Shown here piece by piece: positions 1 to 64,000 of a DNA stretch of 64,000 nucleotides; within the stretch, counting starts at the first letter, position 1, and the number at the start of each line of letters is the position of its first letter. This DNA comes from Poseidonia sp. (lineage in GTDB: Archaea > Thermoplasmatota > Poseidoniia > Poseidoniales > Poseidoniaceae). The position numbers and the translations under genes were made by a program. Under the pieces are notes generated by a model, which was not told where the DNA came from, did not search any database, and saw only the letters and a program-made list of their open reading frames with translations. The stretch lies in the NCBI GenBank assembly GCA_030827475.1, contig JAUREJ010000008.1, positions 95-64,094 on the forward strand. Reading direction: 5' to 3'.

Positions 1-160
1 CATACCTAAATCAAGAATAAAAGTCTTTTCTACCTCGACAACCGCCTTTCCACAAGGGTTTCAACATAATACCCACGTGTATTGCAAACTCGCCCAAATG
101 GGCACGCTGTGGGCCATATTCGTGCGTACCGTTTTGAATGCGAACAAGCGTCGCTCGGCT

Positions 161-1354
161 TCAAGCACGCTTCAGGTACATGGCCACGGCGTTTCCTCCA
201 CCGAGGCATAACGTCACGATGCCAGAGTTGGCTTCAAGCCTGCGCATGACCCCAAGCATCGTGATGAGACAACGCGTTCCGCTTGCGCCAAGGGGATGGC
301 CAAGACTGACGGCACCACCGTGCAGGTTGAAGCGGTCGTCGGGAATGCCCACTTCTTGAGCGACGGCGCAGGATGCCGATGCAAAGGCTTCGTTGTGTTC
401 GTAGACATCAACGTCCAAAACATCCAGTTCGTTGCGCTCGAGAAGCGTCTTGACGGCTGGAATCGGCGCACTCATGACACGGGCGGGTTCCACGCCCGAG
501 GTGCAGTAATCCTCGATCGAGGCCAGAATTTCCCAGCCTTGGGAACGAGCGAACTCGGCCTCGGCAACGAGCACGGCACTTGCCCCATCGTTGAGGGTGC
601 TGGCGTTGCCCGCTGTGACGGCTCCCTCTCGGTCAAACACAGGTCGAAGTCCACCAAGCGACTCCACCGTCGTTGCTCCACGAACCCCCTCATCGGTGCT
701 GAGAACGATGGGGTCGCCCCGTCGCTGAGGAATTTCAACAGCGAAGGTCTCCCAATCAAACCAGCCGTTTTCCCAAGCCTGAGCGGCCCGTTGTTGGCTG
801 CGTGCAGCAAAGGCATCCATCGCTGCTCGGCTGATGTTGCATTCGTTTGCGACGGTTTCACCTGTTGTCCCCATGTGAACGTCGTTGTAGACGTCCCAAA
901 GACCGTCGTGAATCATCGAATCCACGAGTTTTGAATCGCCCATTTTGGTGCCCTTTCGCTGACCCATGAGCAACTGGGGGGCGTTGCTCATGCTCTCCAT
1001 ACCGCCGGCAATAATGGCTTTGTATTCGCCTGCACGGATGCTGTTCGCTGCCATCATGGCGGCCTTGAGGGAAGAACCGCACACCTTGTTGATCGTGGCA
1101 CACGGTGTGGAAACGGGCAGGCCTGCACCAAGGGCCACCTGACGGGCGGGATTCTGACCCGCACCGGCTTGGAGCACCTGTCCAAACAGCACCTCATCCA
1201 CCACACCCGAGGCCGGATCGATACCCGCACGGGACAGCAGTTCTTTGACGGTCAAAACGCCAAGTTCAACGGCTGAAAGGGAGGACAGGGCTCCCATGAA
1301 TTTTCCAATTGGAGTGCGGGCAACGGCACAGATAACAGCCTTGGGTTGGCTCAT
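161..1354 (-). CDS. acetyl-CoA C-acetyltransferase (thiolase II)
   Basis: 397-aa ORF with ATG at 1354-1352. Thiolase hallmarks: ARTPIGKF near the N-terminus, active-site Cys context NKVCGSSLKA, and C-terminal NEAFA, GGAVSLGHPLGASG and CLGGGNAVAM. Confidence 0.9.
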   Translation of the reverse strand: MSQPKAVICAVARTPIGKFMGALSSLSAVELGVLTVKELLSRAGIDPASGVVDEVLFGQVLQAGAGQNPARQVALGAGLPVSTPCATINKVCGSSLKAAMMAANSIRAGEYKAIIAGGMESMSNAPQLLMGQRKGTKMGDSKLVDSMIHDGLWDVYNDVHMGTTGETVANECNISRAAMDAFAARSQQRAAQAWENGWFDWETFAVEIPQRRGDPIVLSTDEGVRGATTVESLGGLRPVFDREGAVTAGNASTLNDGASAVLVAEAEFARSQGWEILASIEDYCTSGVEPARVMSAPIPAVKTLLERNELDVLDVDVYEHNEAFASASCAVAQEVGIPDDRFNLHGGAVSLGHPLGASGTRCLITMLGVMRRLEANSGIVTLCLGGGNAVAMYLKRA

Positions 1355-1445
1355 GACCCGTCCACCTCAAAGCATGACTTGAACATGCCCACGGACTTGC
1401 GAGTCGGTTGAGAAGCCTTGATGAAGAACACGCACTGGGCGTGAC

Positions 1446-2270
1446 ATGGCGAAATTCAAAACCGAACTCAACCTTTCACGAGCCCCCGATGAAATGCGAA
1501 CCCCTGAGGTTACGCTGGATTTCACCCCGAACGCTCTTGCATCCGTGCTTTACAAGCAGGGCGATACGGTGGTTTTGGCGTGCTGCACCAAGGAGGCATC
1601 ATTACCCCGTTGGTTCCCCCGGGACGCTACAAAGGGATGGGTGCACGCAGAGTATTCCCTTTTGCCCGGCTCAACAGACTCTCGCTTCCGCCGTGAACGC
1701 AACGGTGCGAAGGGCCGCACCCAAGAGATTGAGCGCCTCATTGCGCGCTCGCTGCGTGCTGCCGTCGACCTCGAGGCTCTCGGTCCTGTGGCGCTCAACG
1801 TTGATTGTGACGTGTTGAACGCAGACGGAGGCACACGTTGTGCGTCCATCACGGCGGCCAACATCGCCCTTCGACTGGCCGTCCGCCGCCTCATCGCTCG
1901 TGGAGACTGCCTCCCTGTGGACCTTCGGCCCACCTTTGAGCAACGAAAGGAGGGTTGGACACCCCCTCAACTCAGCCCCATCGAGCAGGCCAACCACGAG
2001 GCGGCGGTGATCCCCAACGACCTCGCTGCGGTCTCCGTTGGCCTCCTTGCCGGAGAGGTGTACCTCGATTTGGATTACGTGCTTGATTCAAACGCCGATG
2101 TTGACATGAACATCATCAAAACAAGCGATGGGCGCTACGTTGAGGTCCAAGGGACTGGGGAAGAATCCACCTTTTCAGCCGACGAGTTGCACGCACTCCT
2201 GAAAGGAGCTGATGCGGGTCTGGAAAGCCTGTTCGCCTTCCAAAAGGCTACGCTTGAAGGCGCTGAATGA
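1446..2270 (+). CDS. rph: ribonuclease PH
   Basis: 274-aa ORF. RNase PH signature GWVHAEYSLLPGST..R..RE..GR.QEIERLIARSLRA and DCDVLNADGGTRCASITAA. Carries a ~30-aa insertion relative to typical ~240-aa enzymes. Confidence 0.85.
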   Translation: MAKFKTELNLSRAPDEMRTPEVTLDFTPNALASVLYKQGDTVVLACCTKEASLPRWFPRDATKGWVHAEYSLLPGSTDSRFRRERNGAKGRTQEIERLIARSLRAAVDLEALGPVALNVDCDVLNADGGTRCASITAANIALRLAVRRLIARGDCLPVDLRPTFEQRKEGWTPPQLSPIEQANHEAAVIPNDLAAVSVGLLAGEVYLDLDYVLDSNADVDMNIIKTSDGRYVEVQGTGEESTFSADELHALLKGADAGLESLFAFQKATLEGAE

Positions 2271-2313
2271 ACGGCCCCGCACGAGAAGCACGGTATCCCT
2301 AACCCATCGGAAG

Positions 2314-2324
2314 GCTTGATATGG
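2314..2324 (+). promoter_or_regulatory. TATA-like box for tRNA-Phe (GCTTGATATGG)
   Basis: AT-rich box beginning 33 nt upstream of the mature tRNA 5' end. Same box family and spacing as seen upstream of many ATGs in this window. Confidence 0.5.
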
Positions 2325-2348
2325 CGAGGGCATTCGCCAACCTTGCAC

Positions 2349-2424
2349 GGGTTAGTAGCTTAGTTGGGAGAGCGCGGCACTGAAGATGCCGAGGTCGCTG
2401 GTTCAAGTCCGGCCTAACCCACCA
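2349..2424 (+). tRNA. tRNA-Phe(GAA): tRNA-Phe (anticodon GAA)
   Basis: Hand-folded cloverleaf. Acceptor GGGTTAG/CTAACCC, D-stem GCTT/GAGC, anticodon stem CGGCA/TGCCG with loop CTGAAGA (GAA, G37). T-stem GCTGG/CCGGC, T-loop TTCAAGT, discriminator A, encoded CCA at 2422-2424. Confidence 0.95.
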
Positions 2425-2544
2425 ACATCACAATCGGCGGGAAGCTTACTGCCCGCCCCTATATTCTATAGAACACTCAACACTACCAAGATTCCAACCC
2501 TGAGAAGGAAAAGGATTCTTGAACCGGAGGGAGTATGGTCCACC

Positions 2545-4668
2545 ATGGCGAAGGACGGCATCGTTGAGTCCTCCGCCAACGACAGTCACGAAGAACACAC
2601 CCGCTCAAAGGATCGAGAGGCCAAGGAACTTCAGGAAATACGGCAACGTCGCATGGGCGGAGGCCGAATCTTTCTCTCCAAAATTGAAGATTTTGTTTTG
2701 TTGGCAGGGCTAGCATACGGGGCCGTCTTTGCCCTGCTGTTGTTTTCGATGTCATCGGGAGCCTTGGGGGATTCGACAGCACTCGACCACACCGCTTCAA
2801 CCACCTTCCTTGACATCGGTGACGAATGCGAAGAAGTCACCGACGAGCCTTGGTTGAACATCTTCCCAGACCCCGACCGTGAATTGTTTTCCATCGCTGG
2901 CCACAACCTCCCCAACGGGGTGGCCTTCCTGAACTACACGTTCTACGAGGTGGTCAACGATCAAACCTTGTCCGTCGTCGACGAGCCTTACGGTGCGAAC
3001 GGCACAACCAGAACCATCAACAAAGCCGAACAAAACCAAGGACGAGCCTTCTTTTCAGCGCCCTACTCCGAACTTTCCGAGGGTCAGTTTGAACTCGTGT
3101 TTGAGCTCACCGTCAAGGCAGACAGATCACCGAACTCCTCAATCATCGTTGGACCGTTGACTTCAACGATCGTCTTTGAGCACACCATTTCGAAAGAAGC
3201 CCTTGCCTTCCTTCCGTTCGTTGACGACGCTGAACATTCCGACGTGCGGATTGAAGATTCCGGACCGCGTTCTTGCTGGTCCGTGCAAGACCTTGGCGAC
3301 TGGGGTTACCTGCTCATGGGTGCCGAAATTGGTGGCGGGCGAGAAACCGCCATGCTGACAGGTGGTGCTGCCGGCATTCCAGCATGGTGGATGGCGTTCG
3401 TTTCCCTCTCGCTTTCGATCATCTCTCTGCTCGTCATCTACCCCTTGATGTACAAGGTCTACCACCAAGACACCGACGACATCCTGTCCCGCGCCCACAT
3501 TCAACGTCTCGTTGAAGACACCGTCTACACCGTTGGCGAACAGTTGGGCATCGATATTGACGATGAACTCTTCAAGATCGAAATACGAGATTTGTCGATT
3601 GACATCATGGTGGCTTACCAAAACACGGAGAACACCCTCTCCGATTCCAAAGAAGTACGTGCTGAACTTCTACGAAACCTGCTCGAAGAATTCGCCATCT
3701 TCCGCGTCTTCAAACCCGTCCAACTCAACGTCCGGGTCATTGGGGCAGGTCATAGCATTGACTTTGATTCCGGCGTCGGCATTGGGACTCGGGTTGATGA
3801 GCAACAAGATGCCCTTAAGGAACGACAAGACTACTCGTCCTTCTTCTCTGAACTCCACTCCCTTTCACGTATTGAGGACGATGTTCGTGACAGTTTGGAC
3901 CTCTTCTTTACGCGCCGCACCGACGTCCAAATGAAGGGGGCGGTGGTGACCAGCGACGACCGGGTGGTCTTTGTCTCCGTCATTTACCGACCCACACAAC
4001 GCTTTGCTTTCTTCCGGTTCCGGAAGACCTCCACCCAGATGAAGGACGAATTGTTTCGTTTTATTCACGACCGGAACGAGGACTTGCTGGGCTCCCAAGA
4101 ACTCATCGTGAAGACGAGAAACGAAGTCTCAACCCTCGCAGATCGGGCTGGAGCCGGACGGGTCGAGCGCCAATCGCAAACCGACGATGAACGCATCGTC
4201 GCTGTGGCCCGACAAGACGGCTTGGGTGGGCGAATGCTGCAAACAAAATTCCTCGGCGACACGCTGTCCACCGTGGAATACATGGCGAACGAGAAGCGAG
4301 AGATGATCAACAAATGGGGATTTTGGGGCCTCATTTTCTTCGTGTGGATTCCCTTCATGGCCTCCGGTGTGCTTGTAGGCGCCATGCTCGGATTGCTCTC
4401 CAGAATGCAGTTCATGCGCGTCCTTATCGCTACGCTGATCGGTGGCTCCATCGCCTCGATCACGTGGGCGTACACCGCTGAAGGAATTGTGAAATTCATG
4501 CATCAGTACAAACTTGAGGTCTTCATCCCGTTGGTCATCATCGTCTTCATCCTGATGGCGGTGCTCCACATTCGGGCCACCAAGATGCGGCGTCAAACCG
4601 AGTTGTTTGAGGACACGCTCCTCGACAACTTCCACGCCGACATCGTCGCCAAATACGGGGACCAGTAG
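2545..4668 (+). CDS. multi-domain membrane protein with C-terminal COG2426-like (small multidrug export-like) 3-TM module
   Basis: The track ORF 2386..4668 runs through the tRNA, so the first plausible start is the ATG at 2545 (MAKDGIVE...). Predicted layout: TM, ~270-aa outside domain, TM, ~300-aa soluble domain, then a C-terminal TM bundle (WGFWGLIFFVWIPFMASGVLVGAMLG...). TTCTTGAAC box at 2516-2524. Confidence 0.6.
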   Translation: MAKDGIVESSANDSHEEHTRSKDREAKELQEIRQRRMGGGRIFLSKIEDFVLLAGLAYGAVFALLLFSMSSGALGDSTALDHTASTTFLDIGDECEEVTDEPWLNIFPDPDRELFSIAGHNLPNGVAFLNYTFYEVVNDQTLSVVDEPYGANGTTRTINKAEQNQGRAFFSAPYSELSEGQFELVFELTVKADRSPNSSIIVGPLTSTIVFEHTISKEALAFLPFVDDAEHSDVRIEDSGPRSCWSVQDLGDWGYLLMGAEIGGGRETAMLTGGAAGIPAWWMAFVSLSLSIISLLVIYPLMYKVYHQDTDDILSRAHIQRLVEDTVYTVGEQLGIDIDDELFKIEIRDLSIDIMVAYQNTENTLSDSKEVRAELLRNLLEEFAIFRVFKPVQLNVRVIGAGHSIDFDSGVGIGTRVDEQQDALKERQDYSSFFSELHSLSRIEDDVRDSLDLFFTRRTDVQMKGAVVTSDDRVVFVSVIYRPTQRFAFFRFRKTSTQMKDELFRFIHDRNEDLLGSQELIVKTRNEVSTLADRAGAGRVERQSQTDDERIVAVARQDGLGGRMLQTKFLGDTLSTVEYMANEKREMINKWGFWGLIFFVWIPFMASGVLVGAMLGLLSRMQFMRVLIATLIGGSIASITWAYTAEGIVKFMHQYKLEVFIPLVIIVFILMAVLHIRATKMRRQTELFEDTLLDNFHADIVAKYGDQ

Positions 4669-4676
4669 GTGGAACC

Positions 4677-5258
4677 ATGCAACGCATCACCGAGTGGCCC
4701 GGGTCAGCAGAACATGTTGGGGACCACGCCGTGTTCGGCATCGTGACCGTCAGCGACCGAGCAAGCCAAGGGACCTATGAGGATGAAGGCGGCCCTGCGA
4801 TTCTTTCCTTTTTTCAAGAGGCCATCAAGAGCCCGTGGACCACCCATTACCGATGCGTCCCAGACGAACAAGAAGCCGTCGAAGCGGCCCTCATCGAACT
4901 GAGCGACCAAGAAAGGTGCAGCGTTGTCGTGACGACGGGCGGCACCGGGCCGGCCGCACGGGACATCACCCCCGAGGCGACCGAAGCGGTCTGTGACCGC
5001 ATGATGCCCGGATTTGGGGAACAAATGCGAAGTATTTCCCTCGCGTTCGTCCCAACAGCCATCCTTTCTCGCCAAGTTGGAGGTTTGCGTGGCTCCAGCT
5101 TGATTTTCAACCTCCCCGGTCGCCCGAAGGCCATCCGAGAGACCATTGACGAGATTTGGCGAGCGGTCCCTTACTGCGTCGACCTCATGGGCGGTCCGTA
5201 CATGGACATGAACGAAGATGTCTGCAACGCCTTTCGGCCAAAATCCGCGCGTCGCTAA
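4677..5258 (+). CDS. mogA: molybdopterin adenylyltransferase MogA
   Basis: 193 aa, closely MogA-like: TTGGTGPAARDITPEATEAVCDRMMPGFGEQMRSISL..VPTAILSRQVGG..LIFNLPGRPKAIRE. SD-like AGGTGG at 4667-4672. Confidence 0.9.
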   Translation: MQRITEWPGSAEHVGDHAVFGIVTVSDRASQGTYEDEGGPAILSFFQEAIKSPWTTHYRCVPDEQEAVEAALIELSDQERCSVVVTTGGTGPAARDITPEATEAVCDRMMPGFGEQMRSISLAFVPTAILSRQVGGLRGSSLIFNLPGRPKAIRETIDEIWRAVPYCVDLMGGPYMDMNEDVCNAFRPKSARR

Positions 5259-5306
5259 GTCAGTATCCTTGCATCATGTTGATGAGCCGAACCCCACCAT
5301 CTCAAA

Positions 5307-6734
5307 ATGGAGGAGAACACCATCATGTCCGGCAACATGCTCATTCATGGCGCAACGATGGTACTACCAGATGCAACGGGAGTCGGCGACCTTCGCATCC
5401 GAGAGGGGCTCATTGAGACCGTTGCGCTCGGCAAAACCCTCCAACCCTTGGAAGACGAGTTGTTCATCGATGGGCGTGGCTTGCACCTCCTTCCCGGAAT
5501 GATTGACCCGCAATGCCATTTTCGAGACCCCGGCCAACCCGAAAAAGAGGACCTGGGATCCGGCTCAGCCGCCGCTGTGAGCGGAGGCGTCACCTCCTTC
5601 CTTGATATGCCCAACAACAAACCGTCCATCACCACCCTCGAAGGCATGAACATGAAATTGGCCACCGCTGCGGCAAAATGCGTCAACAACTACGGCTTTT
5701 TCATTGGCGCCACCCCGGACAACATCTCGGATTTACAAGATGCCGTCGGCACGCCAGACGCTCCTCTCAGCATCCCTGGAATTTGCGGCATCAAAGTCTT
5801 CATGGGCTCATCGACCGGGACCCTTCTGGTCAACGAACGTGAAGCCCTGGAGAAGATTTTCTCCCAAACTGGAGGGCTCATCGCCGTTCATGCCGAGGAC
5901 GAACAACGCCTCATCGAGCGCTTTGAAGCCGTGAAAGAACGCACGGACATGGCGGCCCACGCCGAATGGAGGGACGACGTAACGGCCCTGCTGGCCACCC
6001 AGTTGGCCGTTGAATTGGCCCAGGAATCCGGCCACCGTCTTCATGTTCTGCACCTCACCAGCGGTATCGAAGCCGAGTGGCTTGAAGGCATCACTGCCCT
6101 GCCTTCCGAGGTGAACGACGATCGAGCCATCATCACCACCGAAACCCTCCCCCAGCACCTCACCTTTGACGAAACCGATGTCGCACGGGAAGGAGCCCGG
6201 CTGAAAATGAACCCGCCCATTCGTTACAAAGCGGACCGGGAGACCCTCTGGGACCAATTAAGAAAGGGCACCGTTCAATGCATCGCGACCGACCACGCAC
6301 CGCACACTCTGGATGCCAAAGCAGCAGGCTTTCCCGATGCACCGAGCGGCATGCCGGGCGTGGAAACCTCGTTGGCGGTGATGCTCACCCATGCACGAGA
6401 CGGTGCATGCTCGGTGGAAGATGTCGTCCGCTGGATGTCGACGAACGTCGCTGAATGCTACAACATGGTGGGGAAAGGACGTCTCGAGGAAGGCGCAGAC
6501 GGTGATGTCGTCCTCGTGGACATGGCGACGCCACATGTGGTTGACGATGATTTGGTCTGGACTCGCGTGGGCTGGAGTCCGTTCCGTGGTCGGGAATTGG
6601 TTGGATGGGCACAGGTGACCGTCGTTGCCGGCGTTCCAGTGTTCGAGCGAACAGAAGCCACGGGGCAAAAGGGACACCTGTTGGTGGAACCCGGTGAAGC
6701 AGGAACGCCGCTGGTCATGATGCCTTGGCGCTAA
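5307..6734 (+). CDS. pyrC: dihydroorotase-type cyclic amidohydrolase
   Basis: 475 aa. Metal-ligand contexts present: IKVFMGSS (Lys), IAVHAED, LHVLHLTS, IATDHAPH. The first HxH motif reads DPQCHFRDPG, so the first His is Gln. Start could also be M7 or M11. Confidence 0.8.
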   Translation: MEENTIMSGNMLIHGATMVLPDATGVGDLRIREGLIETVALGKTLQPLEDELFIDGRGLHLLPGMIDPQCHFRDPGQPEKEDLGSGSAAAVSGGVTSFLDMPNNKPSITTLEGMNMKLATAAAKCVNNYGFFIGATPDNISDLQDAVGTPDAPLSIPGICGIKVFMGSSTGTLLVNEREALEKIFSQTGGLIAVHAEDEQRLIERFEAVKERTDMAAHAEWRDDVTALLATQLAVELAQESGHRLHVLHLTSGIEAEWLEGITALPSEVNDDRAIITTETLPQHLTFDETDVAREGARLKMNPPIRYKADRETLWDQLRKGTVQCIATDHAPHTLDAKAAGFPDAPSGMPGVETSLAVMLTHARDGACSVEDVVRWMSTNVAECYNMVGKGRLEEGADGDVVLVDMATPHVVDDDLVWTRVGWSPFRGRELVGWAQVTVVAGVPVFERTEATGQKGHLLVEPGEAGTPLVMMPWR

Positions 6735-8227
6735 GCCAGGTTGTACAATGCGCGGTATTTTTCTTCGACGTATCGCAAAAACGGTTCAGGATTCGGTGGA
6801 CTTCCGGTTGCATCCTCAATGAGTTGAGCGGGTGAGACCTGACTTCCTCGCATATGAATGCGAGGTCGGAGCCATGCCAGCATGGGCTCCCAATCTCCTG
6901 AAGCCACCATCGCATCGATATCACCAAGATCCTCGCTCATGGCCTCCAGAAGTTGTGCGGCGTAGAGGTTCCCGAGGGTATACGTTGGGAAGTATCCAAA
7001 GGCGCCCATTGACCAGTGAATGTCTTGAAGGCAACCTAAGCGGTCTTCGGGCACATCAAGATTGAACCATTCCTTGAACATCCTGTTCCAGACAGCCGGG
7101 AGGTCGTCCACGGCCAAATCGCCGTTGAACAATTGCTTTTCGATTTCGTAACGAATCATGACATGTAAATTGTAAGTTACTTCGTCCGCTTCGACCCGAA
7201 TGAAGCCCCGTTCAACACGATTCGCGAGTTGATTCAAGTCCTCTTCATCCCACTGTGGGGCGTCGGGAAAAGCCTCGTTAAACCACGGCAAGGCCGCTCT
7301 CCAAAACGCTTGGGTTCGTCCGATTTGATTCTCCCAAAAACGACTCTGCGATTCGTGGACGCCCAATGAAACCGCTCCGCCCCGTGGGGTGAACCGATGG
7401 TCGTGATCCAAGCCTTGCTCGTAAAGCGCATGTCCGGTCTCGTGCATCACGGCGTACAAACACGAAAACGGATCGGCTTCATCAAATCGGGTGGTAAAGC
7501 GGGTGTCACCGGGCCAAAGTCCTGCTGAGAACGGGTGCGTTGAAGCGTCCATTCTTCCGGCGTCAAAATCGAAGCCCATATTGGCGGAGACGGCCTTGCA
7601 GAAGGCCTTCTGGGCGTCAACAGAGAAGCGCAAGCCCTCGGGCAAGATCGGGTCGGGCGTGGATGATTGAGCAGTTGTGATGGCCTGGAGAAGCGGGACA
7701 AGACGGGCTTTCAATCCAGCGAACAACGGGTCATAATCATCCACCGTCATACCGACTTCATACTCGTCGAGCAAGACATCGTACGGCGTTGAGGTTACAC
7801 CAAGGAGGTTGATCTTCTCTCGGGTCAACGCAATCAAGCGTTCAAGCGAGGGTTTGAACGCCTCAAAATCCGAAGCGCTTCGTGCTTCCTGCCAGGCTAC
7901 CAAAGCTTCAGACCGGGCTTGGGCGAACGTTTCGACAAAGGATTTCGGGAGACAAACGGCTTGGTCGTGCATACGACGCATTTCCCGAACGTTGGCCGCT
8001 TGGTCTGCATTCAGGTTGGCATCTTCCAACGCGCTCAAAAGTTCACCCGTGCGTGCATCGGTCAATTGTTGGTGACGTTGACCGGCAAGCCAAGCCATCA
8101 TCTCGCCTCGGGCTTGGGCCCCCTTCGCAGGCATCAACACCTCTTGGTCCCATCCAAGGTGACCTTGCAGGGCGCCGAGGCGGTGAATGTCTTGAACGCG
8201 CTTGAGAAACTCCTCGTAGAGGTCCAT
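6731..8227 (-). CDS. carboxypeptidase Taq-type (M32) metallopeptidase
   Basis: The track ORF extends to 8794, but the homologous part starts at MDLYEEFLKRV (ATG 8227-8225). HETGH (HEXXH) and HESQSRFWEN motifs present. TTGAAGAA box 29 nt upstream. Confidence 0.9.
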   Translation of the reverse strand: MDLYEEFLKRVQDIHRLGALQGHLGWDQEVLMPAKGAQARGEMMAWLAGQRHQQLTDARTGELLSALEDANLNADQAANVREMRRMHDQAVCLPKSFVETFAQARSEALVAWQEARSASDFEAFKPSLERLIALTREKINLLGVTSTPYDVLLDEYEVGMTVDDYDPLFAGLKARLVPLLQAITTAQSSTPDPILPEGLRFSVDAQKAFCKAVSANMGFDFDAGRMDASTHPFSAGLWPGDTRFTTRFDEADPFSCLYAVMHETGHALYEQGLDHDHRFTPRGGAVSLGVHESQSRFWENQIGRTQAFWRAALPWFNEAFPDAPQWDEEDLNQLANRVERGFIRVEADEVTYNLHVMIRYEIEKQLFNGDLAVDDLPAVWNRMFKEWFNLDVPEDRLGCLQDIHWSMGAFGYFPTYTLGNLYAAQLLEAMSEDLGDIDAMVASGDWEPMLAWLRPRIHMRGSQVSPAQLIEDATGSPPNPEPFLRYVEEKYRALYNLA

Positions 8228-8248
8228 GCTTCGTACACGGCCTCGTGC

Positions 8249-8256
8249 TTCTTCAA
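8249..8256 (-). promoter_or_regulatory. TATA-like box TTGAAGAA for the M32 peptidase gene
   Basis: Minus-strand TTGAAGAA whose first T lies 29 nt upstream of the ATG at 8227. Confidence 0.45.
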
Positions 8257-8315
8257 CGCTCCCCTCCGACAAGTTGGCCCGGAAGTGAACGGATTTGGAT
8301 TGAAAAAAGCACACA

Positions 8316-8323
8316 TTGAAGAA
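8316..8323 (+). promoter_or_regulatory. TATA-like box TTGAAGAA for the M29 aminopeptidase gene
   Basis: Plus-strand TTGAAGAA whose first T lies 29 nt upstream of the ATG at 8345. Mirror image of the 8249-8256 box. Confidence 0.45.
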
Positions 8324-8344
8324 CGGTTGAACTCTACAGTAATC

Positions 8345-9493
8345 ATGGCCCTCCCTTTCCGCCGAAACGGCACTGAAGGGAACGAGGGTTCGGATGTTGA
8401 CAGCGATATCGAGGAAATCTTGGACCTCGCCGAAGGTCAACCCGAAGCGGTCCTTGCCGACCTTGAGCCGGCGAAGAATCCGGAGGGTGAAGACGAAGTG
8501 ATGGGGCACGATGACCGGATGGCAAAGAGTGCGCTCACGGTCATTGACACCTGCATGGACCTTCGTCGAGGCGAAAACATCCTCATCGTATGCGACCCCA
8601 CCACCACAGAAATCGGTCAGGCATTGCATGACGCCGCAAGCCTTCGCTCCGACCGCGTGTTGTTGATCGTCATGCCCAAAGGTCGACATCACGGGGACGA
8701 ACCGCCGTCCCCTGTAGCAAACTTGATGCGTCAACAACAGGTCGTCATCGCCCCCACAAAGTATTCCCTCACACACACCCGTGCTGTCCGTCAAGCCATC
8801 AAAGACGGTGCGCGCGTGGCCACCATGCCCGGCATGACCCTTGACATGTTCACCGAAGGTGGAATGGCAGCCGATTTCAACATCATCAAGAAAAACATCG
8901 GTGAAATGAACGGCTTACTCCGACGCAAACGCATCATCAACGTGAAGTCGAAAACGGGCACGAACGTCACCTTTGAAGTCAATTGGCGAGAGTGGAAACT
9001 GGATGACAACGGCGTATGCAACCGCCCGCGCATGCTCACCAATCTGCCTGCGGGCAAGATCTTCACGCTGCCGCGGGAAGGCACGATGAACGGGACCATC
9101 GTCATCGATGGTTCATGGGATTCGGCCCTGGTGGACGAACCCGTCATCCTGCAGGTCGAGAACGGCTTGGTCGTCGACGTCAAGGGCGGAACGGCTGCTG
9201 CCCAGATTCGGCAAACCTTTGGCGAGGCGGCCAAACGCTTGAAGAGCAAAGATCAGGAAAGCGTTTGGACGATCGCTGAATTTGGATTCGGGATGAACCC
9301 CAACGCTCGGCTCCTCGGCAACGTGCTCGAAGATGAAAAACGCCTTGGGACCGCCTACTTCTCGATTGGTGACAACACAACGCTCGGCGGGACGGCTGCG
9401 GTCGGCATCCAAATTTCGGGTGTGCTCGCCTCACCAAGCATCTGGCTGGACGAATCCCCGCTCCTCGAGAACGGTTCGTTTGTCGTCAACTGA
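8345..9493 (+). CDS. aminopeptidase, M29 (AmpS/aminopeptidase T) family
   Basis: Conserved core from MAKSALTVIDTCMDLRRGENILIVCD to EFGFGMNP...LEDEKRLGTAYFSIGDN. Start at 8345 was chosen from box spacing and coding-like GC3 of the acidic N-terminal 52 aa. Alternative starts are 8501 and 8519. Confidence 0.75.
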   Translation: MALPFRRNGTEGNEGSDVDSDIEEILDLAEGQPEAVLADLEPAKNPEGEDEVMGHDDRMAKSALTVIDTCMDLRRGENILIVCDPTTTEIGQALHDAASLRSDRVLLIVMPKGRHHGDEPPSPVANLMRQQQVVIAPTKYSLTHTRAVRQAIKDGARVATMPGMTLDMFTEGGMAADFNIIKKNIGEMNGLLRRKRIINVKSKTGTNVTFEVNWREWKLDDNGVCNRPRMLTNLPAGKIFTLPREGTMNGTIVIDGSWDSALVDEPVILQVENGLVVDVKGGTAAAQIRQTFGEAAKRLKSKDQESVWTIAEFGFGMNPNARLLGNVLEDEKRLGTAYFSIGDNTTLGGTAAVGIQISGVLASPSIWLDESPLLENGSFVVN

Positions 9494-9494
9494 A

Positions 9495-11009
9495 TCAATA
9501 ACCCAGATTTTGCTGGCCACATACCGGGCAAAACCGCCAGTACGGGTCGAGGCCAACACCGCATCCACGGCAATGAACGCCCGAATGAATGGTGGGTTGT
9601 ACCAAGGGGCGCTGAGGAGGTTGCTGCCACCCTTGTTGGGGAGGGGGTTGCTGCCATCCCTGCTGAGGTGGCGGCTGTTGCCACGCTTGTTGATTTGGTA
9701 CCGGTTGTTGGACGGGAGGTTGGTTCAACGGCGGTGGTCGTTGCTGAACCGGTTGTCCTGTGTTTTGTCCGGTGTTGCCCAACGGTCGACGAACCGGAGC
9801 CACCGGTTTGGGAAGCGAAGCCGTCTTTTCAGCGGCGGGGGAAGAGATGAATTCCGAAAGTGACACCACGCCGTCGCCATCGGTGTCCGCCTCGGCGTGC
9901 AAAGCCGCAGCTTCTTCGACGGTCGTGCCGGTGGCTCGGGCCAATTCTTCAACGTCCAAAGCCCCGCTACCATCTTCATCGGCAGCGATGAAATGTTCCG
10001 CAGCACTGACGAATTCCTCCTCATCGCCTTGCGCACCAACCTCTTCTTCCACGGGTTCAACCGAGATGTCTGGCACCTCCGGTTCAGCAGGTTGAGAATC
10101 CGGAAGAAGTTGCGAACCAAAGGCTCCGGAAAACGCATCTTGTGCTGCCCGAGCCACCTCCCGTTCGTTTTCCACGTTCACGGGAGTTTCGGCCTTCACC
10201 GGTACCTCAACCTTCGGCAGGGCCACCGTTGAGGAAGGAAGCGGCACGGGTGATTCGGGTTGAACCACCGGTGCAGAGGGTTCGGCGCCCGGAAGCGGAA
10301 CACCTTTGGGGGCGGAAGGGACAGAAGGTTCGGGAATTGGAGGAGTGGGTGCAGCCTGGACTTCAGCAGGTTCAGGGGCTTTCGGTCGTTCAAGACCTTC
10401 GGGGATTTCCACGGTCGCAGCTGAAGCGGAACCGCTGGCCAGAGAAGCGATGGGAGCGACATGTCCGGCGACGTCGAGCGCAGCGTCGAGTTCTTTGTTG
10501 ACCGTGACAAGAGCGTCCACCGACCCGCCGACATTGGCAAGCATGCCGTCAAGCGTGTTGAGGTACTTCAGCACTTCAGCGCCACCTCCTGTTTGGTGCG
10601 CCACGGCGAACAATTTCATCATCCGCATGGGGTCTGCAAGACCTTCCAACTGGGATTTTTGCTCACCGTCGAGGGAACCGATGGTCTCACCACCAGCGGC
10701 ACCGCTGGAATCGGGCATGCCGAGGCTTTGCAGGAGCGGGTCGGGCAGGCTCATCAAGCCGAGGTGACCTGCAACGAGGTAGTAGATCTCCCCGCCTTCG
10801 CACTGCATGCGTTCGCTGGCTGCTTCAAAATCAAAATCACCGGGTCGTAAAACGATGTCTGAAAGCACATCAAAAAACTGCACCATGGCTTGGTCTCGAG
10901 GCATCGCCATCATGGCATGAAGCACGTCAGAGGATTCCGTGACACCGAAATAGGCCGCGGCTTCATCCACCTCGATGGCGGTGGGATTTCCAGTGGCTCC
11001 ATCGCTCAT
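9495..11009 (-). CDS. cytosolic EF-hand pair / Pro-Gln-Trp repeat / C-terminal zinc-ribbon protein
   Basis: 504 aa with no signal peptide. Two canonical EF-hand loops, DEDGSGALDVEE and DTDGDGVVSLSE (nt 9846-10004). C-terminal CRGCG...CPVCG (nt 9519-9572). SD GGAGG lies 7 nt upstream of the ATG at 11009, 58 nt downstream of the giant adhesin gene. Confidence 0.75.
   Translation of the reverse strand: MSDGATGNPTAIEVDEAAAYFGVTESSDVLHAMMAMPRDQAMVQFFDVLSDIVLRPGDFDFEAASERMQCEGGEIYYLVAGHLGLMSLPDPLLQSLGMPDSSGAAGGETIGSLDGEQKSQLEGLADPMRMMKLFAVAHQTGGGAEVLKYLNTLDGMLANVGGSVDALVTVNKELDAALDVAGHVAPIASLASGSASAATVEIPEGLERPKAPEPAEVQAAPTPPIPEPSVPSAPKGVPLPGAEPSAPVVQPESPVPLPSSTVALPKVEVPVKAETPVNVENEREVARAAQDAFSGAFGSQLLPDSQPAEPEVPDISVEPVEEEVGAQGDEEEFVSAAEHFIAADEDGSGALDVEELARATGTTVEEAAALHAEADTDGDGVVSLSEFISSPAAEKTASLPKPVAPVRRPLGNTGQNTGQPVQQRPPPLNQPPVQQPVPNQQAWQQPPPQQGWQQPPPQQGWQQPPQRPLVQPTIHSGVHCRGCGVGLDPYWRFCPVCGQQNLGY
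9612..9692 (-). repeat. imperfect 27-nt tandem repeat x3 encoding (W)QQPPPQQG
   Basis: Protein reads QAWQQPPPQQGWQQPPPQQGWQQPPQ. The DNA shows three similar units (ggttgctgccacccttgttgggg...). Confidence 0.7.
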
Positions 11010-11067
11010 GGTTTATCCTCCCTCTTCCGTCCAAACCTGACCTTCATTTAAGACCTCATGACCGATG

Positions 11068-14000
11068 TCAAGCCGCCTTGTTTTTCGCAAGGTTGCAAAT
11101 CGCTCGAGACTGCTCCGCAGTCCACCCTGTTTCTTGAAGTTGCATCAGCACGCTGCGCTCTTGGTCACCGTCTGCAATTGCACCCATCACCCATTCCACG
11201 GCGGATTCTCGGTCAGCACGTTGCCAGTCCTCAAAGATGCTCAAATCAACCTGAATCTTCGCCTTTCGAACCTTCGCTGAGGAGGCCTCAACGACCGAAT
11301 TCACCGACTTTTTCTTCGCCACTTTTTGCACGGGCTCTGGTTTTGCCGACGACTCCTGATCCGGGCCGCTTTGAGGGGGGCCGCCTCCGCCACGCTTTGG
11401 CGGGCCTGCATTGGCTTTGGGAGGGCCACCCGGGCCGGCTCGTGAAGGAGAAGGACGGCTGTTGGCAGGTCCGCGGGGCTCGCCAGAGTTTGACGATGGT
11501 GCAGGGCGTGAACGAGCGGGAGCGGCCCGTTTTGCATCCAACTTATCGAGGAAACTCTCCTCATTGTCGTCGTCAAAGAATTCATCGTAGGCATCATCAT
11601 CTTCGTCATCGTCCTCACGGCCTGAGCGCAACACTACGAGAAGACCCAACAAGATGACGAGCCCGACCGCTCCACCGGCGACCATCAGCATGCCAGCATC
11701 CAATCCAAACAATCCAGCATCACCATCGCCGGAGACCGCTACGTAGGGGCAACCGTCGTCGTACCCGTCAACGCCTTTCGGATCGTTAGGGCAGTTGTCC
11801 TCATTGTCCTTGACACCGTCATAATCCGAGTCCCGTTCGGAGGGATGACACCCGTCCCCGTCCAGTTGGCCCAACAGGCCCGAAAGCGTGGTTGGGCAGA
11901 GGTCAGCGTTGGTGGCACCTTCGATAAATTCGCCGGGCCAGCTTGGGTCACGGTGTGGGGTCCACGATGCGTCACCCCAGTTGTCACCCAAGCCATCGAA
12001 ATCAGAATCTTTCCATTGCGTGGGGTTGTTTTGGAGGGTTTCCGGTTCCAAGAAGTCGGCCCAACCGTCGCCGTCATCGTAACAACCAGGGACGTCCATG
12101 AACGACGTACCTGCTTCGGCCGAGCAGAAGTCAGCGTTCTGAGCGCCTTGAATAAACACACCCGGCCATGAAGGGTCGCGAGAATTGTTCCACGACACCG
12201 TGCCCCAATTGTCCCCAAGACCATCTCCATCGGAGTCAAACCATTGGGTGGGGTCAGACGGGAAGGCATCGCCGGTTTGGTTGACATGAAGCCCCGTGAT
12301 GGGGTCAATGTCGTAACTGTATGCACCAGCAAAACCGTCGCCATCGATGTCCTCGGTCAATGCACTCTCGTCGGTGCAGCCATTTTCAAGAATCGGGAAG
12401 CCGGGTGGCGTGTCGTCACAGGCATCGTCAAGGTCCGACAACCCGTCTCCGTCGCTGTCGCGTTGGGCCTGTGAACAACCGAATTCGTCAACGCTTTCGC
12501 CCACCTCCGTGTTGGGACAACGGTCCTCGGGGTCGTTCAAGCCGTCCCCGTCCGAGTCTGAAGTTCGTTGCTCAGCGCTGCAACCATCTCCGTCGACCGT
12601 CACGCCCGTCGGCGTCTCGGAACAGAGGTCATCATTGTTCTTGACGCCGTCTTCGTCGTCGTCCAACTCGGATTGAGCGCATCCGTCCTCGTTGACCACC
12701 TCACCAGCCGGACTGTTGGGGCAGATGATATCGAGATCGTTGATCAGGCCGTCCCCGTCGTTGTCTTGAAGGTCAATGACGCGGCAACCCACACCGTTCG
12801 TTCCGTTGAAAACGCCGAATTCAAACGGACATTCATCCGCGTTTTCGCCCAGAGGGTTATCGCCAAACCCGTCCCCGTCCGTGTCAGAGGTCTGCGTTTT
12901 GTCAAGAGGGAAGGCGTCACCAATCTGATTTTCTCGCAGACCGCTGGTTTGGTTTGTCTCGTAGGCGTATTGGTCGGTGAAGCCATCGCCGTCCGAATCA
13001 AGACATCCGTAGACCGGCACCGTGGAATTGCCCCAAACTTCTGGGCACTGGTCCAATTCAAGACCTTCTTTGTACGAGGTTTTGGGGAACGTGAGGTTGG
13101 CTGCTTGGTCCTCGTCGCACCCGTTTGGACCAATCGGAAGCGAGGGGTCGGATTCAACGCACATGTCGTTGAGGTTGATGACTCCGTCGTTGTCGTCGTC
13201 CATCGTGGCAAAGGCCGTCCAATTGTCGGCATAGCCATCGCCATCCGTGTCGTTTGCCGCCACGATGCGCAGTGGGAAACGGTCGGGGAGCGTGGCGTTC
13301 TCGGATTGGTTATCACCGAAGCCGTCACCGTCGGTGTCGGTCCATTGCGTCGGGTCAAAAGGCCAAACATCAGCGCCAAGTTCGATGTTCCATTCAAAGA
13401 ACGTCCCCTCGTCTGAAGGGTCACTTGCGCCATCCCCGTCGGAGTCCAGACAACCGTTTCGGTCTCGCCACGAAGCGCCCCAGTCCCAAGGGCAGAAGTC
13501 GCCGTACACCGTATCGGTGTCGTTATCGCCAAAGCCATCCCCGTCGTAATCAGCGTATTGCGAAGCGATGTAAGGGAACAAATCTCCGGGACCGGCGTTC
13601 GGGTCCAACTCAACGGAACAACAGTCCACGCCGTGATTGTCACCAAACCCGTCACCATCGGTGTCGAGCGCTTGTTTCCAGTTACCTTTGTAGACATCGC
13701 CGTCAAAGTATGTGGCCCCGTTGTCTGACCAACCGTCCTGGTCAAGGTCCTCACAACCGTACCGGTCGATCCATGAGGTCCCTCCGGAGGAATCGCAACC
13801 GTCGATGTCATCGGAGAAGCCGTCCATGTCGAAATCCGCGCACCCGTAAACGACGTACGAGGAGGGACCGGCCGCCGAAGGGCACTGGTCGGCAAGCGGT
13901 CCCAGAGGGTTGTCACCGAAACCGTCCCCGTCGCCGTCAGACCATTGGTTTCCAACCGCAGGCATCTCGTCAACCAAGTCAAAAACAAGATCCCGGTCTT

Positions 14001-17000
14001 GGTCGGCGTAAAGTCGAAGAAGAACTGCATCGTTGTTGACTTCGTCCCAATACGCAAGGTGAACGGTCCCGTTGCTGTCAACGACCGCATCCACCGGGTG
14101 GTTGGTCACGATGTCCCCGAAGCGGACGGACATCCAGGGCGCATAACCAGCGTGAACGCCGTCGAGTTCAGCGGTGTTCACCACAAGGTGATTGGATACG
14201 GGGTCGCTGGTCAACAAGAGAAGATGGTCGCCCATGTGGAGAACATCCCAAGCCCCGTCCACCGCAGCAGCCGGTCGTTCGGTCAACGTGACCCAATCAC
14301 CGGTGCTGTTGGGAGCGAGGAGGGAGGAGACGGCGTTTGCCCGAACGGCCAAAAGCGGTTGGTCACCGCCCTCGAGGTCGAGACGGTATTCGTTGGCGGT
14401 GCCGCTGGGTTGCAGCACGGTGTGCGATTGCCAAACGGTGTCGCCTGGCCATTGCTCGTAAAGGGCGAGGGCCCCCGTTGTGCTGAGGGAAGCGAGAAGG
14501 AGAGATCCGTTGGCAAGCGTGGTGAGCCCAAGTTGGGTCCCGTGGTCGGACATGTTGCCGATGGTTTGTTTGATCAGCGTCGTGCCGTTATGCATCCAAA
14601 CCGCAAGGTTGGTGCCGGTGCCGTTGGAAGCGACCAAGGCCACGGCGAGCGTGTCGTTGGCGAGCATAACAGCAGGGTGTTGGGTGGACACCGCTTCCGC
14701 GACGGAGCCCAAGGAGGTCAGCGTCCAACTGCCTCCTCCGGTCGCCCGTTCGAGTTGTCCCGTCGAGGCATGTCGATAGACGAGGTGCGGCACATCGTTG
14801 CTGTCAAACAAGACTTCGATTCCGTTGGCGAGTTGGGCTCCCGTTCGGACCAGGTCGGTGACCCAGCCTGATGCCGTTTGCTCGCTGGCGTAGATTTGTT
14901 GACCTGAACCTGATGTGTAAGCAAGAACTTGTTCGTTGCCCTGATTCACGTTTGAGCCGATGTATTGGCCCATGGTTCCCGTCGTAGCCACGGCTTGTTC
15001 AACCGCCGTCATGGAGCGAGTGGTGTGGAGATGGATGGCATCGTCATCTTCGGTGAGGAGCAGAGGGAGGCCCGAGGATTGAACGTCAAAGCGGATGGAA
15101 AGGTTGCTTGTGGTTGATCGAACCACGGTTTGGTCCACCCATTGGCCTGCGGGTGAACCGTCCATCATGTGTTCCAATTTCGCAGCGTAGGAACGCTGAG
15201 TGTCGTTGAAGGTATAGGCGATGCTCGTTTCTCCGCGGTCTGCCGTCGCCAACTCCAACGCATTGAGTTGTCCTGCATGCTCAAAGGAAATCGATTCCCA
15301 ATCGCGTTCCGACACCACCACGTAATCGAGAGCAAAGGCGCTGCCTCGGTCATCGGTGCGTTGCGAATAGACGAGGTCGCCCAACCCGTCGCCGTTGAGG
15401 TCCCCGCCGGCCGCTAGACGGAAGCCCAGTTGCTCGCTGGAATTTCCTTCTGCAAGCAATTGTTTGTCGGAACGCAAACCGTCGGCCGAACCAAGGAAGA
15501 TTTCGATGCGGCCGGCGTTTGAACCAAGCCGGCTGGTGATGTACACATCGTCGTAACCGTCGTCGTTGATGTCGCCGGCAGCTGCGATCGCTTCACCGAT
15601 TTTCGAGTTCGCCAACGTCGGGAAGTACTGCCAGTCCGCCTCGCTCGGGAAGGCAGAAGATGTTCCATCAAACAACCACAGCACCCCCGTACCGAAGACG
15701 CCGTCGGTGTTGTTGAACGGCTCCGTGATGATGTGTTCGTCGAAGCCGTCCCCGTTGAGGTCCCCCGCACAGACGATACCGTGGCCGAACAAACGACCCT
15801 GGACCAGGGATGAAATGACATGGTCGGGCGTCCCTTGGTATCCAGCGACATCGCCGTAAAAATATTCAATGGAGGAGTAAGAGAGCGGAGATGCATACGA
15901 ACCGGTGTTTGCGACGATGAGTTCAGCAAGGCCGTCCCCGTTCAAATCGCAGCCTTCGAGCGTTCGACCAAACATCGAACCGTCGCCGGTCTGGGTGAGG
16001 TTTCGCACCAACGTAAGCCCAGTTTCGCCACCGTCGTACACGTTGACTTTCCCGGTGTGGGTGACCGATGTACTGACCTCGAGAGCGTAGCCGTGAGCAG
16101 CGCCGGCAAGCCCGTCGGCGGCAGAGTCCTGATGCAAGGTGGTGACGGTGGAACCCAAGGATTCGTTACCGGACCCGTTGATCGTCCATGAAGGTGCGGA
16201 GGGTAGACCTGCTGGCGAGCCCAAATGCACCGTGAGGCGGCCGTCATTTTGGTTGGTAGAACCGCTGAGGTCCCATCCAGGCGCCCCGATGAGAAGGTCC
16301 TCTACACCGTCGTTGTTGTAGTCACCCACGTCAACGCCTTGCCCATAGTGCTCTCCATCCCCGCTTCCCGCAAGAATGGTGCTCGGCACGGCCTCCAATC
16401 CTGCCGAGGAACCGTAGTACACTTCGACACGACCGTTATCGGTGAACCCCACCATGTCTGCGGTGGGGGTGCTGATGAGGAGGTCATCAAACCCGTCGCC
16501 GTTGAAATCGGCCATGGCGATGCTGCCTTCCGCTTCGTCTGCCGTACCTTCACGATGGTCGGTGGGAACGGGGTCGACACGCCCAGTGTCTTGACCGGCA
16601 AGCGAACGAATGAGGTTGATCGAGAAGGTGGAGCCGATTTGGGTGGCTGTAGCGATTTGCTCAATGGCATTTGCGTCGAGATCCATCCCCAGGGCGTCGA
16701 CGAGGGCTGCGTTTCGGTCGAGGATGCTCACGTCGTGCTCACCGTCAGCAATGCGGAGCAAGACCACTTCGTTTGCGGTTGACCGGCTGTAGAGGATGTG
16801 AGCGGTGCCGTTGGCGTCCAACGCCAACTCAAAGTCTTCACCGACAGGACCGGCATCGAGCAGGAAGGTGGTCCAGTAAGCGCCGCTGAAGTTGACCTGA
16901 TGAAGCGCACCGTCCGCAGTCCGCACCAAGCCCCATTCAACCCCGTTTGGCGTGATTTCGAGCTCAATGTGCGTTGGCGAAATGTCTTCAAGAATCGTCC

Positions 17001-17574
17001 GAGTATGCCATGTTGGCCCTTCCCAGTACACTTGGCTCGTCCTTGCAAAACGGCCCACCTTGAGGTCGTCCCCGTCGGCGTAGAGGACACGCGGGAGTTC
17101 GTTGGCCGTAACGGCGATAGCACAATCCACAAGAGCGGAGGTGTTGGCGGAAGCGACGGTGTCGACAAGCGTCGTGCTCCAAAACCCGTTGGGGCGATGA
17201 ATCGCCGTCCGGACCGCTCCCTGCTCGGTCGACCAGCAGTAATGTTCCTTGTCCGTGCGCGTCAGTTTCATGTCGGGTGTCCCGTGATGTTCCGTGCTCG
17301 AGTTGTTCAGCTCCGTTGAAATCCAGTAGTCAAACATGGATTCCTCCCGAACAACAGCATTGTCCAAACCGTCAACGCTGATGGCCGTTCCTGCAAATTC
17401 ATGACTTGAGCCCTCGGTCAACGAGAACGCAGCGTTAAGACGAACGTCCGGATGGGGGGCAAGTTCCTCCATCGTTGCCGCAGGAGGGGCCAGAGGTGTT
17501 GCGAGAGAGCAGAGGAACAGAAGGACGAGAAGGACGCTTTTTGGATCTGAATTTTGATTCGTGGCGTCCGACAT
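11068..17574 (-). CDS. giant type-I surface protein (FG-GAP beta-propeller + thrombospondin type-3 Ca-binding repeats + C-terminal TM + 186-aa cytoplasmic tail)
   Basis: Continuous 2179-codon ORF. Signal-like segment KSVLLVLLFLCSLATPLAPPAA, seven FG-GAP repeats, >15 DxDxDGxxDxxD repeats, TM AGMLMVAGGAVGLVILLGLLVVL followed by RSGREDDDEDDD. Start ATG 17574 is preferred because an AT-rich box lies ~30 nt upstream. ATG 17607 is an alternative. Confidence 0.85.
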   Translation of the reverse strand: MSDATNQNSDPKSVLLVLLFLCSLATPLAPPAATMEELAPHPDVRLNAAFSLTEGSSHEFAGTAISVDGLDNAVVREESMFDYWISTELNNSSTEHHGTPDMKLTRTDKEHYCWSTEQGAVRTAIHRPNGFWSTTLVDTVASANTSALVDCAIAVTANELPRVLYADGDDLKVGRFARTSQVYWEGPTWHTRTILEDISPTHIELEITPNGVEWGLVRTADGALHQVNFSGAYWTTFLLDAGPVGEDFELALDANGTAHILYSRSTANEVVLLRIADGEHDVSILDRNAALVDALGMDLDANAIEQIATATQIGSTFSINLIRSLAGQDTGRVDPVPTDHREGTADEAEGSIAMADFNGDGFDDLLISTPTADMVGFTDNGRVEVYYGSSAGLEAVPSTILAGSGDGEHYGQGVDVGDYNNDGVEDLLIGAPGWDLSGSTNQNDGRLTVHLGSPAGLPSAPSWTINGSGNESLGSTVTTLHQDSAADGLAGAAHGYALEVSTSVTHTGKVNVYDGGETGLTLVRNLTQTGDGSMFGRTLEGCDLNGDGLAELIVANTGSYASPLSYSSIEYFYGDVAGYQGTPDHVISSLVQGRLFGHGIVCAGDLNGDGFDEHIITEPFNNTDGVFGTGVLWLFDGTSSAFPSEADWQYFPTLANSKIGEAIAAAGDINDDGYDDVYITSRLGSNAGRIEIFLGSADGLRSDKQLLAEGNSSEQLGFRLAAGGDLNGDGLGDLVYSQRTDDRGSAFALDYVVVSERDWESISFEHAGQLNALELATADRGETSIAYTFNDTQRSYAAKLEHMMDGSPAGQWVDQTVVRSTTSNLSIRFDVQSSGLPLLLTEDDDAIHLHTTRSMTAVEQAVATTGTMGQYIGSNVNQGNEQVLAYTSGSGQQIYASEQTASGWVTDLVRTGAQLANGIEVLFDSNDVPHLVYRHASTGQLERATGGGSWTLTSLGSVAEAVSTQHPAVMLANDTLAVALVASNGTGTNLAVWMHNGTTLIKQTIGNMSDHGTQLGLTTLANGSLLLASLSTTGALALYEQWPGDTVWQSHTVLQPSGTANEYRLDLEGGDQPLLAVRANAVSSLLAPNSTGDWVTLTERPAAAVDGAWDVLHMGDHLLLLTSDPVSNHLVVNTAELDGVHAGYAPWMSVRFGDIVTNHPVDAVVDSNGTVHLAYWDEVNNDAVLLRLYADQDRDLVFDLVDEMPAVGNQWSDGDGDGFGDNPLGPLADQCPSAAGPSSYVVYGCADFDMDGFSDDIDGCDSSGGTSWIDRYGCEDLDQDGWSDNGATYFDGDVYKGNWKQALDTDGDGFGDNHGVDCCSVELDPNAGPGDLFPYIASQYADYDGDGFGDNDTDTVYGDFCPWDWGASWRDRNGCLDSDGDGASDPSDEGTFFEWNIELGADVWPFDPTQWTDTDGDGFGDNQSENATLPDRFPLRIVAANDTDGDGYADNWTAFATMDDDNDGVINLNDMCVESDPSLPIGPNGCDEDQAANLTFPKTSYKEGLELDQCPEVWGNSTVPVYGCLDSDGDGFTDQYAYETNQTSGLRENQIGDAFPLDKTQTSDTDGDGFGDNPLGENADECPFEFGVFNGTNGVGCRVIDLQDNDGDGLINDLDIICPNSPAGEVVNEDGCAQSELDDDEDGVKNNDDLCSETPTGVTVDGDGCSAEQRTSDSDGDGLNDPEDRCPNTEVGESVDEFGCSQAQRDSDGDGLSDLDDACDDTPPGFPILENGCTDESALTEDIDGDGFAGAYSYDIDPITGLHVNQTGDAFPSDPTQWFDSDGDGLGDNWGTVSWNNSRDPSWPGVFIQGAQNADFCSAEAGTSFMDVPGCYDDGDGWADFLEPETLQNNPTQWKDSDFDGLGDNWGDASWTPHRDPSWPGEFIEGATNADLCPTTLSGLLGQLDGDGCHPSERDSDYDGVKDNEDNCPNDPKGVDGYDDGCPYVAVSGDGDAGLFGLDAGMLMVAGGAVGLVILLGLLVVLRSGREDDDEDDDAYDEFFDDDNEESFLDKLDAKRAAPARSRPAPSSNSGEPRGPANSRPSPSRAGPGGPPKANAGPPKRGGGGPPQSGPDQESSAKPEPVQKVAKKKSVNSVVEASSAKVRKAKIQVDLSIFEDWQRADRESAVEWVMGAIADGDQERSVLMQLQETGWTAEQSRAICNLAKNKAA
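11728..13950 (-). repeat. thrombospondin type-3-like calcium-binding repeat region (protein-level repeats)
   Basis: Approx. aa 1220-1960 of the ORF. Repeated DSDGDGLNDPEDRCP, DNDGDGLINDLDIICP, DTDGDGFGDN, often paired with Cys. Confidence 0.75.
15298..16545 (-). repeat. seven FG-GAP/integrin-alpha-like repeats (protein-level)
   Basis: Approx. aa 355-770 of the ORF. ADFNGDGFDDLLIS, GDYNNDGVEDLLIGAPG, CDLNGDGLAELIVA, GDLNGDGFDEHIIT, GDINDDGYDDVYIT, GDLNGDGLGDLVYS. Confidence 0.7.
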
Positions 17575-17622
17575 GTCCCCTTCACATCCTCCGTCCTTGA
17601 AAATCATTGTTCACCGCGGCCT

Positions 17623-17641
17623 TGACCCCCATAGGGGGTCA
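17623..17641. promoter_or_regulatory. perfect palindrome TGACCCCC-ATA-GGGGGTCA in divergent intergenic region
   Basis: 8-bp arms with a 3-nt spacer. Lies ~50-67 nt upstream of the adhesin ATG (17574) and ~57-75 nt upstream of the TPK ATG (17698). Confidence 0.35.
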
Positions 17642-17697
17642 GCCAATCGACCACTCGAACCGTTGAGTTGAGAAGGAAGGTCCGCCAACCCCCATGC

Positions 17698-18336
17698 ATG
17701 GCCGAGCGCATATGGGTCATCCTCACGGGAGGGGAATGGTGCCCTTTGCACCGTTTGGAGCCTTGGCTTGGCCTCGCCACCTCGGTCGTTGCCTGCGACG
17801 GGGCCTTGAACCTCGCACAAGAACGGGGTGTCCAAGTGAATGTCGTCATGGGCGACATGGACAGCGTGGGTGCTGAGGAGTTGAAAACCCATATCAAGAA
17901 GGGAGGCGAGGTTCAGAAACTCAGTGGACAAAACGACAACGACCTTGCAAAAGCCCTGAGACAGGCTGCTGCAAATGACGTCGAAAGATGCGTGGTGGTT
18001 GGAGCCACCGGCGGGGACCTTCACCATGCTTGGGCCAACCTCTTGGAATGCAGTCGAGCTCCGATGGAGGTGGATTGTCTCGGCCCTCTTGAGGTTCACC
18101 GGTTCATCAAACCGTCCAAGAAGACCTCTATAGAAATTGAACTTGGGTCGGTTTTTTCCATCTTTACGCTGAGCGAAGCACGCGGTGTTTTCCTCCACGG
18201 TGCTGAATGGGAACTGAACGGGACCACCCTCGGGGCAAGTTCCCGTGGACTCCACAATCGAGCGACTGAAACCTCGATCGAAATCGAATTTGAAGCAGGG
18301 CAACTCTTCGTTTTACACGGCTACTTTGACGACTGA
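17698..18336 (+). CDS. thiamine pyrophosphokinase
   Basis: 212 aa from ATG 17698 (the track start at 17668 is TTG). MAERIWVILTGGEW, VACDGA, the GDMDS motif, and a C-terminal beta-sandwich-like half. TTGAGAAGG box at 17668. Confidence 0.8.
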   Translation: MAERIWVILTGGEWCPLHRLEPWLGLATSVVACDGALNLAQERGVQVNVVMGDMDSVGAEELKTHIKKGGEVQKLSGQNDNDLAKALRQAAANDVERCVVVGATGGDLHHAWANLLECSRAPMEVDCLGPLEVHRFIKPSKKTSIEIELGSVFSIFTLSEARGVFLHGAEWELNGTTLGASSRGLHNRATETSIEIEFEAGQLFVLHGYFDD

Positions 18337-19184
18337 GGAAGAAAAGAGCGGAGCATGGCGGAATAATCGCTTTGTCCGTCCCACTCCTGCGCCCTTTCGT
18401 CGATGCGGGCCGCTTCAAGCGTCTGCTCAAATCCACCCCAATCTTCGATCAATTTCAGCCTGTAGGCCGCTTTTGGGGTGTACCCGGGAAGGAAATTTCG
18501 CCAAATGAAAGGAATGCGTCCCGGCGTGACTTGATTCACGATTCGAACGATGGAAGTGTTGCACGTCGTCAACAAGGAGTGGTACCACTCTGGTGATTGA
18601 GCGAGTTGATTCAGTTTTCCAATCAACCCCAGCAACAAAGCCTTGTCCTTCCCTGGCGGCGTGATGGCTCGAAACATGTAATCCTTGTTTTTCCGACCAT
18701 GAGTTCGCAGTCCTGTTACGTCGCGTTCAAAGCCCACGAGCAGGTAGAGTTCGTAAGCTCGCCACATGCCGTCCCAAGGGTGGTATCGCTCGCCTTTTTC
18801 TCGTCGTGTCTCGAACGAGAAGGAGAGGCTCGTGCCGTCCTCAAAATCAAACGTCAAATAGGTGTGCGCCAAACCTTTGAGGGCGTGAAAATGGTCGACG
18901 ACGAACCAGATATCCTTGAGTTCATCCAACTTGACCTTGACCTCAGGCGCCCAATTCTCGTCGCGGTCACGGGTGGTGCGCCAGGTGAAATCACGCACCA
19001 TGTGAAAGGTGATGTCGTTGCCGTCGACGGTAGCGGTGGTCAAGTGCTCGCAATCAGCAGCCCACTCAAGGTCAAGCGATGGCTGCAACGGACGGATTCG
19101 AGTTCGCCAAACATAGAGGAGCCGTAAGCCGATTACTCCCCCAAAAAAGGCCACTGCGAGGCCGATTATTTCCAGCGGCGTCAT
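18321..19184 (-). CDS. membrane-anchored DUF4105-like protein
   Basis: 287 aa from ATG 19184, which forms an ATGA overlap with the stop of the upstream gene. N-terminal TM LEIIGLAVAFFGGVIGLRLLYVW followed by RTRIR. The body resembles DUF4105 (..VVDHFHALKGLAHTYLTFDF...RAYELYLLVG..). Confidence 0.65.
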   Translation of the reverse strand: MTPLEIIGLAVAFFGGVIGLRLLYVWRTRIRPLQPSLDLEWAADCEHLTTATVDGNDITFHMVRDFTWRTTRDRDENWAPEVKVKLDELKDIWFVVDHFHALKGLAHTYLTFDFEDGTSLSFSFETRREKGERYHPWDGMWRAYELYLLVGFERDVTGLRTHGRKNKDYMFRAITPPGKDKALLLGLIGKLNQLAQSPEWYHSLLTTCNTSIVRIVNQVTPGRIPFIWRNFLPGYTPKAAYRLKLIEDWGGFEQTLEAARIDERAQEWDGQSDYSAMLRSFLPQSSK

Positions 19185-20485
19185 TGTTCCCACCCGTGCC
19201 AAATCTGCCAGTCCGCATCCCACCAATCCAGTTTTCCATCCGGGTGCTGGCGCCACATGACGCCCTGGTCGTCGGTGATGACAGGAAGGCCCATCGGGTC
19301 AGGACGGCCGTCCGCAAGCACCTGAGGAGCAGGACCGAGATGGGGTATATCGAGGGGTTCGACACGACGCTTCCCCGTGAAAGCAAGGAAGACGAAAACC
19401 GTGACGACGAGCGCCAGAAGGCCGATGGAGAGCCAACCCACGGATTCAGTAGGCGTGTTCTCACCAAGCGAGGTGGAGGGGGCGGTCGCCGTCTCGTCCT
19501 CACCTGCGTTTGGATTTGGAAGTCGAATCAGATTCACGCCCGCCGTTGAGGAGATCATCTTCTCGTTCATCACCTCGAGGCTGATAAGGTACGCCCCGGC
19601 CGGAAGTTCAGAGCAATCCAAAGACGAGGTGTTTGCGCCTTCGACCAGCTTTCCTTTGATTCGCCAGTTCTTGGTCCACATCGCCGAAGCTGACGCATCT
19701 TCGGTGACCATCTTCACCTTGCACGGCAAGTTCGTGGTGTTCTCATGGCCGAGCAAGGTTAACGTGAATTGAGGGGCAGGGCGGTTTGTGATGGTGAAGT
19801 TGAGGTTGGCTTCGGTCGTCTGACCCAATCCGTTCCGGTAAGTTTCACGCAATGCGTATGTGCCGGCTGGCCAAGATGAACAATCCAGCGTACCGTGGGC
19901 ATCCAGCACGCTGAAGGGCGCTCCTGAAAAGGTCCGAACGCCCGTCTCTCCGTACCTTGGCCCGGTCTCATCGGAGAAAACGCGTGTGACCTGACAGGCT
20001 TCTCCTGTCTGAATCGATGGCCCTGCCTCAAGATTGAGTTGGACCATCGGCACTTGAAGTGCTGGCGTCAAAACAAAGGTTGGAAGTGGGTTGGACGCGA
20101 TGAATTCCCCGTCATCGTCAAAGAAATCCAGCCGCAAACGGTGCTCGCCCTTGGACCAAGCATCGTAGACCAGAGAAAGGTTTGTTTGACCGGAAAAAGA
20201 AATTTCGGCCACCTCGAGCACCTCACGCTCCTTGTGAAGGCCCCGTAGTTTGACGATGAGGTCGTTCTGGGCTGAGGTTGAATTGAGCACAACCACCACC
20301 CGAACGGCATCGATATCACCGTCCTGGTCGGTGTCAATGGTGTCGTTGCGCAGCGCCAACACGGTCAATCCCTGCTCCGCAAGGCGTTCTTCGGTGGTCA
20401 GTTCAGCGGCAACCACCGTCAAGGGGCTCAGCAGGGTGAGCATGAACACCACGGCGGCGCCCCATGCCAGGGTCTTCTCACGCAT
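19181..20485 (-). CDS. type-I surface protein with Ig/PKD-like domains and Trp-rich WW-like cytoplasmic tail
   Basis: 434 aa from ATG 20485, with SD GGAGGTG at 20498-20492 and 6-nt spacing. The track start 20494 is GTG. Signal peptide MREKTLAWGAAVVFMLTLLSPLTVVAAE, TM WLSIGLLALVVTVFVFLAFTG then KRR, tail ...GVMWRQHPDGKLDWWDADWQIWHGWEQ. Overlaps the upstream gene by 8 nt. Confidence 0.75.
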   Translation of the reverse strand: MREKTLAWGAAVVFMLTLLSPLTVVAAELTTEERLAEQGLTVLALRNDTIDTDQDGDIDAVRVVVVLNSTSAQNDLIVKLRGLHKEREVLEVAEISFSGQTNLSLVYDAWSKGEHRLRLDFFDDDGEFIASNPLPTFVLTPALQVPMVQLNLEAGPSIQTGEACQVTRVFSDETGPRYGETGVRTFSGAPFSVLDAHGTLDCSSWPAGTYALRETYRNGLGQTTEANLNFTITNRPAPQFTLTLLGHENTTNLPCKVKMVTEDASASAMWTKNWRIKGKLVEGANTSSLDCSELPAGAYLISLEVMNEKMISSTAGVNLIRLPNPNAGEDETATAPSTSLGENTPTESVGWLSIGLLALVVTVFVFLAFTGKRRVEPLDIPHLGPAPQVLADGRPDPMGLPVITDDQGVMWRQHPDGKLDWWDADWQIWHGWEQ

Positions 20486-23000
20486 CGCCTTCACCTCCGG
20501 GTGGTGTCAAGAGCGGTAGAGGAGGCAACGCATCGATGGGAATCAATTGAGGTACGGGCTGAGAGATCTCTGGCGACATCATCAATTCAAGGTCTTTGGC
20601 CGCCACGATTTGCTCCAAATACGCCGCCCGTTGCCGTGCGCCTCGCACGAGAAGAGCGCCAAGTGCGCCGAGCAAGAAACCGGTGCCGATAACGGCGTAG
20701 GTGAGCCAGGACGCTGCCGGGTCCTCGCCCATGATGGCGATAGCGGCGGCGAACTCACCGTACTGATTTGACCAGCCGTCGCCGTTGTCGTCGGGACACC
20801 CTTGAACGTCCCGTTTTGAGGTGCCCGCTTCGTTGGGGCAATCGTCGCGGAACGCCCCGAGCGGTAAGTCACCAAAGCCGTCTTGGTCGGAATCCTTCCA
20901 CTGCAGGGCTTCGGTTGGAAACGCATCTGCACTTCCAAAGGGGTGGGCTGGCCAGGAGGGGGTGGGGTCGGACCAGCCGTCGCCGTCCGTATCTCGGCAT
21001 CCAAGCCGGTCGAGCAGGGATGTCCCTCGGGTCTCCGGGCAGGCATCTCCTTGGTGACCCGTTTGCCGGTCGCCGTAACCGTCACCGTCGGAATCCCGCC
21101 ATTGAGTCGGCTCGTGAATGAAGGCATCTCCGAGGTCGGACCAACCATCGCCGTCCGTGTCCTTGCAGCCCCATCGGTCGCCACCTGAGGACGGACCAAC
21201 AGAGGTTCCGGCGACCTCTGGACAAACGTCTGCGGTCGTACCTCTCGGGTTGTCGCCTCGACCGTCACCGTCAGCGTCGTGCCATTGTGTAGGGTCTTGA
21301 GGCCAAGCATCACCTGAACCGCCCGGACTTGCCAGCCACGCTGCGGTCGGGTCCGACCATCCATCGCCATCGCCATCAGGGCATCCCCACCGGTCAAAGG
21401 TCGAATTTCCAAAGGTGGTGCGACAACCGTCGGGACGGGAAGAGGCCCGCCAGGTTTGCCCGTCGAAGTATTCCGTGTTGTCGCCGAAGCCATCGTCATC
21501 CGTATCGTGCCATTGCGAGGCGTCCTCAGGGAAGGCATCGGCAAAACCAGCCGGATGCGATGCCCACAAGGCGGTCGGGTCGGAGTAACCGTCGCTGTCG
21601 ATGTCGCGGCATCCCAACCGGTCAAAACGGCTGATCCACCCTGAATCGACTTCTTCAGGCGTGGATTCGGGGCACACATCGCCTTCAAAACCCGTCAAAT
21701 TGTCCCCGTAACCGTCCCCATCGGAATCTCTGAATTGCGAGGGAACAAAGGGGAAATCATCGATTTGGGTCGCACCGTAGGTCTGGTTGTCCCCCCAGCC
21801 GTCCCGATCCGTATCACGCCACTGCGTCGGATTAAAGGGAAAGTCATCGATGCGTTGTGCTCCCTGGGTTTGGTTATCACCCCAGCCGTCGCGGTCGCTG
21901 TCCAGCCACTGTGTAGGTTCGAGTGGAAAAGCATCCGAGCCGTTGTCTTGGGTCCAGTTTTCATCGCCGTCGGAATACGCATCGCCGTCGGAGTCAGGAC
22001 AGCCGAAACGGTCAGCAAAGGAACCCCCTCGAACGAACGGACATGCGTCCGGTTCAGTAGCGTTGTCGACGAAAATGCCGATGTCCCAAAGGTACCTCGT
22101 GATGTTCAGCGAGGCATCAGCCCAATTGTCCCCGTAACCGTCCTCATCGGTGTCGTTCCATTGGGTCACGTCGCTGGCAAAGGCGTCAGCCTTGCCCACG
22201 GGGTGGGCGTACCATGGGATGAATCCGTTCAAGCCTCCGGGGTCTGGGTCGGAATATCCGTCACCGTCCGAATCGATGCACCCAAAGCGGTCGGCCAACG
22301 AATAGCCTCGGCTGTAGGTGCAATGGTCGCCTTGGAAGCCATCGATGTTATCGCCGTAGCCGTCGTTGTCGGAATCCAACCATTGGGTGGCTTCGTTGGC
22401 AAAGGCATCTGCACCGTTCTGCACCCCCCATCCGCTGTCAGGGTCCGACCAGCCGTCACCGTCGTTATCGGTGCAGCCTTTTCGGTCGTTTGTGGAGGTG
22501 CCCACGAGGTTGACGCAGTCGTCCTCGGTGTCGATGAACCCGTCTTCGTCGGTGTCGCGGTTGGTCTTGTCGATGCTTGGCGTGAGCGTGTAATCAAAAC
22601 CGTCGTTGCACCAAGAGTCCCCGCCTTCCACCTTGAGCAAAATTTCCCCAGCGGTTGCAAGAGTCGTTGAAAGAGATGCTGTCGGATTGGTATCGTCAAC
22701 GTTGGATGTGATGGAGCCCATGGTGAAGGTCCCGATCCATCCATCGCCCGGGCACCACCAAGCAGCGTTGTTCATGCTCCCGGAGAACGAAACACGAACG
22801 ATGTCGCCTTTCTTCCCCTGAATTTTCCAATAGTCGGTTTTGTCGGTGGGTGAACAACCGTCGGGGTCACAGACGTACCCGCTGGAGGAGACGCCGTCGG
22901 TCAGCCCGTTCGCACTGGTTGGAGAATTGTCAGCAGCCACCGTGGGGAGGTGACTGAAAAAAAGCGCCGCAAGGAAAGCCACCAAGACGGTGCGACGCAT
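20478..23000 (-). CDS. secreted PPC-domain + TSP3-like Ca-binding repeat protein with C-terminal TM anchor
   Basis: 840 aa. Signal MRRTVLVAFLAALFFSHLPTVAA. N-terminal PPC-like domain (DKTDYWKIQGKKGDIVRVSFSG...LKVEGG...YTLT). About 12 units of D.DGDG(W/Y)SDP...ADAFP.(D/E).TQW.D.D.DG.GDN. TM TYAVIGTGFLLGALGALLV. Confidence 0.8.
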   Translation of the reverse strand: MRRTVLVAFLAALFFSHLPTVAADNSPTSANGLTDGVSSSGYVCDPDGCSPTDKTDYWKIQGKKGDIVRVSFSGSMNNAAWWCPGDGWIGTFTMGSITSNVDDTNPTASLSTTLATAGEILLKVEGGDSWCNDGFDYTLTPSIDKTNRDTDEDGFIDTEDDCVNLVGTSTNDRKGCTDNDGDGWSDPDSGWGVQNGADAFANEATQWLDSDNDGYGDNIDGFQGDHCTYSRGYSLADRFGCIDSDGDGYSDPDPGGLNGFIPWYAHPVGKADAFASDVTQWNDTDEDGYGDNWADASLNITRYLWDIGIFVDNATEPDACPFVRGGSFADRFGCPDSDGDAYSDGDENWTQDNGSDAFPLEPTQWLDSDRDGWGDNQTQGAQRIDDFPFNPTQWRDTDRDGWGDNQTYGATQIDDFPFVPSQFRDSDGDGYGDNLTGFEGDVCPESTPEEVDSGWISRFDRLGCRDIDSDGYSDPTALWASHPAGFADAFPEDASQWHDTDDDGFGDNTEYFDGQTWRASSRPDGCRTTFGNSTFDRWGCPDGDGDGWSDPTAAWLASPGGSGDAWPQDPTQWHDADGDGRGDNPRGTTADVCPEVAGTSVGPSSGGDRWGCKDTDGDGWSDLGDAFIHEPTQWRDSDGDGYGDRQTGHQGDACPETRGTSLLDRLGCRDTDGDGWSDPTPSWPAHPFGSADAFPTEALQWKDSDQDGFGDLPLGAFRDDCPNEAGTSKRDVQGCPDDNGDGWSNQYGEFAAAIAIMGEDPAASWLTYAVIGTGFLLGALGALLVRGARQRAAYLEQIVAAKDLELMMSPEISQPVPQLIPIDALPPLPLLTPPGGEGDA

Positions 23001-23018
23001 GAGCGCTGATGGGTCAAA

Positions 23019-23032
23019 GGATTATCAAAACC
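23019..23032 (-). promoter_or_regulatory. TATA-like box GGTTTTGATAATCC for the 840-aa gene
   Basis: Minus-strand TTTTGATAA starts 30 nt upstream of the ATG at 23000. It separates this three-gene unit from the upstream photolyase unit. Confidence 0.5.
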
Positions 23033-23062
23033 TCCCCTGCGTTCATTTAAAACGTGGGGCGT

Positions 23063-24460
23063 TCACTTTTGGCGACCAAGGCACTGTCGAAGGCAGGTTT
23101 CGAGGTCGGGATGCTCAAAGGTGTAGCCGCTTTCCAACAACCGCTTCGGCAAAACCTTCTGGCCGTCCAACACCAAGGCTTGGGCCATTTCGCCCAACAT
23201 GATACGGAGGACGAAGCCTGGAGCGGGTGCAAAGGCTGGCCGGCGAAGCACACGCCCCAAAATTTTCGCATAGACTTTCTGCGTCACGGGCTCGGGCGCC
23301 GTGAGGTTGTAGACGCCTTCGCAAGCCGCCGACATCATCAGGTGGTGAATAGCGTAAATCTGGTCGGCAAGGGAAATCCAAGAGTAGAATTGTTTGCCTC
23401 CACCGGCAGGACCTCCAGCACCGAATTTTGCTGGCAGCAGGAGCTTTTGGAGCGCTCCACCCATCGGCGTGGTCACGAGGCCGGTCCGCAAGAAGACGGT
23501 CCGGATACCTGCGTCAATGGCCGGCTGGGCGCCGGCCTCCCATGCCGTGCAGGTTTGGGCGAGGAAATTGGTGCCGGGAGCTGAAGTTTCGTCGAGTTCT
23601 TCGGCGCCTCGGTCGCCGTAGAAACCAATGGCTGAGCCGCACAAGAAAGCGGCAGGGGGTCGCTCCAAGGAAGCCAAGATTCGGGCCAGGTGGTCCGTAG
23701 GGACGGTGCGGCTGGTCACGATGACGTCCTTTCGTTTGGCGTTCCACCGCCGGTCCCCAATGCCCGCTCCTGCGAGGTGAATCACGGTGTCAAATCCGTT
23801 CAAATCACCTTCGAGAATTTCGCCCGTTCGATCGTTCCAAACCACAACATCGTCGTTTTTTGCATCGTCCGGAAGAACGGTCGAGGGGCGAACCAATCGG
23901 GTAACTTCGTGGCCTGCTGCGGCCAAAAATGCACAGAGTTGAAGCCCAATGAGCCCGGTCGAACCGCTCACAAGGACCCTTTGCCGAGGCAGATGAGCAA
24001 AGCCTTTGATGCGCCGCAGGTCGCTTTGCACCCGGTCTGTTCGGTAGGCAAACATCTGATTCATACGCCCCTTAACCGTGAACGGTGCCGTCCAAAAGGT
24101 TAGCGGGTGAAAGGGGAGACGCCAGTGAACGGTGTCGCAAAGTTCACTGTTGGAGGCATCGATACCGACGAAGCGATGTTCGTGGTCCCACGCTCCAAAC
24201 GGTCCTTTCTCCATCACGTCGTTGAACACTTCACCGGCGACCACGCCGTGATGGCGAGCAACCCACATGGGGCGAAGCGGGCCGAGCCGGATTCGGAAAC
24301 GAGTGCGAGCGTCGTCAATCAACGCGCCGGCTTCGACCGGCTGGATTCCTTCCCATTCGGGCATGATTCGACGAAACGCCCCCGGGCTGTCGTACCAGGC
24401 CCACAAATCCTCAACAGAGACAGGAAATTGTGCGGTGTGTTGGTAAACAGGCATGATCAT
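23063..24460 (-). CDS. SRPBCC (START/cyclase-like) domain fused to YfcH/TIGR01777-type NAD-dependent epimerase family protein
   Basis: 465 aa. N-terminal ~150 aa are SRPBCC-like (FPVSVEDLWAWYDSPGAFRRIMPEW). Then Rossmann VLVSGSTGLIGLQL and a DUF1731-like C-terminus. Starts 3 nt after the photolyase stop. Confidence 0.8.
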   Translation of the reverse strand: MIMPVYQHTAQFPVSVEDLWAWYDSPGAFRRIMPEWEGIQPVEAGALIDDARTRFRIRLGPLRPMWVARHHGVVAGEVFNDVMEKGPFGAWDHEHRFVGIDASNSELCDTVHWRLPFHPLTFWTAPFTVKGRMNQMFAYRTDRVQSDLRRIKGFAHLPRQRVLVSGSTGLIGLQLCAFLAAAGHEVTRLVRPSTVLPDDAKNDDVVVWNDRTGEILEGDLNGFDTVIHLAGAGIGDRRWNAKRKDVIVTSRTVPTDHLARILASLERPPAAFLCGSAIGFYGDRGAEELDETSAPGTNFLAQTCTAWEAGAQPAIDAGIRTVFLRTGLVTTPMGGALQKLLLPAKFGAGGPAGGGKQFYSWISLADQIYAIHHLMMSAACEGVYNLTAPEPVTQKVYAKILGRVLRRPAFAPAPGFVLRIMLGEMAQALVLDGQKVLPKRLLESGYTFEHPDLETCLRQCLGRQK

Positions 24461-24463
24461 CCC

Positions 24464-26008
24464 TCACTGGTAGGTGGAGTAGAACCCGGGACCTGAACCG
24501 AGCAACGTGCTTTGACGAACATCGCCATTGTATTTATCAACATAGGCCTTGATTTTGTATTTCCGAGCGGTGGAGGCGCTGGTCATGCAGCGGATTTTTC
24601 CGTAGACCGCCCGTTCAGTCCAACCTCGGTCGAATTTGCCCAGCACCCAACCGATGCCCGTGTAGGAATTCGGGTCCCGTCCGTCCAGCGCCCATCGGTC
24701 GTTCAAAGCGATCATCCATTCCATCGCCAGTTGAGGAGAGGGAGACCATTCGAGGATTTTCTTGCCCCAAAGCATTCGCAAGTAATTGTGGATGATGCCT
24801 TCTTGGCGGAGTTGATTTTGTGCCGCATTCCAAAGTGGATCGTGCGTTTGGGCCCTTTCTAACTGCTCGAACGTGTAGAGGTAAGGCCGTTGATCGGTGG
24901 CGTGTTCTTCGAGTGTGGTCTTGGCCCACTGAGGCAGAGATTCGTACTCCGTGTGATCCTCGGTCATCGCGCAGTGGATGAAGCCGATGTCCCTCCAGGT
25001 GATGATCTGGTCGAGGAAGGCTTCGACCGATTCGGAAAGACCCCACCAGCCGTTCCGGCGGCCGTCGTTCGGTGGGTTCACCAAACTCACGTCCCATTGG
25101 TGGTGGGTGAAGAGGTCGTGAAGAATCGCATGGACGCTGATGTGGCCGAAATGCAACCAAGGCGATAAGCCGCTGGCGCCCCGTTCTTGGGGGTGGTTTC
25201 GCATCTCGTGGTAAGCGAGCAGTCGGCTGGAAAAGAACTCCTTCCAGCGGCGTCGCCCCTCAAGGTGACCGCCGCGCTTGCCGACAACGGGTTCAACGTC
25301 GTGGTCGATGCTCAGCGTGGAGAGGGCTTGCCGACCGACATCGCCACCCTCAGCAACACGCCAAAGGAACTCGTAAGGTGTCGGTGGCGTGTTGGTTGAG
25401 TTGAACACGGCCTCAACGACTCCTTCGTGAAGCGTGGGTAAATCGGCTGTGCTGCGCAAGGGCTTGGCCTCGGGAAACTCGTGCATGTGTTCTCGAATGG
25501 TTTTGTGAAGGTGGCGGCGGAGGGAGTAAGCCGTGGAGAAATCCCGCCCTTGAGCACGCATGGCCATGAATCCGTTGGAATCCACCACGTGGACTTCACA
25601 CGGTTTAACCTCGATGGCCGTGTTGAGAACATGTTTTGGGTAATACGTTGGGTAGTCGTCAATCACGCATGCTCGGGCTCGATGGAGCCAGCCCCGAAGC
25701 AGTCCGGCGGCTTCCTTGCGTTTGGTTTCCACGTATGGGACATAGGTCACGCCCGAGTCTGAAAAACTGTCGCGGTTGTCGATCATCCCCTGAAGAACGA
25801 AGGTGGAAATACGGTCGTTCGCCCACCGGTGCTGAAGAGCGAGGCATTCGATGACAACGAGCGGAAGGTTGTGGTCTCGTGCAAGATGAAGAGCGTGGTC
25901 AAGAGCGTGGTTCCAGTGTGGACGCCGGGCAGCGGTCATCCAGTAAACGACCACGTCGCCTTGTTGGTTTGGTTCTCCGTGGATCTGGAGACGAGTGGAG
26001 GGAATCAT
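24464..26008 (-). CDS. phr: deoxyribodipyrimidine photolyase, class II
   Basis: 514 aa from ATG 26008 (TGATG overlap with the Nudix stop). VVVYWMTAARRPHWNHALDHAL, ..SPWLHFGHIS.., ..HNYLRMLWGKKILEW.., ..YTGIGWV.. The upstream 48 codons of the track ORF lie inside the Nudix gene. Confidence 0.9.
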   Translation of the reverse strand: MIPSTRLQIHGEPNQQGDVVVYWMTAARRPHWNHALDHALHLARDHNLPLVVIECLALQHRWANDRISTFVLQGMIDNRDSFSDSGVTYVPYVETKRKEAAGLLRGWLHRARACVIDDYPTYYPKHVLNTAIEVKPCEVHVVDSNGFMAMRAQGRDFSTAYSLRRHLHKTIREHMHEFPEAKPLRSTADLPTLHEGVVEAVFNSTNTPPTPYEFLWRVAEGGDVGRQALSTLSIDHDVEPVVGKRGGHLEGRRRWKEFFSSRLLAYHEMRNHPQERGASGLSPWLHFGHISVHAILHDLFTHHQWDVSLVNPPNDGRRNGWWGLSESVEAFLDQIITWRDIGFIHCAMTEDHTEYESLPQWAKTTLEEHATDQRPYLYTFEQLERAQTHDPLWNAAQNQLRQEGIIHNYLRMLWGKKILEWSPSPQLAMEWMIALNDRWALDGRDPNSYTGIGWVLGKFDRGWTERAVYGKIRCMTSASTARKYKIKAYVDKYNGDVRQSTLLGSGPGFYSTYQ

Positions 26009-26502
26009 CACCGAATCACCCTTGTCCTTGAGACGCCGGAACGATAGACGGCGTAGGGCCCACTGCGAGGCGTGAGCCCCTTGTGGTGGAGGGTAACTGC
26101 TTGATGAGTGAGTCCGTCGATGGCGAGCTGATGCATGGTTTCTGAGACCCAATCAAGCGTCGTGAGTTCGGAAAGCGTGAACCACGATACCGATGAAATT
26201 TCGTTGCTTTCGGCGTTGACGCTGCCCTCGTGACCATCGACTTCGTAGCACAAGAAGACGGCGGGCCCGTTGGTCCGCAACGCTGTGCGAACACCAGCCA
26301 GCCCGATGACGGTGCCGTTCAGCCCCGTTTCTTCATAGAGTTCTCGTATGGCTGCAGTTTCTGGACTTTCATCCGCCTCAACGTGACCTTTGGGCAAACC
26401 CCACCGCCCTTGATGGCGACCTGTGGCCTCTTGGACCAGGAGAACCTTGCCGCCTCGGACCACACGAGCAGCCACGCCAAGGTCGCAAAGCAGTCGGGAC
26501 AT
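26008..26502 (-). CDS. Nudix hydrolase
   Basis: 164 aa with Nudix box GRWGLPKGHVEADESPETAAIRELYEETGL. Confidence 0.85.
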   Translation of the reverse strand: MSRLLCDLGVAARVVRGGKVLLVQEATGRHQGRWGLPKGHVEADESPETAAIRELYEETGLNGTVIGLAGVRTALRTNGPAVFLCYEVDGHEGSVNAESNEISSVSWFTLSELTTLDWVSETMHQLAIDGLTHQAVTLHHKGLTPRSGPYAVYRSGVSRTRVIR

Positions 26503-26522
26503 CGTAGGCTATTTCTTCGACG

Positions 26523-26535
26523 CCATATATGAAAG
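26523..26535 (-). promoter_or_regulatory. TATA box (CTTTCATATATGG) for the Nudix-photolyase-SRPBCC unit
   Basis: Minus-strand TTTCATATAT starts 32 nt upstream of the ATG at 26502. Confidence 0.55.
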
Positions 26536-26568
26536 ACGGTTTCGGTCCACTAGAGGAAAAAGACGATG

Positions 26569-26577
26569 TTTTATATA
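26569..26577 (+). promoter_or_regulatory. TATA box (TTTTATATA) for the ribA-bcp-trmB-ubiB unit
   Basis: Starts 31 nt upstream of the ATG at 26600. No SD is visible, consistent with a leaderless mRNA. Confidence 0.6.
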
Positions 26578-26599
26578 CAAACCGAGAGGATTTTCTAAC

Positions 26600-27217
26600 A
26601 TGCTCGGGAGCCCACAACCTTCACCTTTACCCACACCACAACCGGAGGCCGAGGCCGTGCTCCCCACACAACTCGGCGAGTTTCGCATCCGTGCTTTCCG
26701 AGATCCCTCCTCTGGCAAAGAGCACTGCGTTCTCTTTGTTGGCGACCTCTCCCAAGGTACTCCACTGGTTCGCATCCACTCCGAGTGCCTGACCGGTGAC
26801 GCCTTCGGTTCGCAACGCTGCGACTGCGGGCCTCAACTCGAAGCCTCCATGAAGGCTGTACAGGAGGCAGGGCACGGGGCCATTGTTTACCTCAGGCAAG
26901 AAGGACGGGGCATCGGCCTCTACGCCAAAATGCAAGCCTACGCGCTCCAAGACGAAGGTTACGACACGCTGGACGCCAACCTCGCTCTCGGCCTGCCTGC
27001 CGATGCCCGCCGCTACGACTTCGCCGCCGAGATGTTGTATTCTATGGGCGTCACCGACCTTGAACTGGTGACCAACAACCCAGACAAACGCCAACAGCTC
27101 CTTGACAACGGCATCAACGTTGTCAACCGAGTCCCCATTATCGTGGGCCAATGCGCCCATAACCGTTCCTATCTCTCAACGAAAGCGTCCCGAATGGGCC
27201 ACATTCTCCCCTCCTGA
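26600..27217 (+). CDS. ribA: GTP cyclohydrolase II
   Basis: 205 aa from ATG 26600. VRIHSECLTGDAFGSQRCDCGPQL, YLRQEGRGIGL, TNNPDK. Confidence 0.9.
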   Translation: MLGSPQPSPLPTPQPEAEAVLPTQLGEFRIRAFRDPSSGKEHCVLFVGDLSQGTPLVRIHSECLTGDAFGSQRCDCGPQLEASMKAVQEAGHGAIVYLRQEGRGIGLYAKMQAYALQDEGYDTLDANLALGLPADARRYDFAAEMLYSMGVTDLELVTNNPDKRQQLLDNGINVVNRVPIIVGQCAHNRSYLSTKASRMGHILPS

Positions 27218-27227
27218 GGCCGACAAG

Positions 27228-27695
27228 ATGAAAACAACGCTCGCAGGCCAAAAAGCACCTCACTTCATTTTAGAAGACGAACAAGGTACTTCGTTTGACA
27301 GCGCGTCGCTGAACGGGACGTGGCGCATCGTCTTCTTCTACTCAAGACACAATTCTCCCACGTGCAAACGCGGGTGCTTAACGTTCAAGGAACAGCACGA
27401 CCTGTTCGCATCTGCAGGATGCTCAATCGTTGGCATCGGCCCCGGATCGGTGGAAGGCCTTGCCTCGTTCAAAGCCGAATTGGGCGACCTCCCGTTCCCC
27501 CTGCTCGCCGACCCTGAACGAGAAGTTGGTAAGCGATTCAACGTCCCGCTTCACGTCGGCCAATTCCCGGCAAAATCGTCCTTCCTCATCGGCCCTGACG
27601 ACACCATCCACTACATCTACGACTGGTTGTTTCGGCCTCGCCGTCACGTTGCGAAAATTCTTGCCGACATTTCCAGTGTCACGGGGGACGAATGA
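27228..27695 (+). CDS. bcp: peroxiredoxin (Bcp/AhpC-TSA family)
   Basis: 155 aa from ATG 27228. GQKAPHFILEDEQG, VFFYSRHNSPTCKRGC, PFPLLADPEREV. The Cys spacing is C-x3-C. Confidence 0.8.
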   Translation: MKTTLAGQKAPHFILEDEQGTSFDSASLNGTWRIVFFYSRHNSPTCKRGCLTFKEQHDLFASAGCSIVGIGPGSVEGLASFKAELGDLPFPLLADPEREVGKRFNVPLHVGQFPAKSSFLIGPDDTIHYIYDWLFRPRRHVAKILADISSVTGDE

Positions 27696-29096
27696 ATGTG
27701 GGATGAACTCCTCCTCGAAGCGGGCCTGAACGAGCGGGAAGTCCGCTCCATCATGATCCTCGGGTCAAGGCCGAAGATGAAAGCCTCCGAACTCGCAAAG
27801 GAATTGAACACCACAAGGCTTGATGCGTACAACAGCCTTTCCCGGCTTCAGGAAATGGGCATCGTGACCGCCACAGCGGACCGACCGATGCTCTTCTCGA
27901 GCCTTCGCGTCAACGAAGCCATGGAACACATCATCCAATCCCGAAAACAACAACTCGACCGGTTGGTTGAAGGTTTTGAGGACCTGTCAAAGGGGATAAC
28001 GGAAACCGATGCTTCCTACGAGAAACAACGACGCGACATTGACGACCCCCGATTCGCTGTCCTCAAAGAGCGCAGCCACATCTACAATCGCCTCCAAAAA
28101 ATGGCCAACGATGCAGAAGAGCGACTCATCCTCCTTCTCGGCCAATTTGGGATTCTTCACCTCTGCCGAAATCCAGAGGCGCTGGAAGCGGTGAACACCG
28201 CCGCCGTTCGCGGCGTGGTCGTTCAGGTCATCACCCACTTGGACGGCCGGACATTGCGCTTCTTTGACCAGCTCAATGCGAGTATCGAAGTCCGCCACTC
28301 CGACGAATTGGACTCTCTCGGCTTCGTCCAAGACCAATCCGAAGTCATTCAATACCTCAACATCGAAGACAACCCCGTGGGACGAGGCAAAGAAGATGCA
28401 GCCCTCATCATCGAATCTGGGCCCTTTTCGCAAGCCCACCTCCACCTCATTGACGCCATTTGGGAAGGCGCCGTCTCGCTGGCCACGGCTCGCGCCCGAT
28501 TCACCGAAAACCAGATCAACGACCCGCTTCGATTGACCATCGGCGAAGGTTCCTTTCTCAAGAACGTCTCCGTTGCCCTCGGTTTTGACGGTGAACTGCC
28601 CGAGGAAGACACGCCGTTTGACCCCGAGGCGTTCTTCGCAGCCGGCAACGAAGTCAACGATGCGCGGATGCGCCTGACCGAGGGAAAGTTGTCCAACCTC
28701 AAGGTGCTCGGTATTGACATCGGGAGAATGTTGCGCCAAATCGGCAACCGAGTGGGTCAAGAAATCGCCTTCTCCCTCCGTTCTATAGAAAATGATATCG
28801 AGTTTTTGGACGAGATGATGGATTGGTGGGAACACGCTGGATTGGGCTTGCTCCAATACGATGTTGACCCGCAATTTCACGTGGTCGTCGGCCTGAACCA
28901 TCCTCCGGTCGAAGACCCCGATGCGCTCCCCATGTGGCAGATGGACGACGGTATCATCGAAGGAGCGCTCTCAACTCGATTTGCAAAGGACGCCAATGTG
29001 GTCATCCAGCGCGTCAACGGATCCGGAGCCAAAGACGATTTGTGGCGTTACTTGATTCACCGTCATGAATTGAACACCATTGAATTGAGCGATTGA
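27696..29096 (+). CDS. TrmB-family wHTH regulator with probable C-terminal V4R (small hydrophobic ligand-binding) domain
   Basis: 466 aa. N-terminal LNEREVRSIMILG..MKASELAKELNTTRLDAYNSLSRLQEMGIV. C-terminal ~120 aa GIDIGRMLRQIGNRVGQEIA...WWEHAGLGLLQYD...IIEGALSTRF resembles COG1719/V4R. ATG directly abuts the bcp stop. Confidence 0.7.
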   Translation: MWDELLLEAGLNEREVRSIMILGSRPKMKASELAKELNTTRLDAYNSLSRLQEMGIVTATADRPMLFSSLRVNEAMEHIIQSRKQQLDRLVEGFEDLSKGITETDASYEKQRRDIDDPRFAVLKERSHIYNRLQKMANDAEERLILLLGQFGILHLCRNPEALEAVNTAAVRGVVVQVITHLDGRTLRFFDQLNASIEVRHSDELDSLGFVQDQSEVIQYLNIEDNPVGRGKEDAALIIESGPFSQAHLHLIDAIWEGAVSLATARARFTENQINDPLRLTIGEGSFLKNVSVALGFDGELPEEDTPFDPEAFFAAGNEVNDARMRLTEGKLSNLKVLGIDIGRMLRQIGNRVGQEIAFSLRSIENDIEFLDEMMDWWEHAGLGLLQYDVDPQFHVVVGLNHPPVEDPDALPMWQMDDGIIEGALSTRFAKDANVVIQRVNGSGAKDDLWRYLIHRHELNTIELSD

Positions 29097-29108
29097 GGTT
29101 GTTGAGTC

Positions 29109-30347
29109 ATGAAACTCCTCACTTTCATCCGGTTTTTCCGGCAACTCCGAGGGAAAAAACCGGTTGATATTGAAGCCATCCAATCGATGGGGTTGCTTGC
29201 GGTCAAACTTGGCCAAATCTTCGCCCTCCGTCCGGATTTGATCGAACCGCAAAGGTGCATTGAACTCCAGCGTTTGTACAGTCGGGCAGCGACCATCCCT
29301 GAAGAGGATTCCCAAGCGCTCCTCCAAAAGTTCGCACCGCCCGGATTCAACGACCACTTCCACCACATCGAGCCCCGACCCTTCGCTGCCGCCAGCATCG
29401 GACAGATCCATCGGGCGGTGTTAAAGGACGGGACGAAGGTGGTCGTGAAGATCATCAAAGCCGATTTTGAAGCCTCGTTTCGTCGTGATGTCCGGCGAAT
29501 GAAACGATGGATTCGCTTGGGTTTGTTCTTCAACCCCCGACTCCGAAAAGTCGGCAACCCCATCGGGCTGCTCGCACATATTGAAGACTACACGTTGCGA
29601 GAACTCAACCTCACCAACGAAATCCTCGGTCGCAACGACCTTCTGGCGAAAGCTGCTGAAGTTGAGAAACACTTTCCAATGCCGAAGTTGAACTTCCCCA
29701 AGATGTGGGAGGACCTTTCCAACCAGCGCGTGCTGGTCATGGAGGAAATCACCTCTCCGACGCTCGAAGACCACCTCGAAGGCGGGACAATGGCGTGGGA
29801 GGACATGCTTGAATTGTTTCGAATTCACGGTGCATTCATGTTTGGCCTGGGAACCTTTCACGGAGATTTGCACCCCGGCAACGCCATGATGAGCGAGAAC
29901 GGTGACTTCTTTTTCATCGACACTGGTGCCATTTGCCACGCTCCGGAACACGTACGAAACGCCTTGTTTGGCTTCTTTTATTTTCTCGCCAAAGGTGAAC
30001 TTCGAAATTCGTTTGATGCGATGCTGACCATGGCAGCTGTCCGTCCAACCGGCATCACCCTTGAGACATATTACCGCTCCATGGGCGAGTTATACGACGG
30101 TTTTGTAGGCACCTCGGTCAGTGAAGTCTCGTTGACCGAGCAGATGATGAAGACCGTGAAGGCAGCCGTTTTGGCTGGGTGCGCATTCGGCGAAGAGGCC
30201 TTCCCCATCATCCGCTCGCTGATGTACATGGACGGTATGGTGCTGAAAGGGTATCCGAATGTTGACCTGATCAGTTCCATGGGTCCGTATTTGGACGAAT
30301 TCTCGGCTCTCATCGACCCTCACGCCATCATCAAATCCAACGCTTGA
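29109..30347 (+). CDS. ABC1/UbiB-family atypical kinase
   Basis: 412 aa. VKLGQIFALRPDLI, AAASIGQIHRAVLKDGTKVVVKIIK, FHGDLHPGN. Confidence 0.85.
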   Translation: MKLLTFIRFFRQLRGKKPVDIEAIQSMGLLAVKLGQIFALRPDLIEPQRCIELQRLYSRAATIPEEDSQALLQKFAPPGFNDHFHHIEPRPFAAASIGQIHRAVLKDGTKVVVKIIKADFEASFRRDVRRMKRWIRLGLFFNPRLRKVGNPIGLLAHIEDYTLRELNLTNEILGRNDLLAKAAEVEKHFPMPKLNFPKMWEDLSNQRVLVMEEITSPTLEDHLEGGTMAWEDMLELFRIHGAFMFGLGTFHGDLHPGNAMMSENGDFFFIDTGAICHAPEHVRNALFGFFYFLAKGELRNSFDAMLTMAAVRPTGITLETYYRSMGELYDGFVGTSVSEVSLTEQMMKTVKAAVLAGCAFGEEAFPIIRSLMYMDGMVLKGYPNVDLISSMGPYLDEFSALIDPHAIIKSNA

Positions 30348-30351
30348 AGTG

Positions 30352-30371
30352 TTATTTTTTCTCAAATTTTT
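30352..30371 (+). terminator. oligo-T tracts downstream of the ubiB-like gene (possible archaeal terminator)
   Basis: T6 at 30355-30360 and T5 at 30367-30371, immediately after the stop and before the crtI TATA box. Confidence 0.3.
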
Positions 30372-30386
30372 GCGAACTAAAACCCG

Positions 30387-30397
30387 CCTTTATATGG
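30387..30397 (+). promoter_or_regulatory. TATA box (CCTTTATATGG) for crtI-crtB
   Basis: CTTTATAT starts 31 nt upstream of the ATG at 30419. No SD is visible. Confidence 0.6.
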
Positions 30398-30418
30398 TGA
30401 ATCCGGGGTTGGAGTGCT

Positions 30419-32032
30419 ATGTCCGCCGCCGCTATGCCTACCGTCGCTATTATCGGAGCAGGTCCCGGAGGACTTGCGTCCGCCCTGCTCCTTGCGAAAT
30501 CTGGCGTCAGTGTCACCGTATTCGAACGCTCATCGGCCGTTGGGGGCCGAAACAAAGTCTTCAACCGTGATGGGTTCAAATTCGACCTTGGCCCAACCTT
30601 TTTTCATTATCCTGAGGTGATTGAGGACATCTTCAAGGCCATCGGAATGGACGCCCACGAAGAACTCAACCTCCACAAATTGGAGTTGAACTACCGACTC
30701 ATCTTCGGCCAAGGCGGGGAACTTGACTGCACCAGCGACCTCGACGTGATGACCGAACGCATCCGAACGTTGTCCGGCGACCGAAACGCTGCTGCATTCC
30801 AACGCTACGTGAAGGACAACCGGATGAAACTTCAGAAATCAAAGGCGTGCCTCCAAGAGCCCTGGTACGGACCGTCTGACCTGCTCTCCAAGCGAGCCAT
30901 GCGAGTGGCTGGGGTCCTCCGGCCGCAACGCTCCGTTGCTCGAGATTTGATGAAACTCTTTGACGACGACCGGTTGATGCTGGCCATGTCGTTTCAAACG
31001 AAATATTTGGGCATGTCGCCGTTCAATTGCCCCAGCTTGTTTACGATGTTGGCCTTCCTTGAATACGAGTACGGCATCTTCCATCCGCTCGGTGGATTGG
31101 GCAGCGTCAGCGAGCGCATGGCCGCCATCGCCAAGGACCTCGGCGTCACGTTCCGAATGAACGAAGCCGTGGAATCCGTCATCATGGACGGGAAGACCAT
31201 CACCGGCGTTCGAACAGAAAAAGGCGAGTTCATGGCCGACCGCGTGGTCATGAACGCTGATTTTGCCAACGGCATGACCCAACTTTTCCCCGACAAGGTG
31301 CGCAAGAAGTGGTCCAACAAGAAACTGGACGGCAAGAAATACTCGTGCTCCACCTTCATGCTCTACCTTGGTGTTGACCGAACGTACGACGATCTCCCTC
31401 ATCACCAAATCTACGCTTCCGCCACCTACGAAGACAACCTCGAAGACATCGAGAAACACCATCGCATCACGTGGGACGACCCGTCAGTGTACGTCCAAAA
31501 CGCCTCCGTGACCGACCCGAGCCTCGCCCCGGAAGGGTGTTCAACCGTTTACGCCCTCGTTCCTGTGTCACACGTTCATGAAAACATTGACTGGTCAAAA
31601 GAAAAAGACGCCTACCGTGACCGCATTTTGGAACAAATCGAGACCAAACTCGGCTTTGAGAACCTCAAAGACCACATCGTGACGGAGATGGTCATCACCC
31701 CCGAAGATTGGGGTGACCACTGTTACCGGGGAGCCGTGTTTAACCTGGCTCACGGTCTTGACCAAATGCTCTGGCGCCGACCGAAGAATCAGTTTGACGA
31801 AATCAACAACCTCTACCTCGTTGGCGGCGGCACCCACCCCGGTAGTGGGCTTCCCGTAATCTACGAGTCCGCCCGCATCAGCAGCAAATTGTTGCTGGAC
31901 AGTCTCGGTATCATCCCGGATTGGAACGGCGTTGACACATGGTTCGAGAGTCGAAAGCGATCGAAGCAAGGCCGTGCGGCGGTCAACAAAACCTCAAAAG
32001 AGCCTTCAAGCGGAACACCGACATCAGCCTGA
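30419..32032 (+). CDS. crtI: phytoene desaturase
   Basis: 537 aa. FAD fold AIIGAGPGGLASALLLAKSGVSVTVFERSSAVGGR. C-terminal NLYLVGGGTHPGSGLPVIYESARI. Confidence 0.9.
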   Translation: MSAAAMPTVAIIGAGPGGLASALLLAKSGVSVTVFERSSAVGGRNKVFNRDGFKFDLGPTFFHYPEVIEDIFKAIGMDAHEELNLHKLELNYRLIFGQGGELDCTSDLDVMTERIRTLSGDRNAAAFQRYVKDNRMKLQKSKACLQEPWYGPSDLLSKRAMRVAGVLRPQRSVARDLMKLFDDDRLMLAMSFQTKYLGMSPFNCPSLFTMLAFLEYEYGIFHPLGGLGSVSERMAAIAKDLGVTFRMNEAVESVIMDGKTITGVRTEKGEFMADRVVMNADFANGMTQLFPDKVRKKWSNKKLDGKKYSCSTFMLYLGVDRTYDDLPHHQIYASATYEDNLEDIEKHHRITWDDPSVYVQNASVTDPSLAPEGCSTVYALVPVSHVHENIDWSKEKDAYRDRILEQIETKLGFENLKDHIVTEMVITPEDWGDHCYRGAVFNLAHGLDQMLWRRPKNQFDEINNLYLVGGGTHPGSGLPVIYESARISSKLLLDSLGIIPDWNGVDTWFESRKRSKQGRAAVNKTSKEPSSGTPTSA

Positions 32033-32041
32033 GGTGAGATC

Positions 32042-33034
32042 GTGAAAACCCTGCTTCTCAACAATGCGTACGACTATTGCGAAGCCGTCTGCAGAGAAGC
32101 CTCAACCACCTTCTATTCGTCGTTCAGTGCCCTTCAAGTTGAGAAGCGAAAGGCCGTTCACGCCGTGTATGCGCTGTGCCGATGGGTCGACGACATCGTG
32201 GACGGTGACGAAGAACCCAACGTCACTCAATCGCCGCAACTCGAGGTGGCGACGGATGCGCGCCAAGCCACCGTTGAAGAAATCCACGCCGGAAAAAAGC
32301 CTGTGCTTCCAGCACTTGAACATCGACAGCGACTCATGGCGCTCACCGAAATTCGGATGAAACTCAATCAGGTCTACGAACAAAGCATCACCGCCAACGA
32401 CCACCCTATTTTCATCGCGCTTCAGGACGTTGTTTCTCGGTACCCAATCAAACTTAACGACTTTGAAACGGTTATCGAGGGCATGGAAGACGACCTCTAC
32501 CCGGTGCAAAACCAAACCTGGGACGAACTTCGTTCGTACTGCTACAAGGTGGCCTCCGCCGTTGGCCTCATCCTGATTGAAATCTACGGATACGAAGACC
32601 GAGCTGCCCGACTTCACGCCATTGACCTCGGCATCCAAATGCAACTGATCAATGTGCTTCGTGACATCAACGAAGACATGGAACGTGGACGCATCTACTT
32701 GCCCGAAGAGGTACTTGCCTCGCACAACATCACCCTTGATATGTTGAATCAGGAGAACGTGGCTCAATCCTTGGCATGGCGTGGATTTATGGTGGAGTAT
32801 CTTGATGTCATCAAGCGACACCAAGCCTCAGCGAGCCACCTGTTTGCTTACCTCGATGCCCGTGCGCGGGTTCAACCGGAAATCATGGCAGATGCGTATT
32901 CATCCATCCTCAACGAGATTGTCCGTCGGTCGGGCGATGTCTTCAGCCAGCCCGTCCGCCTCTCAAGCTGGCGCAAATTGATGTTTGGCGTTCGCTTGAG
33001 CCTCCGAAAACTTCGAGCTCGCTATTTCGCCTGA
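32042..33034 (+). CDS. crtB: phytoene synthase
   Basis: 330 aa with GTG start 4 nt after SD GAGGTGA (32031-32037). YALCRWVDDIVDG and LRDINEDMERGRIYLP Asp-rich motifs. Confidence 0.9.
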   Translation: MKTLLLNNAYDYCEAVCREASTTFYSSFSALQVEKRKAVHAVYALCRWVDDIVDGDEEPNVTQSPQLEVATDARQATVEEIHAGKKPVLPALEHRQRLMALTEIRMKLNQVYEQSITANDHPIFIALQDVVSRYPIKLNDFETVIEGMEDDLYPVQNQTWDELRSYCYKVASAVGLILIEIYGYEDRAARLHAIDLGIQMQLINVLRDINEDMERGRIYLPEEVLASHNITLDMLNQENVAQSLAWRGFMVEYLDVIKRHQASASHLFAYLDARARVQPEIMADAYSSILNEIVRRSGDVFSQPVRLSSWRKLMFGVRLSLRKLRARYFA

Positions 33035-33067
33035 GGCGTGGAAAAACAGGCCCGAATGGTCTCGTGC

Positions 33068-34549
33068 TCAGTCGTCAAGCAGTGGAATCAAGGTTCCAAA
33101 ATCTTCGTAGAGACTGGGGCCGCTGGCCAAGTAGTAGACCGAACCCCGACCGTCCCGAGAGTCTTGAGCGGTCGCGTTCTCGTTGGTTGCGCACTCACCG
33201 GTGCAGCCGTCGGCAAAAGCGACGTAAACGCGCCCTTCGCGATCGATGTGGAGGTCGTTGAAATCCAAGAGGTTGCGGTTCGATCCTCCGATGTCTCGAC
33301 AATCCCCCGAGTTCAAACAAATCGAGCCGACTTGGACGGGGTCATCGGTAACCCGGTAGGTGTGGAAGATGGGATTCTCGTCGAGTGCGTTGAGGCTGTA
33401 GGTGATGTAGAGATGGTAGCTGGCGTTGTTCGGTGCGTAGTGAGCGTTCCCGTTCCAAGGGTTCCCGTCGATGTCGGATTGGTTGAGCATCTCGTCGTTC
33501 TCGCTCCCGAGGTAGGTGATGGCGATGCGTCCTGCGTCGCCAGCATCGGTTTGTGGGAACACCGAAGAAATCACGTTCACGGGAGAAATGCGGATGCTTT
33601 CTTGGTCCCAGGTTTCCCCGGAATCAAAGGAACGTGACATGTAGACGCCTTCGTCACCTCCCGTCCATACATGGTAAGCATTGGAATCCGAATCAGCGGA
33701 GACCTCCGAATTCTTTCGAGGGTTGGGCGTGCCCGTGTCCTCGCCCATGGTCCGCTCAAACCACGAAAAGCCGTTGTCCTTTGAGACGATGACCGTGGGG
33801 GTGGCGACACGTGGTGTCACGTAAACGGTCCCGTCAGGAGCGGTTGAAATGGCACCGTGCAAACCACCGTTCGTGGTGGCGAGGCCGATGATTTGACCGC
33901 CGAGTTCAAACGTTGCACCACCATCAACGCTCGTAAAACAGAAGATGCCAGCCAACTTGTTGTAGCAATAATACACGGCGGTTTCGTAAAAGTTGCTCGT
34001 GATTTGACCCAATGCTCCGTAGCCGCTGTCCGTCCAAGGCCCGCTCGCCAATTTGATGTGATCGTTGAGAGGCGTGGTGCCCGAATCGTGCGGGTTCCCC
34101 ATCCAGGATTCGCCGTCATCGTCGCTCCAGCAGATCCACGAAGTTTCCAGACCGATCATCTGGACCCCGAAGACACGGTCAGTGATCGGGTCCACCCATC
34201 CGTAGGGGTCACTGGTCGTCGGCGAACAGGCCACGGGGTCTTGGCTCTCCTCCCACGATGCACCGTAATCGCACGAACGCATGACCTTCTCCATGGCGAT
34301 GAAGAAGATGCAACCGCTGGAGGTGATGCCGATGCTCGGTTCCTTGCCGGTCTCACCCACGTCGCTGAACTGGAAGGTCATGGGCTCGATGTCCATGTCG
34401 AGAAGTTGCCCGGTTTTGTCCGTGACAAACATGCGCCGGTCGTCGTCGTCCTCCACCAAGGGCGGTGCAACCGTTTCTTCCTCACCGATGCACCCGGAGA
34501 GGGACATGGTGACCACCAACAACGAAAGCAGCCAAGCGTTGACTTTCAT
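33068..34549 (-). CDS. secreted BNR/Asp-box repeat (sialidase-like beta-propeller) protein, lipobox-like signal
   Basis: 493 aa. Signal MKVNAWLLSLLVVTMSLSGC. Asp-boxes SCDYGASWEE, SDDDGESWMG, TSVDGGATFE, SKDNGFSWFE, SFDSGETWDQ. Confidence 0.75.
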   Translation of the reverse strand: MKVNAWLLSLLVVTMSLSGCIGEEETVAPPLVEDDDDRRMFVTDKTGQLLDMDIEPMTFQFSDVGETGKEPSIGITSSGCIFFIAMEKVMRSCDYGASWEESQDPVACSPTTSDPYGWVDPITDRVFGVQMIGLETSWICWSDDDGESWMGNPHDSGTTPLNDHIKLASGPWTDSGYGALGQITSNFYETAVYYCYNKLAGIFCFTSVDGGATFELGGQIIGLATTNGGLHGAISTAPDGTVYVTPRVATPTVIVSKDNGFSWFERTMGEDTGTPNPRKNSEVSADSDSNAYHVWTGGDEGVYMSRSFDSGETWDQESIRISPVNVISSVFPQTDAGDAGRIAITYLGSENDEMLNQSDIDGNPWNGNAHYAPNNASYHLYITYSLNALDENPIFHTYRVTDDPVQVGSICLNSGDCRDIGGSNRNLLDFNDLHIDREGRVYVAFADGCTGECATNENATAQDSRDGRGSVYYLASGPSLYEDFGTLIPLLDD

Positions 34550-34599
34550 GGCCCCCCGACCGGCTCGTCAAATAATGACCTTCCGATGAGCGGCTCTGC

Positions 34600-35862
34600 T
34601 CACGAAAGCATGCTCTCGTAAATGGCTTCGTAGGCTTCGGCGTTGTGCTCGTAGGTGTAGTGATCCAAAACCCGCTGCCGTCCGCGAACCATCTGTTGAG
34701 TTCGCTCTTCGGGTTGGTCGAGGCAACGGTTCACCGCACGTGCAAGATCTTCGTGGTCACCGCAGGCGAAGAGTTCGCCCACCTCCTCATCGATCATCTC
34801 CGTTAACGGTGCTTGGTCAACGGTCACCACGGGGGTGCCGCTCGCCAGCGCTTCGAGTGGAATGAGGCCTTGGCCTTCGTAATACGATGGATAAACGACA
34901 ACATCGGCAGCCCGGAAGTGCAGAGCAAGTCGGTCAAAACTCATCCCCGGTTGAATGTGAACAGCATGAGCGATGCCCAGACGTTTGGCTTGCCGCATCA
35001 AGGTCCGACGCATGTGGCCTCGACCAACGATGACCAGCCGAGCACCGGGGTGCTGTTTGAGGACGCTTGGCATCGCTCGCAAGAGGGTTCGGTGGCCTTT
35101 CCTCGCCACCAAGCGGCCGACCGCCAAGAGCAGCGGGGTTTCGGTTGAGGCGTCGCCGCTCAAGGCTGCCTCGTCGGCAGCATCGTAGGATTTACGAAGT
35201 TCTTCGTATGCAAGCTGTTCTTCTTCGTGGTCGTGGTCCATCGGACGGAACACCTTGTGGTCCACGCCGTAGAGCACCGTCTCGCACCACCAATCTTCTG
35301 GCGGGCGGTACCAATGTTCGAACTCGGCTTTGGTGGAGGCCGATATCGCGACGCACGCCGTTGAACCTTCGATGCCGGCTTGTTCGTAACGGGCGTAATA
35401 ACCGCCCGTCAGTAAGATGGCGAGGTCGTTCGGGTTCTTCCACGTCGCCGCTTCTTTGTGCCGAGCCGCCCGCTTCATGCCTTCTCTCTCCCCGATCCAA
35501 CTGCCGTTGAGAGCGGAGACGACCGGCGCCACATGCTCCTCGACCCATCGGTACTCTTTGCGGGTCCAACTGACCAAAGGCAGCAAGGTGTGCACCACAT
35601 CCACGGGTTTCACCTGATGCAAGCGACGCAGTTCGACCAAGGCATGCTTGCCGTACGACCGCGTGAACATCATCGGTGCCTTGAGCCACGGAACATGGAG
35701 CACGCTCACGCCGGGTTGTTGAGGCGTCGCTTGCTTGTGCGTGCGGGTGATGACGGTCACGTCGTGACCGCGCGAAGCCAGGTGACCGGCGAGGTGATAC
35801 ACGACCGAGCCGATTCCACCCCAACGGGGCGGATATTCACCGGACACCATGGCGATGTGCAT
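34600..35862 (-). CDS. glycosyltransferase family 4 (GT-B)
   Basis: 420 aa from ATG 35862 (MHIAMVSGEYPPRWGGIGSVVYHLAGHL). C-terminal YPSYYEGQGLIPLEALASGTPVV. Confidence 0.85.
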   Translation of the reverse strand: MHIAMVSGEYPPRWGGIGSVVYHLAGHLASRGHDVTVITRTHKQATPQQPGVSVLHVPWLKAPMMFTRSYGKHALVELRRLHQVKPVDVVHTLLPLVSWTRKEYRWVEEHVAPVVSALNGSWIGEREGMKRAARHKEAATWKNPNDLAILLTGGYYARYEQAGIEGSTACVAISASTKAEFEHWYRPPEDWWCETVLYGVDHKVFRPMDHDHEEEQLAYEELRKSYDAADEAALSGDASTETPLLLAVGRLVARKGHRTLLRAMPSVLKQHPGARLVIVGRGHMRRTLMRQAKRLGIAHAVHIQPGMSFDRLALHFRAADVVVYPSYYEGQGLIPLEALASGTPVVTVDQAPLTEMIDEEVGELFACGDHEDLARAVNRCLDQPEERTQQMVRGRQRVLDHYTYEHNAEAYEAIYESMLS

Positions 35863-35883
35863 CGTGATGACGAAGCCGCTTCG

Positions 35884-35894
35884 GCATTTGAAGG
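35884..35894 (-). promoter_or_regulatory. TATA-like box (CCTTCAAATGC) for the GT4 gene
   Basis: Minus-strand TTCAAATG starts 30 nt upstream of the ATG at 35862. Confidence 0.45.
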
Positions 35895-35937
35895 TCATTG
35901 AAAACGAAGGCTTGACGAGGCCTTGCATCAAGCCAAA

Positions 35938-35947
35938 CCTTTGAAAC
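35938..35947 (+). promoter_or_regulatory. TATA-like box (CCTTTGAAAC) for the GT2 gene
   Basis: TTGAAAC starts 29 nt upstream of the ATG at 35970. Confidence 0.45.
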
Positions 35948-35969
35948 ACGATGCACGGCTGGTCCGTTC

Positions 35970-36743
35970 ATGGGCGATGTTCTCCCCGTGTCGGTCACGG
36001 TCATTTTACCCACGCGCAACGAGGAAGAGGCGTTGAGTCCAACCATCGACGCCATCCCTCGAGGGTGGTGCAAGGACCTGGAGATCATGATCGTCGATGG
36101 GAATTCCAGCGACAAAACGCGTGAAATCGCCTTGGAGAAAGACATCCGGGTCCATCTTGAACCACGCAAAGGTTACGGCAGGGCTTACCGAACGGGCTTC
36201 GATGTTGCCCGAAACGACATCATCGTCACGATGGACGCCGACTGCACCTACCCCGCTGAACTCGTCCCGGAACTCGTCAAGCGCTTGCTCGACGACGACC
36301 TCGATTTTATCACGTGCGACCGACTCACTCTCGCAGAAGACGGTTCCATGTCGGGGCTTCACGGGTTTGGCAACTGGGTGCTTTCCTTCACGGCACGGAT
36401 GTTGTTCTGGTACGGCATCAAAGACTCCCAAACCGGGATGTGGGTGTTCCGCAAATCCATCTTTGAAAACGAAAAGATGCGCCCCACCAACGACGGTATG
36501 CCACTGAGTGAAGAAATGAAAATTCTCGCCCGCCGGCACCTCGGGAAGAAGAAGGCCATCGAAATCTCCGTGCCCTACCGCCCGCGAGTCGGCGATGCCG
36601 AGATCCATACATGGGGCGACGGGTGGAAAAACCTCCGCTTCCTGTTCTTGCGACGGTTTGGATTGCACCGCACCCGGACACCTTGGGGTGCCTTGCCTTC
36701 AAACCCGGATTCCTTGAACGGCGACCTGCCCGAGCAAGGTTGA
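35970..36743 (+). CDS. glycosyltransferase family 2 (dolichyl-phosphate sugar synthase-like)
   Basis: 257 aa. VILPTRNEEEAL, VDGNSSDKT, TMDADCTYP (DxD). Confidence 0.85.
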   Translation: MGDVLPVSVTVILPTRNEEEALSPTIDAIPRGWCKDLEIMIVDGNSSDKTREIALEKDIRVHLEPRKGYGRAYRTGFDVARNDIIVTMDADCTYPAELVPELVKRLLDDDLDFITCDRLTLAEDGSMSGLHGFGNWVLSFTARMLFWYGIKDSQTGMWVFRKSIFENEKMRPTNDGMPLSEEMKILARRHLGKKKAIEISVPYRPRVGDAEIHTWGDGWKNLRFLFLRRFGLHRTRTPWGALPSNPDSLNGDLPEQG

Positions 36744-36858
36744 ACCGTCGATCCCGGCGCACCCTCAAACGCTCTCGTCGTTTTGCCCACACCTCGTGAG
36801 CAAATGCGATCAAAACCAACTCCAATGTTGAACATCCGGTGATGCATCTCTGGGAAGG

Positions 36859-39800
36859 TCACAACAGGTCCTCGAGCGCCGCCTGCACTTCATCGGTACC
36901 GTCCATGACGTCCTGCTCAAGCGAGGGGATGTTTTTCCCTGTCGGTTCCCTGGGTGCTGGGGCTCTGAAAGCGTCCCACGAGGTCAGCAAATCAAGCTCC
37001 TCGGCCGAACGGCGACGACGTTGAACCAAGAAACCAACGAGGAAGGCCACGATGAGCAAGCCAACCGCTGCCCCTGCGAACACGACGACACGCCCGTCCT
37101 GTTCGGGCTCTTCAACGACGAGGTTTCTTGAGACAACATCGATGTTTGCGCTTTCCCCAACACCGTCTCGAGCGATGACCTTGAGCAGTGGGCGTCCGGT
37201 GGTTTCAGGTCGCCATTCGACCACACCTTCCCAAACGCCGTCGCCATCTGCATCAGAGAGGTTCACCTCCCACTGCTGGATGTTGAGCGTGATGTTCACG
37301 CGAACGTCTTGGGTGGTTCCATCTGGGTCGCTGAGTGCAATGCTTACGGTCAGGAATGACAATTCGTTCGCCGTGAAGGTCATGCTGCTGAGCGACAACG
37401 AATCCCGGTCAAGTTCAGGCAAACTGCTCTGCAGCGTGATGTTGACGTGCTCTTCAACCCAATTCCCCCGAGCGTCTTCGACGTACAAGGAAAGATGGTA
37501 CTCGCCTGGGGGCAAGCCCGAAATCTCCTCCTTGGATGCGGTTGAAAGCACCTCCGGATTGCTCTTTTCGGGTGACCACCAACGCCATTCCCTGACGGTC
37601 AAATCGTTGTCGGCATCGTACGATGCTTCGTCGAGCAGCAAGGACGAACCTGCCTCAAAGGATTGGCGATTGACGGGAGAGGTCAGCACCAGCACGGGCG
37701 CAGATTCGGTCACGGTCAAGGTAAAGCTCTCGTCCCGAGTCATGCCGCCCTCATCGGTCAGCGTGACGGTCATCACGTGCTCCCCTGCGTTGAGCGTGAA
37801 GCCGTGCCCCTGCATCGGGTCAACGTCCAGGAGCAAGGGCTCGGTTATGAGCGATGACCGGAGGGTGACGGTGAACAGGTCCCCGTCATAATCGACGCTT
37901 TGCGAGGCATCAAAGATCAAATTGGCCGAGGAGGGATGGATGGAGGAGGATTCAGGCGATACCAATCCAAGGACGGGGGCAGAAGGCACCACATTGACCG
38001 TCTGCAAGGCAAGAACGGGTTCGTGAATACCGTCGTCAATGCTCAACGTGATGGTGTGTGTACCAGCGGTCAGTCGACCTTCAAAGTACAGCCAATCTTG
38101 GTCTTCTGGCGTCAGCCGGCCGTCAACATCGCTCGTCCAAGTCACCACCAAATACTCCGTGCCTGCGGCGGGTTCGAACGGTGCACACACCCAACTTCCA
38201 TCAACGGGGAAGGAATCACATGCTGCATCAAAATCCCCTGAGCCGTTGGCCGAGAACCAAATGAGTTCAGAACTCTCGAAGGTTTGCGAACCCGGGGAAT
38301 CGATGACCGCCATGGGAACCGAATTCTCAACCGTCAACAAAACGCTGGTTGATTTTGATTGGTTTACGTGTTCCGCCCGGTCATCGGTGACCTCCATGGT
38401 GATGGTGTGCACGCCACGAGAGAGGTAACCCTCCCAACTGGAAGGCCCGACGGAAAGCACGCCATCGATGGAGGAGGTGTAGGTGACTGTCAGCACATCC
38501 CCCTCCGGATCAACGACCCCGGTGCCGTTGAGCAGCACCATGGCCTCGCTGAAGTTGCTGTCGCGAGCTACGGTAAAGACGGGGTCAGGAATCTCGTTGA
38601 AGAGTGTCACGGGCACCGAAAAACTGGCGTTGTTGCCCACGGCATCAAAAGCGATGACCGTCAACGTAGCGGAGGCTGGGGGGTCCTCTGTGGTGTAGTC
38701 AAAGGTGTACGTGAGCTCTTCAGGGCATTCCCATTGGTTGCCCCAGCCAACACCCTGGTCGGCACTGAAAGAAATGAGGCAAGCAAAGTCATCGCCCTCG
38801 GGGTCAAAGGTGCCCGTGGTGTTCACGATCACGGTCCCGGTTTGGGGTATGACGAGTTCGCTCCACGGGTTGAGAGCAGGTTCGAAACTGACGGTCAAGA
38901 CGGGAGCGAGGTTCACCAGTTCGATGGTCCGGCTTTGCGAAACACAATGGTTGACCGTGTCGCAAATCTCGAGAGTGATGACATGCACACCGTCGTTCAA
39001 CGTGCATCCGTAGGCGTCGTTGCCGTTGGCGACGAAGGCAGCACCGTTGTTGGGGCCGTCGGGGAAGCTCCAACTCCCCGTACAGTTCGCTACGAGGTTA
39101 CCGTCCAAGGTGCTCGTCCATGAAAAGGTCAACACGTCGTTGTCCAAATCCCAAGAATCGGTGGCGTTGAACTCCACCTCACCCTGAGATGAGAAGACCG
39201 AGCCGTCCTCCGGCGAAGTCCAGCGGAGGAACGGGGCTTGGTTCGAGAGCGGAAGCAAACAAGGGACGATGAGGTCTTGGTCAAGCGTCGCTGAAGTGCT
39301 GTTGGCCGTGCTGTCGTAGCCGCAAGAAACCGTGACGCTGTTGAACGCGCTGGCTCCCGAGGAGGTCCAGCGTTGACCGATGAAGTTGGGGAGGTTCACA
39401 TAGCCCAAGTCGTTTGTTCCGAGCTGAACCGAGGGTTCGAAATCCGAGAACGTGACGTTCACGTTTGCGTTTGGTACGCCGTTTGAGTAATTGTTCACCA
39501 CCCAGACCTTGAGGTCCCATGCAACGTCGATGACCGCTCCGCTTGTTAGCACAGCCGAGGAGAGGCTGACGTTGATCGGACGATGGAGATGGAGCGAAGA
39601 AGTCGCATCCAATTGCACGATGTGAGGCTGCGCCGTGGAGCCGTCTTGGTCGGTCAGACTTGACCAGTTCACTGCGCTGTTTTGCAAGTTCACGGAACCG
39701 GTGCAACCGGAGGAAAGGAGGTTGTCGCTCCCGCTCAAGCCAGGATGGTTGGTGAACGTTGCACAGGCTGTTCCGGCCAAGGTGGCGTTGGACAACGAGG

Positions 39801-41646
39801 AAGGGAAATTGCCGTTGTTGCTGCCGTCCCACTCGAGGCCGGAGTGGTTTCCAGGCATGGAAAAGCCGTCGATGTTGGCCGCCACGCGGTCAAGACGGAC
39901 AGCGGGCAATGCAGGGCTCTCAGCGGACACGACGGCGTTGGAAATCGAGACGCTCCCCGAGGACCCGGCGGGCAGTTGGTCGCTGTTGTCGATGTGTAAG
40001 GCGGGCAGACCAGGGTTGTTGTCAAACAACGTGAGACCCTCAAGCCAGAGGTCCACGGAATTGACGGCGAGGAGACCGGCTCCGGTGGACCCCGAGACCG
40101 AGCAATTGGTGCAACGTACGTCCCCCGAAGCCGATTCGATGTCGTTGGCGTCTTCATAATACAGACCGGCTTGGTTTCGCTCAAGCGGATTTGAGACGGC
40201 ATCTCCACCGTTGTCTCGTGCGGTGAGGTTCTCGAACACCACGTTACGAGCGTCCCAAACCTGAGCGCCCGACTGTCCGTTATCGGTCAGTTCCATCCCG
40301 TTCACATGGACGGTGGCGCTGTTGACATACAAGCCGTGGTCGGTGTTGTTGTGGAGGTTCCAGTCAAATCCTTGCATGGCTCCACCCGAAGACGAGTAGA
40401 CTCCGGGGCCGACCGACCCGCTCACTTCAAGCCCTTCGAACCTCGGCGCGAAAAAGGAAGAGCGTACAGCCACCCCCGCTTCGTGAGGACCTTGCCCTGG
40501 ATCGCCCGAATCGCGGACCGTTAAATTTCGGAAGGTCGTCGAACTGTCAACGAAGTACAATCGAACGCCGACGGTGGTTGAGTCCTCAACCAACGTGTCC
40601 TCGAACCATGCACCGGTTGCGTTGACTTCAATAGCTGCATAGCCGATGTTCGGGGTTTTTGCATCCTGACCTCCCGTGCCGAGGACCGTTAAATTCGTGA
40701 AATCTGCCGTTTCGTAATTCGTGTAATTGGTGTGGTTGTTCTTGTCCACATACACGCCACGATACATCGAATTGCTGATCACGGCGTTGCGAACCACGCC
40801 GTGGGTGTAGCCGCCGTCGTCAATGTGGCGAATCACCATCCCGGTATCGGAACGGTCGATGCTGAGGTTGGTGAGCAAAGGTTGGCTGTCTTCAACCCAA
40901 ATGCCCGCAGCGGTGACCCATGAGGAGCCGCTGCAATTGTCAACGGTGATGCCGTCAAGGAGGCCGCCGGACCCGCCCCATATGTTCACCGCTCGAGTCA
41001 ACACGTCAGAGAAAACAGCCCGCTTCACGATGGGGGTGGAGCCTGCGCCGACCGAAAGGCCCAGGCCGTACCGCCAATCGCCCTGGAAAGGGACGTTTCG
41101 ACCCGCTTGGTCAACGAAGAGGTCGGTGATTCGTGGCGAGGCTGAACTGAACAAATCAATCGCCACGCGGTCGGGGTTGACGACGGTCAAATTTTCGATG
41201 ACCGGATTTGAGCCATAAATCGTGATGCCGTAAATGGCGTCTTCAATCGTTAAATTTTGAATCAACGAACCGCGGCCCAACGAGGTGCTGTTGAACTGAA
41301 TCCCCTCATGGTCGTTCAGGCCGCTTGCCTGCAAGATCACAGGACACGCCGAGGTTCCCAGCACGGTAAGGCGCCCGTCGACGATAATCCGTTCGCCTGC
41401 TGGCAACTGGATGACCGTGCACGGTTGAACGATGACCTCGTCGGCCACGCCGATGGTGTACGTTCCGGAGAGGGATTGGGTCCCCGACCACGTGGTCTGC
41501 GCCCGGCCAGCGGAACTGACGACCTCGCTCGATGAATCCAGGGTTGAAGGCGTGGCTTCTGGCGAGACCACCGGCAAACCCACCGGGCCAATCAACAAGG
41601 CCAGGGCGAGGAAAACGAGCCAACATGATGATGCCGTTCGCTCCAT
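36859..41646 (-). CDS. giant type-I surface protein (parallel beta-helix repeats + multiple PKD/Ig-like domains + C-terminal TM)
   Basis: 1595 aa from ATG 41646 (MERTASSCWLVFLALALLIGPVG). The N-terminal half has PbH1-like repeats (NLTIEDAIYGITIYGSNPVIENLTVVN...). The C-terminal half repeats S.D.D.D.L...W.S..DG.L. TM VVVFAGAAVGLLIVAFLVGFLV then QRRRR. Confidence 0.8.
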   Translation of the reverse strand: MERTASSCWLVFLALALLIGPVGLPVVSPEATPSTLDSSSEVVSSAGRAQTTWSGTQSLSGTYTIGVADEVIVQPCTVIQLPAGERIIVDGRLTVLGTSACPVILQASGLNDHEGIQFNSTSLGRGSLIQNLTIEDAIYGITIYGSNPVIENLTVVNPDRVAIDLFSSASPRITDLFVDQAGRNVPFQGDWRYGLGLSVGAGSTPIVKRAVFSDVLTRAVNIWGGSGGLLDGITVDNCSGSSWVTAAGIWVEDSQPLLTNLSIDRSDTGMVIRHIDDGGYTHGVVRNAVISNSMYRGVYVDKNNHTNYTNYETADFTNLTVLGTGGQDAKTPNIGYAAIEVNATGAWFEDTLVEDSTTVGVRLYFVDSSTTFRNLTVRDSGDPGQGPHEAGVAVRSSFFAPRFEGLEVSGSVGPGVYSSSGGAMQGFDWNLHNNTDHGLYVNSATVHVNGMELTDNGQSGAQVWDARNVVFENLTARDNGGDAVSNPLERNQAGLYYEDANDIESASGDVRCTNCSVSGSTGAGLLAVNSVDLWLEGLTLFDNNPGLPALHIDNSDQLPAGSSGSVSISNAVVSAESPALPAVRLDRVAANIDGFSMPGNHSGLEWDGSNNGNFPSSLSNATLAGTACATFTNHPGLSGSDNLLSSGCTGSVNLQNSAVNWSSLTDQDGSTAQPHIVQLDATSSLHLHRPINVSLSSAVLTSGAVIDVAWDLKVWVVNNYSNGVPNANVNVTFSDFEPSVQLGTNDLGYVNLPNFIGQRWTSSGASAFNSVTVSCGYDSTANSTSATLDQDLIVPCLLPLSNQAPFLRWTSPEDGSVFSSQGEVEFNATDSWDLDNDVLTFSWTSTLDGNLVANCTGSWSFPDGPNNGAAFVANGNDAYGCTLNDGVHVITLEICDTVNHCVSQSRTIELVNLAPVLTVSFEPALNPWSELVIPQTGTVIVNTTGTFDPEGDDFACLISFSADQGVGWGNQWECPEELTYTFDYTTEDPPASATLTVIAFDAVGNNASFSVPVTLFNEIPDPVFTVARDSNFSEAMVLLNGTGVVDPEGDVLTVTYTSSIDGVLSVGPSSWEGYLSRGVHTITMEVTDDRAEHVNQSKSTSVLLTVENSVPMAVIDSPGSQTFESSELIWFSANGSGDFDAACDSFPVDGSWVCAPFEPAAGTEYLVVTWTSDVDGRLTPEDQDWLYFEGRLTAGTHTITLSIDDGIHEPVLALQTVNVVPSAPVLGLVSPESSSIHPSSANLIFDASQSVDYDGDLFTVTLRSSLITEPLLLDVDPMQGHGFTLNAGEHVMTVTLTDEGGMTRDESFTLTVTESAPVLVLTSPVNRQSFEAGSSLLLDEASYDADNDLTVREWRWWSPEKSNPEVLSTASKEEISGLPPGEYHLSLYVEDARGNWVEEHVNITLQSSLPELDRDSLSLSSMTFTANELSFLTVSIALSDPDGTTQDVRVNITLNIQQWEVNLSDADGDGVWEGVVEWRPETTGRPLLKVIARDGVGESANIDVVSRNLVVEEPEQDGRVVVFAGAAVGLLIVAFLVGFLVQRRRRSAEELDLLTSWDAFRAPAPREPTGKNIPSLEQDVMDGTDEVQAALEDLL

Positions 41647-41696
41647 CAAAAGGCACCTGTTGCAATCCCTCTTCAAAGGTTCCCTCTCGTGTGACG

Positions 41697-41711
41697 GCCT
41701 TCCATGAAGGC
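41697..41711. promoter_or_regulatory. palindrome GCCTTC-CAT-GAAGGC between divergent promoters
   Basis: 6-bp arms. Located between the box for the beta-helix giant (TTGAAGAG, minus, starts 41676) and the box for the RAM-domain genes (CCTAAATCCC at 41718). Confidence 0.3.
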
Positions 41712-41748
41712 AGGAAGCCCTAAATCCCGATTTCATATGGTGAGGTTG

Positions 41749-41982
41749 ATGCCCGAAGCCTTCGTGTTGTTCAAGACAGAGCCAACGCATGAACGCGAGG
41801 TGTATCTCGCCCTCTCCAGCCATGAAGGGGTTGCTGAAGTTCACGCCCTTTACGGCGAATTTGACCTTCTGGTCCGAATCAGTTCCCCAAACTCAAAGGA
41901 GCTCTCAGGGTTGTTGATGGGAACGTTTCGGCAAATCGAAGGTGTCAAAGAGACGCAAACGCTGATTGCTGTGGAGGGATGA
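41749..41982 (+). CDS. stand-alone Lrp/AsnC ligand-binding (RAM) domain protein 1
   Basis: 77 aa from ATG 41749 (MPEAFVLFKTEP...HALYGEFDLLVRI...ETQTLIAVEG). This start gives the same length as the paralog and sits 31 nt after an AT-rich box. Alternatives are 41737 and 41704. Confidence 0.75.
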   Translation: MPEAFVLFKTEPTHEREVYLALSSHEGVAEVHALYGEFDLLVRISSPNSKELSGLLMGTFRQIEGVKETQTLIAVEG

Positions 41983-41984
41983 AA

Positions 41985-42218
41985 ATGGCGATAGGATTTG
42001 TTTTGATGACCACCAAACCCGGCCAAGAGGGATCCGTTCGATCTGCGCTTGAGAACATTGACCTCGTGACCAATCACTGGATGCTCTTTGGCCAATATGA
42101 CCTCATCGCTCGGGTTCAAGCCGACGAAGAATACGAATTGACCCGCTGCATCGTTGAAGAGATTCGACAACTTCCGGGCATCCAAGAAACCAAGACGCTC
42201 ATCGGCGCCGAACTTTGA
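41985..42218 (+). CDS. stand-alone Lrp/AsnC ligand-binding (RAM) domain protein 2
   Basis: 77 aa from ATG 41985 (MAIGFVLMTTKP...MLFGQYDLIARV...ETKTLIGAEL). SD GGAGGG at 41973-41978 with 6-nt spacing. ATG 41979 is an alternative. Confidence 0.75.
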   Translation: MAIGFVLMTTKPGQEGSVRSALENIDLVTNHWMLFGQYDLIARVQADEEYELTRCIVEEIRQLPGIQETKTLIGAEL

Positions 42219-44456
42219 TCAGAGCACACGATGAAGGCGAAGGGTTGCGGCTTTTGCTGCACGCAAACAGCCGGCTTGTCGAAAGCAACGAGCTGCTTCT
42301 CGCAACGCCATGGCTGCAGGCCGATAGCCGGTGCGCCCTGCGAGGTACCACCATCGTGCCGCATACCGCATGGAGGGAGCGCCTGCACCTTCAAGGCGGT
42401 CCGGTGATGGTAGGTTCGCAAGGAAAGTTGCGGCTTCGTCCAAAGAATCCGTTGCAAGATGTTCCCCGAAGGTCAACCCGACCGCAGCGGAATGCAGCGG
42501 GGAAGGTTGCACCTCCATCACCGCCATGGTTTGGCTACGCAACGACGCTATACCTTCCCCGGAAGATGTTCGTTGATGCAGCAGTGTCCTGAGGTTCATC
42601 TGCTGAACAAGCGGGTCCTCATCGGTGCTCAAGCCGGCCAACTGCTCGGCCAGGGCCGTGGCCCGTTCCACATCGCCGTCGTGGAGAGCGAGCGCGTGGC
42701 GAATCATGCTCATGCTCACGGTCACGGTCGCACGAATCGGGCCTGCATCGGGAAGTTCAACGTCATTCAGCAAGGCGCGAATTGATTGAACATCAATGCT
42801 TGAGGGTTCGTCGAACAAGCGGTCGTCGAGTCGTTGGACGGCGGTGCGGAGCACCAAACGGGTTCGCTCAACCGAGGCCGCGCGCTCAAGTTGCCGTTCC
42901 AGCAAACGTTGGACAGCCGTCTCGTTGCCCTCAAGCAAAGCCATCGCATGGGCCAAATCATCGTAAAGGGCCTCGTCTCGAACCGCTTCGAGGTGGGTAC
43001 GGGCCCGTTCAACCTCGTTTCGCTGGACCGCAACGCGCCCCGCCCAGTAATGCAGCCGCTCGTTTTGTGGGTGCTGTTGGGTTGCCCGGTCAAACAGCAC
43101 GGCAAGAGCGGCGGCATCGGCGGCGACAAGGCGGTCGAAATCACCCTCGATCCACGCATCGAGTTCATCCTTTTCCAAGGCCATGGCGTGGTAGAGGCGG
43201 AGAAGAGCGCCCTGTGGGCGATCCAAGCGCTCTTCCCAGTGGGCGAGCGAAAGGGCGTGGAGACGATGGAGATCGGCATCGTCCAACATCGCTCTGCGAA
43301 CGTTTCGGACAAGGTGTTGAACCTCAACCCTCCCGGAATCTCCAGACCATCTCAGGAGCGCTCGGTCATCCAGAGCATCCGTCTCATCGCCACCAGGGGC
43401 GTCTTCTGGTGAAAGCGGCCTTGGATAAAGCACCATCAGGTCGAGGCTGAAGCGTTCCTTCTCAGCAAGCGCATTCAACATCGTTTGTTCAACAAAGGCT
43501 TGCACGTCAGCGCCGGCTTCGGGAAGCGGGTCTCCTTCCCGGTACAGCTGCAAGGCCATCGGGTGACCTCCAAGAGCGCGGGCAATACGGAGCCGTTGTG
43601 AAGCCTCCAGATGTTCCCCAAGCAAATCGGAGGCGATGTTCGGGTCCAGCGTCCCGAGACGAAGCACCGGCCAAGTCAACCCCTCAAACAAGGGGAGACG
43701 TCCAGCGAGCAAAGCGGTGCATCCGGCTTCGAGCAGCGATTGAAGAAGTTCCAACACCCCTTCCTGATGACGGGGAGCCAACCGGTCCATGTCGTCGACG
43801 ATGAACACGGTGCTGGCGTCCTCTTCGGCCATGCGCTCCGCCATTGAGGCCGTTACGCTTGGTGCGGGACCTTCGCCCTCGTACCACGAACCAAAGAGGG
43901 TCCGGGCATCCGTAAATTCGTCGACCTTCGCTCGCCGAACCCCCCGCTTGGCGGCGAGAAGGCCCTCGGCGTAGGCATCCAACAAAGCCGTCTTGCCAAC
44001 ACCGGATAAGCCGCCAACAACCAGTTTTCGTTCCTTTTCAAGCCTGTCATGAAGTTCCTTGAGGGTGGTGGATCGCCCCACCAAGAAAGGGGTCTCAGCC
44101 AAGGAATCCGATGGGAGGCCATCCTCGGCCTTGGTGAGTTCAGGGTTCGCTTCAAGCCAAGCTCGACCCGCCTTGGAGACGTGGTAGACCTGACGACGTC
44201 GACTGCCACCGCCGATGACATGGGCGACACGAACCGAAATGAACGCCATCTCGAGGAGGGCATTGAGCGGTTGGTTCAACCCTGACCGCACCACGCCCAT
44301 CGCATCGGCCAAGCCGGGAAGCGAAAGGTCTCGAGGGACGTCCCACGCCTCCTCAAGGCCGATTGGAAAGGTCCCAAGATACCTCAGCAACTTTTCCTGC
44401 GAACGGCTGAGCATGAGGACCCGTGGAGAAGGTCGGGTGCCTCCTTCATCAATCAT
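42219..44456 (-). CDS. wHTH - STAND (NB-ARC/MalT-like) NTPase - TPR-like repeat protein
   Basis: 745 aa from ATG 44456 (alternative 44414). N-terminal wHTH (LSRSQEKLLRYLG...RRRQVYHVSKAGRAWL). Walker A GGLSGVGKTALL, Walker B VFIVDDMD, GxP motif ALGGHPMALQL, then ~450 aa of helical repeats. The upstream 296 codons of the track ORF are antisense to uvrC. Confidence 0.75.
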   Translation of the reverse strand: MIDEGGTRPSPRVLMLSRSQEKLLRYLGTFPIGLEEAWDVPRDLSLPGLADAMGVVRSGLNQPLNALLEMAFISVRVAHVIGGGSRRRQVYHVSKAGRAWLEANPELTKAEDGLPSDSLAETPFLVGRSTTLKELHDRLEKERKLVVGGLSGVGKTALLDAYAEGLLAAKRGVRRAKVDEFTDARTLFGSWYEGEGPAPSVTASMAERMAEEDASTVFIVDDMDRLAPRHQEGVLELLQSLLEAGCTALLAGRLPLFEGLTWPVLRLGTLDPNIASDLLGEHLEASQRLRIARALGGHPMALQLYREGDPLPEAGADVQAFVEQTMLNALAEKERFSLDLMVLYPRPLSPEDAPGGDETDALDDRALLRWSGDSGRVEVQHLVRNVRRAMLDDADLHRLHALSLAHWEERLDRPQGALLRLYHAMALEKDELDAWIEGDFDRLVAADAAALAVLFDRATQQHPQNERLHYWAGRVAVQRNEVERARTHLEAVRDEALYDDLAHAMALLEGNETAVQRLLERQLERAASVERTRLVLRTAVQRLDDRLFDEPSSIDVQSIRALLNDVELPDAGPIRATVTVSMSMIRHALALHDGDVERATALAEQLAGLSTDEDPLVQQMNLRTLLHQRTSSGEGIASLRSQTMAVMEVQPSPLHSAAVGLTFGEHLATDSLDEAATFLANLPSPDRLEGAGAPSMRYAARWWYLAGRTGYRPAAMALREAARCFRQAGCLRAAKAATLRLHRVL

Positions 44457-44490
44457 CCCCACGTCTGCTTCCTCGTTTGCACGTGGGTTG

Positions 44491-44500
44491 CCCTTTTGAC
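44491..44500 (+). promoter_or_regulatory. TATA-like box (CCCTTTTGAC) for uvrC
   Basis: TTTTGAC starts 29 nt upstream of the ATG at 44523. The identical TTTTGAC box with similar spacing precedes the JAMM gene (55005 / 55033). Confidence 0.45.
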
Positions 44501-44522
44501 CGACGGCCTTCGTCGGCTCTGC

Positions 44523-46247
44523 ATGCCCGTTGACCTCGCTTCGGCCGATTTGCCGAGCGAACCGGGGGTCTACCTGTTCAAAACGGCACAAGGAAGGGTG
44601 TTGTACGTTGGAAAAGCCACCCGGCTGAATGAGCGGATACGCTCCTATTTCGCCGCCAATCCCGACCGCGTGATGATTCCTGAATTGGTGGAGCGGGCCG
44701 ATGACATCGAATGCATCGTTACGCAAACGCCCCAAGCCGCTTTGGTCTTGGAACGCCAACTGATTCGCGAACACATGCCACGGTTCAACTCGATGTTGAA
44801 GGACGGCAAGTCCTTTCCGTATTTGGCGATGACCAACGAGGATTACCCGCGTATCATGTACACCCGTCACCCTCCAAAATCGAGCGAGCAATGGGGGCCG
44901 TTTCCAAACGCCGGCGCCGCCAAGCAGGTCATGCAATTGCTCCGCCGACAATTCGGCATTCGGGACTGCAAGGAACTGCTCCCCCAAGGGTGCCTTTCGA
45001 TGCACATCGGTTTGTGTGCAGGCCCCTGCATCAACGGCGACGGCTACGACGACCGGGTGAAAGCGGTGCGACGCGTGCTCAACGGCGACGCCGCCCCGCT
45101 GCTTGAGGAACTGGTGGCGAGCATGGAGGCGGCCTCGGAGGCTGAGGCCTTCGAAACGGCTGCTCAGCATCGCGACATGATTCGCGCCGTTCGTGCCACG
45201 ACAAGCCAACACGTCGTGTCGAGCAAGGTGTACCGAGATTGCGACGCCATCGGCTTTGAGGCCGAGGGAGACCTCGCCGCTCTGGTGGTTTTGCACGCCG
45301 ATGACGGGATGGTGCAGGGCCAAGAAGCGTGGCCAGCGATTCACCGTGGGGACATCGGCGAAACCGTCTCAATGTTCATCGCCGAACACTATGCTCACCG
45401 TACGCCGCCTCGCTTGCTGCTCTCTCCCGTACCACTGTTTGATGGCCTGCAATCCTGGCTTGACGAGCGGAGGGGGTCGGCGGTCGAGGTGCGAACGCCG
45501 CAGCGTGGAGACCTTGAGAACCTCGCAACGCTGGCTCGCCAAAACGCCTCCATACAACTTCAGCGCATGGTCAACAAATCGAGCGGTTCGCTTGAACAAC
45601 GAGCGGCCGACGACGGCGCCAAGGCTCTGGGCATGGCCTCACTGGACCACATCGTCTGCTTTGACATGGCCCAATTGTTGGGTGATGAACGGGTGGGCGC
45701 CAGCGTGGTGATGCGCAACGGACGGCCTGCAAAGGACGAATACAGGAAGTACGTCGTCAAAGGCGAGGCCATGGACGACCTCCGCATGATGAAAGAGGTC
45801 GTCGTGCGATGGGCGAAGCGGCAGGATGAATGGCCGGATTTGCTGCTCATCGACGGTGGCGAGACCCACCTGGCCACCATTCGGCAAGCACTCGAGGAGC
45901 ACGGCTGGCAAGACCGATTTCCGTTGGCTGCCCTCGCCAAGCGGGAAGAGACGATTTTTCGAACCGAGATGGAGCCTCTCGTGCTCGACCGCACGGGACG
46001 GGTGCTGGTGCACGCTCGCGACGAAGCCCACCGTTTCGTCAACAGCTTTCACCGCCGTCGCCGCAGCCGCTCACGTCTGGCTGACCCCTTGGAAGAGGTG
46101 GATGGTTTGGGTGCGAAGAAATTGCAAACGCTGCTTCGCCACTTCGGAGGGCGAAAAGGCATCGAGCACGCATCGGAAAGCGAACTCACCACGGTTCCTG
46201 GTATTGGGCCGGCCCTCGCCAGCCGCATCCATGCAGCGCTCCACTAA
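44523..46247 (+). CDS. uvrC: excinuclease ABC subunit C
   Basis: 574 aa from ATG 44523 (the track start 44496 is TTG). GIY-YIG PGVYLFKTAQGRVLYVGKA...R..SYF. C-terminal HhH TVPGIGPALASRI. Confidence 0.92.
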   Translation: MPVDLASADLPSEPGVYLFKTAQGRVLYVGKATRLNERIRSYFAANPDRVMIPELVERADDIECIVTQTPQAALVLERQLIREHMPRFNSMLKDGKSFPYLAMTNEDYPRIMYTRHPPKSSEQWGPFPNAGAAKQVMQLLRRQFGIRDCKELLPQGCLSMHIGLCAGPCINGDGYDDRVKAVRRVLNGDAAPLLEELVASMEAASEAEAFETAAQHRDMIRAVRATTSQHVVSSKVYRDCDAIGFEAEGDLAALVVLHADDGMVQGQEAWPAIHRGDIGETVSMFIAEHYAHRTPPRLLLSPVPLFDGLQSWLDERRGSAVEVRTPQRGDLENLATLARQNASIQLQRMVNKSSGSLEQRAADDGAKALGMASLDHIVCFDMAQLLGDERVGASVVMRNGRPAKDEYRKYVVKGEAMDDLRMMKEVVVRWAKRQDEWPDLLLIDGGETHLATIRQALEEHGWQDRFPLAALAKREETIFRTEMEPLVLDRTGRVLVHARDEAHRFVNSFHRRRRSRSRLADPLEEVDGLGAKKLQTLLRHFGGRKGIEHASESELTTVPGIGPALASRIHAALH

Positions 46248-49200
46248 CGCGAGAGTTCATCGATGAACGCCATGTCCTCAATGCTCTCGCCGTGACGCAA
46301 GGCGGGGCTTGAGAAACCGGCCAAGTCGGCAAACTCGCTGTCACCAAGCTGCGCCTTGTTGATGCTGGATTCTCGGTTCGCCAAGGCAGCCTTCTTTTTC
46401 TTCTTCTTGCGGCGGCGGCGACGAATGAAGAGCACCAAGAGAATGAGAACGATGGTTGGGTAGACCCAGAACTGAATCAAGAAGTAAATCCAACCCACTT
46501 CAATGCGGTAGGAGATCTCGTCAGAAAACTCACCGGGCGGCACCACGTAGGTGATGACTTGGCGACCACCCTCCTCGCTCAAAATGAGGTTGCCCGAGGA
46601 GGAGGTGGCGTCCACGATTTGTATGCCGCGTGGAAGGGTGAACGAGACGGGACCGGTATACGCCAAGCCGTTGTCTTCGAGAATCGTCGTGTTGACGGTC
46701 CCGGTTTCGACGCGAATCGTCTCTTGTTCTTGAGGCGGGTACATCACGCCGCTCCCGCTCACAATGGAGGATTGCAAGCCGGTCGTGAAGGTGTCTGTTG
46801 CCATTTTTAGAGGCCGATTGAACACGGATTGGATGGTGCTCGTGATGACGCTTAGCCTGATGTCGTTCGGATCGGTTTCGGCCAATTCAAACCATCCAAG
46901 TCCCGTCCCGATGGTGAACGTGACCTCGGGGATGGACACCGAGAGGGTGATGGGCTCATCGTCGCTCACCGTCGCATCGGGGGCATCTATACCGGAAATA
47001 GACGTCCGGATTTCAAAGGCAGAGAGGTCCATGTCAGTGACTGAACCGTCTTCTTCTGCCAGCGTACCGGCCTGGTGCAGAAGGTCGGTGAGGGAGGTGC
47101 CGATGAGTTCGGTGAAGTCCTTCAAGCCCTGGCGGGTTGCCGTAAGTTCGACCGGTTCGTCGCAAATCTGCATGTCGAACTCTGTGGGGTCACAAAGTTC
47201 GATTTCACCGGAGGACAGCGGTTCTTCCATACGGCTGGAGAGGTCGATGATCAAGCGAATCAAATCGGAAGGAATCGCTTCCATCGAGACTTTGGTGTCG
47301 CCTTGGTCGGGGAGTTGTTCGGTGGGTATGCCGATGCGATAGACGCTGAATTCAGCGTCCAAAGCGAGGGTGAACGAGACCGAAGCGCTCCATTCGTTGA
47401 AGTTGATGGCAGAGAGGTCAAAGTCAACCTCGGACCGTACGCAGGAACTTTGGTTCGCAAAGCAAATGACGTTGCCTTCCTCGTCCAAGATTTCGTGTTC
47501 CCAGTCGTAGGGGTCGTTTCCAGTGAAGGAAATATCGGTGGCTTGGGTCCCCTCAACCGTTTTTTCGAGGACGATTTTTGAAGTTCCGTCAATCGTTGTG
47601 ACCCAGTTGGGCAAGATGATTTCAACGGTGAGTTCAGAGGGTGGAAGGTTGTCGGGGATAATGGTGTCGAGGTAACTGGAATCCAGGACGGTTTCCAAAG
47701 AAATACCGGAGTTCATCAAGCGTTCTAAATCGCTGCTCTGCACGCCATCGAGGAAATCATCGATCATCGCATTGGTGTTGTAGGCTTGGAGAATATCGAT
47801 GAGGTTCATCGAAAACGGTTCGCTGGAGGTCTGCAAGTAGATGGGGTAGGTCGCACCCATGGCTTCGCTCCCTTCAAGGCAGTAGTACAAGACCTGCCCT
47901 GCGCCGACCGGCTCAGCGCAGCCCGTGCTGTGCGTGTAATTCAGGCCGCCTGCCGTCTGGAAAATGCCTGTGCCGCTGGTGGAGCCAACCCATTCGAGGT
48001 CGCTCATCGTGATATCACCCACGCCCGCCACCGTGTCGCCCAATCCCGAAACGATGTCACCAACGGGGAACTGGTCGGTGAATTGCGTCAGATCAACGAT
48101 GCCGTTGTGGTAGGCCAACCGAATCCCGTCAGAAGTGATGACCGGAATCGTCGCCATTGAAGCGACGTCAAACATGTTGATGCCCCACTCATCCAAGGTT
48201 TCAGCATCGAGGTAGTGCAAACCTGCTGCGAAGCTCACGGTGGCTGCGTATTCATCGCTCAAATCCAAAACAAGGTGCACGTCAAGCGCCTTCGTACCGT
48301 CCTCAATCCACACCGTGGGGGTTGCGGATGTGTTACGATGGCCCATTCGGAGGTCAACCGTTTGCTGTAGGTCGGTGGCGGACTCCGCGGCGTTGAGATG
48401 GTCCATGGACCATGAGGCTGACATGGAACCGGGCACGCCGGGCTGAGCCGAGAGGCTCCCGCTTGCATCGACGGCGAGGACCGTGGAATACGGGGACGGG
48501 TTGATGGTAAAACTGGCTTTGTGGCCGGGTTGGGCGGTCAACTCAAAGGAAGTGTTGATTTCTGCTCCCATCGTCAACAGGCCCCGATACGTGCGCTCGA
48601 GATCCAAATCACCGCCGGCAACGAGGTTGAAATTGCTCGCAGCCAACTGCACGGAAGCCGTGGCCGTGAAGCACAACGGCGGCTCAAACACGTTGTCGAC
48701 GCTCGCTCCTTCAGCCAAGGCATCGGTCGTGTCATCGGTTGAGCAGTCCACCGGTGCTTCGTCACCGACCACGAAGGTGTTCGTGTAATCGGTGGAGAGG
48801 CTCGTGACGGTGCCGAATCCGGATTCGAGTGCAGACTCAATGGCATCGTTCACTTCGGATTTCAGTTTCTGCCCAACCGTTGGCGAACCAGGGCCAGCGG
48901 TTTCCTGGTTGAACGAATGACGGATCAAGTCCGCAGGGGCACCGTCGTTGGCGTCGAGTCCGTCGGTCTGTTCGAGTGCATCCCCGACGATGGTGCCTGA
49001 TCCGAGGCCGAGCGAATCCCGATCAAACTCACGAACGGCCCACGTGAGTTGCAAATCGATGCTCGAGGTCGAGACGAAGTCAAACACGTAATTGCCTTCC
49101 ACCCAATCTTGGCGTTCGGGTGTCATGTCATCGGCGTGGTCGTAGGTGTCGCAGGTGCCACCGGTGTTGCTGCAGGCCTGCATCCCCGTGGCGCTAACGA

Positions 49201-49288
49201 TGGGCGCCAGCAACTGAAGGGTGAAGATCGCAACGAGGGTCAACGACATACGACGTGCGAGGGTGGAGGCCCGGGGAGGATTCGTCAT
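46244..49288 (-). CDS. orphan large type-I surface protein (no recognisable domain) with poly-Arg/Lys stop-transfer
   Basis: 1014 aa from ATG 49288 (MTNPPRASTLARRMSLTLVAIFTLQLLAPIVSATG). C-terminal TM VYPTIVLILLVLFI followed by RRRRRKKKKKK. ATG 49249 is an alternative. Confidence 0.7.
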   Translation of the reverse strand: MTNPPRASTLARRMSLTLVAIFTLQLLAPIVSATGMQACSNTGGTCDTYDHADDMTPERQDWVEGNYVFDFVSTSSIDLQLTWAVREFDRDSLGLGSGTIVGDALEQTDGLDANDGAPADLIRHSFNQETAGPGSPTVGQKLKSEVNDAIESALESGFGTVTSLSTDYTNTFVVGDEAPVDCSTDDTTDALAEGASVDNVFEPPLCFTATASVQLAASNFNLVAGGDLDLERTYRGLLTMGAEINTSFELTAQPGHKASFTINPSPYSTVLAVDASGSLSAQPGVPGSMSASWSMDHLNAAESATDLQQTVDLRMGHRNTSATPTVWIEDGTKALDVHLVLDLSDEYAATVSFAAGLHYLDAETLDEWGINMFDVASMATIPVITSDGIRLAYHNGIVDLTQFTDQFPVGDIVSGLGDTVAGVGDITMSDLEWVGSTSGTGIFQTAGGLNYTHSTGCAEPVGAGQVLYYCLEGSEAMGATYPIYLQTSSEPFSMNLIDILQAYNTNAMIDDFLDGVQSSDLERLMNSGISLETVLDSSYLDTIIPDNLPPSELTVEIILPNWVTTIDGTSKIVLEKTVEGTQATDISFTGNDPYDWEHEILDEEGNVICFANQSSCVRSEVDFDLSAINFNEWSASVSFTLALDAEFSVYRIGIPTEQLPDQGDTKVSMEAIPSDLIRLIIDLSSRMEEPLSSGEIELCDPTEFDMQICDEPVELTATRQGLKDFTELIGTSLTDLLHQAGTLAEEDGSVTDMDLSAFEIRTSISGIDAPDATVSDDEPITLSVSIPEVTFTIGTGLGWFELAETDPNDIRLSVITSTIQSVFNRPLKMATDTFTTGLQSSIVSGSGVMYPPQEQETIRVETGTVNTTILEDNGLAYTGPVSFTLPRGIQIVDATSSSGNLILSEEGGRQVITYVVPPGEFSDEISYRIEVGWIYFLIQFWVYPTIVLILLVLFIRRRRRKKKKKKAALANRESSINKAQLGDSEFADLAGFSSPALRHGESIEDMAFIDELSR

Positions 49289-49310
49289 TGTGTTGTGCTG
49301 GGGTCGGGAA

Positions 49311-49320
49311 CTTGAAAGGA
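49311..49320. promoter_or_regulatory. single central box CTTGAAAGGA shared by two divergent genes
   Basis: The 52-nt intergenic region has only one AT-rich element. TTGAAAGG starts 29 nt before ATG 49341 (+). Its complement TTTCAAG starts 29 nt before ATG 49288 (-). Confidence 0.5.
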
Positions 49321-49340
49321 GTTCCCCTCGTCCCCTCCCC

Positions 49341-50480
49341 ATGGAGACCCCTCCGGATACGGTGAGGTACGCCGTTGTCCGTCGGACAGACGGGGGTCGT
49401 GTTCATCGTTCGCTCAAGAAGGAAGCCTGGTTGGACCCTCGCATTGAACCCCTCACCTTCGAGGACGACGAGGTCGCCTTCCCGTTGACCGACGCGGCCG
49501 ATGAGGACCGTCTGATCCACCTGCTTGGCGTACCGGTTCGGTTGCTCGTCCAAGCCGCCGCAGTACGTGACCCCGTCGACCCCCATGGGAAACTCCAGAA
49601 AGCGGTGAATGACTGGCTTTCAGCATACGGTTTAGCGCCACATTACCTCGCCGATGTCATTCCGAAAAAATGGGAACGCCTTGGGGAATTGGCCTTGCTC
49701 CCCGCTCACCTTTCCAGCAACGCTGCGTGGACTGAAGTGCGAAGCCATCCAAACATCCGAGCGCTTTGGACGGCGATGGCCTCGGCCCTCCAGGTCACCG
49801 CTCTGGGCATCCAGCATCCAATTGCAGACGATACGTTTCGTTCATCGCAGGTGGAGATGCTTGTTGGATCGCCCGAAGTTCGCTTTCTCGACCACGGCAT
49901 CACCTATGCTTTTGATGCATCCAAGGTGATGTTCTCTTCGGGCAACGTGACCGAACGACGGCGCATCGGAACCCTCAACATGCAGGGAGAGACCGTGATT
50001 GATGCGTATGCTGGCGTGGGCTACTACACGCTGCCCATGCTCGTTCACAGCGGCGCAGCCATCGTTCATGCTTGCGAAATCAATCCCGCTTCCGTTGCAG
50101 GCTTGAAAGAAGCTGCTCAACTCAACGGTGTGGCCGACCGCCTCACGGTGCACGAAGGGGACAACGCGCTGACGCTACCGGCCCTGCAAGGGATGGCTGA
50201 CCGCTGCCACCTTGGCCTGCTGCCGTCCTCTGAGCCTGCATGGGCGGCCTGCATGGCGGCCCTGAAACCAACGGGCGGGGTCCTTCACGTCCACATGAAC
50301 GTGGAGGAAGAGCACATCGATGCATGGAAAGCACGCACCGTGGAGCGATTTCAGCAACTTGCCAAAAGCCAAGGCCGTCACGCCGCCGTGAGCGCTGAGC
50401 ACCTTGAGAAGGTCAAATGGTTCGCTCCACGGGTGCGCCATGTCGTGTTGGACGTCAGGGTTCGTCCGTTGGCGCCTTGA
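49341..50480 (+). CDS. taw2: tRNA wybutosine-synthesizing protein 2 / Trm5-family (Met-10+) transferase
   Basis: 379 aa from ATG 49341. KKWERLGELALLP, FSSGNVTERRRI, VIDAYAGVGYYTLP, HLGLLPSSEPAW...GGVLHVHMNV. Confidence 0.75.
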   Translation: METPPDTVRYAVVRRTDGGRVHRSLKKEAWLDPRIEPLTFEDDEVAFPLTDAADEDRLIHLLGVPVRLLVQAAAVRDPVDPHGKLQKAVNDWLSAYGLAPHYLADVIPKKWERLGELALLPAHLSSNAAWTEVRSHPNIRALWTAMASALQVTALGIQHPIADDTFRSSQVEMLVGSPEVRFLDHGITYAFDASKVMFSSGNVTERRRIGTLNMQGETVIDAYAGVGYYTLPMLVHSGAAIVHACEINPASVAGLKEAAQLNGVADRLTVHEGDNALTLPALQGMADRCHLGLLPSSEPAWAACMAALKPTGGVLHVHMNVEEEHIDAWKARTVERFQQLAKSQGRHAAVSAEHLEKVKWFAPRVRHVVLDVRVRPLAP

Positions 50481-51486
50481 TGTCCTCGACCATTTCAGCG
50501 TCCATCACCAATTCCGCTTCAACCACCCCGGCGCTGCCGTCCGTTGGGTCCGGCTGGTCACCCTCATCTCGAGCCGTGTAGAGCACGTACACAACCCCGC
50601 CCCCGGCCAGCACGATCAACAACGGCAACCCCACGACGACCATCATGTCTTGAAGGAAGGTGGATTCGCTTTGTGTATCGACCACGGGGTTGCGAATGCT
50701 GCCGTCAGGGTCCGCCACCCCGATCATGCGCATCGACAGAATCTGGGCCTGATAGACGGGGCGGCCTGCGGAAGATGCGGGGTTCTGAATTTCCTCAAGC
50801 CCGGTCAAATCGTCGGTGGTTGGGGTCAGCGCAATGGCTCGAATGTGAGTCATCCCGTCGCGGACGATACCGAACGTGGCATAGCCCTCATCGTCGCGAT
50901 TCTCGGGATCAAGCCCGTGCGCTTCGGTCTCGGCGATGTACCATTGCGAATCGGCTGAATCGGGGTCGGCGCTGCGAGCCATGCCGATAGCGCCGTCCAC
51001 ATGGGAGAGGTTGTCGTCATGCTCCAATGGGATGGTTTCACCGGTCCCGCCGCTGCCGCACTGCGGGCTGGTTGCGGGGTAAACACCGATTTCTCGACAG
51101 GTTGGATCACCGGATTGGGTGACGAAGTCATCGATGACTCGATGGAAGAAAATGCCGTCGTACAACCCCGATTCGACGTGTTGGATCATGTTCGTCGTCG
51201 TGATGGGCGCCCACTGCTCGAACAATTCAATGATGACCGTGCCTTCAGTCCGAGCGGAAAGGTGCCCCTCAACATAGGAGACATTCATTTCGATGACGGC
51301 GTTGCCCGAGTAGGACGCCATCATCGGCGAATCCTCGGCCTCTGGACGGTCCGTCCAGGCTTCGGGGTCAAGGCCTACCGAGCGCCAACCCGACGGTTCG
51401 TCTTCGGCCGTGACCGAAACAGCGGCAACGAGTGGAAGAAGCAAGACCGACACCAAGAGCAGCGCCCTTCGATGTTTGCGAGCCAT
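50455..51486 (-). CDS. exported cyclophilin-type peptidyl-prolyl isomerase with C-terminal TM anchor
   Basis: 343 aa from ATG 51486 (MARKHRRALLLVSVLLLPLVAAVSV; the track start 51504 is GTG). FFHRVIDDFVTQSGDP, ARSADPDSADSQWYI. TM MMVVVGLPLLIVLAGGGVVYVLY. Confidence 0.85.
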   Translation of the reverse strand: MARKHRRALLLVSVLLLPLVAAVSVTAEDEPSGWRSVGLDPEAWTDRPEAEDSPMMASYSGNAVIEMNVSYVEGHLSARTEGTVIIELFEQWAPITTTNMIQHVESGLYDGIFFHRVIDDFVTQSGDPTCREIGVYPATSPQCGSGGTGETIPLEHDDNLSHVDGAIGMARSADPDSADSQWYIAETEAHGLDPENRDDEGYATFGIVRDGMTHIRAIALTPTTDDLTGLEEIQNPASSAGRPVYQAQILSMRMIGVADPDGSIRNPVVDTQSESTFLQDMMVVVGLPLLIVLAGGGVVYVLYTARDEGDQPDPTDGSAGVVEAELVMDAEMVEDIKAPTDEP

Positions 51487-51576
51487 GGCTTGGGCAGCCA
51501 CCACACCCCCATGAAATCAACGGCGAGAAGGGCAGCGAAACATCAACACCAAAAGGGAGAATGAAAAGCGGTATCC

Positions 51577-51948
51577 ATGGACGAAGAATCGACCTTCTTG
51601 CCCGACCTGACGCTTGGCTACGGACTCTTCCTCGTGGTGTGGGGAATCGTTGTCTCGCTCGCCTCCTCCTCGGAATCCGTGACCTCGTACTTCCCAAGTT
51701 TCCTCGGTGCGCCGCTCGCAATCTCGGGATGGATGGCGAAGTCAAAGCCTGAGAAACGGAAGTTGTGGATGCACATCGCCGTGACCTTCGGTCTGCTTTG
51801 TGCCCTCGGCGGCACGCGTTTCTTCATGGTCATGGGCGATGGTCTTGACTATGCGAGCGGTTCCATGCTGATGCTCTTCCTGACGGGTTCCGCCTACACC
51901 GCACTCTGCGTTCGTTCCTTCATCCAGGCTCGAAAAGCAACCCAATGA
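51577..51948 (+). CDS. small polytopic membrane protein (hypothetical)
   Basis: 123 aa with four hydrophobic segments. First gene of a plus-strand unit with the S15 peptidase and REC genes. Confidence 0.55.
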   Translation: MDEESTFLPDLTLGYGLFLVVWGIVVSLASSSESVTSYFPSFLGAPLAISGWMAKSKPEKRKLWMHIAVTFGLLCALGGTRFFMVMGDGLDYASGSMLMLFLTGSAYTALCVRSFIQARKATQ

Positions 51949-51960
51949 AGCGTCAGCCTC

Positions 51961-53853
51961 ATGACGGAGAGAAGGATGCTTGAATTCATGGCCGAGGCAG
52001 CGTCCCCTTCCGAGGGTGAACTCACGACCTCCGAAGGCCATGCCCAGCGACAATTGAATTTCTCCGCCGGAGCCACCATCGCCGTCGCCATCGTGTTCCT
52101 GTTGCTGGCCATGACCGTGGGGCCATCAGCCACGAACGCCAGCGACGAAAAGGCCGCGTTCGCCGGCGATTGGTGGAACACGCCGCTGCAATTACGTCAC
52201 ACCATGGACCTGCCCATGGACACGATGCGAGCTCAACTTCCCGAGAACGGCACCTACGAAGTCCTGCCCTATGAGGAGCATTTCGTCGAGGTTGACCTCC
52301 CGCCCAGCGAGCAGGATGCGGGCTTCCCCGGACCGGCCCTGATGCACGTCGCTCTTTGGCTGCCCGATGTTCCCGAGGGCACGAAGGTCCCCGTCATCAT
52401 GACCATCCACCCCTACTACGACTTTGGGGGTGAGGGGATCGCCGGAGCCGATTCCGCCCCCAACACCGTTCCCGACGGCGGCGTGGGCAAGTGGGTCTAC
52501 GATACCTTCGTACCGCACGGCTACGCCCTGGCCCAAGCGTCCACCTTCGGCACCGGAGAATCAACCCACTGTCAAGACGTGAAGGGCTTGGGCGAGCAAA
52601 CCGGTATCCAAGCCGTTGTCGACTGGTTGGGCGAGCAAGACTGGTCCAACGGCAACGTCGGCCTCATGGGCAAATCCTACGCCGGTACGACCAATTGGGA
52701 AGCCGCCCAACAACCGTCGCCTTACCTGAAGACCATCGTACCGATATCGGGGTCCATCGGGGTGCAAGAGATGTTCTATCGAAACGGCTCGTCGGAGAGC
52801 CGCGCCATGGTGTACGATGCGCTGTACGAAGGCTCCACCTTCGACCCGGGCACCGACGACATGCGCATGTGCAGCGACGATATCATCGGACCGCTCAACC
52901 CCCTCACGACCTGGGCGGGTGCTGAGGTCGGGGGAGCGGAATGGAACGACTACTGGGACGAGCGCCGCCACCTGCCCGACGTGCTCGCCAATTACCAAGG
53001 AAGCGTCTACCTCGTTTGGGGCCTTCAAGATTGGAACGTTGACCCCTACCACGCCTTCCCCACGTACCAGCTGATGCGGGATGCGGGCATCAACGCTCGC
53101 GCCATCGCCGGCCAGTGGGCGCACAATTACCCCGACCAGCCGGACCGTCACAGCGAGATGACGAGCGGGTACGGCGCTGAAGCCTACCCCAACATGAGCC
53201 GCATGGATTGGGCGGTGGAACTCTACGGCTGGTTCAACTACTACCTGAAGGACATCGGCGAAGAGCCCGAACCGATGGTGCAGATCCAAACCCACGATGG
53301 AAAATGGCACGTCGAGGAGACTTGGCCGCCCGAAGACATGACCTGGTGGCCCGTTCCGCTGGACAGCACCGAGGGTGCTGGTGGCACAGTGAACGCCAAC
53401 AATCAGCGAACGTTCACGCTCCCAGCCCTCGAACAACCCGCCCACATCTCCGGATTGCCGACCTTGCATTTGTCGGTCAACACCCTGGCCTGTCAGGGTG
53501 GGCAAATCTTCGCAACGATGTACGCTGACGGTTTGCGAGTCGGCCACGCAACGATGGACGTCCGCTACAGGGACGGCGGTTACGAAGCGCAAACGGCCCT
53601 CCCCTTCTCCGCTTACACGATGCTGATGGAGTTCAACCCGATGGACGTCGACCTCCAGGCAGGGGCGGTCATCGAGGTCGTGCTGACCGAATCGGGTGAG
53701 GATTACTTGCCGAGCCCCTGTGCAGCCGTGGGCCTTAACGTGAATTTCGATGCGGAATCCACCCTCAGCTTGCCGCTGATCGACCGGCCCGCCGATGACG
53801 AGCGATGGTTCCTCGCCCCACCATGGTGGGAGCAACAACCGATTCCTTCGTGA
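51961..53853 (+). CDS. X-Pro dipeptidyl-peptidase (S15) / CocE-NonD family hydrolase, N-terminally anchored
   Basis: 630 aa. N-terminal TM ATIAVAIVFLLLAMTVG. Nucleophile elbow LMGKSYAGTT. The C-terminal beta-sandwich region is typical of the family. Confidence 0.8.
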   Translation: MTERRMLEFMAEAASPSEGELTTSEGHAQRQLNFSAGATIAVAIVFLLLAMTVGPSATNASDEKAAFAGDWWNTPLQLRHTMDLPMDTMRAQLPENGTYEVLPYEEHFVEVDLPPSEQDAGFPGPALMHVALWLPDVPEGTKVPVIMTIHPYYDFGGEGIAGADSAPNTVPDGGVGKWVYDTFVPHGYALAQASTFGTGESTHCQDVKGLGEQTGIQAVVDWLGEQDWSNGNVGLMGKSYAGTTNWEAAQQPSPYLKTIVPISGSIGVQEMFYRNGSSESRAMVYDALYEGSTFDPGTDDMRMCSDDIIGPLNPLTTWAGAEVGGAEWNDYWDERRHLPDVLANYQGSVYLVWGLQDWNVDPYHAFPTYQLMRDAGINARAIAGQWAHNYPDQPDRHSEMTSGYGAEAYPNMSRMDWAVELYGWFNYYLKDIGEEPEPMVQIQTHDGKWHVEETWPPEDMTWWPVPLDSTEGAGGTVNANNQRTFTLPALEQPAHISGLPTLHLSVNTLACQGGQIFATMYADGLRVGHATMDVRYRDGGYEAQTALPFSAYTMLMEFNPMDVDLQAGAVIEVVLTESGEDYLPSPCAAVGLNVNFDAESTLSLPLIDRPADDERWFLAPPWWEQQPIPS

Positions 53854-53862
53854 GGCCGCAGC

Positions 53863-54246
53863 ATGCGTGTCTTGGCGTTCGAGGATCACTACGACATCGA
53901 AGCCATGCTCGTTGCTGGCGGCGTGAACACCGAAGGGTGGGTCATCGAGCAGCGATGGAATTCAAGCGATGCTCTCCAGCACATCGAGGCCTTCACACCC
54001 GACGTGCTGCTGCTCGACCATTACATGCCGCCGGTCACTGGACGCGAAGTGCTCAAAGCGCTCTTGGCTTCTTCCGTGAGGCGGCCTACGACCATCGCAG
54101 CCATCTCCAGCGACCCGTCAAAAAACGAGGCCATGTGCACGCTTGGGGCCAACCTTGCCGTGGTGAAGTTCGAGGTGCACCGCTTGCCCTGTTGGACCTC
54201 GGTTGAGGAGGAGGCCCCCCGGAAGGACGCTCAGTCCTCGTCGTAG
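53863..54246 (+). CDS. single-domain response regulator (REC only)
   Basis: 127 aa. MRVLAFEDH (acidic pocket), VLLLDHYMP (phospho-acceptor Asp), AAISSD, VVKF (Lys). SD-like TGAGG 7 nt upstream. Confidence 0.75.
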   Translation: MRVLAFEDHYDIEAMLVAGGVNTEGWVIEQRWNSSDALQHIEAFTPDVLLLDHYMPPVTGREVLKALLASSVRRPTTIAAISSDPSKNEAMCTLGANLAVVKFEVHRLPCWTSVEEEAPRKDAQSSS

Positions 54247-54956
54247 GGCTGCCACTCGGTTTGACCTTCTTCTCGGTACCACCAGTAGCCGTCTTCGTCT
54301 TCGAACCATTCGACGCCGTTCTCGTCGATGGAGTAACTGTCGTCGTCGTACTCTTCCTCTTCGACTTCTTCTTCAACGGCCGCATTCGGGTCAGCGATAC
54401 CGCTCTCTTCGGCGATGCGGCGCTTGGCGTCGTCCACATCGGACTCGGCGCCACCGAAAACGCGGTTTGAGGTGCGAATTTCGGCTTGGTGGTCGCCCTG
54501 TCGGATGGCGTTATCGGATTCTTCGTAGAATTCCTCGGTCATGCGCTCCCTGAACTCGTCAAACTCATCTCGGCCAAAACTACCGGTGAATTCGTCGCCT
54601 TTGGCCCGCATCAAGTCGTCCAAGTTGGTTCGTTTTCCAAGGTTCAATTCAGGTGCATCGGGAAGGTCGCCAGCGTAGAAACCGTCTTCCTCGGTGCCCA
54701 CCTTGCCGAAAACCCGTCCTTCGGGGTCGGCTTCTTCAATGGCTTCGATAATCAAATCGTGCTCCTCTTGATCGATGGTCTCTTCCTCGTACGCATCACC
54801 CACAGTGTCGACCAGTGCGTCGAGTTGGGATGCGAGTTGGTCTTCATCGTCCTCGAATTGTTCCGAGAGTTTCTCAACCTGCTTCAGCAAGCGCTCGTAG
54901 GGGGTTCCCGTGATGGCCCCGAGGAATCGACCGAAGCCGCCTTTTTTCTTCGCCAT
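54231..54956 (-). CDS. highly acidic soluble protein with C-terminal WW-like Trp motif
   Basis: 241 aa from ATG 54956 (MAKKKGGFGRFLG...). Very Asp/Glu-rich. C-terminus ENGVEWFEDEDGYWWYREEGQTEWQPYDED. TTGAAGAA box 29 nt upstream (54985-54978). Confidence 0.65.
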   Translation of the reverse strand: MAKKKGGFGRFLGAITGTPYERLLKQVEKLSEQFEDDEDQLASQLDALVDTVGDAYEEETIDQEEHDLIIEAIEEADPEGRVFGKVGTEEDGFYAGDLPDAPELNLGKRTNLDDLMRAKGDEFTGSFGRDEFDEFRERMTEEFYEESDNAIRQGDHQAEIRTSNRVFGGAESDVDDAKRRIAEESGIADPNAAVEEEVEEEEYDDDSYSIDENGVEWFEDEDGYWWYREEGQTEWQPYDED

Positions 54957-55032
54957 GAAGGTGCGTTCCGCTGACACTTCTTCAAAGATTGTCCTGCGTG
55001 GGACTTTTGACGGGCGAATGCATGGAGCGGTC

Positions 55033-55779
55033 ATGGTGGAGGCGTGGCTGGTCGAGTTGATGACCGCCTACAACCGGGACTCCCGAAGCCAACGCAACGG
55101 CTACCTCGCTCAATTGCACCTGCCCGGCGAGGTGTTCCAATCCTTGGTGTGGTGGGCGTTGCAATCCTTACCCGATGAAATCCTGGTCGGCATGGACGTG
55201 GACCCCGACCAACCTCACCGCAAGGAGGTGGAGGCTTATTTTGAGGGCGACGAGGTGCACGAACGCCTGTTCCAAGGACAGGGCTATGTCGTGAAAGAGG
55301 CACGCATCGTCAATCGGGGCGATTCCTACTCCGTCCATCACCTCCCGGAGGATTGGACAGACGACATGTTCTCTGCCGACCGAGGCTCACGAGCCGGACG
55401 CTTCACGCACTGGCTTCACACCCACCCGAACGCCCCCGCCATCCCCAGCGGAGCGGACGCCGATGCTGCTCAGGAAACCCCCGGCATCGACATGATTCTC
55501 GGCTTGCGCTTCACGCCCGAGGGGCCGCTGCCGTGGTTTGACGACGTCGAAGGCACGCGGCGAAAACTTTCGGCAGAGGTTGAACCTCAGCCGCGCAAGC
55601 GGTCGTTTTTCGCTCGTCACGCCCTTCCCATTTTAGGTCGAGCACCCACCGGTCACGCCATTCATGAAATCCAACTCATCGGGTTTCACAAATCGGGGGT
55701 GGCCGTAAACGTCGTCTTCGTGGATGGGGAAGGCTATCCGTTTGGATGGGACCGCTCGACCGCTCAGCTGCTGGTTTGA
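55033..55779 (+). CDS. JAMM/MPN+ metalloprotease-domain protein
   Basis: 248 aa from ATG 55033 (TTTTGAC box at 55005; alternative ATG 55018). JAMM motif HTHPNAPAIPSGAD at nt 55417-55458, with upstream Glu in PDEILVGM. Confidence 0.75.
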   Translation: MVEAWLVELMTAYNRDSRSQRNGYLAQLHLPGEVFQSLVWWALQSLPDEILVGMDVDPDQPHRKEVEAYFEGDEVHERLFQGQGYVVKEARIVNRGDSYSVHHLPEDWTDDMFSADRGSRAGRFTHWLHTHPNAPAIPSGADADAAQETPGIDMILGLRFTPEGPLPWFDDVEGTRRKLSAEVEPQPRKRSFFARHALPILGRAPTGHAIHEIQLIGFHKSGVAVNVVFVDGEGYPFGWDRSTAQLLV

Positions 55780-56273
55780 GCCCCCAAGAGGGCGGTATGC
55801 AGGTCGCTCAAGCGGTCGGGATTGACCCCCAAATCGCTTTGGCCGAGCCTTGAGGAGGAGTAGAGGGAGATTTGCGTCCCGTCCCCTTGGGAGGCAAAAC
55901 CAACGACGACATCATCGGGGAAGCGCCAGAACGGCGTGATGGCCACGCGATGGGCAAAGTACGCACCCTCGACCTCTTCGGACACGTAGACCTCGTGCAA
56001 ACCTTGAGCCTCCGACCACGCCTCCCAAGCCGTTCGTACCTCGCTCAGGTTGGCCTCGATGAGGACCGAGAGGTCGTTCTCCATCCGGACGTTCGTTTCA
56101 GCGGACAGCGAAGCGCAATTCATCGTTCCTTCCGGGCACTCGGGCATCGCCGTGTGGTCGGGCGTGGGTGCACCGAGGAAAATCCAACCTTGAACAACGA
56201 GCCACGGTGAACACAGAACCAGCACGATGAGCACGGGCTTTCGCCATGCAGGCGCAGGGCCGGATTCGGTCAT
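55764..56273 (-). CDS. DUF1499-like protein with N-terminal TM
   Basis: 169 aa. ...ISLYSSSRLGQSDLGVNPDRLSDL resembles the DUF1499 C-terminal signature. Starts 3 nt after the AOR stop. Confidence 0.65.
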   Translation of the reverse strand: MTESGPAPAWRKPVLIVLVLCSPWLVVQGWIFLGAPTPDHTAMPECPEGTMNCASLSAETNVRMENDLSVLIEANLSEVRTAWEAWSEAQGLHEVYVSEEVEGAYFAHRVAITPFWRFPDDVVVGFASQGDGTQISLYSSSRLGQSDLGVNPDRLSDLHTALLGAQTSS

Positions 56274-56276
56274 CCA

Positions 56277-58340
56277 TCATGCCTCCACGGGCCGACCGTC
56301 GCTGCTCCATCCACGAAGCGCATAATACGCCTTCATGCACGCTTCCTCATCGGCGTCATCGACAAAAGACACCATGCCTGAGGCGATGCCACTCGGAATG
56401 GGTTCCTTGCGCAAGCGCCACGAAAGCAGGTCTTCTTCGGTGGCGATTTTGCCCTGCCGAGCCCAGTGTTCCACGTTCCACCGACGAGCTTGGTCCCATT
56501 GCACCCTCGCTCGTTCCATCAAGTCCTCCCACGTGCACGCCTCGCCGGTCGTGGCCGTCCAGGCCTGCACCATGACCTCGTTGGTCGTGGCCCCTTTGGC
56601 GAAAGCGCAGAGGATCATCGAATCACGAATGACGATGCTGTGCTGGCTCTCAACGAGTTCTTCCATCAAATCCACCGCCGAGCGGTCGGGCAAGCCGGTC
56701 GGTTCTTTGTAGCCAGCTCGCATGTGGGAAGCGCCGACGTTGGCGGTCATGTAGGCCATGGCGTTTCCGCGTTTCCCCCGCGGGTCCCAGGCTGGCAAGT
56801 CCAGGCCTTTGCAGTGCGCCGTCAGGCGTGTCGTCGGATGTCCCGTCAGGGCCTCGATGTGCTCGCTCGCCGCCACGGCGCCGGCGGCCAGCGTCCCGAA
56901 CAGAGAACCGTCGCCCGGCGTGGCATGGGCCAAGAGATGCAAGGCCAGAGGCGGCAGTTCGGGAACGCCAAAGGCCCACGGCACGACGTCGCCTTCTGCG
57001 AAGGAGCCGAAGGCAAAAGGGGCATGGAAGTGGTCCGCCCACGCTTCGGGCAACCAACCTCGTTGCGCAACCTCGCACATCAAAGAGAGGGCCGCACCGC
57101 CGGAAATCGTGTCGATACCGAGGCGGTTGCACGCATCGTTGCCGTCCATCACGTCCAGGCTCGAGCCGATGCCGAGGTTGGAGCCCAACATGGCGAGCGT
57201 CTCGTATTCGGGCCGGTCAACGCGGTTCATGTGGACGGGGCGGCCCCGGATTTTGACGCCGTCCACCGTGGGCCGGTCAGCCGCCTCGCACGCAATGGGG
57301 CAGGGTGCGCAGCATCCCGATTGTTTGGCGTCGGGCAGCGATGCGTGCCAGTGTTCTCCCGACAATTCATGAGTGGACATGCTCGACACGACCTCGACCG
57401 CCGTCGCTCCCTCGGCCACGGCTTGCGGCGTTTGGCCGCCCGCTCCACCGCTAACTTTGAGTTGGGACAGGTTGGGGATTTGAGCGTCTGTGGAGGCGTA
57501 ATTGGCTGTGGGCATGCGACCGTTTTCCGCTGCATAGAGGGGCCCACGGCTGGTCCCGAAGGCGTAGAACGGGTCACCGAACTTCCGGCGTGTGCCCATT
57601 TCCTGCCGTTGTTCCTGGATGGCGTCGGCAAGTGAGAACGCCTCGGCGTAGCGGACGCCGGCAGCTGCTTCCTTGCTCACCTTGACCGTCACCGCTTTGA
57701 GGCGTTTGAAGCCAAAGGAGGCACCGGTGCCGCCGCGCCCGGCTGAGCGACGCCCCGCTGTAATGGGGGAAGCAAAACGAATGCCGTTCTCGCCTGCCGG
57801 ACCTATAGAGAGGCACTCACCAAGCCCATCAAGGGCTTGTTCAACCGCCCAAGTGGTCTTGCCCACGAGGTCGTCGGCGGGATGAAGGGTGGCGAGGTCG
57901 TCGTGGATCTCAAGGCGAACCCATGCATCGCTCGCTCCGGTGATGAAAAGACCGTCCCAACCCGCTTTTCGCAGGTCATGGCCGATGTTCCCGCCGATGT
58001 AGGTGTCGATGTAGCACTCGGTGAGCGGGGACCGCGTGACGACCACGGCGCGCCCGGACGAGCCGACCTTAGTGCCCTGGTAAGGACCGGTCATGAACAG
58101 GAGCGGGGTGGTTGGGTGCGATGCAGCGTCCATACGGCCGGTCACCGGATGCTGGTTGGTCGTTGCGGTTTCGTAGTCCGTGGTGTCCCACTCGACGAGG
58201 AGTTTGGTGGCGAGAGCTTTGCCCCCCATGTGTTCGATGCACCACTCGTGGGGGATGTCCCGCGCCTCGCAGGTTCCGGCGGTCAAATCCACCCACAGCA
58301 CCCTTCCGGGGAAGCCGTCAAAGCGCCACGGGTGGGTCAT
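56277..58340 (-). CDS. aor: aldehyde:ferredoxin oxidoreductase (tungstopterin AOR family)
   Basis: 687 aa from ATG 58340 (MTHPWRFDGFPGRVLWVDLT...MGGKALATKLL). [4Fe-4S] ligand pattern C-x2-C-x3-C (CAPCPIAC). TTTTTCG box 29 nt upstream. Confidence 0.88.
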   Translation of the reverse strand: MTHPWRFDGFPGRVLWVDLTAGTCEARDIPHEWCIEHMGGKALATKLLVEWDTTDYETATTNQHPVTGRMDAASHPTTPLLFMTGPYQGTKVGSSGRAVVVTRSPLTECYIDTYIGGNIGHDLRKAGWDGLFITGASDAWVRLEIHDDLATLHPADDLVGKTTWAVEQALDGLGECLSIGPAGENGIRFASPITAGRRSAGRGGTGASFGFKRLKAVTVKVSKEAAAGVRYAEAFSLADAIQEQRQEMGTRRKFGDPFYAFGTSRGPLYAAENGRMPTANYASTDAQIPNLSQLKVSGGAGGQTPQAVAEGATAVEVVSSMSTHELSGEHWHASLPDAKQSGCCAPCPIACEAADRPTVDGVKIRGRPVHMNRVDRPEYETLAMLGSNLGIGSSLDVMDGNDACNRLGIDTISGGAALSLMCEVAQRGWLPEAWADHFHAPFAFGSFAEGDVVPWAFGVPELPPLALHLLAHATPGDGSLFGTLAAGAVAASEHIEALTGHPTTRLTAHCKGLDLPAWDPRGKRGNAMAYMTANVGASHMRAGYKEPTGLPDRSAVDLMEELVESQHSIVIRDSMILCAFAKGATTNEVMVQAWTATTGEACTWEDLMERARVQWDQARRWNVEHWARQGKIATEEDLLSWRLRKEPIPSGIASGMVSFVDDADEEACMKAYYALRGWSSDGRPVEA

Positions 58341-58381
58341 GGTGGTGGGTTTGCGAGGACCACGAAAAAGCCACCGCAACT

Positions 58382-58774
58382 TCAGGGGGCGGCGTACATG
58401 TCGTCTTGGGTGGCCGCATAGAGTCCGGCAGCCACCACCACCGCCAGCACGACCGAGGCCTGAACCATCCACAGGTTCTGGGCGGTGAACTCGTCAAGCA
58501 TGAGCGACGTCGCCATGGCCGCTGCTTCAAGCGCAGCGGTGGCGAACTGAACCTTACCCAGATCGATGGAGGGTGATTTGAGCCACAACCACGAACCCAC
58601 GACGTTGGTTCCGATGAGGGCAGCGCCGATGGTGCGCAACCACGCCGTGTTGACCGCTTCGGCCTTCAAGAGGTCGCAAAACATGTCCGGGACGAGCAAC
58701 AACATGAGGCCGTAACCCAGCGAAGCCCAGAGGTTGACCTGCATGGCGAGGGTGCCGATTCGTGCCTTGTCCAT
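58382..58774 (-). CDS. small 4-TM membrane protein (hypothetical)
   Basis: 130 aa with four hydrophobic helices. Located immediately upstream of aor. Confidence 0.55.
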   Translation of the reverse strand: MDKARIGTLAMQVNLWASLGYGLMLLLVPDMFCDLLKAEAVNTAWLRTIGAALIGTNVVGSWLWLKSPSIDLGKVQFATAALEAAAMATSLMLDEFTAQNLWMVQASVVLAVVVAAGLYAATQDDMYAAP

Positions 58775-58822
58775 GGCGGGTGTTCGGTCGGTCTGGTTAT
58801 GGGTTTGGCGGCAAAGTTGCCC

Positions 58823-59533
58823 TCAGAGGTCTTGTTTTCGCTGCCAGCCACCGTGGGTGCGCTCGTAGACGATGGGCACGCCCGTGGGCACTTCCAAGGC
58901 GAGCACGTCCTCTTCCGAAAGGTCGTCCAGATGCATGATGATGCTGCGAAGCGAGTTGCCGTGGGCGGCGACGAAGACGTTCTTGCCACCGTCAATGGCG
59001 GGAATGAGCGTCGACTCGAGGTAAGGAATGGTGCGAGCGGCGGTCAGTTCGAGGGATTCGCCGTTCGGTGGTGGCACGTCGTAGGAGCGTCGCCAGATGT
59101 GCACTTGCTCTTCGCCGTACTGCTCCCGGGTGGCTTGCTTGTTGAGCCCCTGCAAATCCCCGTACATGCGTTCGTTCAGCTGCCAGGCCACGTACACCGG
59201 CAACAGACCATCTTGGCCGGCCTCGCCGCGAATCTGCGACCATTCCCGCATGCGGGCTTCGTTCTCCGACATGCCGGCCTCCACTTCGGTGGGGTACCGG
59301 ACCACCGGTGTCTTTCCGCTGGTGTGTTCAGATAGGGCGATCATCGCGGTCATTTGCGCTCGAATCAAGGTCGAGACGTGGACTTCGTCAATCGGAAGCT
59401 GGGCAATCGCCCGACCGCCCGCACGAGCCTCGTCAATGCCCGTGGGCGAGAGGGGGACGTCAACCCAACCGGTGAACAGGCCCGCAGCGTTCCACATCGA
59501 TTGGCCGTGGCGCATCAGGATGAGCAGGGACAT
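58823..59533 (-). CDS. gpmA: 2,3-bisphosphoglycerate-dependent phosphoglycerate mutase
   Basis: 236 aa. LILMRHGQSMWNAAGLFTGWVDVPLS, AAHGNSLRSIIMHL. Confidence 0.92.
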   Translation of the reverse strand: MSLLILMRHGQSMWNAAGLFTGWVDVPLSPTGIDEARAGGRAIAQLPIDEVHVSTLIRAQMTAMIALSEHTSGKTPVVRYPTEVEAGMSENEARMREWSQIRGEAGQDGLLPVYVAWQLNERMYGDLQGLNKQATREQYGEEQVHIWRRSYDVPPPNGESLELTAARTIPYLESTLIPAIDGGKNVFVAAHGNSLRSIIMHLDDLSEEDVLALEVPTGVPIVYERTHGGWQRKQDL

Positions 59534-59581
59534 GAGGGGGCCTCATGCAGGCCACCAGGCGGGGCGGCATGAAGGTGGCGC

Positions 59582-60403
59582 TTAGCCAAGTAGCCACGGA
59601 ACGAAGGCAAGGACGACCAGCGGGAAGATGCCCATCGCCATGTCGCGGATGAACAGCAAGACCAACGTCTTGGATTGGGTGTTGGTTCGCTCTTCGAACT
59701 CCTTCTGGAGTTTCTTGTCGACCACATCGGAGAACTTCCCCGCCCCAATCTTGCCCACTTCAATGGCCGCCCCCAACGCCACGCTGCTCACCAAACCAGC
59801 AGGTGTCAATTTGCGCGTCATCAAGGCTCGGCCTGCCCAGACCTTGAGCGAGCTCTTCACGACCTCCTTGCCCGTATCGTTGACTTCTTTCTTGGTCACT
59901 GGCTTGTCCTTTTCACGCCCCGAAACCTTGCGCAACCAGGCCCGTGCGCGCAATCCAGCGTCGGCGACCTTGCGCAATTTCGTGACGTCCTGCTTGAGCA
60001 CGGCGTTGAGCATACGGCGAACCCGGGCCACGCGGTAGAAGTCAACGACCACCCAGAACACGAGGGCGAGCATCAGCAAGAAAGCGCCGAGCAGGTTGAC
60101 CTCCGACCAGGTCTGCCATCCGATGGGGTCGATGAACATCCGTAAGCCGAAAACGAGGAGGGGGGGAATGAGGAAGGCGAAGATTTCGTTGAACACGAGC
60201 AAGCCCATGCCTTTGACGGGCAGGGTGCGCAACTGCTTGACGGCCCAACCGGCATGTGGAGACAGTTTGTTGATGACTTGACGCATCGGTTTGGCGAGGA
60301 TCACGGCGCGGATGATGAAGGGCAGCCAGAGGATGAACAGCACGTACGCGTCCCAAGGTCCCGCAGGGGGAAACGCGGGGAGGGCGAGGGGGCTGGCGGC
60401 CAT
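59582..60403 (-). CDS. membrane protein with basic coiled central region (hypothetical)
   Basis: 273 aa. N-terminal and C-terminal TM helices flank a Lys/Arg-rich segment. Confidence 0.6.
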   Translation of the reverse strand: MAASPLALPAFPPAGPWDAYVLFILWLPFIIRAVILAKPMRQVINKLSPHAGWAVKQLRTLPVKGMGLLVFNEIFAFLIPPLLVFGLRMFIDPIGWQTWSEVNLLGAFLLMLALVFWVVVDFYRVARVRRMLNAVLKQDVTKLRKVADAGLRARAWLRKVSGREKDKPVTKKEVNDTGKEVVKSSLKVWAGRALMTRKLTPAGLVSSVALGAAIEVGKIGAGKFSDVVDKKLQKEFEERTNTQSKTLVLLFIRDMAMGIFPLVVLAFVPWLLG

Positions 60404-60519
60404 GCTGCTTCACACCGACATCAGCAACTCACACTTCAACCAAACGCAAAAAATGACACTCAGCACGGTGTGTCTCCGCAAAAGCACGGCTTCAAGTGGA
60501 AGCGCTAACAGGGGTTGCC

Positions 60520-61083
60520 ATGGACGTCTTCTCCCACTGGCTCTGGGGCGTCCTCGTCACCCGCAAAGACGTCAACTGGAAGGTCGCCGGACCGATGAGC
60601 GTCCTGCCCGACCTGCTCGCCTTCATCCCCTCCTTCATCTACTCCTTCGCCTACGGCCTCGAGCGCACGAGCGTGGACGAGAACACCTTGACCTCGGACT
60701 TTCCCGCCATCGCCTGGGACATCTACCGTTTCAGCCACAGCGCCGTCGTGGTCACCCTGTGCTTGCTGCTCTCGTGGTGGTTGTTCACCCGTTTCCACGG
60801 CTCGCGCCTTGAAGACCAATTTGCCGTTCAGCATCGCGGCAACCCACTGAAACTCGCGTTCCTGCTCTGGGCACCCTGGTACGTCCACATCGCCCTTGAC
60901 ATTCCCACCCACACCCTCCAGTTCTTCCCCACGCCGGTGTTCCACCCTATCTCCAATGCCATGTTCGACGGCGTGCGCTGGTCCACCCCCATCGTGTGGT
61001 TCTCCAACGTGGGAGCGCTCGCCGTCCTCTGGTTCTACGTCTTGCGCAAGGACCGCTTGCAGGCACAGTCCGAAGCCGAGTGA
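60520..61083 (+). CDS. polytopic membrane protein, possibly YdjM/DUF457-like metal-dependent hydrolase
   Basis: 187 aa from ATG 60520 (MDVFSHWLWGVLV...; the track start 60496 is GTG). TTCAAGTGG box 29 nt upstream. Family assignment is weak. Confidence 0.5.
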   Translation: MDVFSHWLWGVLVTRKDVNWKVAGPMSVLPDLLAFIPSFIYSFAYGLERTSVDENTLTSDFPAIAWDIYRFSHSAVVVTLCLLLSWWLFTRFHGSRLEDQFAVQHRGNPLKLAFLLWAPWYVHIALDIPTHTLQFFPTPVFHPISNAMFDGVRWSTPIVWFSNVGALAVLWFYVLRKDRLQAQSEAE

Positions 61084-61137
61084 TGAACCTGACCGTCTCA
61101 CCGAAGGGATGATGATTCACCGCCCGCTGGGCGTGGC

Positions 61138-61500
61138 ATGGTCTTCACCCACGACATGTCCAACTGGCTCGGGTTCAACATCGACGAAGCATGGCTCGCT
61201 GAGAACGTCTCCTGGAAGGATTTCGGCACCGGTGTGCGCCTGGGCAAGCTCAAGCGCGAAGATGCAACCTCGCTCGTGCTCTACGAAGCCCAGTCCGAGG
61301 TGGAAGTGGACGCCTTCATGCCCCACAGCCATCCCGGTGGCGAGTGCTACGTCGTGCTGCAGGGTGAAGTTTGGGACCAAGACGGCACCTACCCCACCGG
61401 ATCCATCGTGTGGATGGACCGAGAGACGACCCACACGCCGAAAACGCGGGGCAAGACGCTGATTCTCGTGCTCTGGCCTGAGGGAGTCAAAGCCGCTTGA
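61138..61500 (+). CDS. cupin-fold protein (ChrR-like cupin)
   Basis: 120 aa. MPHSHPGGECYVVLQGEVWDQDGTYPTGSIVWMDRETTHTP matches the cupin H.H..GE...G pattern. Confidence 0.65.
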   Translation: MVFTHDMSNWLGFNIDEAWLAENVSWKDFGTGVRLGKLKREDATSLVLYEAQSEVEVDAFMPHSHPGGECYVVLQGEVWDQDGTYPTGSIVWMDRETTHTPKTRGKTLILVLWPEGVKAA

Positions 61501-61516
61501 AGCGAATTGTTTCGAC

Positions 61517-61948
61517 TCAGGCTTCGGCTGCAGGTGCTTCTTCGGCTTCCTCATCGTTGAGATGAAGGAAACCGGAAACACCCATCGTAGCGATTAAGGC
61601 GAGAACTACACCAAGGACAGCCGGATCGTTGTAGCCATAATCAACGGCTTCCCCTGCCATGTAATGCAGGGACATCATCACAATCATCGCGCCCGAGGAG
61701 GTCATTGCGAGGATGGACAATGGTCGGCCCTTGACGACCAACGCGGTGGTCAGCGCCATGACGGCCATAGCCACCGTGAACAGGCCAAAGGTCTGCTCGT
61801 AGAACACGTCCCGGTCGGTCGGGTCTGGATAGGCCGTCTCAGAGGCGGTTTCTGCCGTAAGGTAGTTGCCGGTTCCCATCAAGATGAAGAGGAGACCGAA
61901 GGCCATGAGCCAACCTTTGGGATTCAGAACTTTGTTCTTCCAATCCAT
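61517..61948 (-). CDS. 4-TM membrane protein, paralog B (C-terminal EAPAAEA)
   Basis: 143 aa. N-terminal KVLNPKGWL and C-terminal EEAPAAEA are shared with the adjacent gene. Confidence 0.6.
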   Translation of the reverse strand: MDWKNKVLNPKGWLMAFGLLFILMGTGNYLTAETASETAYPDPTDRDVFYEQTFGLFTVAMAVMALTTALVVKGRPLSILAMTSSGAMIVMMSLHYMAGEAVDYGYNDPAVLGVVLALIATMGVSGFLHLNDEEAEEAPAAEA

Positions 61949-61950
61949 GT

Positions 61951-62346
61951 TCAGGCCTCCGCAGCGGGTGCAGCTTCATCCATGTTCCAGCCCATGACGC
62001 CCGATAGGGCCGTCATGCCCCAGAAGAGGAGCGGTGGAATGAGCTCAGGCGAAAATTCCCAAACGATGTTCTCCGTGGCGAAAGTGACTTCCAACCCCAT
62101 GCTAGCACAGATGAGGAACCAAACCACGATGGGCCCGGCGAACACAGCGGCTAAACGTGCTTGTGCTTGGCCTTCGGTCATGAACGCCGCATAGAGCATG
62201 TAGACCGGAATGATCAACATGATTCCGAGGATCATGGTTTCGTTGTCGTTTGATGGGTCGTAGGTTGACAGCACACCCACAAAAGTGTGGATGGCGGCGG
62301 TCAAAATCAACCAGATTTTCGGCTTCAAGATATTATTTATTTCCAT
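61951..62346 (-). CDS. 4-TM membrane protein, paralog A (C-terminal AAPAAEA)
   Basis: 131 aa. N-terminal NILKPKIWL and C-terminal DEAAPAAEA. Its stop lies 2 nt before the start of paralog B. Confidence 0.6.
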   Translation of the reverse strand: MEINNILKPKIWLILTAAIHTFVGVLSTYDPSNDNETMILGIMLIIPVYMLYAAFMTEGQAQARLAAVFAGPIVVWFLICASMGLEVTFATENIVWEFSPELIPPLLFWGMTALSGVMGWNMDEAAPAAEA

Positions 62347-62421
62347 TTAATAACCCCTTAGGGCCCGATCACACGCCGGTGTTATAATGCTTCCACAACA
62401 TCTTCCGAAACATCAGTTGTT

Positions 62422-62706
62422 TCACAGGTCGTATTCGCCACCCGAGAGCATTCCTTCAAACAAAAACGGCCCTGCGGGCACCACCGCTGCGATGAAGCCG
62501 TGCATCAGCGCCGTGCGGTTCCAGTGCTTGCCCACGCCCATCAGCAACAGGCCGACATAGGTCACGAACAGGCCGCCGTGGATGGAGCCGAACACGGAAA
62601 CCATTTCGGGCTCGCCGGCGAAGTACTTCATCGGCATGGCGTAGAACATCAAGACGAGGAAGGAAAAGCCCTCCAAATAGCCGACAAAGGTCACCCATTG
62701 CTTCAC
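62422..62706 (-). CDS. DUF3817-like small integral membrane protein
   Basis: 94 aa with GTG start forming a GTGA overlap with the ABC ATPase stop. FVGYLEGFSFLVLMF.AMPMKY and HG..F..Y resemble DUF3817. Confidence 0.65.
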   Translation of the reverse strand: MKQWVTFVGYLEGFSFLVLMFYAMPMKYFAGEPEMVSVFGSIHGGLFVTYVGLLLMGVGKHWNRTALMHGFIAAVVPAGPFLFEGMLSGGEYDL

Positions 62707-63683
62707 GCTTTGACCTCAATCATCGGCCTACTTGAACCGCACGAGGGGCATAACTGGTCGTCACCCGTACCGTAATCGTGCTTGCACGCAGGGCAGGCCG
62801 AGGCGAGTTCCATCCTGCCCATCGCCTCCACGGCTTCGCCCTGAAGAGAGATGTAACCGCTCGCAACGTTGCCCACGGTGTAGCGTCCGGCACCGCCGAG
62901 CCTGACCAAGAGGTCGGGAGGCAGCGTGACGGTGCCCGTCTCGTCGATGATGAGTTCACGGTCTTGACTCAAGTCCTCGACGTTGACGCCTTCCCCGTGT
63001 TCAGCCACGAAGCGGCCGTCTCGCAATTCCAGCGACCGGTTGGCGAAAGCAGCGACCTCCTTCGAGTGGGTCACGATGAGGAAGGACACCCCGTCGTTTT
63101 TGTGCAGGTCCTTGAACAGCGCCAAGACCTCCCGACTGGTCACGGGATCCAGCGCCCCGGTGGGCTCGTCGGCAAGGATGAGGCGAGGTTGGGTGATGAG
63201 CGCCCGAGCGATGGCGACGCGCTGCTGCTCACCACCGCTGAGCATGGCGGGCAGGGCTTGAATCCGGTGGGCCATGCCGAGACGTTTGAGCATGGCATCG
63301 GCGAGCGCAAGCGCCTTCTTTGAGGCGACCCCTTGGTGGCGAAGCGGTTGGGCAACGTTGTCCCGAGCGTTCAAGTCGGGCAACAGGTTCCCTTCTTGGA
63401 AGATGAACGAGACCGTCTTTTGGCGCAGTTCAACCAGTTCTTGACCGGTGAGCCGAGTCATGTTCTTGCCGGCCAAACTGACCGAACCTGCGCTCGGTTT
63501 CATCAAACCGCCAAGGCACTTCATGAGGGTGGATTTTCCGGAACCGGAGGGACCGACCACGGCGATGGCTTCGCCGGCTTTCATGTTGATGTGAAGGCCG
63601 CGGAGCGCCACGACGTTGCCGTCCTCGGCCTTCGATTCATAGACGTGATAGAGGCCATCGGCTTGCAGAATCGTTTCGCTCAT
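62703..63683 (-). CDS. ABC transporter ATP-binding protein (MacB/LolD-type) with ~95-aa C-terminal AbrB-like + zinc-ribbon extension
   Basis: 326 aa from ATG 63683. Walker A GPSGSGKST, signature LSGGEQQRVAIARAL, Walker B LILADEPTGALD, H-loop IVTHS. Extension LIIDETGTVTLPPDLLVRLGGAGRYTV then CPACKHDYGTGDDQLCPSCG. Confidence 0.9.
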   Translation of the reverse strand: MSETILQADGLYHVYESKAEDGNVVALRGLHINMKAGEAIAVVGPSGSGKSTLMKCLGGLMKPSAGSVSLAGKNMTRLTGQELVELRQKTVSFIFQEGNLLPDLNARDNVAQPLRHQGVASKKALALADAMLKRLGMAHRIQALPAMLSGGEQQRVAIARALITQPRLILADEPTGALDPVTSREVLALFKDLHKNDGVSFLIVTHSKEVAAFANRSLELRDGRFVAEHGEGVNVEDLSQDRELIIDETGTVTLPPDLLVRLGGAGRYTVGNVASGYISLQGEAVEAMGRMELASACPACKHDYGTGDDQLCPSCGSSRPMIEVKA

Positions 63684-63685
63684 CT

Positions 63686-64000
63686 TCACTCCCCCTTCAG
63701 CACGCTGGCCAAATCCGCCTTCAAGGCCCGTCGAGTCGTCACCAACAGCGCCACGACCACGGCTGCGAACACGGCGAGGGACACCAGAATGATCTGGGTC
63801 CACGGGTACACCAGTGTTCGTTGGATGGTGGTGGTTGAACCGCCGAAGATTTGGAAGATGAAGCCGAAGACGTCGAAGAACCCGTTGAACGACAACGCCA
63901 GGCCAACACCGAGCACGATGCCCAGCGCCATGGAGACCATCACGATGGAGAGGATCTCAAACAACACGAGACGGATGATTTGGTTGGGCGAAGCCCCAAT
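63686..64000 (-). CDS. ABC transporter permease, FtsX/MacB-type (C-terminal part; gene continues beyond window)
   Basis: The reading frame is open to the window edge (IGASPNQIIRLVLFEILSIVMV...LVTTRRALKADLASVLKGE). Its stop lies 2 nt before the ATPase ATG. Confidence 0.8.
   Translation of the reverse strand: MGASPNQIIRLVLFEILSIVMVSMALGIVLGVGLALSFNGFFDVFGFIFQIFGGSTTTIQRTLVYPWTQIILVSLAVFAAVVVALLVTTRRALKADLASVLKGE

Follow-up and report, generated by a model that had tools for sequence, protein, structure and literature searches.

A giant surface protein of Poseidoniales is encoded next to a soluble cytosolic protein, and the way in which the two genes keep together suggests that they form a functional module that is conserved without being obligate. 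We analyzed the genes in a stretch of 64,000 nucleotides from a Poseidonia sp. genome (the window), where a first-pass annotation had described a giant calcium-binding adhesin with a smaller protein encoded behind it. This architecture was confirmed: the giant has a 2179-aa ORF, and the gene for the 504-aa partner lies downstream of it across a gap of 58 nt. The interpretation placed on it at the time, that of an adhesin with an adaptor at its tail, is partly supported overall.

Conservation of the gene pair

Profile searches of 201 Poseidoniales genomes found the N-terminal domain of the partner in 122 genomes; the tail end domain of the giant was likewise matched in 122, with 119 containing the two. 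Synteny across the order, which had been set beforehand as the check on the pairing, held: for 120 of the 123 partner N-domain matches, the immediate upstream neighbor on the same strand is a match to the tail end domain, with 69 to 260 nt between the ends of the two profile matches. The pairing spans two families, and the pattern was alike in an earlier set of 41 relatives. In the family other than that of the window, identity to the window copies is still 33-40% for the partner N-domain and for the end domain of the tail, while the tail linker is strongly divergent. Genera that lack the giant tail domain mostly lack the partner too, the exceptions being g6, with the tail end domain only, and g2 and g19, with the partner only.

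Each component nevertheless occurs alone in a few genomes, and for this reason the pair cannot be called obligate. In 3 of 122 genomes (G208, G025, and G027), the partner was found but neither a giant nor a tail domain could be detected, and the tail end domain was found without the partner in 2 genomes. The giant-less partners of G025 and G027 retain the conserved residues of the N-terminal peptide and the zinc ribbon in the alignment, while an AAYFG core and a ribbon were seen by eye in the G208 ORF. In genus g6, the tail end domain is carried by a membrane subtilase and a small TSP3 protein, without the partner, and its invariant residues are kept. Because the solitary forms of both components preserve their invariant residues, the conserved surfaces cannot serve the pairing alone. 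In Thalassarchaeaceae, a neighboring gene for a surface protein with a WW-like tail shares the presence and absence of the pair by genus, g6 (tail end domain only) aside, so part of the co-occurrence may reflect loss of the surface-protein region in small genomes.

The giant surface protein

The giant is read from the reverse strand, and its features in the window are as follows.

11068..17607 (-), giant single-pass surface protein gene, 2179-aa ORF
17470..17544 (-), N-terminal hydrophobic segment, signal-peptide-like (residues 22-46), hydropathy 2.07
16558..17469 (-), N-terminal ectodomain region (residues 47-350), kept in 31/41 relatives
15328..16545 (-), integrin-type FG-GAP beta-propeller (residues ~355-760), from Pfam, PDB, and loop spacing
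13978..15327 (-), middle ectodomain region (residues 761-1210), weak leads only from the Atlas
11728..13965 (-), TSP3-like calcium-binding repeat region (residues ~1215-1960), 19 DxDxDG motifs
11629..11691 (-), transmembrane helix (residues 1973-1993), hydropathy 2.75
11266..11628 (-), disordered part of the tail, mean pLDDT 44-60 per 10-residue block
11071..11265 (-), tail end domain, predicted three-helix bundle (residues ~2115-2179), AF2 pLDDT 84-97

Translation probably starts at Met12, at 17574, giving a protein of 2168 aa, since relatives have stop codons within the opening residues of the matched N-terminal stretch and a GGAGG Shine-Dalgarno sequence stands upstream of this second ATG (17572-17574).

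The ectodomain had been described as a seven-repeat FG-GAP propeller with two further propeller-like regions. The propeller itself is matched by Pfam FG-GAP PF01839 in 5 stretches (E 9.4e-20, 70.5 bits against a cut-off of 22.1) and by PF13517 (42.6 bits, cut-off 26.9), and the PDB propellers of integrin alpha-5 and alpha-IIb align to residues 362-568 and 605-748 (E 4e-9 to 1e-7). The Dx[DN]xDG loops of six blades are seen, at residues 367, 429, 554, 616, 679, and 736, spaced by about 57-63 aa with one double gap. This gap, from 429 to 554, implies a seventh blade, so the propeller would have seven blades, six of them with calcium loops. The two further propeller-like regions have no Pfam support: residues 47-350 have no match at E<=1 and residues 761-1210 no significant one. 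For residues 47-350, the nearest Atlas clusters in a language-model search (score 0.95) carry BNR_4 on 24% of their members, a likeness that is only a lead; for residues 761-1210, the Atlas search gave nothing usable (score 0.87).

More than 15 TSP3 repeats had also been counted, and the number stands as motifs: all 19 DxDxDG motifs fall within residues 1224-1926, with cysteines at regular spacing. Pfam TSP_3 (PF02412), however, reaches 20.8 bits, under its cut-off of 25, and we therefore call the region TSP3-like by motif and not by curated profile. In the giant, Pfam detected neither leg domains nor a beta-subunit domain of integrins, and the PDB matches are limited to the propeller residues; no integrin family was found among the 15 ORFs scanned with Pfam at window positions 1-30347.

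By hydropathy, the giant crosses the membrane once, within a hydrophobic stretch at residues 1966-1998, and ends in a cytoplasmic tail of 185 aa, in keeping with the roughly 186-aa tail with an acidic run, a linker, and a helical end proposed earlier. The disordered portion comprises an acidic/aromatic run, a Pro/Gly/Ser-rich basic linker (GPPK/GGPP), and a KVAKKK...KVRKAKI stretch. The last ~60 aa are predicted to form a three-helix bundle (pLDDT ~95), whose invariant residues in alignment A2 include F, R, L, Q, G, W, Q, S, I, and A. Its structural matches to two three-helix bundles of the kind that binds peptides or dimerizes, the spidroin CTD (Z 6.2, rmsd 2.3, 58 aligned) and the Pex14 NTD (Z 5.2, rmsd 1.9, 47 aligned), and a best Foldseek E of 0.89 all lie inside the noise range for helical models.

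The intergenic gap

Two signals were located between the giant and the partner gene.

11045..11060 (-), conserved intergenic box CATGAGGTCTTAAATG, candidate BRE/TATA-like promoter of the partner gene
11017..11021 (-), Shine-Dalgarno sequence GGAGG of the partner gene, 8 nt ahead of the ATG

The Shine-Dalgarno sequence is as good as the first-pass annotation had judged it to be. The same annotation saw no promoter box in the gap, and this was wrong: a conserved box with the consensus CATGAGG(G/T)CTTAAATG is present. Among 19 genus loci, 17 carry CTTAAATG and the remaining 2 carry GCATAAATG, and the pattern [GT]CTTAA[ACT] is rare genome-wide and enriched upstream of starts. Given this promoter-like box, the partner gene probably has a promoter of its own and may be expressed independently of the giant. 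In favor of a linked pair, the gap contains no oligo-T run, and RNA-library contigs span it in 2 of 4 runs (X3 record 10, 9300-11133; X7 record 20, 10948-11282), but these are assembled sequences that cannot demonstrate one transcript. The proposed co-transcription is thus not supported, or at the least weakened: the gap holds a promoter-like box, and the bridging contigs are insufficient to establish it.

The partner protein

The following features of the partner were identified.

9495..11009 (-), gene of the 504-aa cytosolic partner protein
10944..10976 (-), N-terminal peptide IEVDEAAAYFG (residues 12-22), 8/11 positions invariant in alignment A1
10410..10928 (-), helical N-domain (residues 28-200), AF2 pLDDT 84.7, pTM 0.79
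10116..10139 (-), short motif DAFSGAFG in the disordered linker, conserved, also in distant homologues P0145 and P0187
9834..10022 (-), EF-hand pair (loops 344-355 and 375-386), lineage-restricted insert
9777..9815 (-), proline motif LPKPVAPVRRPLG, PxxPxR-like, alignment A4
9600..9752 (-), Gln/Pro/Trp-rich repeat region
9498..9578 (-), C-terminal zinc ribbon (C480, C483, C494, and C497), CxxC...CxxC at residues 480-497

The absence of a signal peptide, the two EF-hands, the (W)QQPPPQQG repeat, and the CxxC...CxxC ribbon of the earlier description were all seen again, and hydropathy revealed no hydrophobic or transmembrane segment. Among 3858 candidates scored, 462 are homologues of the partner at E<=0.001; the source names among the matches listed are "hypothetical protein," "EF-hand domain-containing protein," and one "septum formation inhibitor MinC."

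The N-terminal peptide is invariant at most positions yet predicted to be disordered alone (pLDDT <50 for residues 1-24), as would be expected of a docking motif. The helical N-domain has no Pfam match and no clear known fold (best Foldseek E 0.42, best VIA Z 4.4), and neither for this domain nor for the end of the giant's tail do the fold matches suggest a known adaptor. In the proline motif, P400, A404, P405, R407, and P409 are invariant, and the motif also occurs in P0145 and P0187; two WQQPPPQQG units follow at residues 443-460. All four ribbon cysteines are invariant, and the ribbon is kept in 28 loci, those of two other families included. Its scores in the window protein, 16.3 bits (PF13240) and 17.1 bits (DZR PF12773), are under the cut-offs of 25 and 27.3, and homologues reach up to 20-21 bits.

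The EF-hands behind the proposed calcium sensor are present in the window protein, but they are not what the family conserves. Its loops DEDGSGALDVEE and DTDGDGVVSLSE form a pair that scores 31.2 bits against EF-hand_7 (PF13499, cut-off 30) and matches calmodulin lobes at E 1e-7. Each loop is 12 residues long and fits the pattern by which we recognized an EF-hand pair (Asp in positions 1 and 3, Asp or Ser in 5, Gly in 6, and Glu in 12), and the two may bind calcium. EF-hands are present in the Poseidonia-genus homologues tested, in one second copy belonging to a different genus of Poseidoniaceae (L037), and in one Thalassarchaeaceae genome, but they lie outside the conserved part of the protein, and none were found in the homologues from G028, G033, G027, G208, P0145, and P0187. 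The conserved core of the partner is the helical N-domain, the short proline motifs, and the zinc ribbon, without the EF-hands.

A proposed scaffold at the tails of surface proteins

The reading that we prefer, tentatively and at somewhat less than even confidence, is a two-gene module, here met only in Poseidoniales, in which the partner would be a scaffold at the inner face of the membrane, beside the tails of the giant and possibly of neighboring surface proteins. The giant would be a probably glycosylated, calcium-stabilized protein with a propeller followed by TSP3-like repeats, one anchoring helix, and a mostly disordered tail with a small three-helix domain at its end. The partner would be soluble, with its N-terminal peptide, its helical domain, a disordered linker bearing DAFSGAFG, LPKPVAPVRRPLG, and WQQPPPQQG, and the ribbon. 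Its short motifs could connect surface-protein tails to other cytoplasmic partners, and calcium might modulate it where EF-hands occur. What the sequences show is the domain make-up, a topology read from hydropathy, and the conserved adjacency; that giant and partner touch, respond to calcium, or signal in one direction is our inference.

It is less likely, though the best placed of the alternatives, that the local surface proteins as a group have the partner for a general scaffold, its proline motifs (LPKPVAPVRRPLG and QQPPPQQGW) being read by the WW-like tail of a 437-aa neighbor (window 19181-20494) and perhaps by others, with the giant as one client or none. The tail of that neighbor ends in W-x6-DG-K-x-D-W-W-D-x6-W, a pattern that, by eye, we take to resemble a WW domain; Pfam, however, gave no WW family for the protein at E<=1. 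The proline motif is invariant throughout the partner family, and in the three giant-less genomes the partner still adjoins the TPK and WW-tail genes (L024, L025, and L036). The WW-tail protein is found in the partner-bearing Thalassarchaeaceae genera g3, g4, g9, g11, g21, and g22, and also in f2 and g19, and it is found in 0 of 71 genomes of g5, g6, g7, g8, g10, g23, and g24. Against this, partner and giant occur together with no WW-tail protein detectable by the one query used in 6/6 genomes of g15, in 1/1 of g18, and in 7 of 31 sampled g1 genomes besides that of the window.

That the adjacency is inherited gene order without shared function, the two genes being lineage-specific occupants of the space between TPK and an M29-like peptidase gene that are lost together in shrinking genomes, seems to us distinctly unlikely. 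The order TPK-giant-partner-M29 is conserved as a whole, the partner likely has its own promoter, and the tail domain or the partner stands alone in a few genomes, all of which would fit. Inherited order accounts poorly, however, for an adjacency kept in 120/123 cases across two families, on the same strand and with short gaps throughout, despite 33-40% N-domain identity and an intergenic sequence that is not conserved, or for the duplication in genome G196, which has the giant-partner pair twice and holds it together in the second copy.

Least probable is a nucleic-acid-binding regulator of surface-protein genes, for which adjacency would mean regulation or tethering of the regulator to the membrane: the zinc ribbon is kept in all families, residues 35-85 resemble the three-helix DNA-binding domains of Fis, NtrC, and sigma region 4 (Z ~4.0-4.2, rmsd 2.2-3.0, 45-50 aligned), and the G025 homologue has Rho_N, SAP, and HeH (E 2e-15 to 2e-8) instead of EF-hands, but those Z values are inside the tool's noise range for helical models, SAP/HeH occur in that 1 homologue only, Pfam and NCBIfam give no HTH family for the partner, and a Pro/Gln-rich disordered linker makes up most of the protein, an unusual composition among archaeal transcription factors.

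Relation to integrins and to earlier work

Integrins are alpha/beta heterodimers with thigh and calf legs and short tails of the GFFKR type, about 20-60 aa long, and integrin alpha tails are bound by the EF-hand protein CIB1 (alpha-IIb), talin, and kindlin. The giant is like integrin alpha in its FG-GAP propeller with Dx[DN]xDG loops, which matches alpha-5, alpha-IIb, and alpha-V propellers at E 4e-9 to 2e-5, and in being a type I single-pass protein with its tail in the cytoplasm; the gene beside it encodes a soluble protein with EF-hands, comparable to CIB1 for alpha-IIb. In contrast to integrins, neither thigh nor calf domains were detected in the giant, nor a beta subunit in the ORFs scanned, and the tail of 185 aa is of different make-up, with a folded end domain. 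We therefore rejected the idea of a true integrin. The conserved core of the partner is unrelated to CIB1 and talin, and many lineages can dispense with the EF-hands; that these were not found in many members of the family argues against the EF-hand as a CIB1-type binding element.

The domain types of the giant have already been noted for Poseidoniales. Rinke et al. 2019 (PMC6461757) reported "thrombospondin" genes as widespread in the order and tied them to adhesion, and the giant shares this kind of repeat; the available text of that paper does not mention the tail domain, the downstream partner, or the synteny. Seven-bladed propellers with the calcium motif of the giant are treated in studies of bacterial integrin-type propellers (PMC3192720) and of Dx[DN]xDG proteins (PMC3123361), whose accessible parts are concerned with domains and mention no dedicated cytoplasmic partner. 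Meheust et al. 2022 (PMC9258230) described calcium-binding protein families specific to Poseidoniales, with a general statement on modules; the giant-partner pair is not described in the portion at hand, and the additional files may list the families. In the accessible text of this literature, we found neither the pairing nor the partner family described.

Poseidoniales are abundant marine archaea, and in them the gene for the giant is almost always followed by one for an uncharacterized cytoplasmic protein, which suggests but does not establish that the two proteins work together across the membrane.

Results

Conservation of the gene pair

The two genes at issue lie one directly after the other on the same strand:

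11068-17607, minus strand: giant gene, one ORF of 2179 aa (surface adhesin)
9495-11009, minus strand: partner gene, one ORF of 504 aa (soluble protein)

The gene pair and the domains reported for it in the first-pass annotation were confirmed, with the corrections described below. Among 41 relatives, the partner was found in 30 genomes, the cytoplasmic tail of the giant in 32, and the giant N-terminus in 31, and the tail lay just upstream of the partner wherever one contig carried both genes. A second sample covered 201 genomes across the order. A profile of the partner N-domain (residues 28-200) and a profile of the tail end domain (the last ~60 residues of the giant) each matched 122 of these genomes, with both present in 119. 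Of the 123 N-domain matches, 120 are immediately preceded by a tail match that shares their contig and strand, with 69 to 260 nt between the ends of the two matches (median, 103.5 nt). The synteny and co-occurrence across Poseidoniales on which the annotation had staked the pairing are borne out by these counts.

Of the 99 sampled Poseidoniaceae, 95 have the pair. In Thalassarchaeaceae, the N-domain occurs in 24 of 99 genomes and the tail domain in 26 of 99, restricted to certain genera; in the remaining genera, whose listed genomes measure 1.3 to 1.6 Mb, the partner is absent and so is the tail end domain, except in genus g6 (two of four genomes). The partner occurs without the tail domain in genomes G025 and G027 of a third family and in G208 of a Poseidoniaceae genus; in all three it adjoins the TPK gene without an intervening giant, and the first 760 residues of the giant had no match there (0 of 5 genomes searched). 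The tail domain occurs without the partner in three genomes, namely, G099, where the match ends at a contig edge, and G106 and G118 of g6. Invariant residues are kept in both the orphan N-domains and the orphan tail domains. The role of the partner can outlast the giant. Genome G196 carries the giant-partner pair twice (contigs C2 and C7; locus L037), with an M29-like peptidase gene after each copy where seen; at 3% contamination, the pair may be genuinely duplicated or the bin may be mixed.

The giant surface protein

The giant begins with a hydrophobic segment (residues 22-46) and crosses the membrane once (transmembrane helix 1973-1993) ahead of a tail of 185 aa. In relatives, stop codons interrupt the beginning of the N-terminal match, within its first residues, and a Shine-Dalgarno (SD) sequence precedes Met12, so the true start is probably at 17574. 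The first 11 codons (17572-17607) are probably untranslated, with GGAGG upstream of Met12. An FG-GAP match (Pfam, E 9.4e-20) is accompanied by matches of residues 362-568 and 605-748 to the solved propellers of integrins alpha-5, alpha-IIb, and alpha-V (E 4e-9 to 2e-5). The six Dx[DN]xDG loops follow one another at intervals of one blade, save for one double gap, a spacing that would fit seven blades. Two further propeller-like regions had been proposed. For residues 47-350, BNR_4 clusters in the language-model neighborhood are the sole propeller hint, and neither these residues nor 761-1210 have a Pfam family; at E≤1, Pfam held none for residues 1-350, residues 740-1210, or the tail end domain. 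The claim of more than 15 thrombospondin type 3 (TSP3) repeats stands insofar as residues 1224-1926 contain 19 DxDxDG motifs, with cysteines at regular spacing, and is weakened by the TSP_3 profile, which scored 20.8 bits, under its 25-bit cutoff. NCBIfam gave nothing above threshold and only subthreshold repeat or EF-hand matches.

An alignment of 19 tails resolves four parts: a juxtamembrane acidic, aromatic run (DDxDDDDYDDFFDDD...LDxLD); a variable basic linker rich in Pro, Gly, and Ser; a basic stretch (KVAKKK...KVRKAKI); and a strongly conserved end (…ERxxLxQLQxxGWxxxQSRxI…). AlphaFold2 predicted disorder for the first ~120 tail residues and a three-helix bundle for the last ~60 (pLDDT 84-97). 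Fold matches of the end domain were at background level (spidroin C-terminal domain, Z 6.2; Pex14 N-domain, Z 5.2; Foldseek E 0.89 at best). A UBA-like fold was also considered and dropped, with no UBA entry among the matches listed. When longer proteins carrying the tail domain were sought, 80 matches were obtained, mostly giant fragments of up to 2000 aa. In g6, a small-genome Thalassarchaeaceae genus, the domain closes other surface proteins (L033:624-5000 in G118 and L035:44-979 in G106), forming the C-terminus of a 1458-aa membrane-anchored subtilase (Peptidase_S8 plus CARDB) and of a small TSP3 protein; neither is followed by a partner-like gene. The end domain, which keeps its invariant residues in these orphan contexts, is therefore a cytoplasmic module that is portable and shared by several surface proteins.

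The partner protein

The partner has no hydrophobic segment. Both of its EF loops (344-355 and 375-386) are canonical (PF13499, 31.2 bits; calmodulin match, E 1e-7), and they are followed by two copies of WQQPPPQQG and a CxxC...CxxC ribbon at 480-497. Kept among its homologues are an N-terminal peptide (IEVDxAAAYFG), the domain over residues 28-200, the motif DAFSGAFG, the proline motif LPKPVAPVRRPLG, and the zinc ribbon. The N-domain is predicted to form nine helices (pLDDT 84.7; pTM 0.79), with the conserved N-peptide below a pLDDT of 50. It has no clear match among solved structures (Foldseek best E 0.42; VIA wide best Z 4.4) and no Pfam family at E≤1. Against 1.84 billion representative proteins, its profile found only 112 clusters at E≤0.001, fragments among them, and in nearly all of these the domain occupies the N-terminus or a position close to it. 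The public homologues are labeled Candidatus Poseidonia or Poseidoniaceae, and those homologues from the other protein search that carry a source name are assigned to Poseidoniales, Thermoplasmatota, or "Euryarchaeota." The two exceptions (P0199 and P0195) were set aside as apparent gene miscalls rather than fusions, since by eye they seem to contain the giant's tail translated in a shifted frame.

The description of the partner as Ca-sensor-like would hold for part of the family. EF-hands are present in the tested homologues of the window's genus, in the second copy at L037 from another Poseidoniaceae genus, and in one genome of Thalassarchaeaceae. Searches of the homologues in G028, G033, G027, and G208 and of homologues P0145 and P0187 found none. 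The homologue in G025 (L025:2-1213), from the third Poseidoniales family, has two Rho_N/SAP/HeH motifs in place of EF-hands (E 2e-15 to 2e-8) and runs off the contig end.

The gap between the genes

The two genes are separated by 58 nt, with GGAGG 8 nt before the partner ATG. The gap had been described as having no promoter box, and this proved wrong: a conserved promoter-like box, CATGAGG(G/T)CTTAAATG, lies at 11045-11060 in the window. Of 19 loci in the genus, 17 keep CTTAAATG and the other two carry GCATAAATG; the gap around the box varies. The core [GT]CTTAA[ACT] is rare and strongly underrepresented in the window's own genome (167 sites on both strands); four motifs of like composition have 81 to 1421 sites, three of the four being commoner (261 to 1421). 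TCTTAA is the hexamer most enriched 25 to 60 nt before SD-led starts (11 occurrences versus 0.5 expected; 20-fold). Of 72 sites before ORFs of at least 100 aa, 38 fall 30 to 47 nt from the start, a distance at which none of the four control motifs is concentrated. Canonical AT-rich TATA hexamers are rare, with 8 TTAAAT and 2 TTTAAA among 788 upstream regions. We propose [GT]CTTAA[ACT] as a candidate TATA-like promoter element of this Poseidonia genome. The exact form GSCTTAAATG is absent from the window because T replaces S in the copy found there. In other Poseidoniaceae genera a different box takes a similar place (…ATCCTCAAGAAC…), and the boxes would fit a predicted TATA-like promoter followed by a short SD-bearing leader. 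There is no oligo-T run in the gap. RNA-library contigs, which may include DNA and cannot prove a single transcript, span the gap in two of four runs; they carry no transcript starts, ends, or strand, and the uncovered parts in runs X1 and X2 are uninformative. Read-through and independent initiation of the partner are both possible.

Surrounding genes

The surroundings in the window are archaeal (exosome RNase PH subunit, TrmB-type regulator, tRNA-Phe). The tRNA-Phe gene (2349-2424) overlaps the listed start of a 760-aa ORF (2386-4668), which must therefore start further downstream. A convergent M29-like peptidase gene (8345-9493, plus strand) ends one base from the partner stop codon at 9495 (minus strand), and this neighbor is kept beside the partner in all three families. 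A 437-aa membrane protein (19181-20494, minus strand) has a cytoplasmic tail that ends, by eye, in a WW-domain-like sequence (W-x6-DG-K-x-D-W-W-D-x6-W), and the adjacent 840-aa TSP3-type membrane protein (20478-23000, minus strand) has PPLPLLTPP in its tail. Taken with the partner's proline motifs, these resemble a collection of proline motifs and their readers, paired on the inner face of the membrane. We also considered an archaellum link and rejected it, as the distribution of archaellin (PF01917) in Thalassarchaeaceae does not follow that of the pair: the pair occurs without archaellin in genera g3, g4, and g21, and archaellin occurs without the pair in g10 (13 of 14) and g24 (4 of 4).

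Discussion

The giant and its partner form a conserved, lineage-restricted module and are almost certainly linked in function. In this module, a giant Ca-binding surface protein whose tail bears a folded domain is joined by a soluble scaffold with many short conserved motifs. The most economical mechanism would make the partner a membrane-proximal scaffold that joins the giant's tail to other cytoplasmic factors and perhaps couples neighboring tails too, with the EF-hands serving as a Ca switch in certain lineages. That the tail binds the partner directly is a tentative proposition, to which we give somewhat less than even weight. The first-pass annotation had suggested an integrin-style outside-in or tail-adaptor arrangement, and this reading is partly supported. 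The pairing is conserved; that it is exclusive is made less likely by the orphan occurrences and by the probable promoter of the partner's own.

Among the other explanations, the one that survives best takes the partner for a general scaffold that is read by its WW-like neighbor. The protein with the WW-like tail has the same genus pattern in Thalassarchaeaceae as the partner and remains beside it in genomes that lack the giant; no match to it was obtained in g15, in g18, or in 7 of 31 sampled genomes of the window's genus (besides the window's own), and there the pair is present. We consider this explanation possible and rather unlikely. The adjacency may instead reflect an inherited gene order with no shared function. 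The order is indeed kept over a longer stretch (TSP3-type membrane protein, WW-tail protein, [Lnb_N protein], TPK, giant, partner, M29-like peptidase); we judge this explanation improbable. That the partner, with its zinc ribbon, is a regulator binding nucleic acid seems to us very doubtful.

Returning to the membrane-proximal scaffold, a bolder form of it would give Poseidoniales their own integrin-like transmembrane coupling by tail-partner capture, motif recruitment, and Ca switching. The three-helix tail domain would capture the partner's N-terminal peptide or N-domain, the proline and aromatic motifs of the partner would recruit more tails (such as the WW-like one) and cytoplasmic factors, and the EF-hands would switch the assembly in response to Ca that enters or is sensed on attachment. 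We hold this full scheme to be unlikely as a whole. It invites comparison with CIB1 and talin. To our knowledge, the attachment of Poseidoniales to particles and algae has been inferred from gene lists only.

Poseidoniales have been described as the planktonic archaea that are most abundant in surface oceans, none of them cultured, and thrombospondin-type genes are reported to be widespread among them and have been linked to adhesion (PMC6461757). Ca-binding family modules particular to the two Poseidoniales families are mentioned in general terms in PMC9258230. The domain types of the giant have already been noted in this order. In full-text searches on adhesion in Poseidoniales or Marine Group II, FG-GAP, EF-hand, and archaeal integrin-like proteins, nothing on the tail domain, the partner family, or the pairing was found; the families may be listed in supplements. 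Neither the conserved pairing nor the tail end domain nor the partner N-domain appears to have been described before.

For attachment and transmembrane signaling in archaea, a conserved surface protein that combines a folded domain in its tail with a dedicated scaffold in the cytosol would offer a concrete, testable handle. If the two proteins do not bind, the module still contributes two new domains along with several short conserved motifs, all open to expression and assay in vitro. If they do, they would be an independently arisen archaeal analogue of integrin tail adaptors, and should the full coupling scheme prove true, Poseidoniales would have a prokaryotic "adhesome" built from eukaryotic-type short-motif interactions.

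Follow-up and report, generated by a model that had tools for sequence, protein, structure and literature searches.

A conserved Poseidoniaceae operon encodes two co-occurring predicted surface proteins and a predicted membrane-anchored enzyme of the Lnb_N family

Three tightly coupled genes in a 64,000-nucleotide stretch of Poseidonia sp. DNA, which we call the window, raise the question of whether a pair of predicted surface proteins and a membrane-anchored protein of the former DUF4105 family act as one unit. The explanation that we prefer, with a probability of roughly 0.6, is a conserved operon of the Poseidoniaceae in which two paired surface proteins, g1 and g2, are encoded together with g3, a separable Lnb_N acyl-transfer enzyme. 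The elements of the operon are as follows.

20478-23000, minus strand: g1, 840 aa
19181-20485, minus strand: g2, 434 aa
18321-19184, minus strand: g3, 287 aa
23019-23032, minus strand: TATA-like promoter box whose centre lies about 26-27 nt before the ATG of g1, with TTTTGATAAT at 23022-23031
20492-20498, minus strand: Shine-Dalgarno (SD) motif GGAGGTG for g2, 6 nt upstream of the g2 ATG and inside the g1 codons for a conserved C-terminal Gly-Gly-Glu

Reading the open frames of the window places the g2 ATG, at 20485, 8 nt within g1, whilst the g2 TGA and the g3 ATG share an ATGA overlap. The sequence upstream of the g1 ATG contains no SD motif, which fits a leaderless first gene. The promoter box, TTTTGATAATCC or, in more distant clades, TTCATAGG, is fixed at -31 to -20 from the g1 ATG, and its position is constant in about 60 distinct orthologous upstream regions with variable flanks. 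The gap between g1 and g2 has a median of -8 nt (overlap in 62/79 loci) and that between g2 and g3 a median of 0 nt. An SD-type motif precedes the g2 ATG in 71 of the 74 distinct junctions, and the SD-like AGGTGGGA, which lies in the last codons of g2, precedes the g3 ATG equally often (71/74). Junctions and promoter box alike are kept across about 75-80 species-level loci of the Poseidoniaceae; such conservation of overlaps, SD motifs and box across species indicates more than chance. The locus has the TATA spacing, SD-less first gene, internal SDs and overlaps, and conservation in relatives that are expected of an archaeal operon with a leaderless first gene and SD coupling. Comparison of the sequences confirms g1-g2-g3 as a real, conserved operon of the Poseidoniaceae (Marine Group II). 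An earlier note on this DNA had proposed a leaderless promoter box belonging to the unit, the GGAGGTG motif for g2 within g1 and translational coupling of the three genes, and each of these proposals stands. A single leaderless-type promoter would drive g1, with g2 and g3 being translated from SDs embedded in the preceding gene.

Longer GTG starts for g3 (at 19256) and g2 (at 20494) were considered and rejected: in one locus (L001) an in-frame stop stands immediately before the g3 ATG, which makes an N-terminal extension of g3 impossible. The upstream 'WIGG..FGTGG' peptides that appear conserved in some gene calls are the g2 tail in another frame.

g1 begins with a signal peptide (aa 1-24) and a Cys-containing N-terminal domain (aa 25-145), continues with at least 16 motifs of the Ca-binding type DxDxDGxxD, with Cys in pairs (aa 149-745), and ends, according to hydropathy, in a TM helix (aa ~763-787) followed by a cytoplasmic tail of 53 aa. 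The signal-like N-terminal segment and single C-terminal TM agree with the signal peptide and anchor described previously. The protein is very acidic, and its 20 Cys fall mostly in C-x13-C pairs. The 16 matches to D-x-D-x-DG-x-x-D bear out the earlier description of Ca-binding repeats and put their number above the approximately 12 then counted. The PPC-like domain claimed for the N-terminus, by contrast, did not survive: PF04151 gave no HMM match to the full protein or to residues 24-147 at E values up to 10. For the TSP3 label there are the motifs, the C-x13-C pairs and, at E 0.008, a weak similarity to 5wtl, an OmpA-like protein with TSP3 repeats, whereas Pfam TSP_3 (PF02412) gives zero matches in g1 up to E 10. 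A neighbouring 2179-aa FG-GAP protein, in which a weak TSP_3 match is seen, has a C-terminal half that is paralogous to the repeat region of g1. NCBIfam has no model for g1, g2 or g3.

Following its signal peptide, the g2 ectodomain comprises an N-terminal domain with an invariant DxDQDGDxDA and two beta-sandwich-like domains that are related to each other, form an internal repeat (E 1e-4) and each contain an invariant pair of Cys (164/202 and 255/291). The protein ends in a TM helix (aa ~349-371) and a cytoplasmic tail of 63 aa, and hydropathy again reveals the signal-like N-terminal segment and one C-terminal TM reported before. The domains had been called Ig/PKD-like; the matches of this kind, to Por_Secre_tail (E 0.003), TcfC E-set (E 0.0058) and K319L-like PKD (E 0.011), all lie below the gathering score. 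Homologues of g2 were found in Poseidoniales only. Taken together, these features support a type-I membrane topology for both g1 and g2 at the cell surface, where g1 would present acidic, thrombospondin-type-3-like Ca-binding repeats and g2 beta-sandwich-like ectodomains. Each cytoplasmic tail carries a conserved motif.

20514-20528, minus strand: LPPLP core of the IPL[DE]xLPP[LI]P motif in the g1 tail, conserved in about 70 distinct g1 tails
19190-19273, minus strand: Trp-rich C-terminal motif of g2, DDxGxxWRxHPxGxxDWWDxxWxxWxxW, with invariant residues among homologues; its last codons carry AGGTGGGA

Around the IPL[DE]xLPP[LI]P motif the roughly 70 distinct g1 tails are highly variable, and across all frames of the window LPPLP is the sole match to LPP[LIV]P. 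The WW-like label that the g2 tail had been given is contradicted by two tests: 14 tails yielded zero matches to the Pfam WW domain (PF00397) at E values up to 10, and hhalign returned a probability of 0.5% against seven WW domains. The Trp-rich motif has no Pfam match of any kind, and among PDB sequences the best resemblance of the tail is to LytA choline-binding repeats, at a non-significant E of 0.7. From the two motifs we infer that g1 and g2 probably pair through their cytoplasmic tails, the g1 IPLxxLPPLP meeting the Trp-rich motif of g2.

The family of g3 is clear. Pfam PF13387, Lnb_N (formerly DUF4105), matches residues 76-232 over model positions 3-173 of 175 with an E value of 8.6e-20 and 71.5 bits against a cut-off of 22.2, which settles the assignment suggested previously. 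An N-terminal TM helix (aa ~4-26; hydrophobic segment 6-24) runs into W-R-T-R-I-R-P and is followed by the Lnb_N/DUF4105 catalytic body and a helical C-terminal extension of about 55 aa. We found 2010 relatives at E<=1e-3, covering residues 32-280, and in 149 Lnb_N-family sequences R64, H107, D155, Y201 and C208 are invariant. Two of these residues are predicted to be central to catalysis.

18864-18866, minus strand: codon of His107, predicted catalytic histidine of g3, on strand 106-114 in the model
18561-18563, minus strand: codon of Cys208, predicted nucleophile of g3, at the N-terminus of helix 208-219 in the model

An AF2 model built from the 149-sequence alignment reached a pLDDT of 96 and a pTM of 0.91; a first run with 14 close homologues (pLDDT 54) was discarded in its favour. 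In the model, His107 lies on a strand that precedes Cys208 at the N-terminus of its helix, the permuted papain-like order typical of NlpC/P60 (LRAT-like) enzymes, and Glu125 lies on the next beta-strand after that of His107. Foldseek against the PDB gave nothing at E<=0.001 (best E 0.2), and the profile of the g3 family gave zero matches when searched against PDB sequences. The best meaningful PDB match was Aichivirus 2A (H-box/NC; prob 0.44, TM(target) 0.5), and non-significant BFVD matches were to picornavirus and kobuvirus polyproteins (E 0.019, prob 0.85). The sole recurring structural neighbours are thus picornavirus 2A H-box/NC proteins, which we take to be LRAT/PLAAT-like. With no significant neighbour among solved structures, the NlpC/P60 assignment rests on Pfam, on the literature and on the order of secondary structure elements in the model. 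The earlier statement that DUF4105 has no known function is out of date: since 2024 the family has included the lipoprotein N-acyltransferase Lnb of Bacteroides, in which this domain is the catalytic part and a Cys is essential (PMC11573676), and DUF4105/Lnb is a permuted NlpC/P60 enzyme (PMC11573676, PMC12994826). As judged from its sequence and model, g3 belongs to the Lnb_N/DUF4105 clade among the permuted NlpC/P60 (LRAT-like) enzymes.

In the mechanism that we propose, Cys208 of g3, activated by His107 and Glu125, would most likely form a thioester, and the enzyme, held at the membrane surface by its single helix, would transfer or hydrolyse an acyl chain on either a membrane lipid or a lipoprotein. 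A point against such chemistry is that the ether lipids of archaea contain no acyl ester for it to act on, except if Poseidoniales do make mixed lipids, which has been proposed but is unproven (PMC6962369, PMC6461757).

How closely g3 is tied to g1 and g2 can be judged from its gene neighbourhood. The trio is syntenic through the Poseidoniaceae, down to about 50% g2 identity, and in loci anchored on g2 the flanking gene is g1 in 67/67 cases and g3 in 75/75. The earlier note had named a lack of synteny in relatives as a ground for refutation, and the trio is not universal: three lineages nested among trio-bearing clades (L049, L051 and L052) keep g3 without g1-g2. g3 occupies a fixed locus in all the Poseidoniales lineages that were examined. 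In other members of the order, Lnb_N genes follow other partners, two of them behind an MMPL transporter gene in L006-8 and one behind a lipobox beta-propeller gene in L089/90; in three other contexts g3 lies 50-80 nt behind a large exported or membrane protein. A profile search with alignment A2 listed Poseidoniales throughout its best 120 matches. A lipid context is seen as well: MMPL genes neighbour one archaeal and one bacterial relative, and acyltransferase and fatty-acid-oxidation genes adjoin bacterial relatives.

The same note had read the three proteins as a stoichiometric complex. In its strong form this would be an obligate three-protein membrane assembly, with the Trp-rich tail of g2 docked in the cytoplasm onto the g3 body; the tight coupling kept in about 75-80 loci, the presence of g3 beside g2 in 75/75 loci and a charge bias (see below) that would place the body of g3 with the tails of g1 and g2 on one side of the membrane are all consistent with it. 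However, since a nested clade has lost g1-g2 but kept g3, and since g3 stands behind MMPL or lipobox beta-propeller genes elsewhere, an obligate stoichiometric complex is very unlikely. Furthermore, g3 is far more conserved than g2 in the listed clusters (77-100% against 51-94% identity), and the Lnb_N family is widespread in bacteria that have neither g1 nor g2. What stands of the earlier reading is that g2 always occurs with g1 and g3, whilst g3 itself is separable.

At the other extreme, g1-g2 could be a lineage-specific adhesin cassette inserted upstream of an unrelated housekeeping gene, g3, whose expression signals it captured, with no functional tie between them. The block g3-TPK-FG-GAP-EF-hand-NicX is kept even where g1-g2 are absent or replaced, and the upstream boundary of the locus alternates between Epimerase/DUF1731 and glycosyltransferases. 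Because the whole neighbourhood (TPK, the giant FG-GAP gene, EF-hand and NicX) is syntenic, adjacency alone is no proof of a functional link between g1-g2 and g3. Nevertheless, inherited synteny does not readily account for start/stop overlaps and embedded SDs preserved over large divergence, for the failure of any rearrangement to split g2 from g3 in 75 g2-anchored loci or for the recurrence of g3 shortly behind large exported or membrane proteins, and we regard it as somewhat unlikely. In the preferred reading, g1 and g2 always occur together and g3 is the constant, separable element of the operon. A defence or toxin reading of the Tox-Act1 type was dropped, there being no secretion or immunity genes nearby and g3 being a conserved core gene.

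The side of the membrane on which g3 acts bears directly on its substrate. In 18 Poseidoniales-type g3 sequences there are on average 0.28 K/R before the anchor helix and 3.67 after it, where RTRIR follows in g3, compared with 2.35 and 2.11 in 54 other one-helix relatives. The positive-inside argument made earlier thus persists as a clade-wide bias of the Poseidoniales, unlike their bacterial relatives, and this charge pattern tips the balance slightly towards a cytoplasmic body. One Arg after the helix, however, belongs to a family-wide R-P-S-x-D-R-x-W that is also present in exported bacterial lipoproteins, which weakens the argument. Bacterial Lnb_N members have N-in anchors, three-helix anchors or lipoboxes that place their domain outside the cytoplasm, so that homology with these exported relatives favours a g3 body on the outside. 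N-glycosylation sequon density does not discriminate between topologies (1.71x for a cytoplasmic epimerase and 1.69x for g1).

An outward-facing g3 might be the archaeal counterpart of Lnb, N-acylating lipobox lipoproteins or modifying exported proteins or outer-leaflet lipids, the products of its upstream gene included. Besides the extracytoplasmic placement of the bacterial members, the genome encodes clear lipobox proteins (for example 33068-34549, with MSLSGC), and in L089 such a gene is directly upstream of Lnb_N. Modification of the N-terminal Cys of archaeal lipoproteins has been reported, in a study that names no enzyme (PMC12462473). We nonetheless consider this role unlikely, given the consistently inverted charge bias across the Poseidoniales clade, the missing C-terminal TM helices of Lnb, the lack of a lipobox Cys in g1 and g2 and, as weak evidence on topology, a near-neutral g3 body (-2.6) beside the strongly acidic g1 and g2 ectodomains. 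A bolder and distinctly doubtful proposal is that Poseidoniales took a bacterial, periplasm-facing Lnb_N acyltransferase and re-oriented its body to the cytoplasmic face, with loss of the positive N-tail and gain of R-x-R-x-R after the helix, for PLAAT/LRAT-like acyl remodelling or transfer on the inner leaflet or on the tails of upstream-encoded membrane proteins (g1/g2, MMPL).

To our knowledge, Marine Group II are the most abundant archaea of the surface ocean and are uncultured, and the Lnb_N family has so far been characterised only in bacteria. Marine Group II genomes suggest a mixed archaeal and bacterial membrane chemistry (PMC6962369, PMC6461757). As a strongly conserved protein that is predicted to be catalytically intact, g3 offers a clonable handle on whether, and on which side, acyl chains are used at this membrane. 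If it faces outward, it would be a candidate for the enzyme, still missing in archaea, by which the N-terminus of lipoproteins is modified (PMC12462473). If the re-orientation is real, the nearly universal g3 of Poseidoniales would be direct genetic evidence for the handling of ester-linked acyl lipids by these archaea, with consequences for the 'mixed membrane' question, and the first acyl-transfer enzyme linked to archaeal surface-protein biogenesis. g1-g2, for their part, would provide a defined, testable two-protein Ca-dependent surface unit among loosely annotated "thrombospondin" adhesion genes.

Among known systems, Bacteroides Lnb shares with g3 the PF13387 domain, a membrane anchor adjoining the catalytic domain and a near-identical catalytic spacing, H49/N66/C148 in Lnb and H107/E125/C208 in g3 (+18, +101), although the third catalytic residue is Asn in the former and Glu in the latter (PMC11573676). 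Lnb has 398 aa and five TM helices, whereas the 287 aa of g3 contain one hydrophobic segment, the N-terminal helix, and the model has soluble helices after residue 232 in place of the four C-terminal TM helices of Lnb. Moreover, g3 comes from an archaeon and, by its charge bias, is predicted to be oriented the other way. Tox-Act1, TseH and the LRAT-PLAAT enzymes (PMC12994826) resemble g3 in their permuted order, with the His strand before the Cys helix, and in their lipid-directed chemistry. They (with TseH 6v98, PLAAT and an LRAT chimera as solved members) show no significant sequence or Foldseek match to g3; the context of g3 is neither a secretion nor a conflict system, and its anchor helix is N-terminal, not C-terminal. 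PLAAT/LRAT enzymes combine a single-helix anchor with a cytosolic catalytic domain, which would be the architecture of g3 if its body is cytoplasmic. Finally, the thrombospondin-type-3-repeat 'adhesion' genes of Poseidoniales (Rinke et al., PMC6461757) and 5wtl are similar to g1 in their repeated DxDxDGxxD and paired Cys. g1 passes no Pfam threshold and is set apart by its type-I anchor, by the conserved PPLP-type motif of its cytoplasmic tail and by g2, the partner gene dedicated to it.

The window derives from a Marine Group II archaeon of the Poseidonia type. The three genes considered here are g1, encoding a Ca-binding-type repeat protein, g2, encoding a partner surface protein, and g3, encoding a Lnb_N/DUF4105 protein. 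Their reading frames, the 8-nt and ATGA overlaps and the GGAGGTG embedded in g1 are all as described in the earlier note, and the junctions are conserved across loci.

Features of the window
9495-11009, minus strand: EF-hand protein gene, 504 aa, carrying paired EF-hands, the Pro-rich stretch APTPPIPEPSVP and, C-terminally, a zinc ribbon
11068-17607, minus strand: FG-GAP protein gene, 2179 aa, C-terminal half with DxDGDG / PTQWxDxDGDGxGDN units as in g1
17668-18336, plus strand: thiamine pyrophosphokinase (TPK) gene, converging on g3
18321-23000, minus strand: three-ORF block, by ORF reading
18321-19184, minus strand: g3, 287 aa, ATGA start on the g2 stop
19181-20485, minus strand: g2, 434 aa, start 8 nt inside g1, GGAGGTG 6 nt 5′ of its ATG
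20478-23000, minus strand: g1, 840 aa, start 62 nt past the stop of an Epimerase/DUF1731 gene
33068-34549, minus strand: lipobox protein gene, 493 aa, textbook lipobox signal MKVNAWLLSLLVVTMSLSGC, weak BNR/Sortilin-type beta-propeller matches

Conservation was assessed in two sets of 80 loci each: species-level genome loci with g3 as the anchor, and metagenome loci with g2 as the anchor. Across 79 g3-anchored loci with the trio, the median spacing is -8 nt between g1 and g2, with overlap in 62, and 0 between g2 and g3. A Shine-Dalgarno (SD)-type motif, GGAGGTGA or near variants, lies 5′ of the g2 ATG in 71 of 74 distinct junctions, and AGGTGGGA precedes the g3 ATG just as often (71/74). Gly-Gly-Glu is found in every g1 C-terminus, though the region is otherwise variable, and is the protein-level trace of the g2 SD embedded in g1. 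In orthologous upstream regions a box, TTTTGATAATCC, keeps a fixed position at -31 to -20 from the g1 ATG while its flanks diverge; clades further removed have TTCATAGG or TTGATAGG at this position. No SD was found 5′ of g1 in these regions. The layout of the trio appears to match the usual archaeal arrangement, in which a leaderless gene comes first and the internal genes are led by SD motifs, and the predicted operon is well conserved. Just 5′ of the TATA-like box, many orthologous loci carry a short inverted repeat with perfectly matched arms (CACCCCGTAGGGGTG or GACACCCTACGGGTGTC). It lies roughly at -50 to -33 relative to the g1 ATG in L001, L020, L042 and others and roughly at -65 to -48 in L055-L087; its equivalent in the window, GCAGGGGAGG, is not palindromic. 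This repeat could be a terminator of the upstream gene or a regulator site. At the other end of the block, the convergent 3′ overlap of g3 and TPK is 16 nt (18321-18336), and 71 nt in L001.

Viewed from g2, the trio is unbroken: wherever a g2-anchored locus has room, g3 is directly downstream (75/75) and g1 directly upstream (67/67). It is, however, not universal. In three species-level loci (L049, L051 and L052; g3 75-78% identical) g3 follows the epimerase gene directly and both g1 and g2 are absent; these loci nest inside trio-bearing clades in a neighbour-joining tree, which points to secondary loss of the pair. A distant Poseidoniales lineage (g3 44% identical, 1.9-Mb contig) retains the same frame genes, with a 955-aa MMPL transporter and, after it, two tandem Lnb_N genes in place of g1-g2. 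At L089 (7604-11505; another Poseidoniales lineage, g3 52% identical) a 781-aa PF09826 beta-propeller protein with the lipobox LIMSLSGC precedes Lnb_N, and a 197-aa two-helix membrane protein follows it. Whilst g3, TPK and the FG-GAP giant are retained in three kinds of neighbourhood (contexts A-C), both TPK and the FG-GAP protein are absent from the fourth (context D, L089/90). The linkage is asymmetric, with g3 as the constant element and g1-g2 as an accessory pair specific to Poseidoniaceae. Since g3 is found without g1-g2 and in other contexts, an obligate stoichiometric complex of the three proteins, previously suggested from their tight coupling, looks unlikely.

Lnb_N genes lie beside MMPL/RND-type transporters in L006 (7051-11789), of the distant Poseidoniales lineage with the tandem Lnb_N duplication, and in the bacterial contig L094 (6001-11917), where genes for fatty-acid oxidation and a TP_0789/LolA-like gene accompany them. 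The 504-aa EF-hand gene belongs, in contexts A, to the conserved block that follows the FG-GAP gene, and in L006-8 it is replaced by a 367-aa gene without a Pfam match.

By hydropathy, g1 and g2 each have a signal-like segment and one C-terminal helix. In the g1 protein the motif D-x-D-x-DG-x-x-D occurs 16 times, in two types that alternate, together with C-x13-C pairs; a Pfam search returned nothing above threshold, the PPC label proposed for its N-terminal domain failed, and the TSP3-repeat OmpA-like protein 5wtl was matched only weakly (E 0.008). The g1 repeat region and the C-terminal half of the neighbouring FG-GAP protein are paralogous; the FG-GAP protein continues past the repeats with a TM helix and a long cytoplasmic tail, acidic first and Pro/Gly-rich after. 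An earlier study already describes thrombospondin-type genes as widespread among Poseidoniales (PMC6461757). The motif IPL[DE]xLPP[LI]P, conserved in the otherwise variable cytoplasmic tail of g1, is new here. Homologues of g2 are confined to Poseidoniales (51-94% identity) and share an invariant DxDQDGDxDA motif and four invariant Cys across two related domains, with only sub-threshold matches to beta-sandwich families. The nearly invariant g2 tail motif, DDxGxxWRxHPxGxxDWWDxxWxxWxxW, had been labelled WW-like, a label rejected by HMM and profile comparison. This Trp-rich motif and that of the g1 tail are each unique within the window, and the two may contact one another.

At the family level, g3 matches Pfam Lnb_N (formerly DUF4105) with E 8.6e-20, as the earlier note had proposed. 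An exhaustive HMMER search returned 2010 relatives (E<=1e-3), mostly of 270-400 aa and 28-45% identity, which cover residues 32-280, so the whole g3 body is a family unit extending beyond the Pfam core. In a 149-sequence alignment five residues never vary (R64, H107, D155, Y201 and C208) and four others exceed 90% conservation (E125, R127, E153 and R160); read from these sequences, the catalytic dyad is intact. The AlphaFold2 model built from this alignment (pLDDT 96, pTM 0.91) predicts a helix at 3-30 and a beta-rich N-terminal part, with His107 on strand 106-114, Glu125 on the strand after it and Cys208 opening helix 208-219, a permuted papain-like order. Foldseek found no significant neighbour of the model among solved structures; the only recurring, sensible matches, below significance, were picornavirus 2A H-box/NC proteins, which are LRAT/PLAAT-like. 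In the literature DUF4105 is placed within the permuted NlpC/P60 (LRAT-like) group (PMC11573676), with Tox-Act1, a lipid-targeting T6SS toxin, as sister clade (PMC12994826).

Hydropathy indicates a single N-terminal helix in g3. Some public gene calls extended upstream (P0095, P0254, P0260) add a ‘WIGG..FGTGG’ peptide (19181-19256) that is an annotation artefact, produced by translating the conserved Trp-rich tail of g2 in a different frame, and an N-terminal extension is excluded because the ATG in L001 follows an in-frame stop. Among 18 Poseidoniales-type sequences the mean K/R count is 0.28 in the 15 residues before the helix and 3.67 in the 15 after, a bias to be read with caution since one post-helix Arg belongs to the family-wide R-P-S-x-D-R-x-W motif, found even in lipoproteins. 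For 54 other one-helix relatives the corresponding means are 2.35 before the helix and 2.11 after it; in 42 more relatives three helices lie ahead of the domain, and around 14 have lipobox-like signals. Taken together, flank charges, three-helix anchors and lipobox-like signals show that the bacterial relatives are clearly exported. The archaeal clade has an inverted charge bias around its anchor helix, and the positive-inside argument first made for g3 holds clade-wide. The body of g3 is close to neutral (-2.6), against strongly acidic ectodomains in g1 (-118) and g2 (-25); this fits, weakly, a location of g3 away from the surface. Sequon density was uninformative. We put the probability of a cytoplasmic g3 body at about 55%.

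Bacterial relatives of g3 adjoin MMPL, acyltransferase and fatty-acid-oxidation genes, in agreement with reported lipid-metabolism contexts (PMC12994826). The target of g3 may be the membrane or surface protein encoded upstream, whatever its kind, or lipids which that protein handles. In the proposed mechanism Cys208, helped by His107/Glu125, would form an acyl-thioester, and the acyl chain would be handed to, or stripped from, a lipid of the membrane or a lipoprotein, at the membrane surface beside the anchor helix. Fatty-acid and PlsC-like genes and mixed membranes have been proposed for Poseidoniales (PMC6962369, PMC6461757), making an acyl donor plausible. The 493-aa protein shows that this archaeon makes lipobox lipoproteins; with genuine lipobox proteins in the genome, an Lnb-like role for g3 is possible should the domain face outward. 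N-terminal modification of an archaeal lipoprotein has been reported, in a paper that names no enzyme for it (PMC12462473).

In conclusion, the original observation is accurate but its interpretation needs updating: universality of the trio does not hold, several of the domain labels fail, and DUF4105, described in the earlier note as lacking a known function, now has a known activity. Of continuing interest are g3, a predicted archaeal Lnb_N enzyme of distinct architecture whose whole clade shares the inverted charge bias, and g1-g2, a defined two-protein surface pair. DUF4105 is the catalytic domain of Lnb, the Bacteroides lipoprotein N-acyltransferase, with the triad Asn66-His49-Cys148, of which Cys148 is essential (PMC11573676). 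The catalytic spacing is nearly alike in the two proteins (His107, +18, +101 in g3; His49, +17, +99 in Lnb), whereas g3 has one helix and a soluble C-terminal extension where Lnb has five helices, and by architecture g3 is not an Lnb orthologue.

What the first reader, a model, noticed from the sequence alone, without database searches (positions are those of the whole stretch)
19184..19273. Shared WW-domain-like Trp motif at the C-termini of two unrelated proteins
The cytoplasmic tail of the 434-aa surface protein ends DDQGVMWRQHPDGKLDWWDADWQIWHGWEQ. The soluble acidic protein (54231-54956; motif at nt 54234-54323) ends DENGVEWFEDEDGYWWYREEGQTEWQPYDED. Both share G-V-x-W-x4-D-G followed by a WW/WWY aromatic cluster and a further Trp. 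The second copy also has T-x-W-x-P. The pattern has a first Trp, a DG turn, an aromatic strand and a T..W..P ending. It parallels the eukaryotic WW domain consensus (GWe....dGr.YY.nh.T..t.W..P) with one-residue shifts. Several cytoplasmic segments in the window are Pro-rich (the adhesin tail PPKANAGPPKRGGGGPP and the QQPPP repeats). A small Pro-peptide-binding module linking surface-protein tails to soluble partners is therefore conceivable.
Basis: partly seen in the sequence, partly recalled or inferred. Interest (0 to 1): 0.6.

Follow-up and report, generated by a model that had tools for sequence, protein, structure and literature searches.

The report
Trp-rich cytoplasmic tail cap, Poseidoniales
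A small tryptophan-rich folded module ends the intracellular tails of several giant surface proteins of an abundant ocean archaeon and also ends one soluble protein; it is real and uncatalogued, is not a WW domain by the tests run, and probably serves as a shared docking handle inside the cell.

Summary
Both motifs are in the sequence as described. The genome is a Candidatus Poseidonia (Marine Group II archaeon).

The soluble protein's tail belongs to a strongly conserved module of about 33 residues, consensus VDEDGTEWWEDEDGxWWYR....DWxxW.
- It gave 221 cluster representatives, and 143 of the 150 listed carry it within 6 residues of the C-terminus.
- It sits after a signal peptide, ectodomain, one membrane helix and an acidic linker, so it is cytoplasmic.
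- It was found in 130 of 201 Poseidoniales genomes, all-or-none by genus, and in 0 of 237 other Thermoplasmatota genomes.

The 437-aa protein's tail is a separate conserved subfamily. HMMs do not link it to the canonical module and profile-profile comparison gives only P=9e-4. Its spacing, its position and its predicted fold are the same.

AlphaFold2 predicts a four-stranded beta-meander for both tails (pLDDT 84 and 91). Fold searches return only weak matches to single beta-propeller blades and list no WW domain. The Pfam WW and DUF2510 models do not match.

The body of the soluble protein is found only where the module is found (5 of 5 against 0 of 5 genomes).

Most likely this is a cytoplasmic docking handle. 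The partner is unknown and proline binding is untested. This scan had already noted such tail caps in other Poseidoniales genomes.

The parts
54234..54335 (-). Canonical Trp-rich tail module: the last 34 residues of the soluble protein, with four predicted strands
   Evidence: AF2 gives pLDDT 84 overall and above 90 in the core, with strands at residues 9-11, 17-20, 26-29 and 37-39 of the 42-aa segment 54234-54359. It scores 56.4 bits against an HMM built from other genomes, and 0 of 2000 shuffles reach that.
54231..54956 (-). Gene for the soluble acidic 241-aa protein that carries the module. No Pfam or NCBIfam family matches it.
   Evidence: It has 466 relatives at E<=0.001, all hypothetical proteins of Poseidoniales where named. 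The body without the module is found in 5 of 5 module-positive and 0 of 5 module-negative genomes. Contigs from RNA libraries cover it in 4 of 4 runs laid.
54867..54956 (-). Conserved basic and hydrophobic N-terminus of the soluble protein (MAKKKGGFGRFLG.ITG.PY..LL)
   Evidence: It is nearly invariant across three families in alignment A5. Its role is unknown.
19184..19285 (-). Divergent Trp-rich tail cap (437-type): the last 34 residues of the surface protein
   Evidence: It forms a conserved subfamily of 14 sequences with 75% mean column identity. AF2 gives pLDDT 91.1, with strands at residues 9-12, 18-21, 27-31 and 36-40 of the segment 19184-19309. hhalign against the canonical profile gives P=9e-4.
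19286..19369 (-). Cytoplasmic linker between the membrane helix and the cap
   Evidence: Read from the sequence. Basic residues (KRR) follow the helix, which places the tail inside the cell.
19370..19447 (-). Single C-terminal transmembrane helix of the 437-aa protein
   Evidence: Hydropathy scan, residues 354-379 of the stop-to-stop frame.
19181..20494 (-). Gene for the type I surface protein: signal peptide, ectodomain of about 320 aa with weak PKD/E-set-like hits, membrane helix and tail

Best explanation
The motif is a self-folding mini-domain of about 33 residues. It is a four-stranded antiparallel beta-meander in which acidic D-x-D-G turns join Trp/Tyr-rich strands. Invariant or near-invariant positions are D13, G16, E18, W19, D22, G25, W27, W28, R30 and W37, plus an aromatic residue at position 40.

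In Poseidoniales it is tethered by a flexible acidic linker of 20-240 residues to the inner face of the membrane. It sits at the end of a fixed set of otherwise unrelated type I surface proteins, 3-10 per genome, with integrin-like FG-GAP, CBM96/Ig, Reelin-like and other ectodomains. It also sits at the end of one conserved soluble acidic protein.

I think it works as a common cytoplasmic docking handle. Its aromatic faces bind a shared intracellular partner, or each other. This would couple, cluster or position this subset of envelope proteins, with the soluble protein acting as adaptor or competitor.

Shown here: the family, its position, its cytoplasmic side, its distribution, and the co-occurrence with the soluble protein's body.
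Inferred: the fold (prediction only), the docking function, and every statement about partners.

The 437-aa protein's cap is a second, divergent version with the same predicted topology. Common descent with the canonical module is possible but not shown.
For: Family and conservation:
- 221 cluster representatives at E<=0.001 among 1.84 billion proteins.
- Near-invariant core positions in 147 modules.

Position and side of the membrane:
- 143 of the 150 listed representatives have it within 6 residues of the C-terminus.
- 5 of the 6 carriers in this genome have a signal peptide, a large ectodomain, one membrane helix, basic residues and then an acidic tail.
- 72 representatives have a membrane helix upstream, and their linkers are 18% Glu and 15% Asp.
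- In cluster P0217 (8 members) the module is N-terminal, ahead of a signal-anchor helix, so it is again on the cytoplasmic side.

The carriers have unrelated ectodomains.

Fold: AF2 gives pLDDT 84 and 91 for the two tails, four strands each.

Distribution:
- 130 of 201 genomes of the order, all-or-none in 24 genera.
- 0 of 237 genomes of other families in the phylum.

Link to the soluble protein:
- Its module-free body is present in 5 of 5 positive genomes at E 1e-42 to 1e-53 and in 0 of 5 negative genomes.
- The 3062-aa carrier behaves likewise, 5 of 5 against 0 of 5.

Bacterial relatives carry the module as 4-5 tandem copies in the predicted cytoplasmic tail of a protein with type I layout. 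hhalign gives probability 95.7%, E=9e-9, over 31 ungapped columns. Tandem copies are the usual pattern of an interaction module.
Against: - No partner is identified.
- The fold is a prediction for a 42-residue peptide, and fold searches give only non-significant matches (Foldseek E>=0.24, VIA Z<=4.5).
- The module and its linkers are very acidic, so a basic or cation-bridged partner would be needed, and none is known.
- Co-loss with the soluble protein and the carriers in small-genome genera may reflect general genome streamlining rather than a functional link. Related genomes are not independent observations.
- The conserved neighbour gene (JAMM-like, adjacent in 5 of 5 positive genomes) is also present in 4 of 5 negative genomes, so it gives no lead.
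Confidence: 0.5

Rival explanations
1. It works like a WW domain. The aromatic sheet binds polyproline-type peptides. Candidates are the invariant PPLP of the second, order-wide tail family, or the (PxGPx)n tracts in some linkers. That would cross-link tails and the soluble adaptor.
For: - Aromatic beta-sheet surfaces are typical polyproline binders (established knowledge of WW, SH3 and GYF domains and the CPAP G-box).
- A tail family with an invariant PPLP..GLP.GW motif is found in 201 of 201 genomes.
- Pro-rich tracts lie next to the module in the 3062-aa family and in both bacterial relatives.
- One bacterial repeat gives a sub-threshold Pfam WW hit, E=0.0038, 17.7 bits against a cut-off of 26.9.
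Against: - The PPLP family persists in all 71 genomes that lack the module, so it does not depend on it.
- Only 6 of 72 linkers are Pro-rich.
- There is no Pfam WW match to any archaeal tail.
- Binding was not tested.
Confidence: 0.12
2. It is a homotypic assembly unit. Blade-like sheets from several tails and from the soluble protein stack or form a ring together, clustering the carriers.
For: - The best, though weak, matches by sequence and by structure are single beta-propeller blades of the PknD/Pizza type: whole-sequence E=1.8e-4 but no single repeat match is significant (i-E about 110 each), Foldseek TM 0.64, VIA Z 4.3-4.5.
- Trp residues alternate along the strands, so both faces of the sheet would be aromatic (inference).
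- The same module on membrane tails and on a soluble protein is the pattern of homotypic adaptor domains.
Against: - All structural matches are below significance, and a four-stranded meander is a very common arrangement.
- Net charge of roughly -10 per module would oppose self-association unless cations bridge it.
- No oligomer prediction was run.
Confidence: 0.15
3. It is a transient sorting, insertion or quality-control signal, read once by a machine in the way C-terminal sorting tags are, and not a standing docking site.
For: - It lies at the extreme C-terminus in 143 of 150 representatives.
- It is carried only by envelope proteins plus one soluble protein.
Against: - It lies after the membrane helix and a long linker, unlike the known tags, which are motif, helix and basic tail (recalled).
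- It also occurs N-terminally (P0217), in tandem (P0122) and on a soluble protein.
- A confidently predicted folded domain is unusual for a cleaved signal.
Confidence: 0.08
4. The two window motifs are not homologous. The 437-type cap and the canonical module are independent Trp-rich mini-folds that converged on a similar hairpin pattern. This reading is orthogonal to the function question.
For: - Reciprocal HMM searches fail.
- 92 of 2000 shuffles reach the real score.
- BLASTP gives E=0.094.
- hhalign probability is only 23%.
Against: - The spacing of six key positions is identical and so is the position in the protein.
- The same four strands are predicted.
- hhalign P=9e-4.
- No match of either type in the same seven genera, though the profile used there holds only one 437-type row.
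Confidence: 0.4

Closest known systems
WW domain (Pfam PF00397)
   Same: A small antiparallel beta-sheet of about 30-35 residues built around conserved Trp and Tyr residues and a Gly turn. It is modular and occurs on many unrelated proteins. A peptide-docking role is plausible.
   Different: The Pfam model does not match. Four strands are predicted, not three. The Trp-to-Trp spacing is 18 residues, against about 20-23 in WW (recalled). The terminal Pro is not conserved (16% of modules, and at +2). The module is strongly acidic and sits on tails of archaeal surface proteins.
Single blades of NHL-type beta-propellers (M. tuberculosis PknD sensor domain 1RWI; designed Pizza proteins, e.g. 4ZCN and 6F0Q)
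   Same: A four-stranded antiparallel meander of about 40 residues. These are the best hits in both the sequence-profile and the structure searches: VIA Z 4.3-4.5, and Foldseek rmsd 1.2-1.3 over 32 columns.
   Different: The matches are not significant. The archaeal module is a single copy, not a closed ring of 4-8 blades. It is cytoplasmic and Trp-rich.
C-terminal sorting tags of prokaryotic surface proteins (PGF-CTERM/archaeosortase A, LPXTG/sortase, PEP-CTERM/exosortase)
   Same: A short shared sequence at the C-terminus of many unrelated envelope proteins of one lineage.
   Different: Those tags are a motif, then a membrane helix, then a basic stub, and they are cleaved (recalled). Here a folded module follows the helix and a long acidic linker, and it also occurs on a soluble protein, N-terminally and in tandem.
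Cytoplasmic-tail docking of eukaryotic adhesion receptors (integrin beta tails with talin or kindlin)
   Same: Type I adhesins, one of them with an FG-GAP integrin-alpha-like propeller, carry a conserved cytoplasmic element, and there is a soluble protein linked to it by distribution.
   Different: This is an analogy only. There is no sequence or fold relation, and no cytoskeletal partner is known in these archaea.

Membership tests
WW domain (PF00397) | Match to the family profile at or above the curated cut-off (26.9 bits) | tested here: not met
   No match at E<=10 in the genome's six frames. No WW hit for the two window tails or for the 30 aligned tails at E<=10. Only a bacterial relative, P0122, reaches 17.7 bits, E=0.0038.
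WW domain (PF00397) | Two signature Trp about 20-23 residues apart, and a conserved Pro three residues after the second Trp (recalled definition) | tested here: not met
   W19 to W37 is 18 residues. Pro is at +2 in 16% of 147 modules, and position +3 is aromatic in 95%.
WW domain (PF00397) | Three-stranded antiparallel sheet | tested here: inconclusive
   AF2 predicts four strands, and the last three could correspond to the WW sheet. No WW chain appears in the lists, but a family that is not listed is not excluded.
WW domain (PF00397) | Binds Pro-rich or phospho-Ser/Thr-Pro peptides | not testable with these tools
   The candidate peptides are shorter than the complex tool's 30-residue minimum, and the single job went to another pair.
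DUF2510 (PF10708) | Match to the family profile | tested here: not met
   No match at E<=10 in the genome's six frames or in the tails.
Beta-propeller blade (NHL / PknD / Pizza type) | Four-stranded blade repeated in tandem so that it closes a ring | tested here: inconclusive
   The shape matches only weakly: Foldseek E 0.79, VIA Z 4.3-4.5. The archaeal proteins carry one copy. P0122 carries four scored tandem copies plus one degenerate copy.
C-terminal sorting tags (PGF-CTERM and similar) | Signature motif directly followed by a membrane helix and a short basic end (recalled) | tested here: not met
   The order here is helix, then a linker of 20-240 residues, then the module. NCBIfam gave no match above its curated cut-off and no sorting-tag model.
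Canonical Poseidoniales tail module (this report's family, alignment A4) | Significant match of the 437-aa protein's tail (19184-19285) to a profile that does not contain it | tested here: not met
   1.2 bits, reached by 92 of 2000 shuffles. It is not among the hits of the A4 HMM. hhalign gives P=9e-4, probability 23%.
Canonical Poseidoniales tail module (this report's family, alignment A4) | Significant match of the soluble protein's tail (54234-54335) to a profile built from other genomes | tested here: met
   56.4 bits, and 0 of 2000 shuffles reach it.

The most novel reading that the evidence does not exclude
Poseidoniales run an intracellular organising system for their envelope. Blade-like Trp modules on the tails of a defined set of giant adhesins and glycan binders, together with a soluble adaptor that carries the same module, assemble into a sub-membrane complex. 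The assembly could be with each other, or on the PPLP tags of the second, order-wide tail family. The complex would cluster the surface proteins or transmit signals from them. This would be an archaeal counterpart of the eukaryotic adhesome, gained or lost as one unit (130 of 201 genomes).
Probability: 0.15. Interest if true: 0.8.

Novelty: new variant of a known kind. Interest (0 to 1): 0.5.

Why it matters
Marine Group II archaea are among the most abundant planktonic archaea and none is in culture, so almost nothing is known about their cell biology. A cytoplasmic module shared by otherwise unrelated giant surface proteins, plus a soluble protein that co-occurs with it, points to an undescribed link between the envelope and the cell interior. 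It also gives concrete reagents for finding the partner: a 34-residue peptide and a 241-residue protein. The module could be of interest to protein designers as a natural Trp-zipper-like mini-fold. The bacterial tandem versions show that the fold is not confined to archaea.

Tried and rejected
- Complex prediction of the soluble protein (residues 2-242, alignment A5) with a canonical surface-protein tail (alignment A6): score 0.00 against a mark of 0.32, verdict 'no answer'. This is no evidence either way.
- Profile A1 against PDB sequences: only six-fold summed partial matches to Pizza/NHL designs. A 198-residue stretch of the P0122 repeats against the PDB: only a glucansucrase repeat region at E=0.089 and no WW.
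- WW chains did not appear in any of the four fold-search lists.
- ESM Atlas: the whole soluble protein finds only its own unnamed clusters. The tail alone gives no usable hit.
- NCBIfam: no match above its curated cut-off, only weak unrelated hits.
- JAMM-like neighbour as a specific partner: rejected. It is adjacent in 5 of 5 positive genomes but also present in 4 of 5 negative genomes. There the CheY-like gene directly precedes it with no soluble gene between them.
- The idea that the soluble protein is a detached tail of a carrier: outside the module, BLASTP against the 1474-aa protein's tail gives E=1.5.
- 1474-aa ectodomain in negative genomes: 1 weak hit in 5, with no positive control run.
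- Five literature searches found no description. I saw listings and abstract starts only and opened no paper.
- RNA-library contigs cover the gene in 4 of 4 runs laid. Contigs cannot prove transcription, and the uncovered flanks in runs X1 and X5 are not evidence.
- Searches were script errors and were repeated correctly.
Full report
**What is in the sequence.** The ORF 19181-20494 (minus strand) is 437 aa from the first GTG and 434 aa from the ATG. It ends ...DDQGVMWRQHPDGKLDWWDADWQIWHGWEQ. The ORF 54231-54956 (minus strand, 241 aa) ends ...DENGVEWFEDEDGYWWYREEGQTEWQPYDED. The first protein has a signal peptide, an ectodomain of about 320 residues, one hydrophobic helix (window 19370-19447) followed by KRR, and then the tail, so the tail is cytoplasmic. 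The second protein has no hydrophobic segment and is very acidic. Outside the tail the two proteins share nothing, and even the tail gives only E=0.094 in a direct BLASTP. Names attached to close relatives of the soluble protein place the genome in Candidatus Poseidonia, Poseidoniales, Marine Group II.

**A large family behind the soluble protein's tail.** A scan of the genome's six-frame ORFs found the same pattern at the extreme C-terminus of four more proteins, of 1719, 1431, 3062 and 1474 aa. All four have a large ectodomain, one C-terminal helix and an acidic tail. A hydropathy scan picked up an N-terminal hydrophobic segment in two of them (the 1719-aa and 1474-aa proteins); for the other two I read a signal peptide from the N-terminal sequence by eye. 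Their ectodomains are unrelated: Reelin-subrepeat-like, Ig-like, four CBM96 domains plus Ig, and FG-GAP.

A 30-tail profile searched against 1.84 billion representative proteins gave 221 hits at E<=0.001. Of the 150 listed, 143 carry the module within 6 residues of the C-terminus, and 72 have a membrane helix 20-240 residues upstream. Across 147 modules the core is close to invariant: D13 100%, G16 97%, E18 98%, W19 100%, D22 97%, G25 95%, W27 97%, W28 96%, Y/F29 96%, R30 96%, W37 100%, and an aromatic residue at position 40 in 95%. An HMM made only from other genomes scores the soluble tail at 56.4 bits, and none of 2000 shuffles comes near (maximum 10.5). Composition therefore does not explain it.

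**The 437-aa protein's tail is a different matter.** Its high scores were circular, because it was part of the model.
- Against the independent HMM it scores 1.2 bits, and 92 of 2000 shuffles reach that.
- An HMM of its own 14 orthologues (75% mean column identity) finds only itself in the genome. The canonical HMM finds the soluble protein and the 1474-, 3062- and 1431-aa proteins (the last at E=8.6e-8, not being in the model), but neither this tail nor that of the 1719-aa protein.
- Profile-profile comparison aligns the first hairpin only: 17 columns, P=9e-4, probability 23%.

In favour of a relation, the spacing of six key positions is identical without gaps and the position in the protein is the same. 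AlphaFold2 predicts the same four strands. No match of either type was found in the same genera. I therefore treat it as a divergent or possibly convergent second family.

**Fold.**
- With the 30-tail alignment, AlphaFold2 gives pLDDT 84 overall and above 90 in the core, with strands at residues 9-11, 17-20, 26-29 and 37-39 of the 42-residue segment.
- With the 437-type alignment it gives pLDDT 91.1, with strands at 9-12, 18-21, 27-31 and 36-40.

Both are four-stranded meanders with D-x-D-G-type turns. Foldseek and VIA-align return only non-significant matches, mostly single blades of beta-propellers (PknD, the Pizza designs, Kelch) and the CPAP G-box. The best values are E 0.24-0.79 and Z 4.3-4.5, and no WW chain is listed. 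The sequence-profile search of the PDB also lands only on Pizza/NHL blades, and only by summing six weak repeat matches.

**WW and DUF2510.** The Pfam models PF00397 and PF10708 find nothing in the genome at E<=10. hmmscan finds neither family in the tails at E<=10. The spacing and the terminal Pro also differ from the WW definition as I recall it (see the membership table). Family membership is therefore not supported. A WW-like way of working remains possible.

**Distribution.**
- With the 30-tail profile, 130 of 201 sampled genomes of the order have the module. By family this is 99 of 99, 2 of 2 and 28 of 99.
- The pattern is strictly all-or-none by genus. Seven genera with small genomes (1.2-1.7 Mb) score 0 of 71, and the other 17 genera are all positive.
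- With the canonical-only profile, 0 of 237 genomes from the other families of the phylum match, including 0 of 8 from the sister family in the same class.

These are samples, and related genomes are not independent observations.

**The soluble protein goes with the module.**
- Its first 202 residues, without the module, are found at E 1e-42 to 1e-53 (46-49% identity) in 5 of 5 module-positive genomes of other genera, and in 0 of 5 high-completeness module-negative genomes.
- The 3062-aa carrier's ectodomain behaves the same way: 5 of 5, four of them full length, against 0 of 5.
- In a negative genome the CheY-like and JAMM-like genes that flank the soluble gene in the window lie directly next to each other. 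The JAMM-like gene is present in 4 of 5 negative genomes, so it is not a specific partner.
- The soluble protein has a nearly invariant basic N-terminus and several conserved short motifs, but belongs to no known family.

**Beyond the usual architecture.**
- A cluster of 8 proteins (P0217) carries the module at the N-terminus, ahead of a signal-anchor helix. It is again cytoplasmic, so a free C-terminus is not required.
- Two bacterial proteins carry Tyr-rich versions. P0122 is an unnamed metagenomic protein with type I layout that has four to five tandem copies in its predicted cytoplasmic tail, followed by Q/P/Y-rich repeats. P0268 is from an Oligoflexia MAG and has two copies.
- Their repeats align to the archaeal profile without gaps over 31 columns, with probability 95.7% and E=9e-9.
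- One repeat gives a sub-threshold Pfam WW hit, E=0.0038.

**Function.** The evidence fits a standing cytoplasmic interaction module better than a cleaved sorting tag. It is predicted to fold, it sits on a flexible tether, and it occurs C-terminally, N-terminally, in tandem and on a soluble protein. What it binds is open.
Only 6 of 72 linkers are Pro-rich.
- An all-against-all comparison of tails in this genome revealed a second family with an invariant PPLP..GLP.GW(S/T)MEQW..YG motif on at least 8 other surface proteins. That family is present in 201 of 201 genomes. It could be a ligand, but it does not depend on the module.
- Self-assembly is suggested only by the blade-like shape and by Trp residues that would fall on both faces of the sheet.
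- My single complex prediction gave no verdict.

**Expression.** Contigs from four metatranscriptome libraries of four studies cover the soluble gene at 95-100% identity. This is compatible with transcription but does not prove it.

**Novelty.** Pfam, NCBIfam, the PDB and the ESM Atlas do not hold the family. Five full-text searches found no description (listings only). Earlier notes of this scan, on other Poseidoniales genomes, had already reported Trp-rich cytoplasmic tail caps that are not WW domains and have an unknown partner. New in this report are:
- the co-distributed soluble carrier;
- the genus-level all-or-none pattern, with co-loss of the carriers;
- the N-terminal and the bacterial tandem forms;
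- the finding that the two window motifs are not demonstrably one family.

Noticed in passing
G000 contigs C13, C19, C23, C36, C14 and C25 (loci L076-L083); not in the window: A second, unrelated tail family with an invariant PPLP..GLP.GW(S/T)MEQW..YG..WL motif ends the cytoplasmic tails of at least 8 other large surface proteins of this genome. It is found in 201 of 201 Poseidoniales genomes sampled, at 1-12 copies each. It is probably the Pro/Trp tag of earlier scan notes.
   Followed up: partly
window 11068-17607 (-) and 20478-23000 (-): The 2179-aa FG-GAP/TSP3-like adhesin and the 840-aa TSP3-repeat protein that flank the 437-aa gene have Pro-rich cytoplasmic tails (PPKANAGPPKRGGGGPP and LPPLPLLTPPGG) with other endings. 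Neither carries the Trp module.
   Followed up: no
window 53863-54246 (+) and 54910-55779 (+); L066 1142-2175: The soluble gene lies on the opposite strand between a CheY-like receiver gene and a JAMM/MPN-like gene (Prok-JAB, E=1.5e-4). In a module-negative genus these two genes abut and overlap with nothing between them, as if the soluble gene had been inserted or deleted cleanly.
   Followed up: partly
P0122 (909 aa, unnamed metagenome) and P0268 (578 aa, Oligoflexia MAG): Bacterial proteins carry tandem Tyr-rich versions of the module next to long Q/P/Y-rich low-complexity repeats.
   Followed up: partly
P0217 cluster (8 members, 322-337 aa): A type II membrane protein carries the module at its cytoplasmic N-terminus instead of the C-terminus.
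   Followed up: partly
L001 2004-2129 (-), 1719-aa protein of contig C9: Its tail (..DWVMGSDGYWWYHDKATNEWWYKDADGEIVKHP) looks like the module plus half of a second repeat and 8 extra residues. The canonical HMM does not find it. Orthologues of 1700-1800 aa in other genomes matched only the model that contained it.
   Followed up: no
representative proteins (linkers): Many carriers have a cluster of acidic and aromatic residues directly after the membrane helix (DDWDDE, DDYDDY, EDWDEDD). The 1400-1480-aa family also has a mid-linker motif (S/T)LDELK..G...APE. Neither has been studied.
   Followed up: no
window 18321-19256 (-): A 311-aa ORF directly downstream of the 437-aa gene overlaps its last 76 bases if read from its first GTG. 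Its real start is probably the internal Met near 19184. I did not examine it.
   Followed up: no
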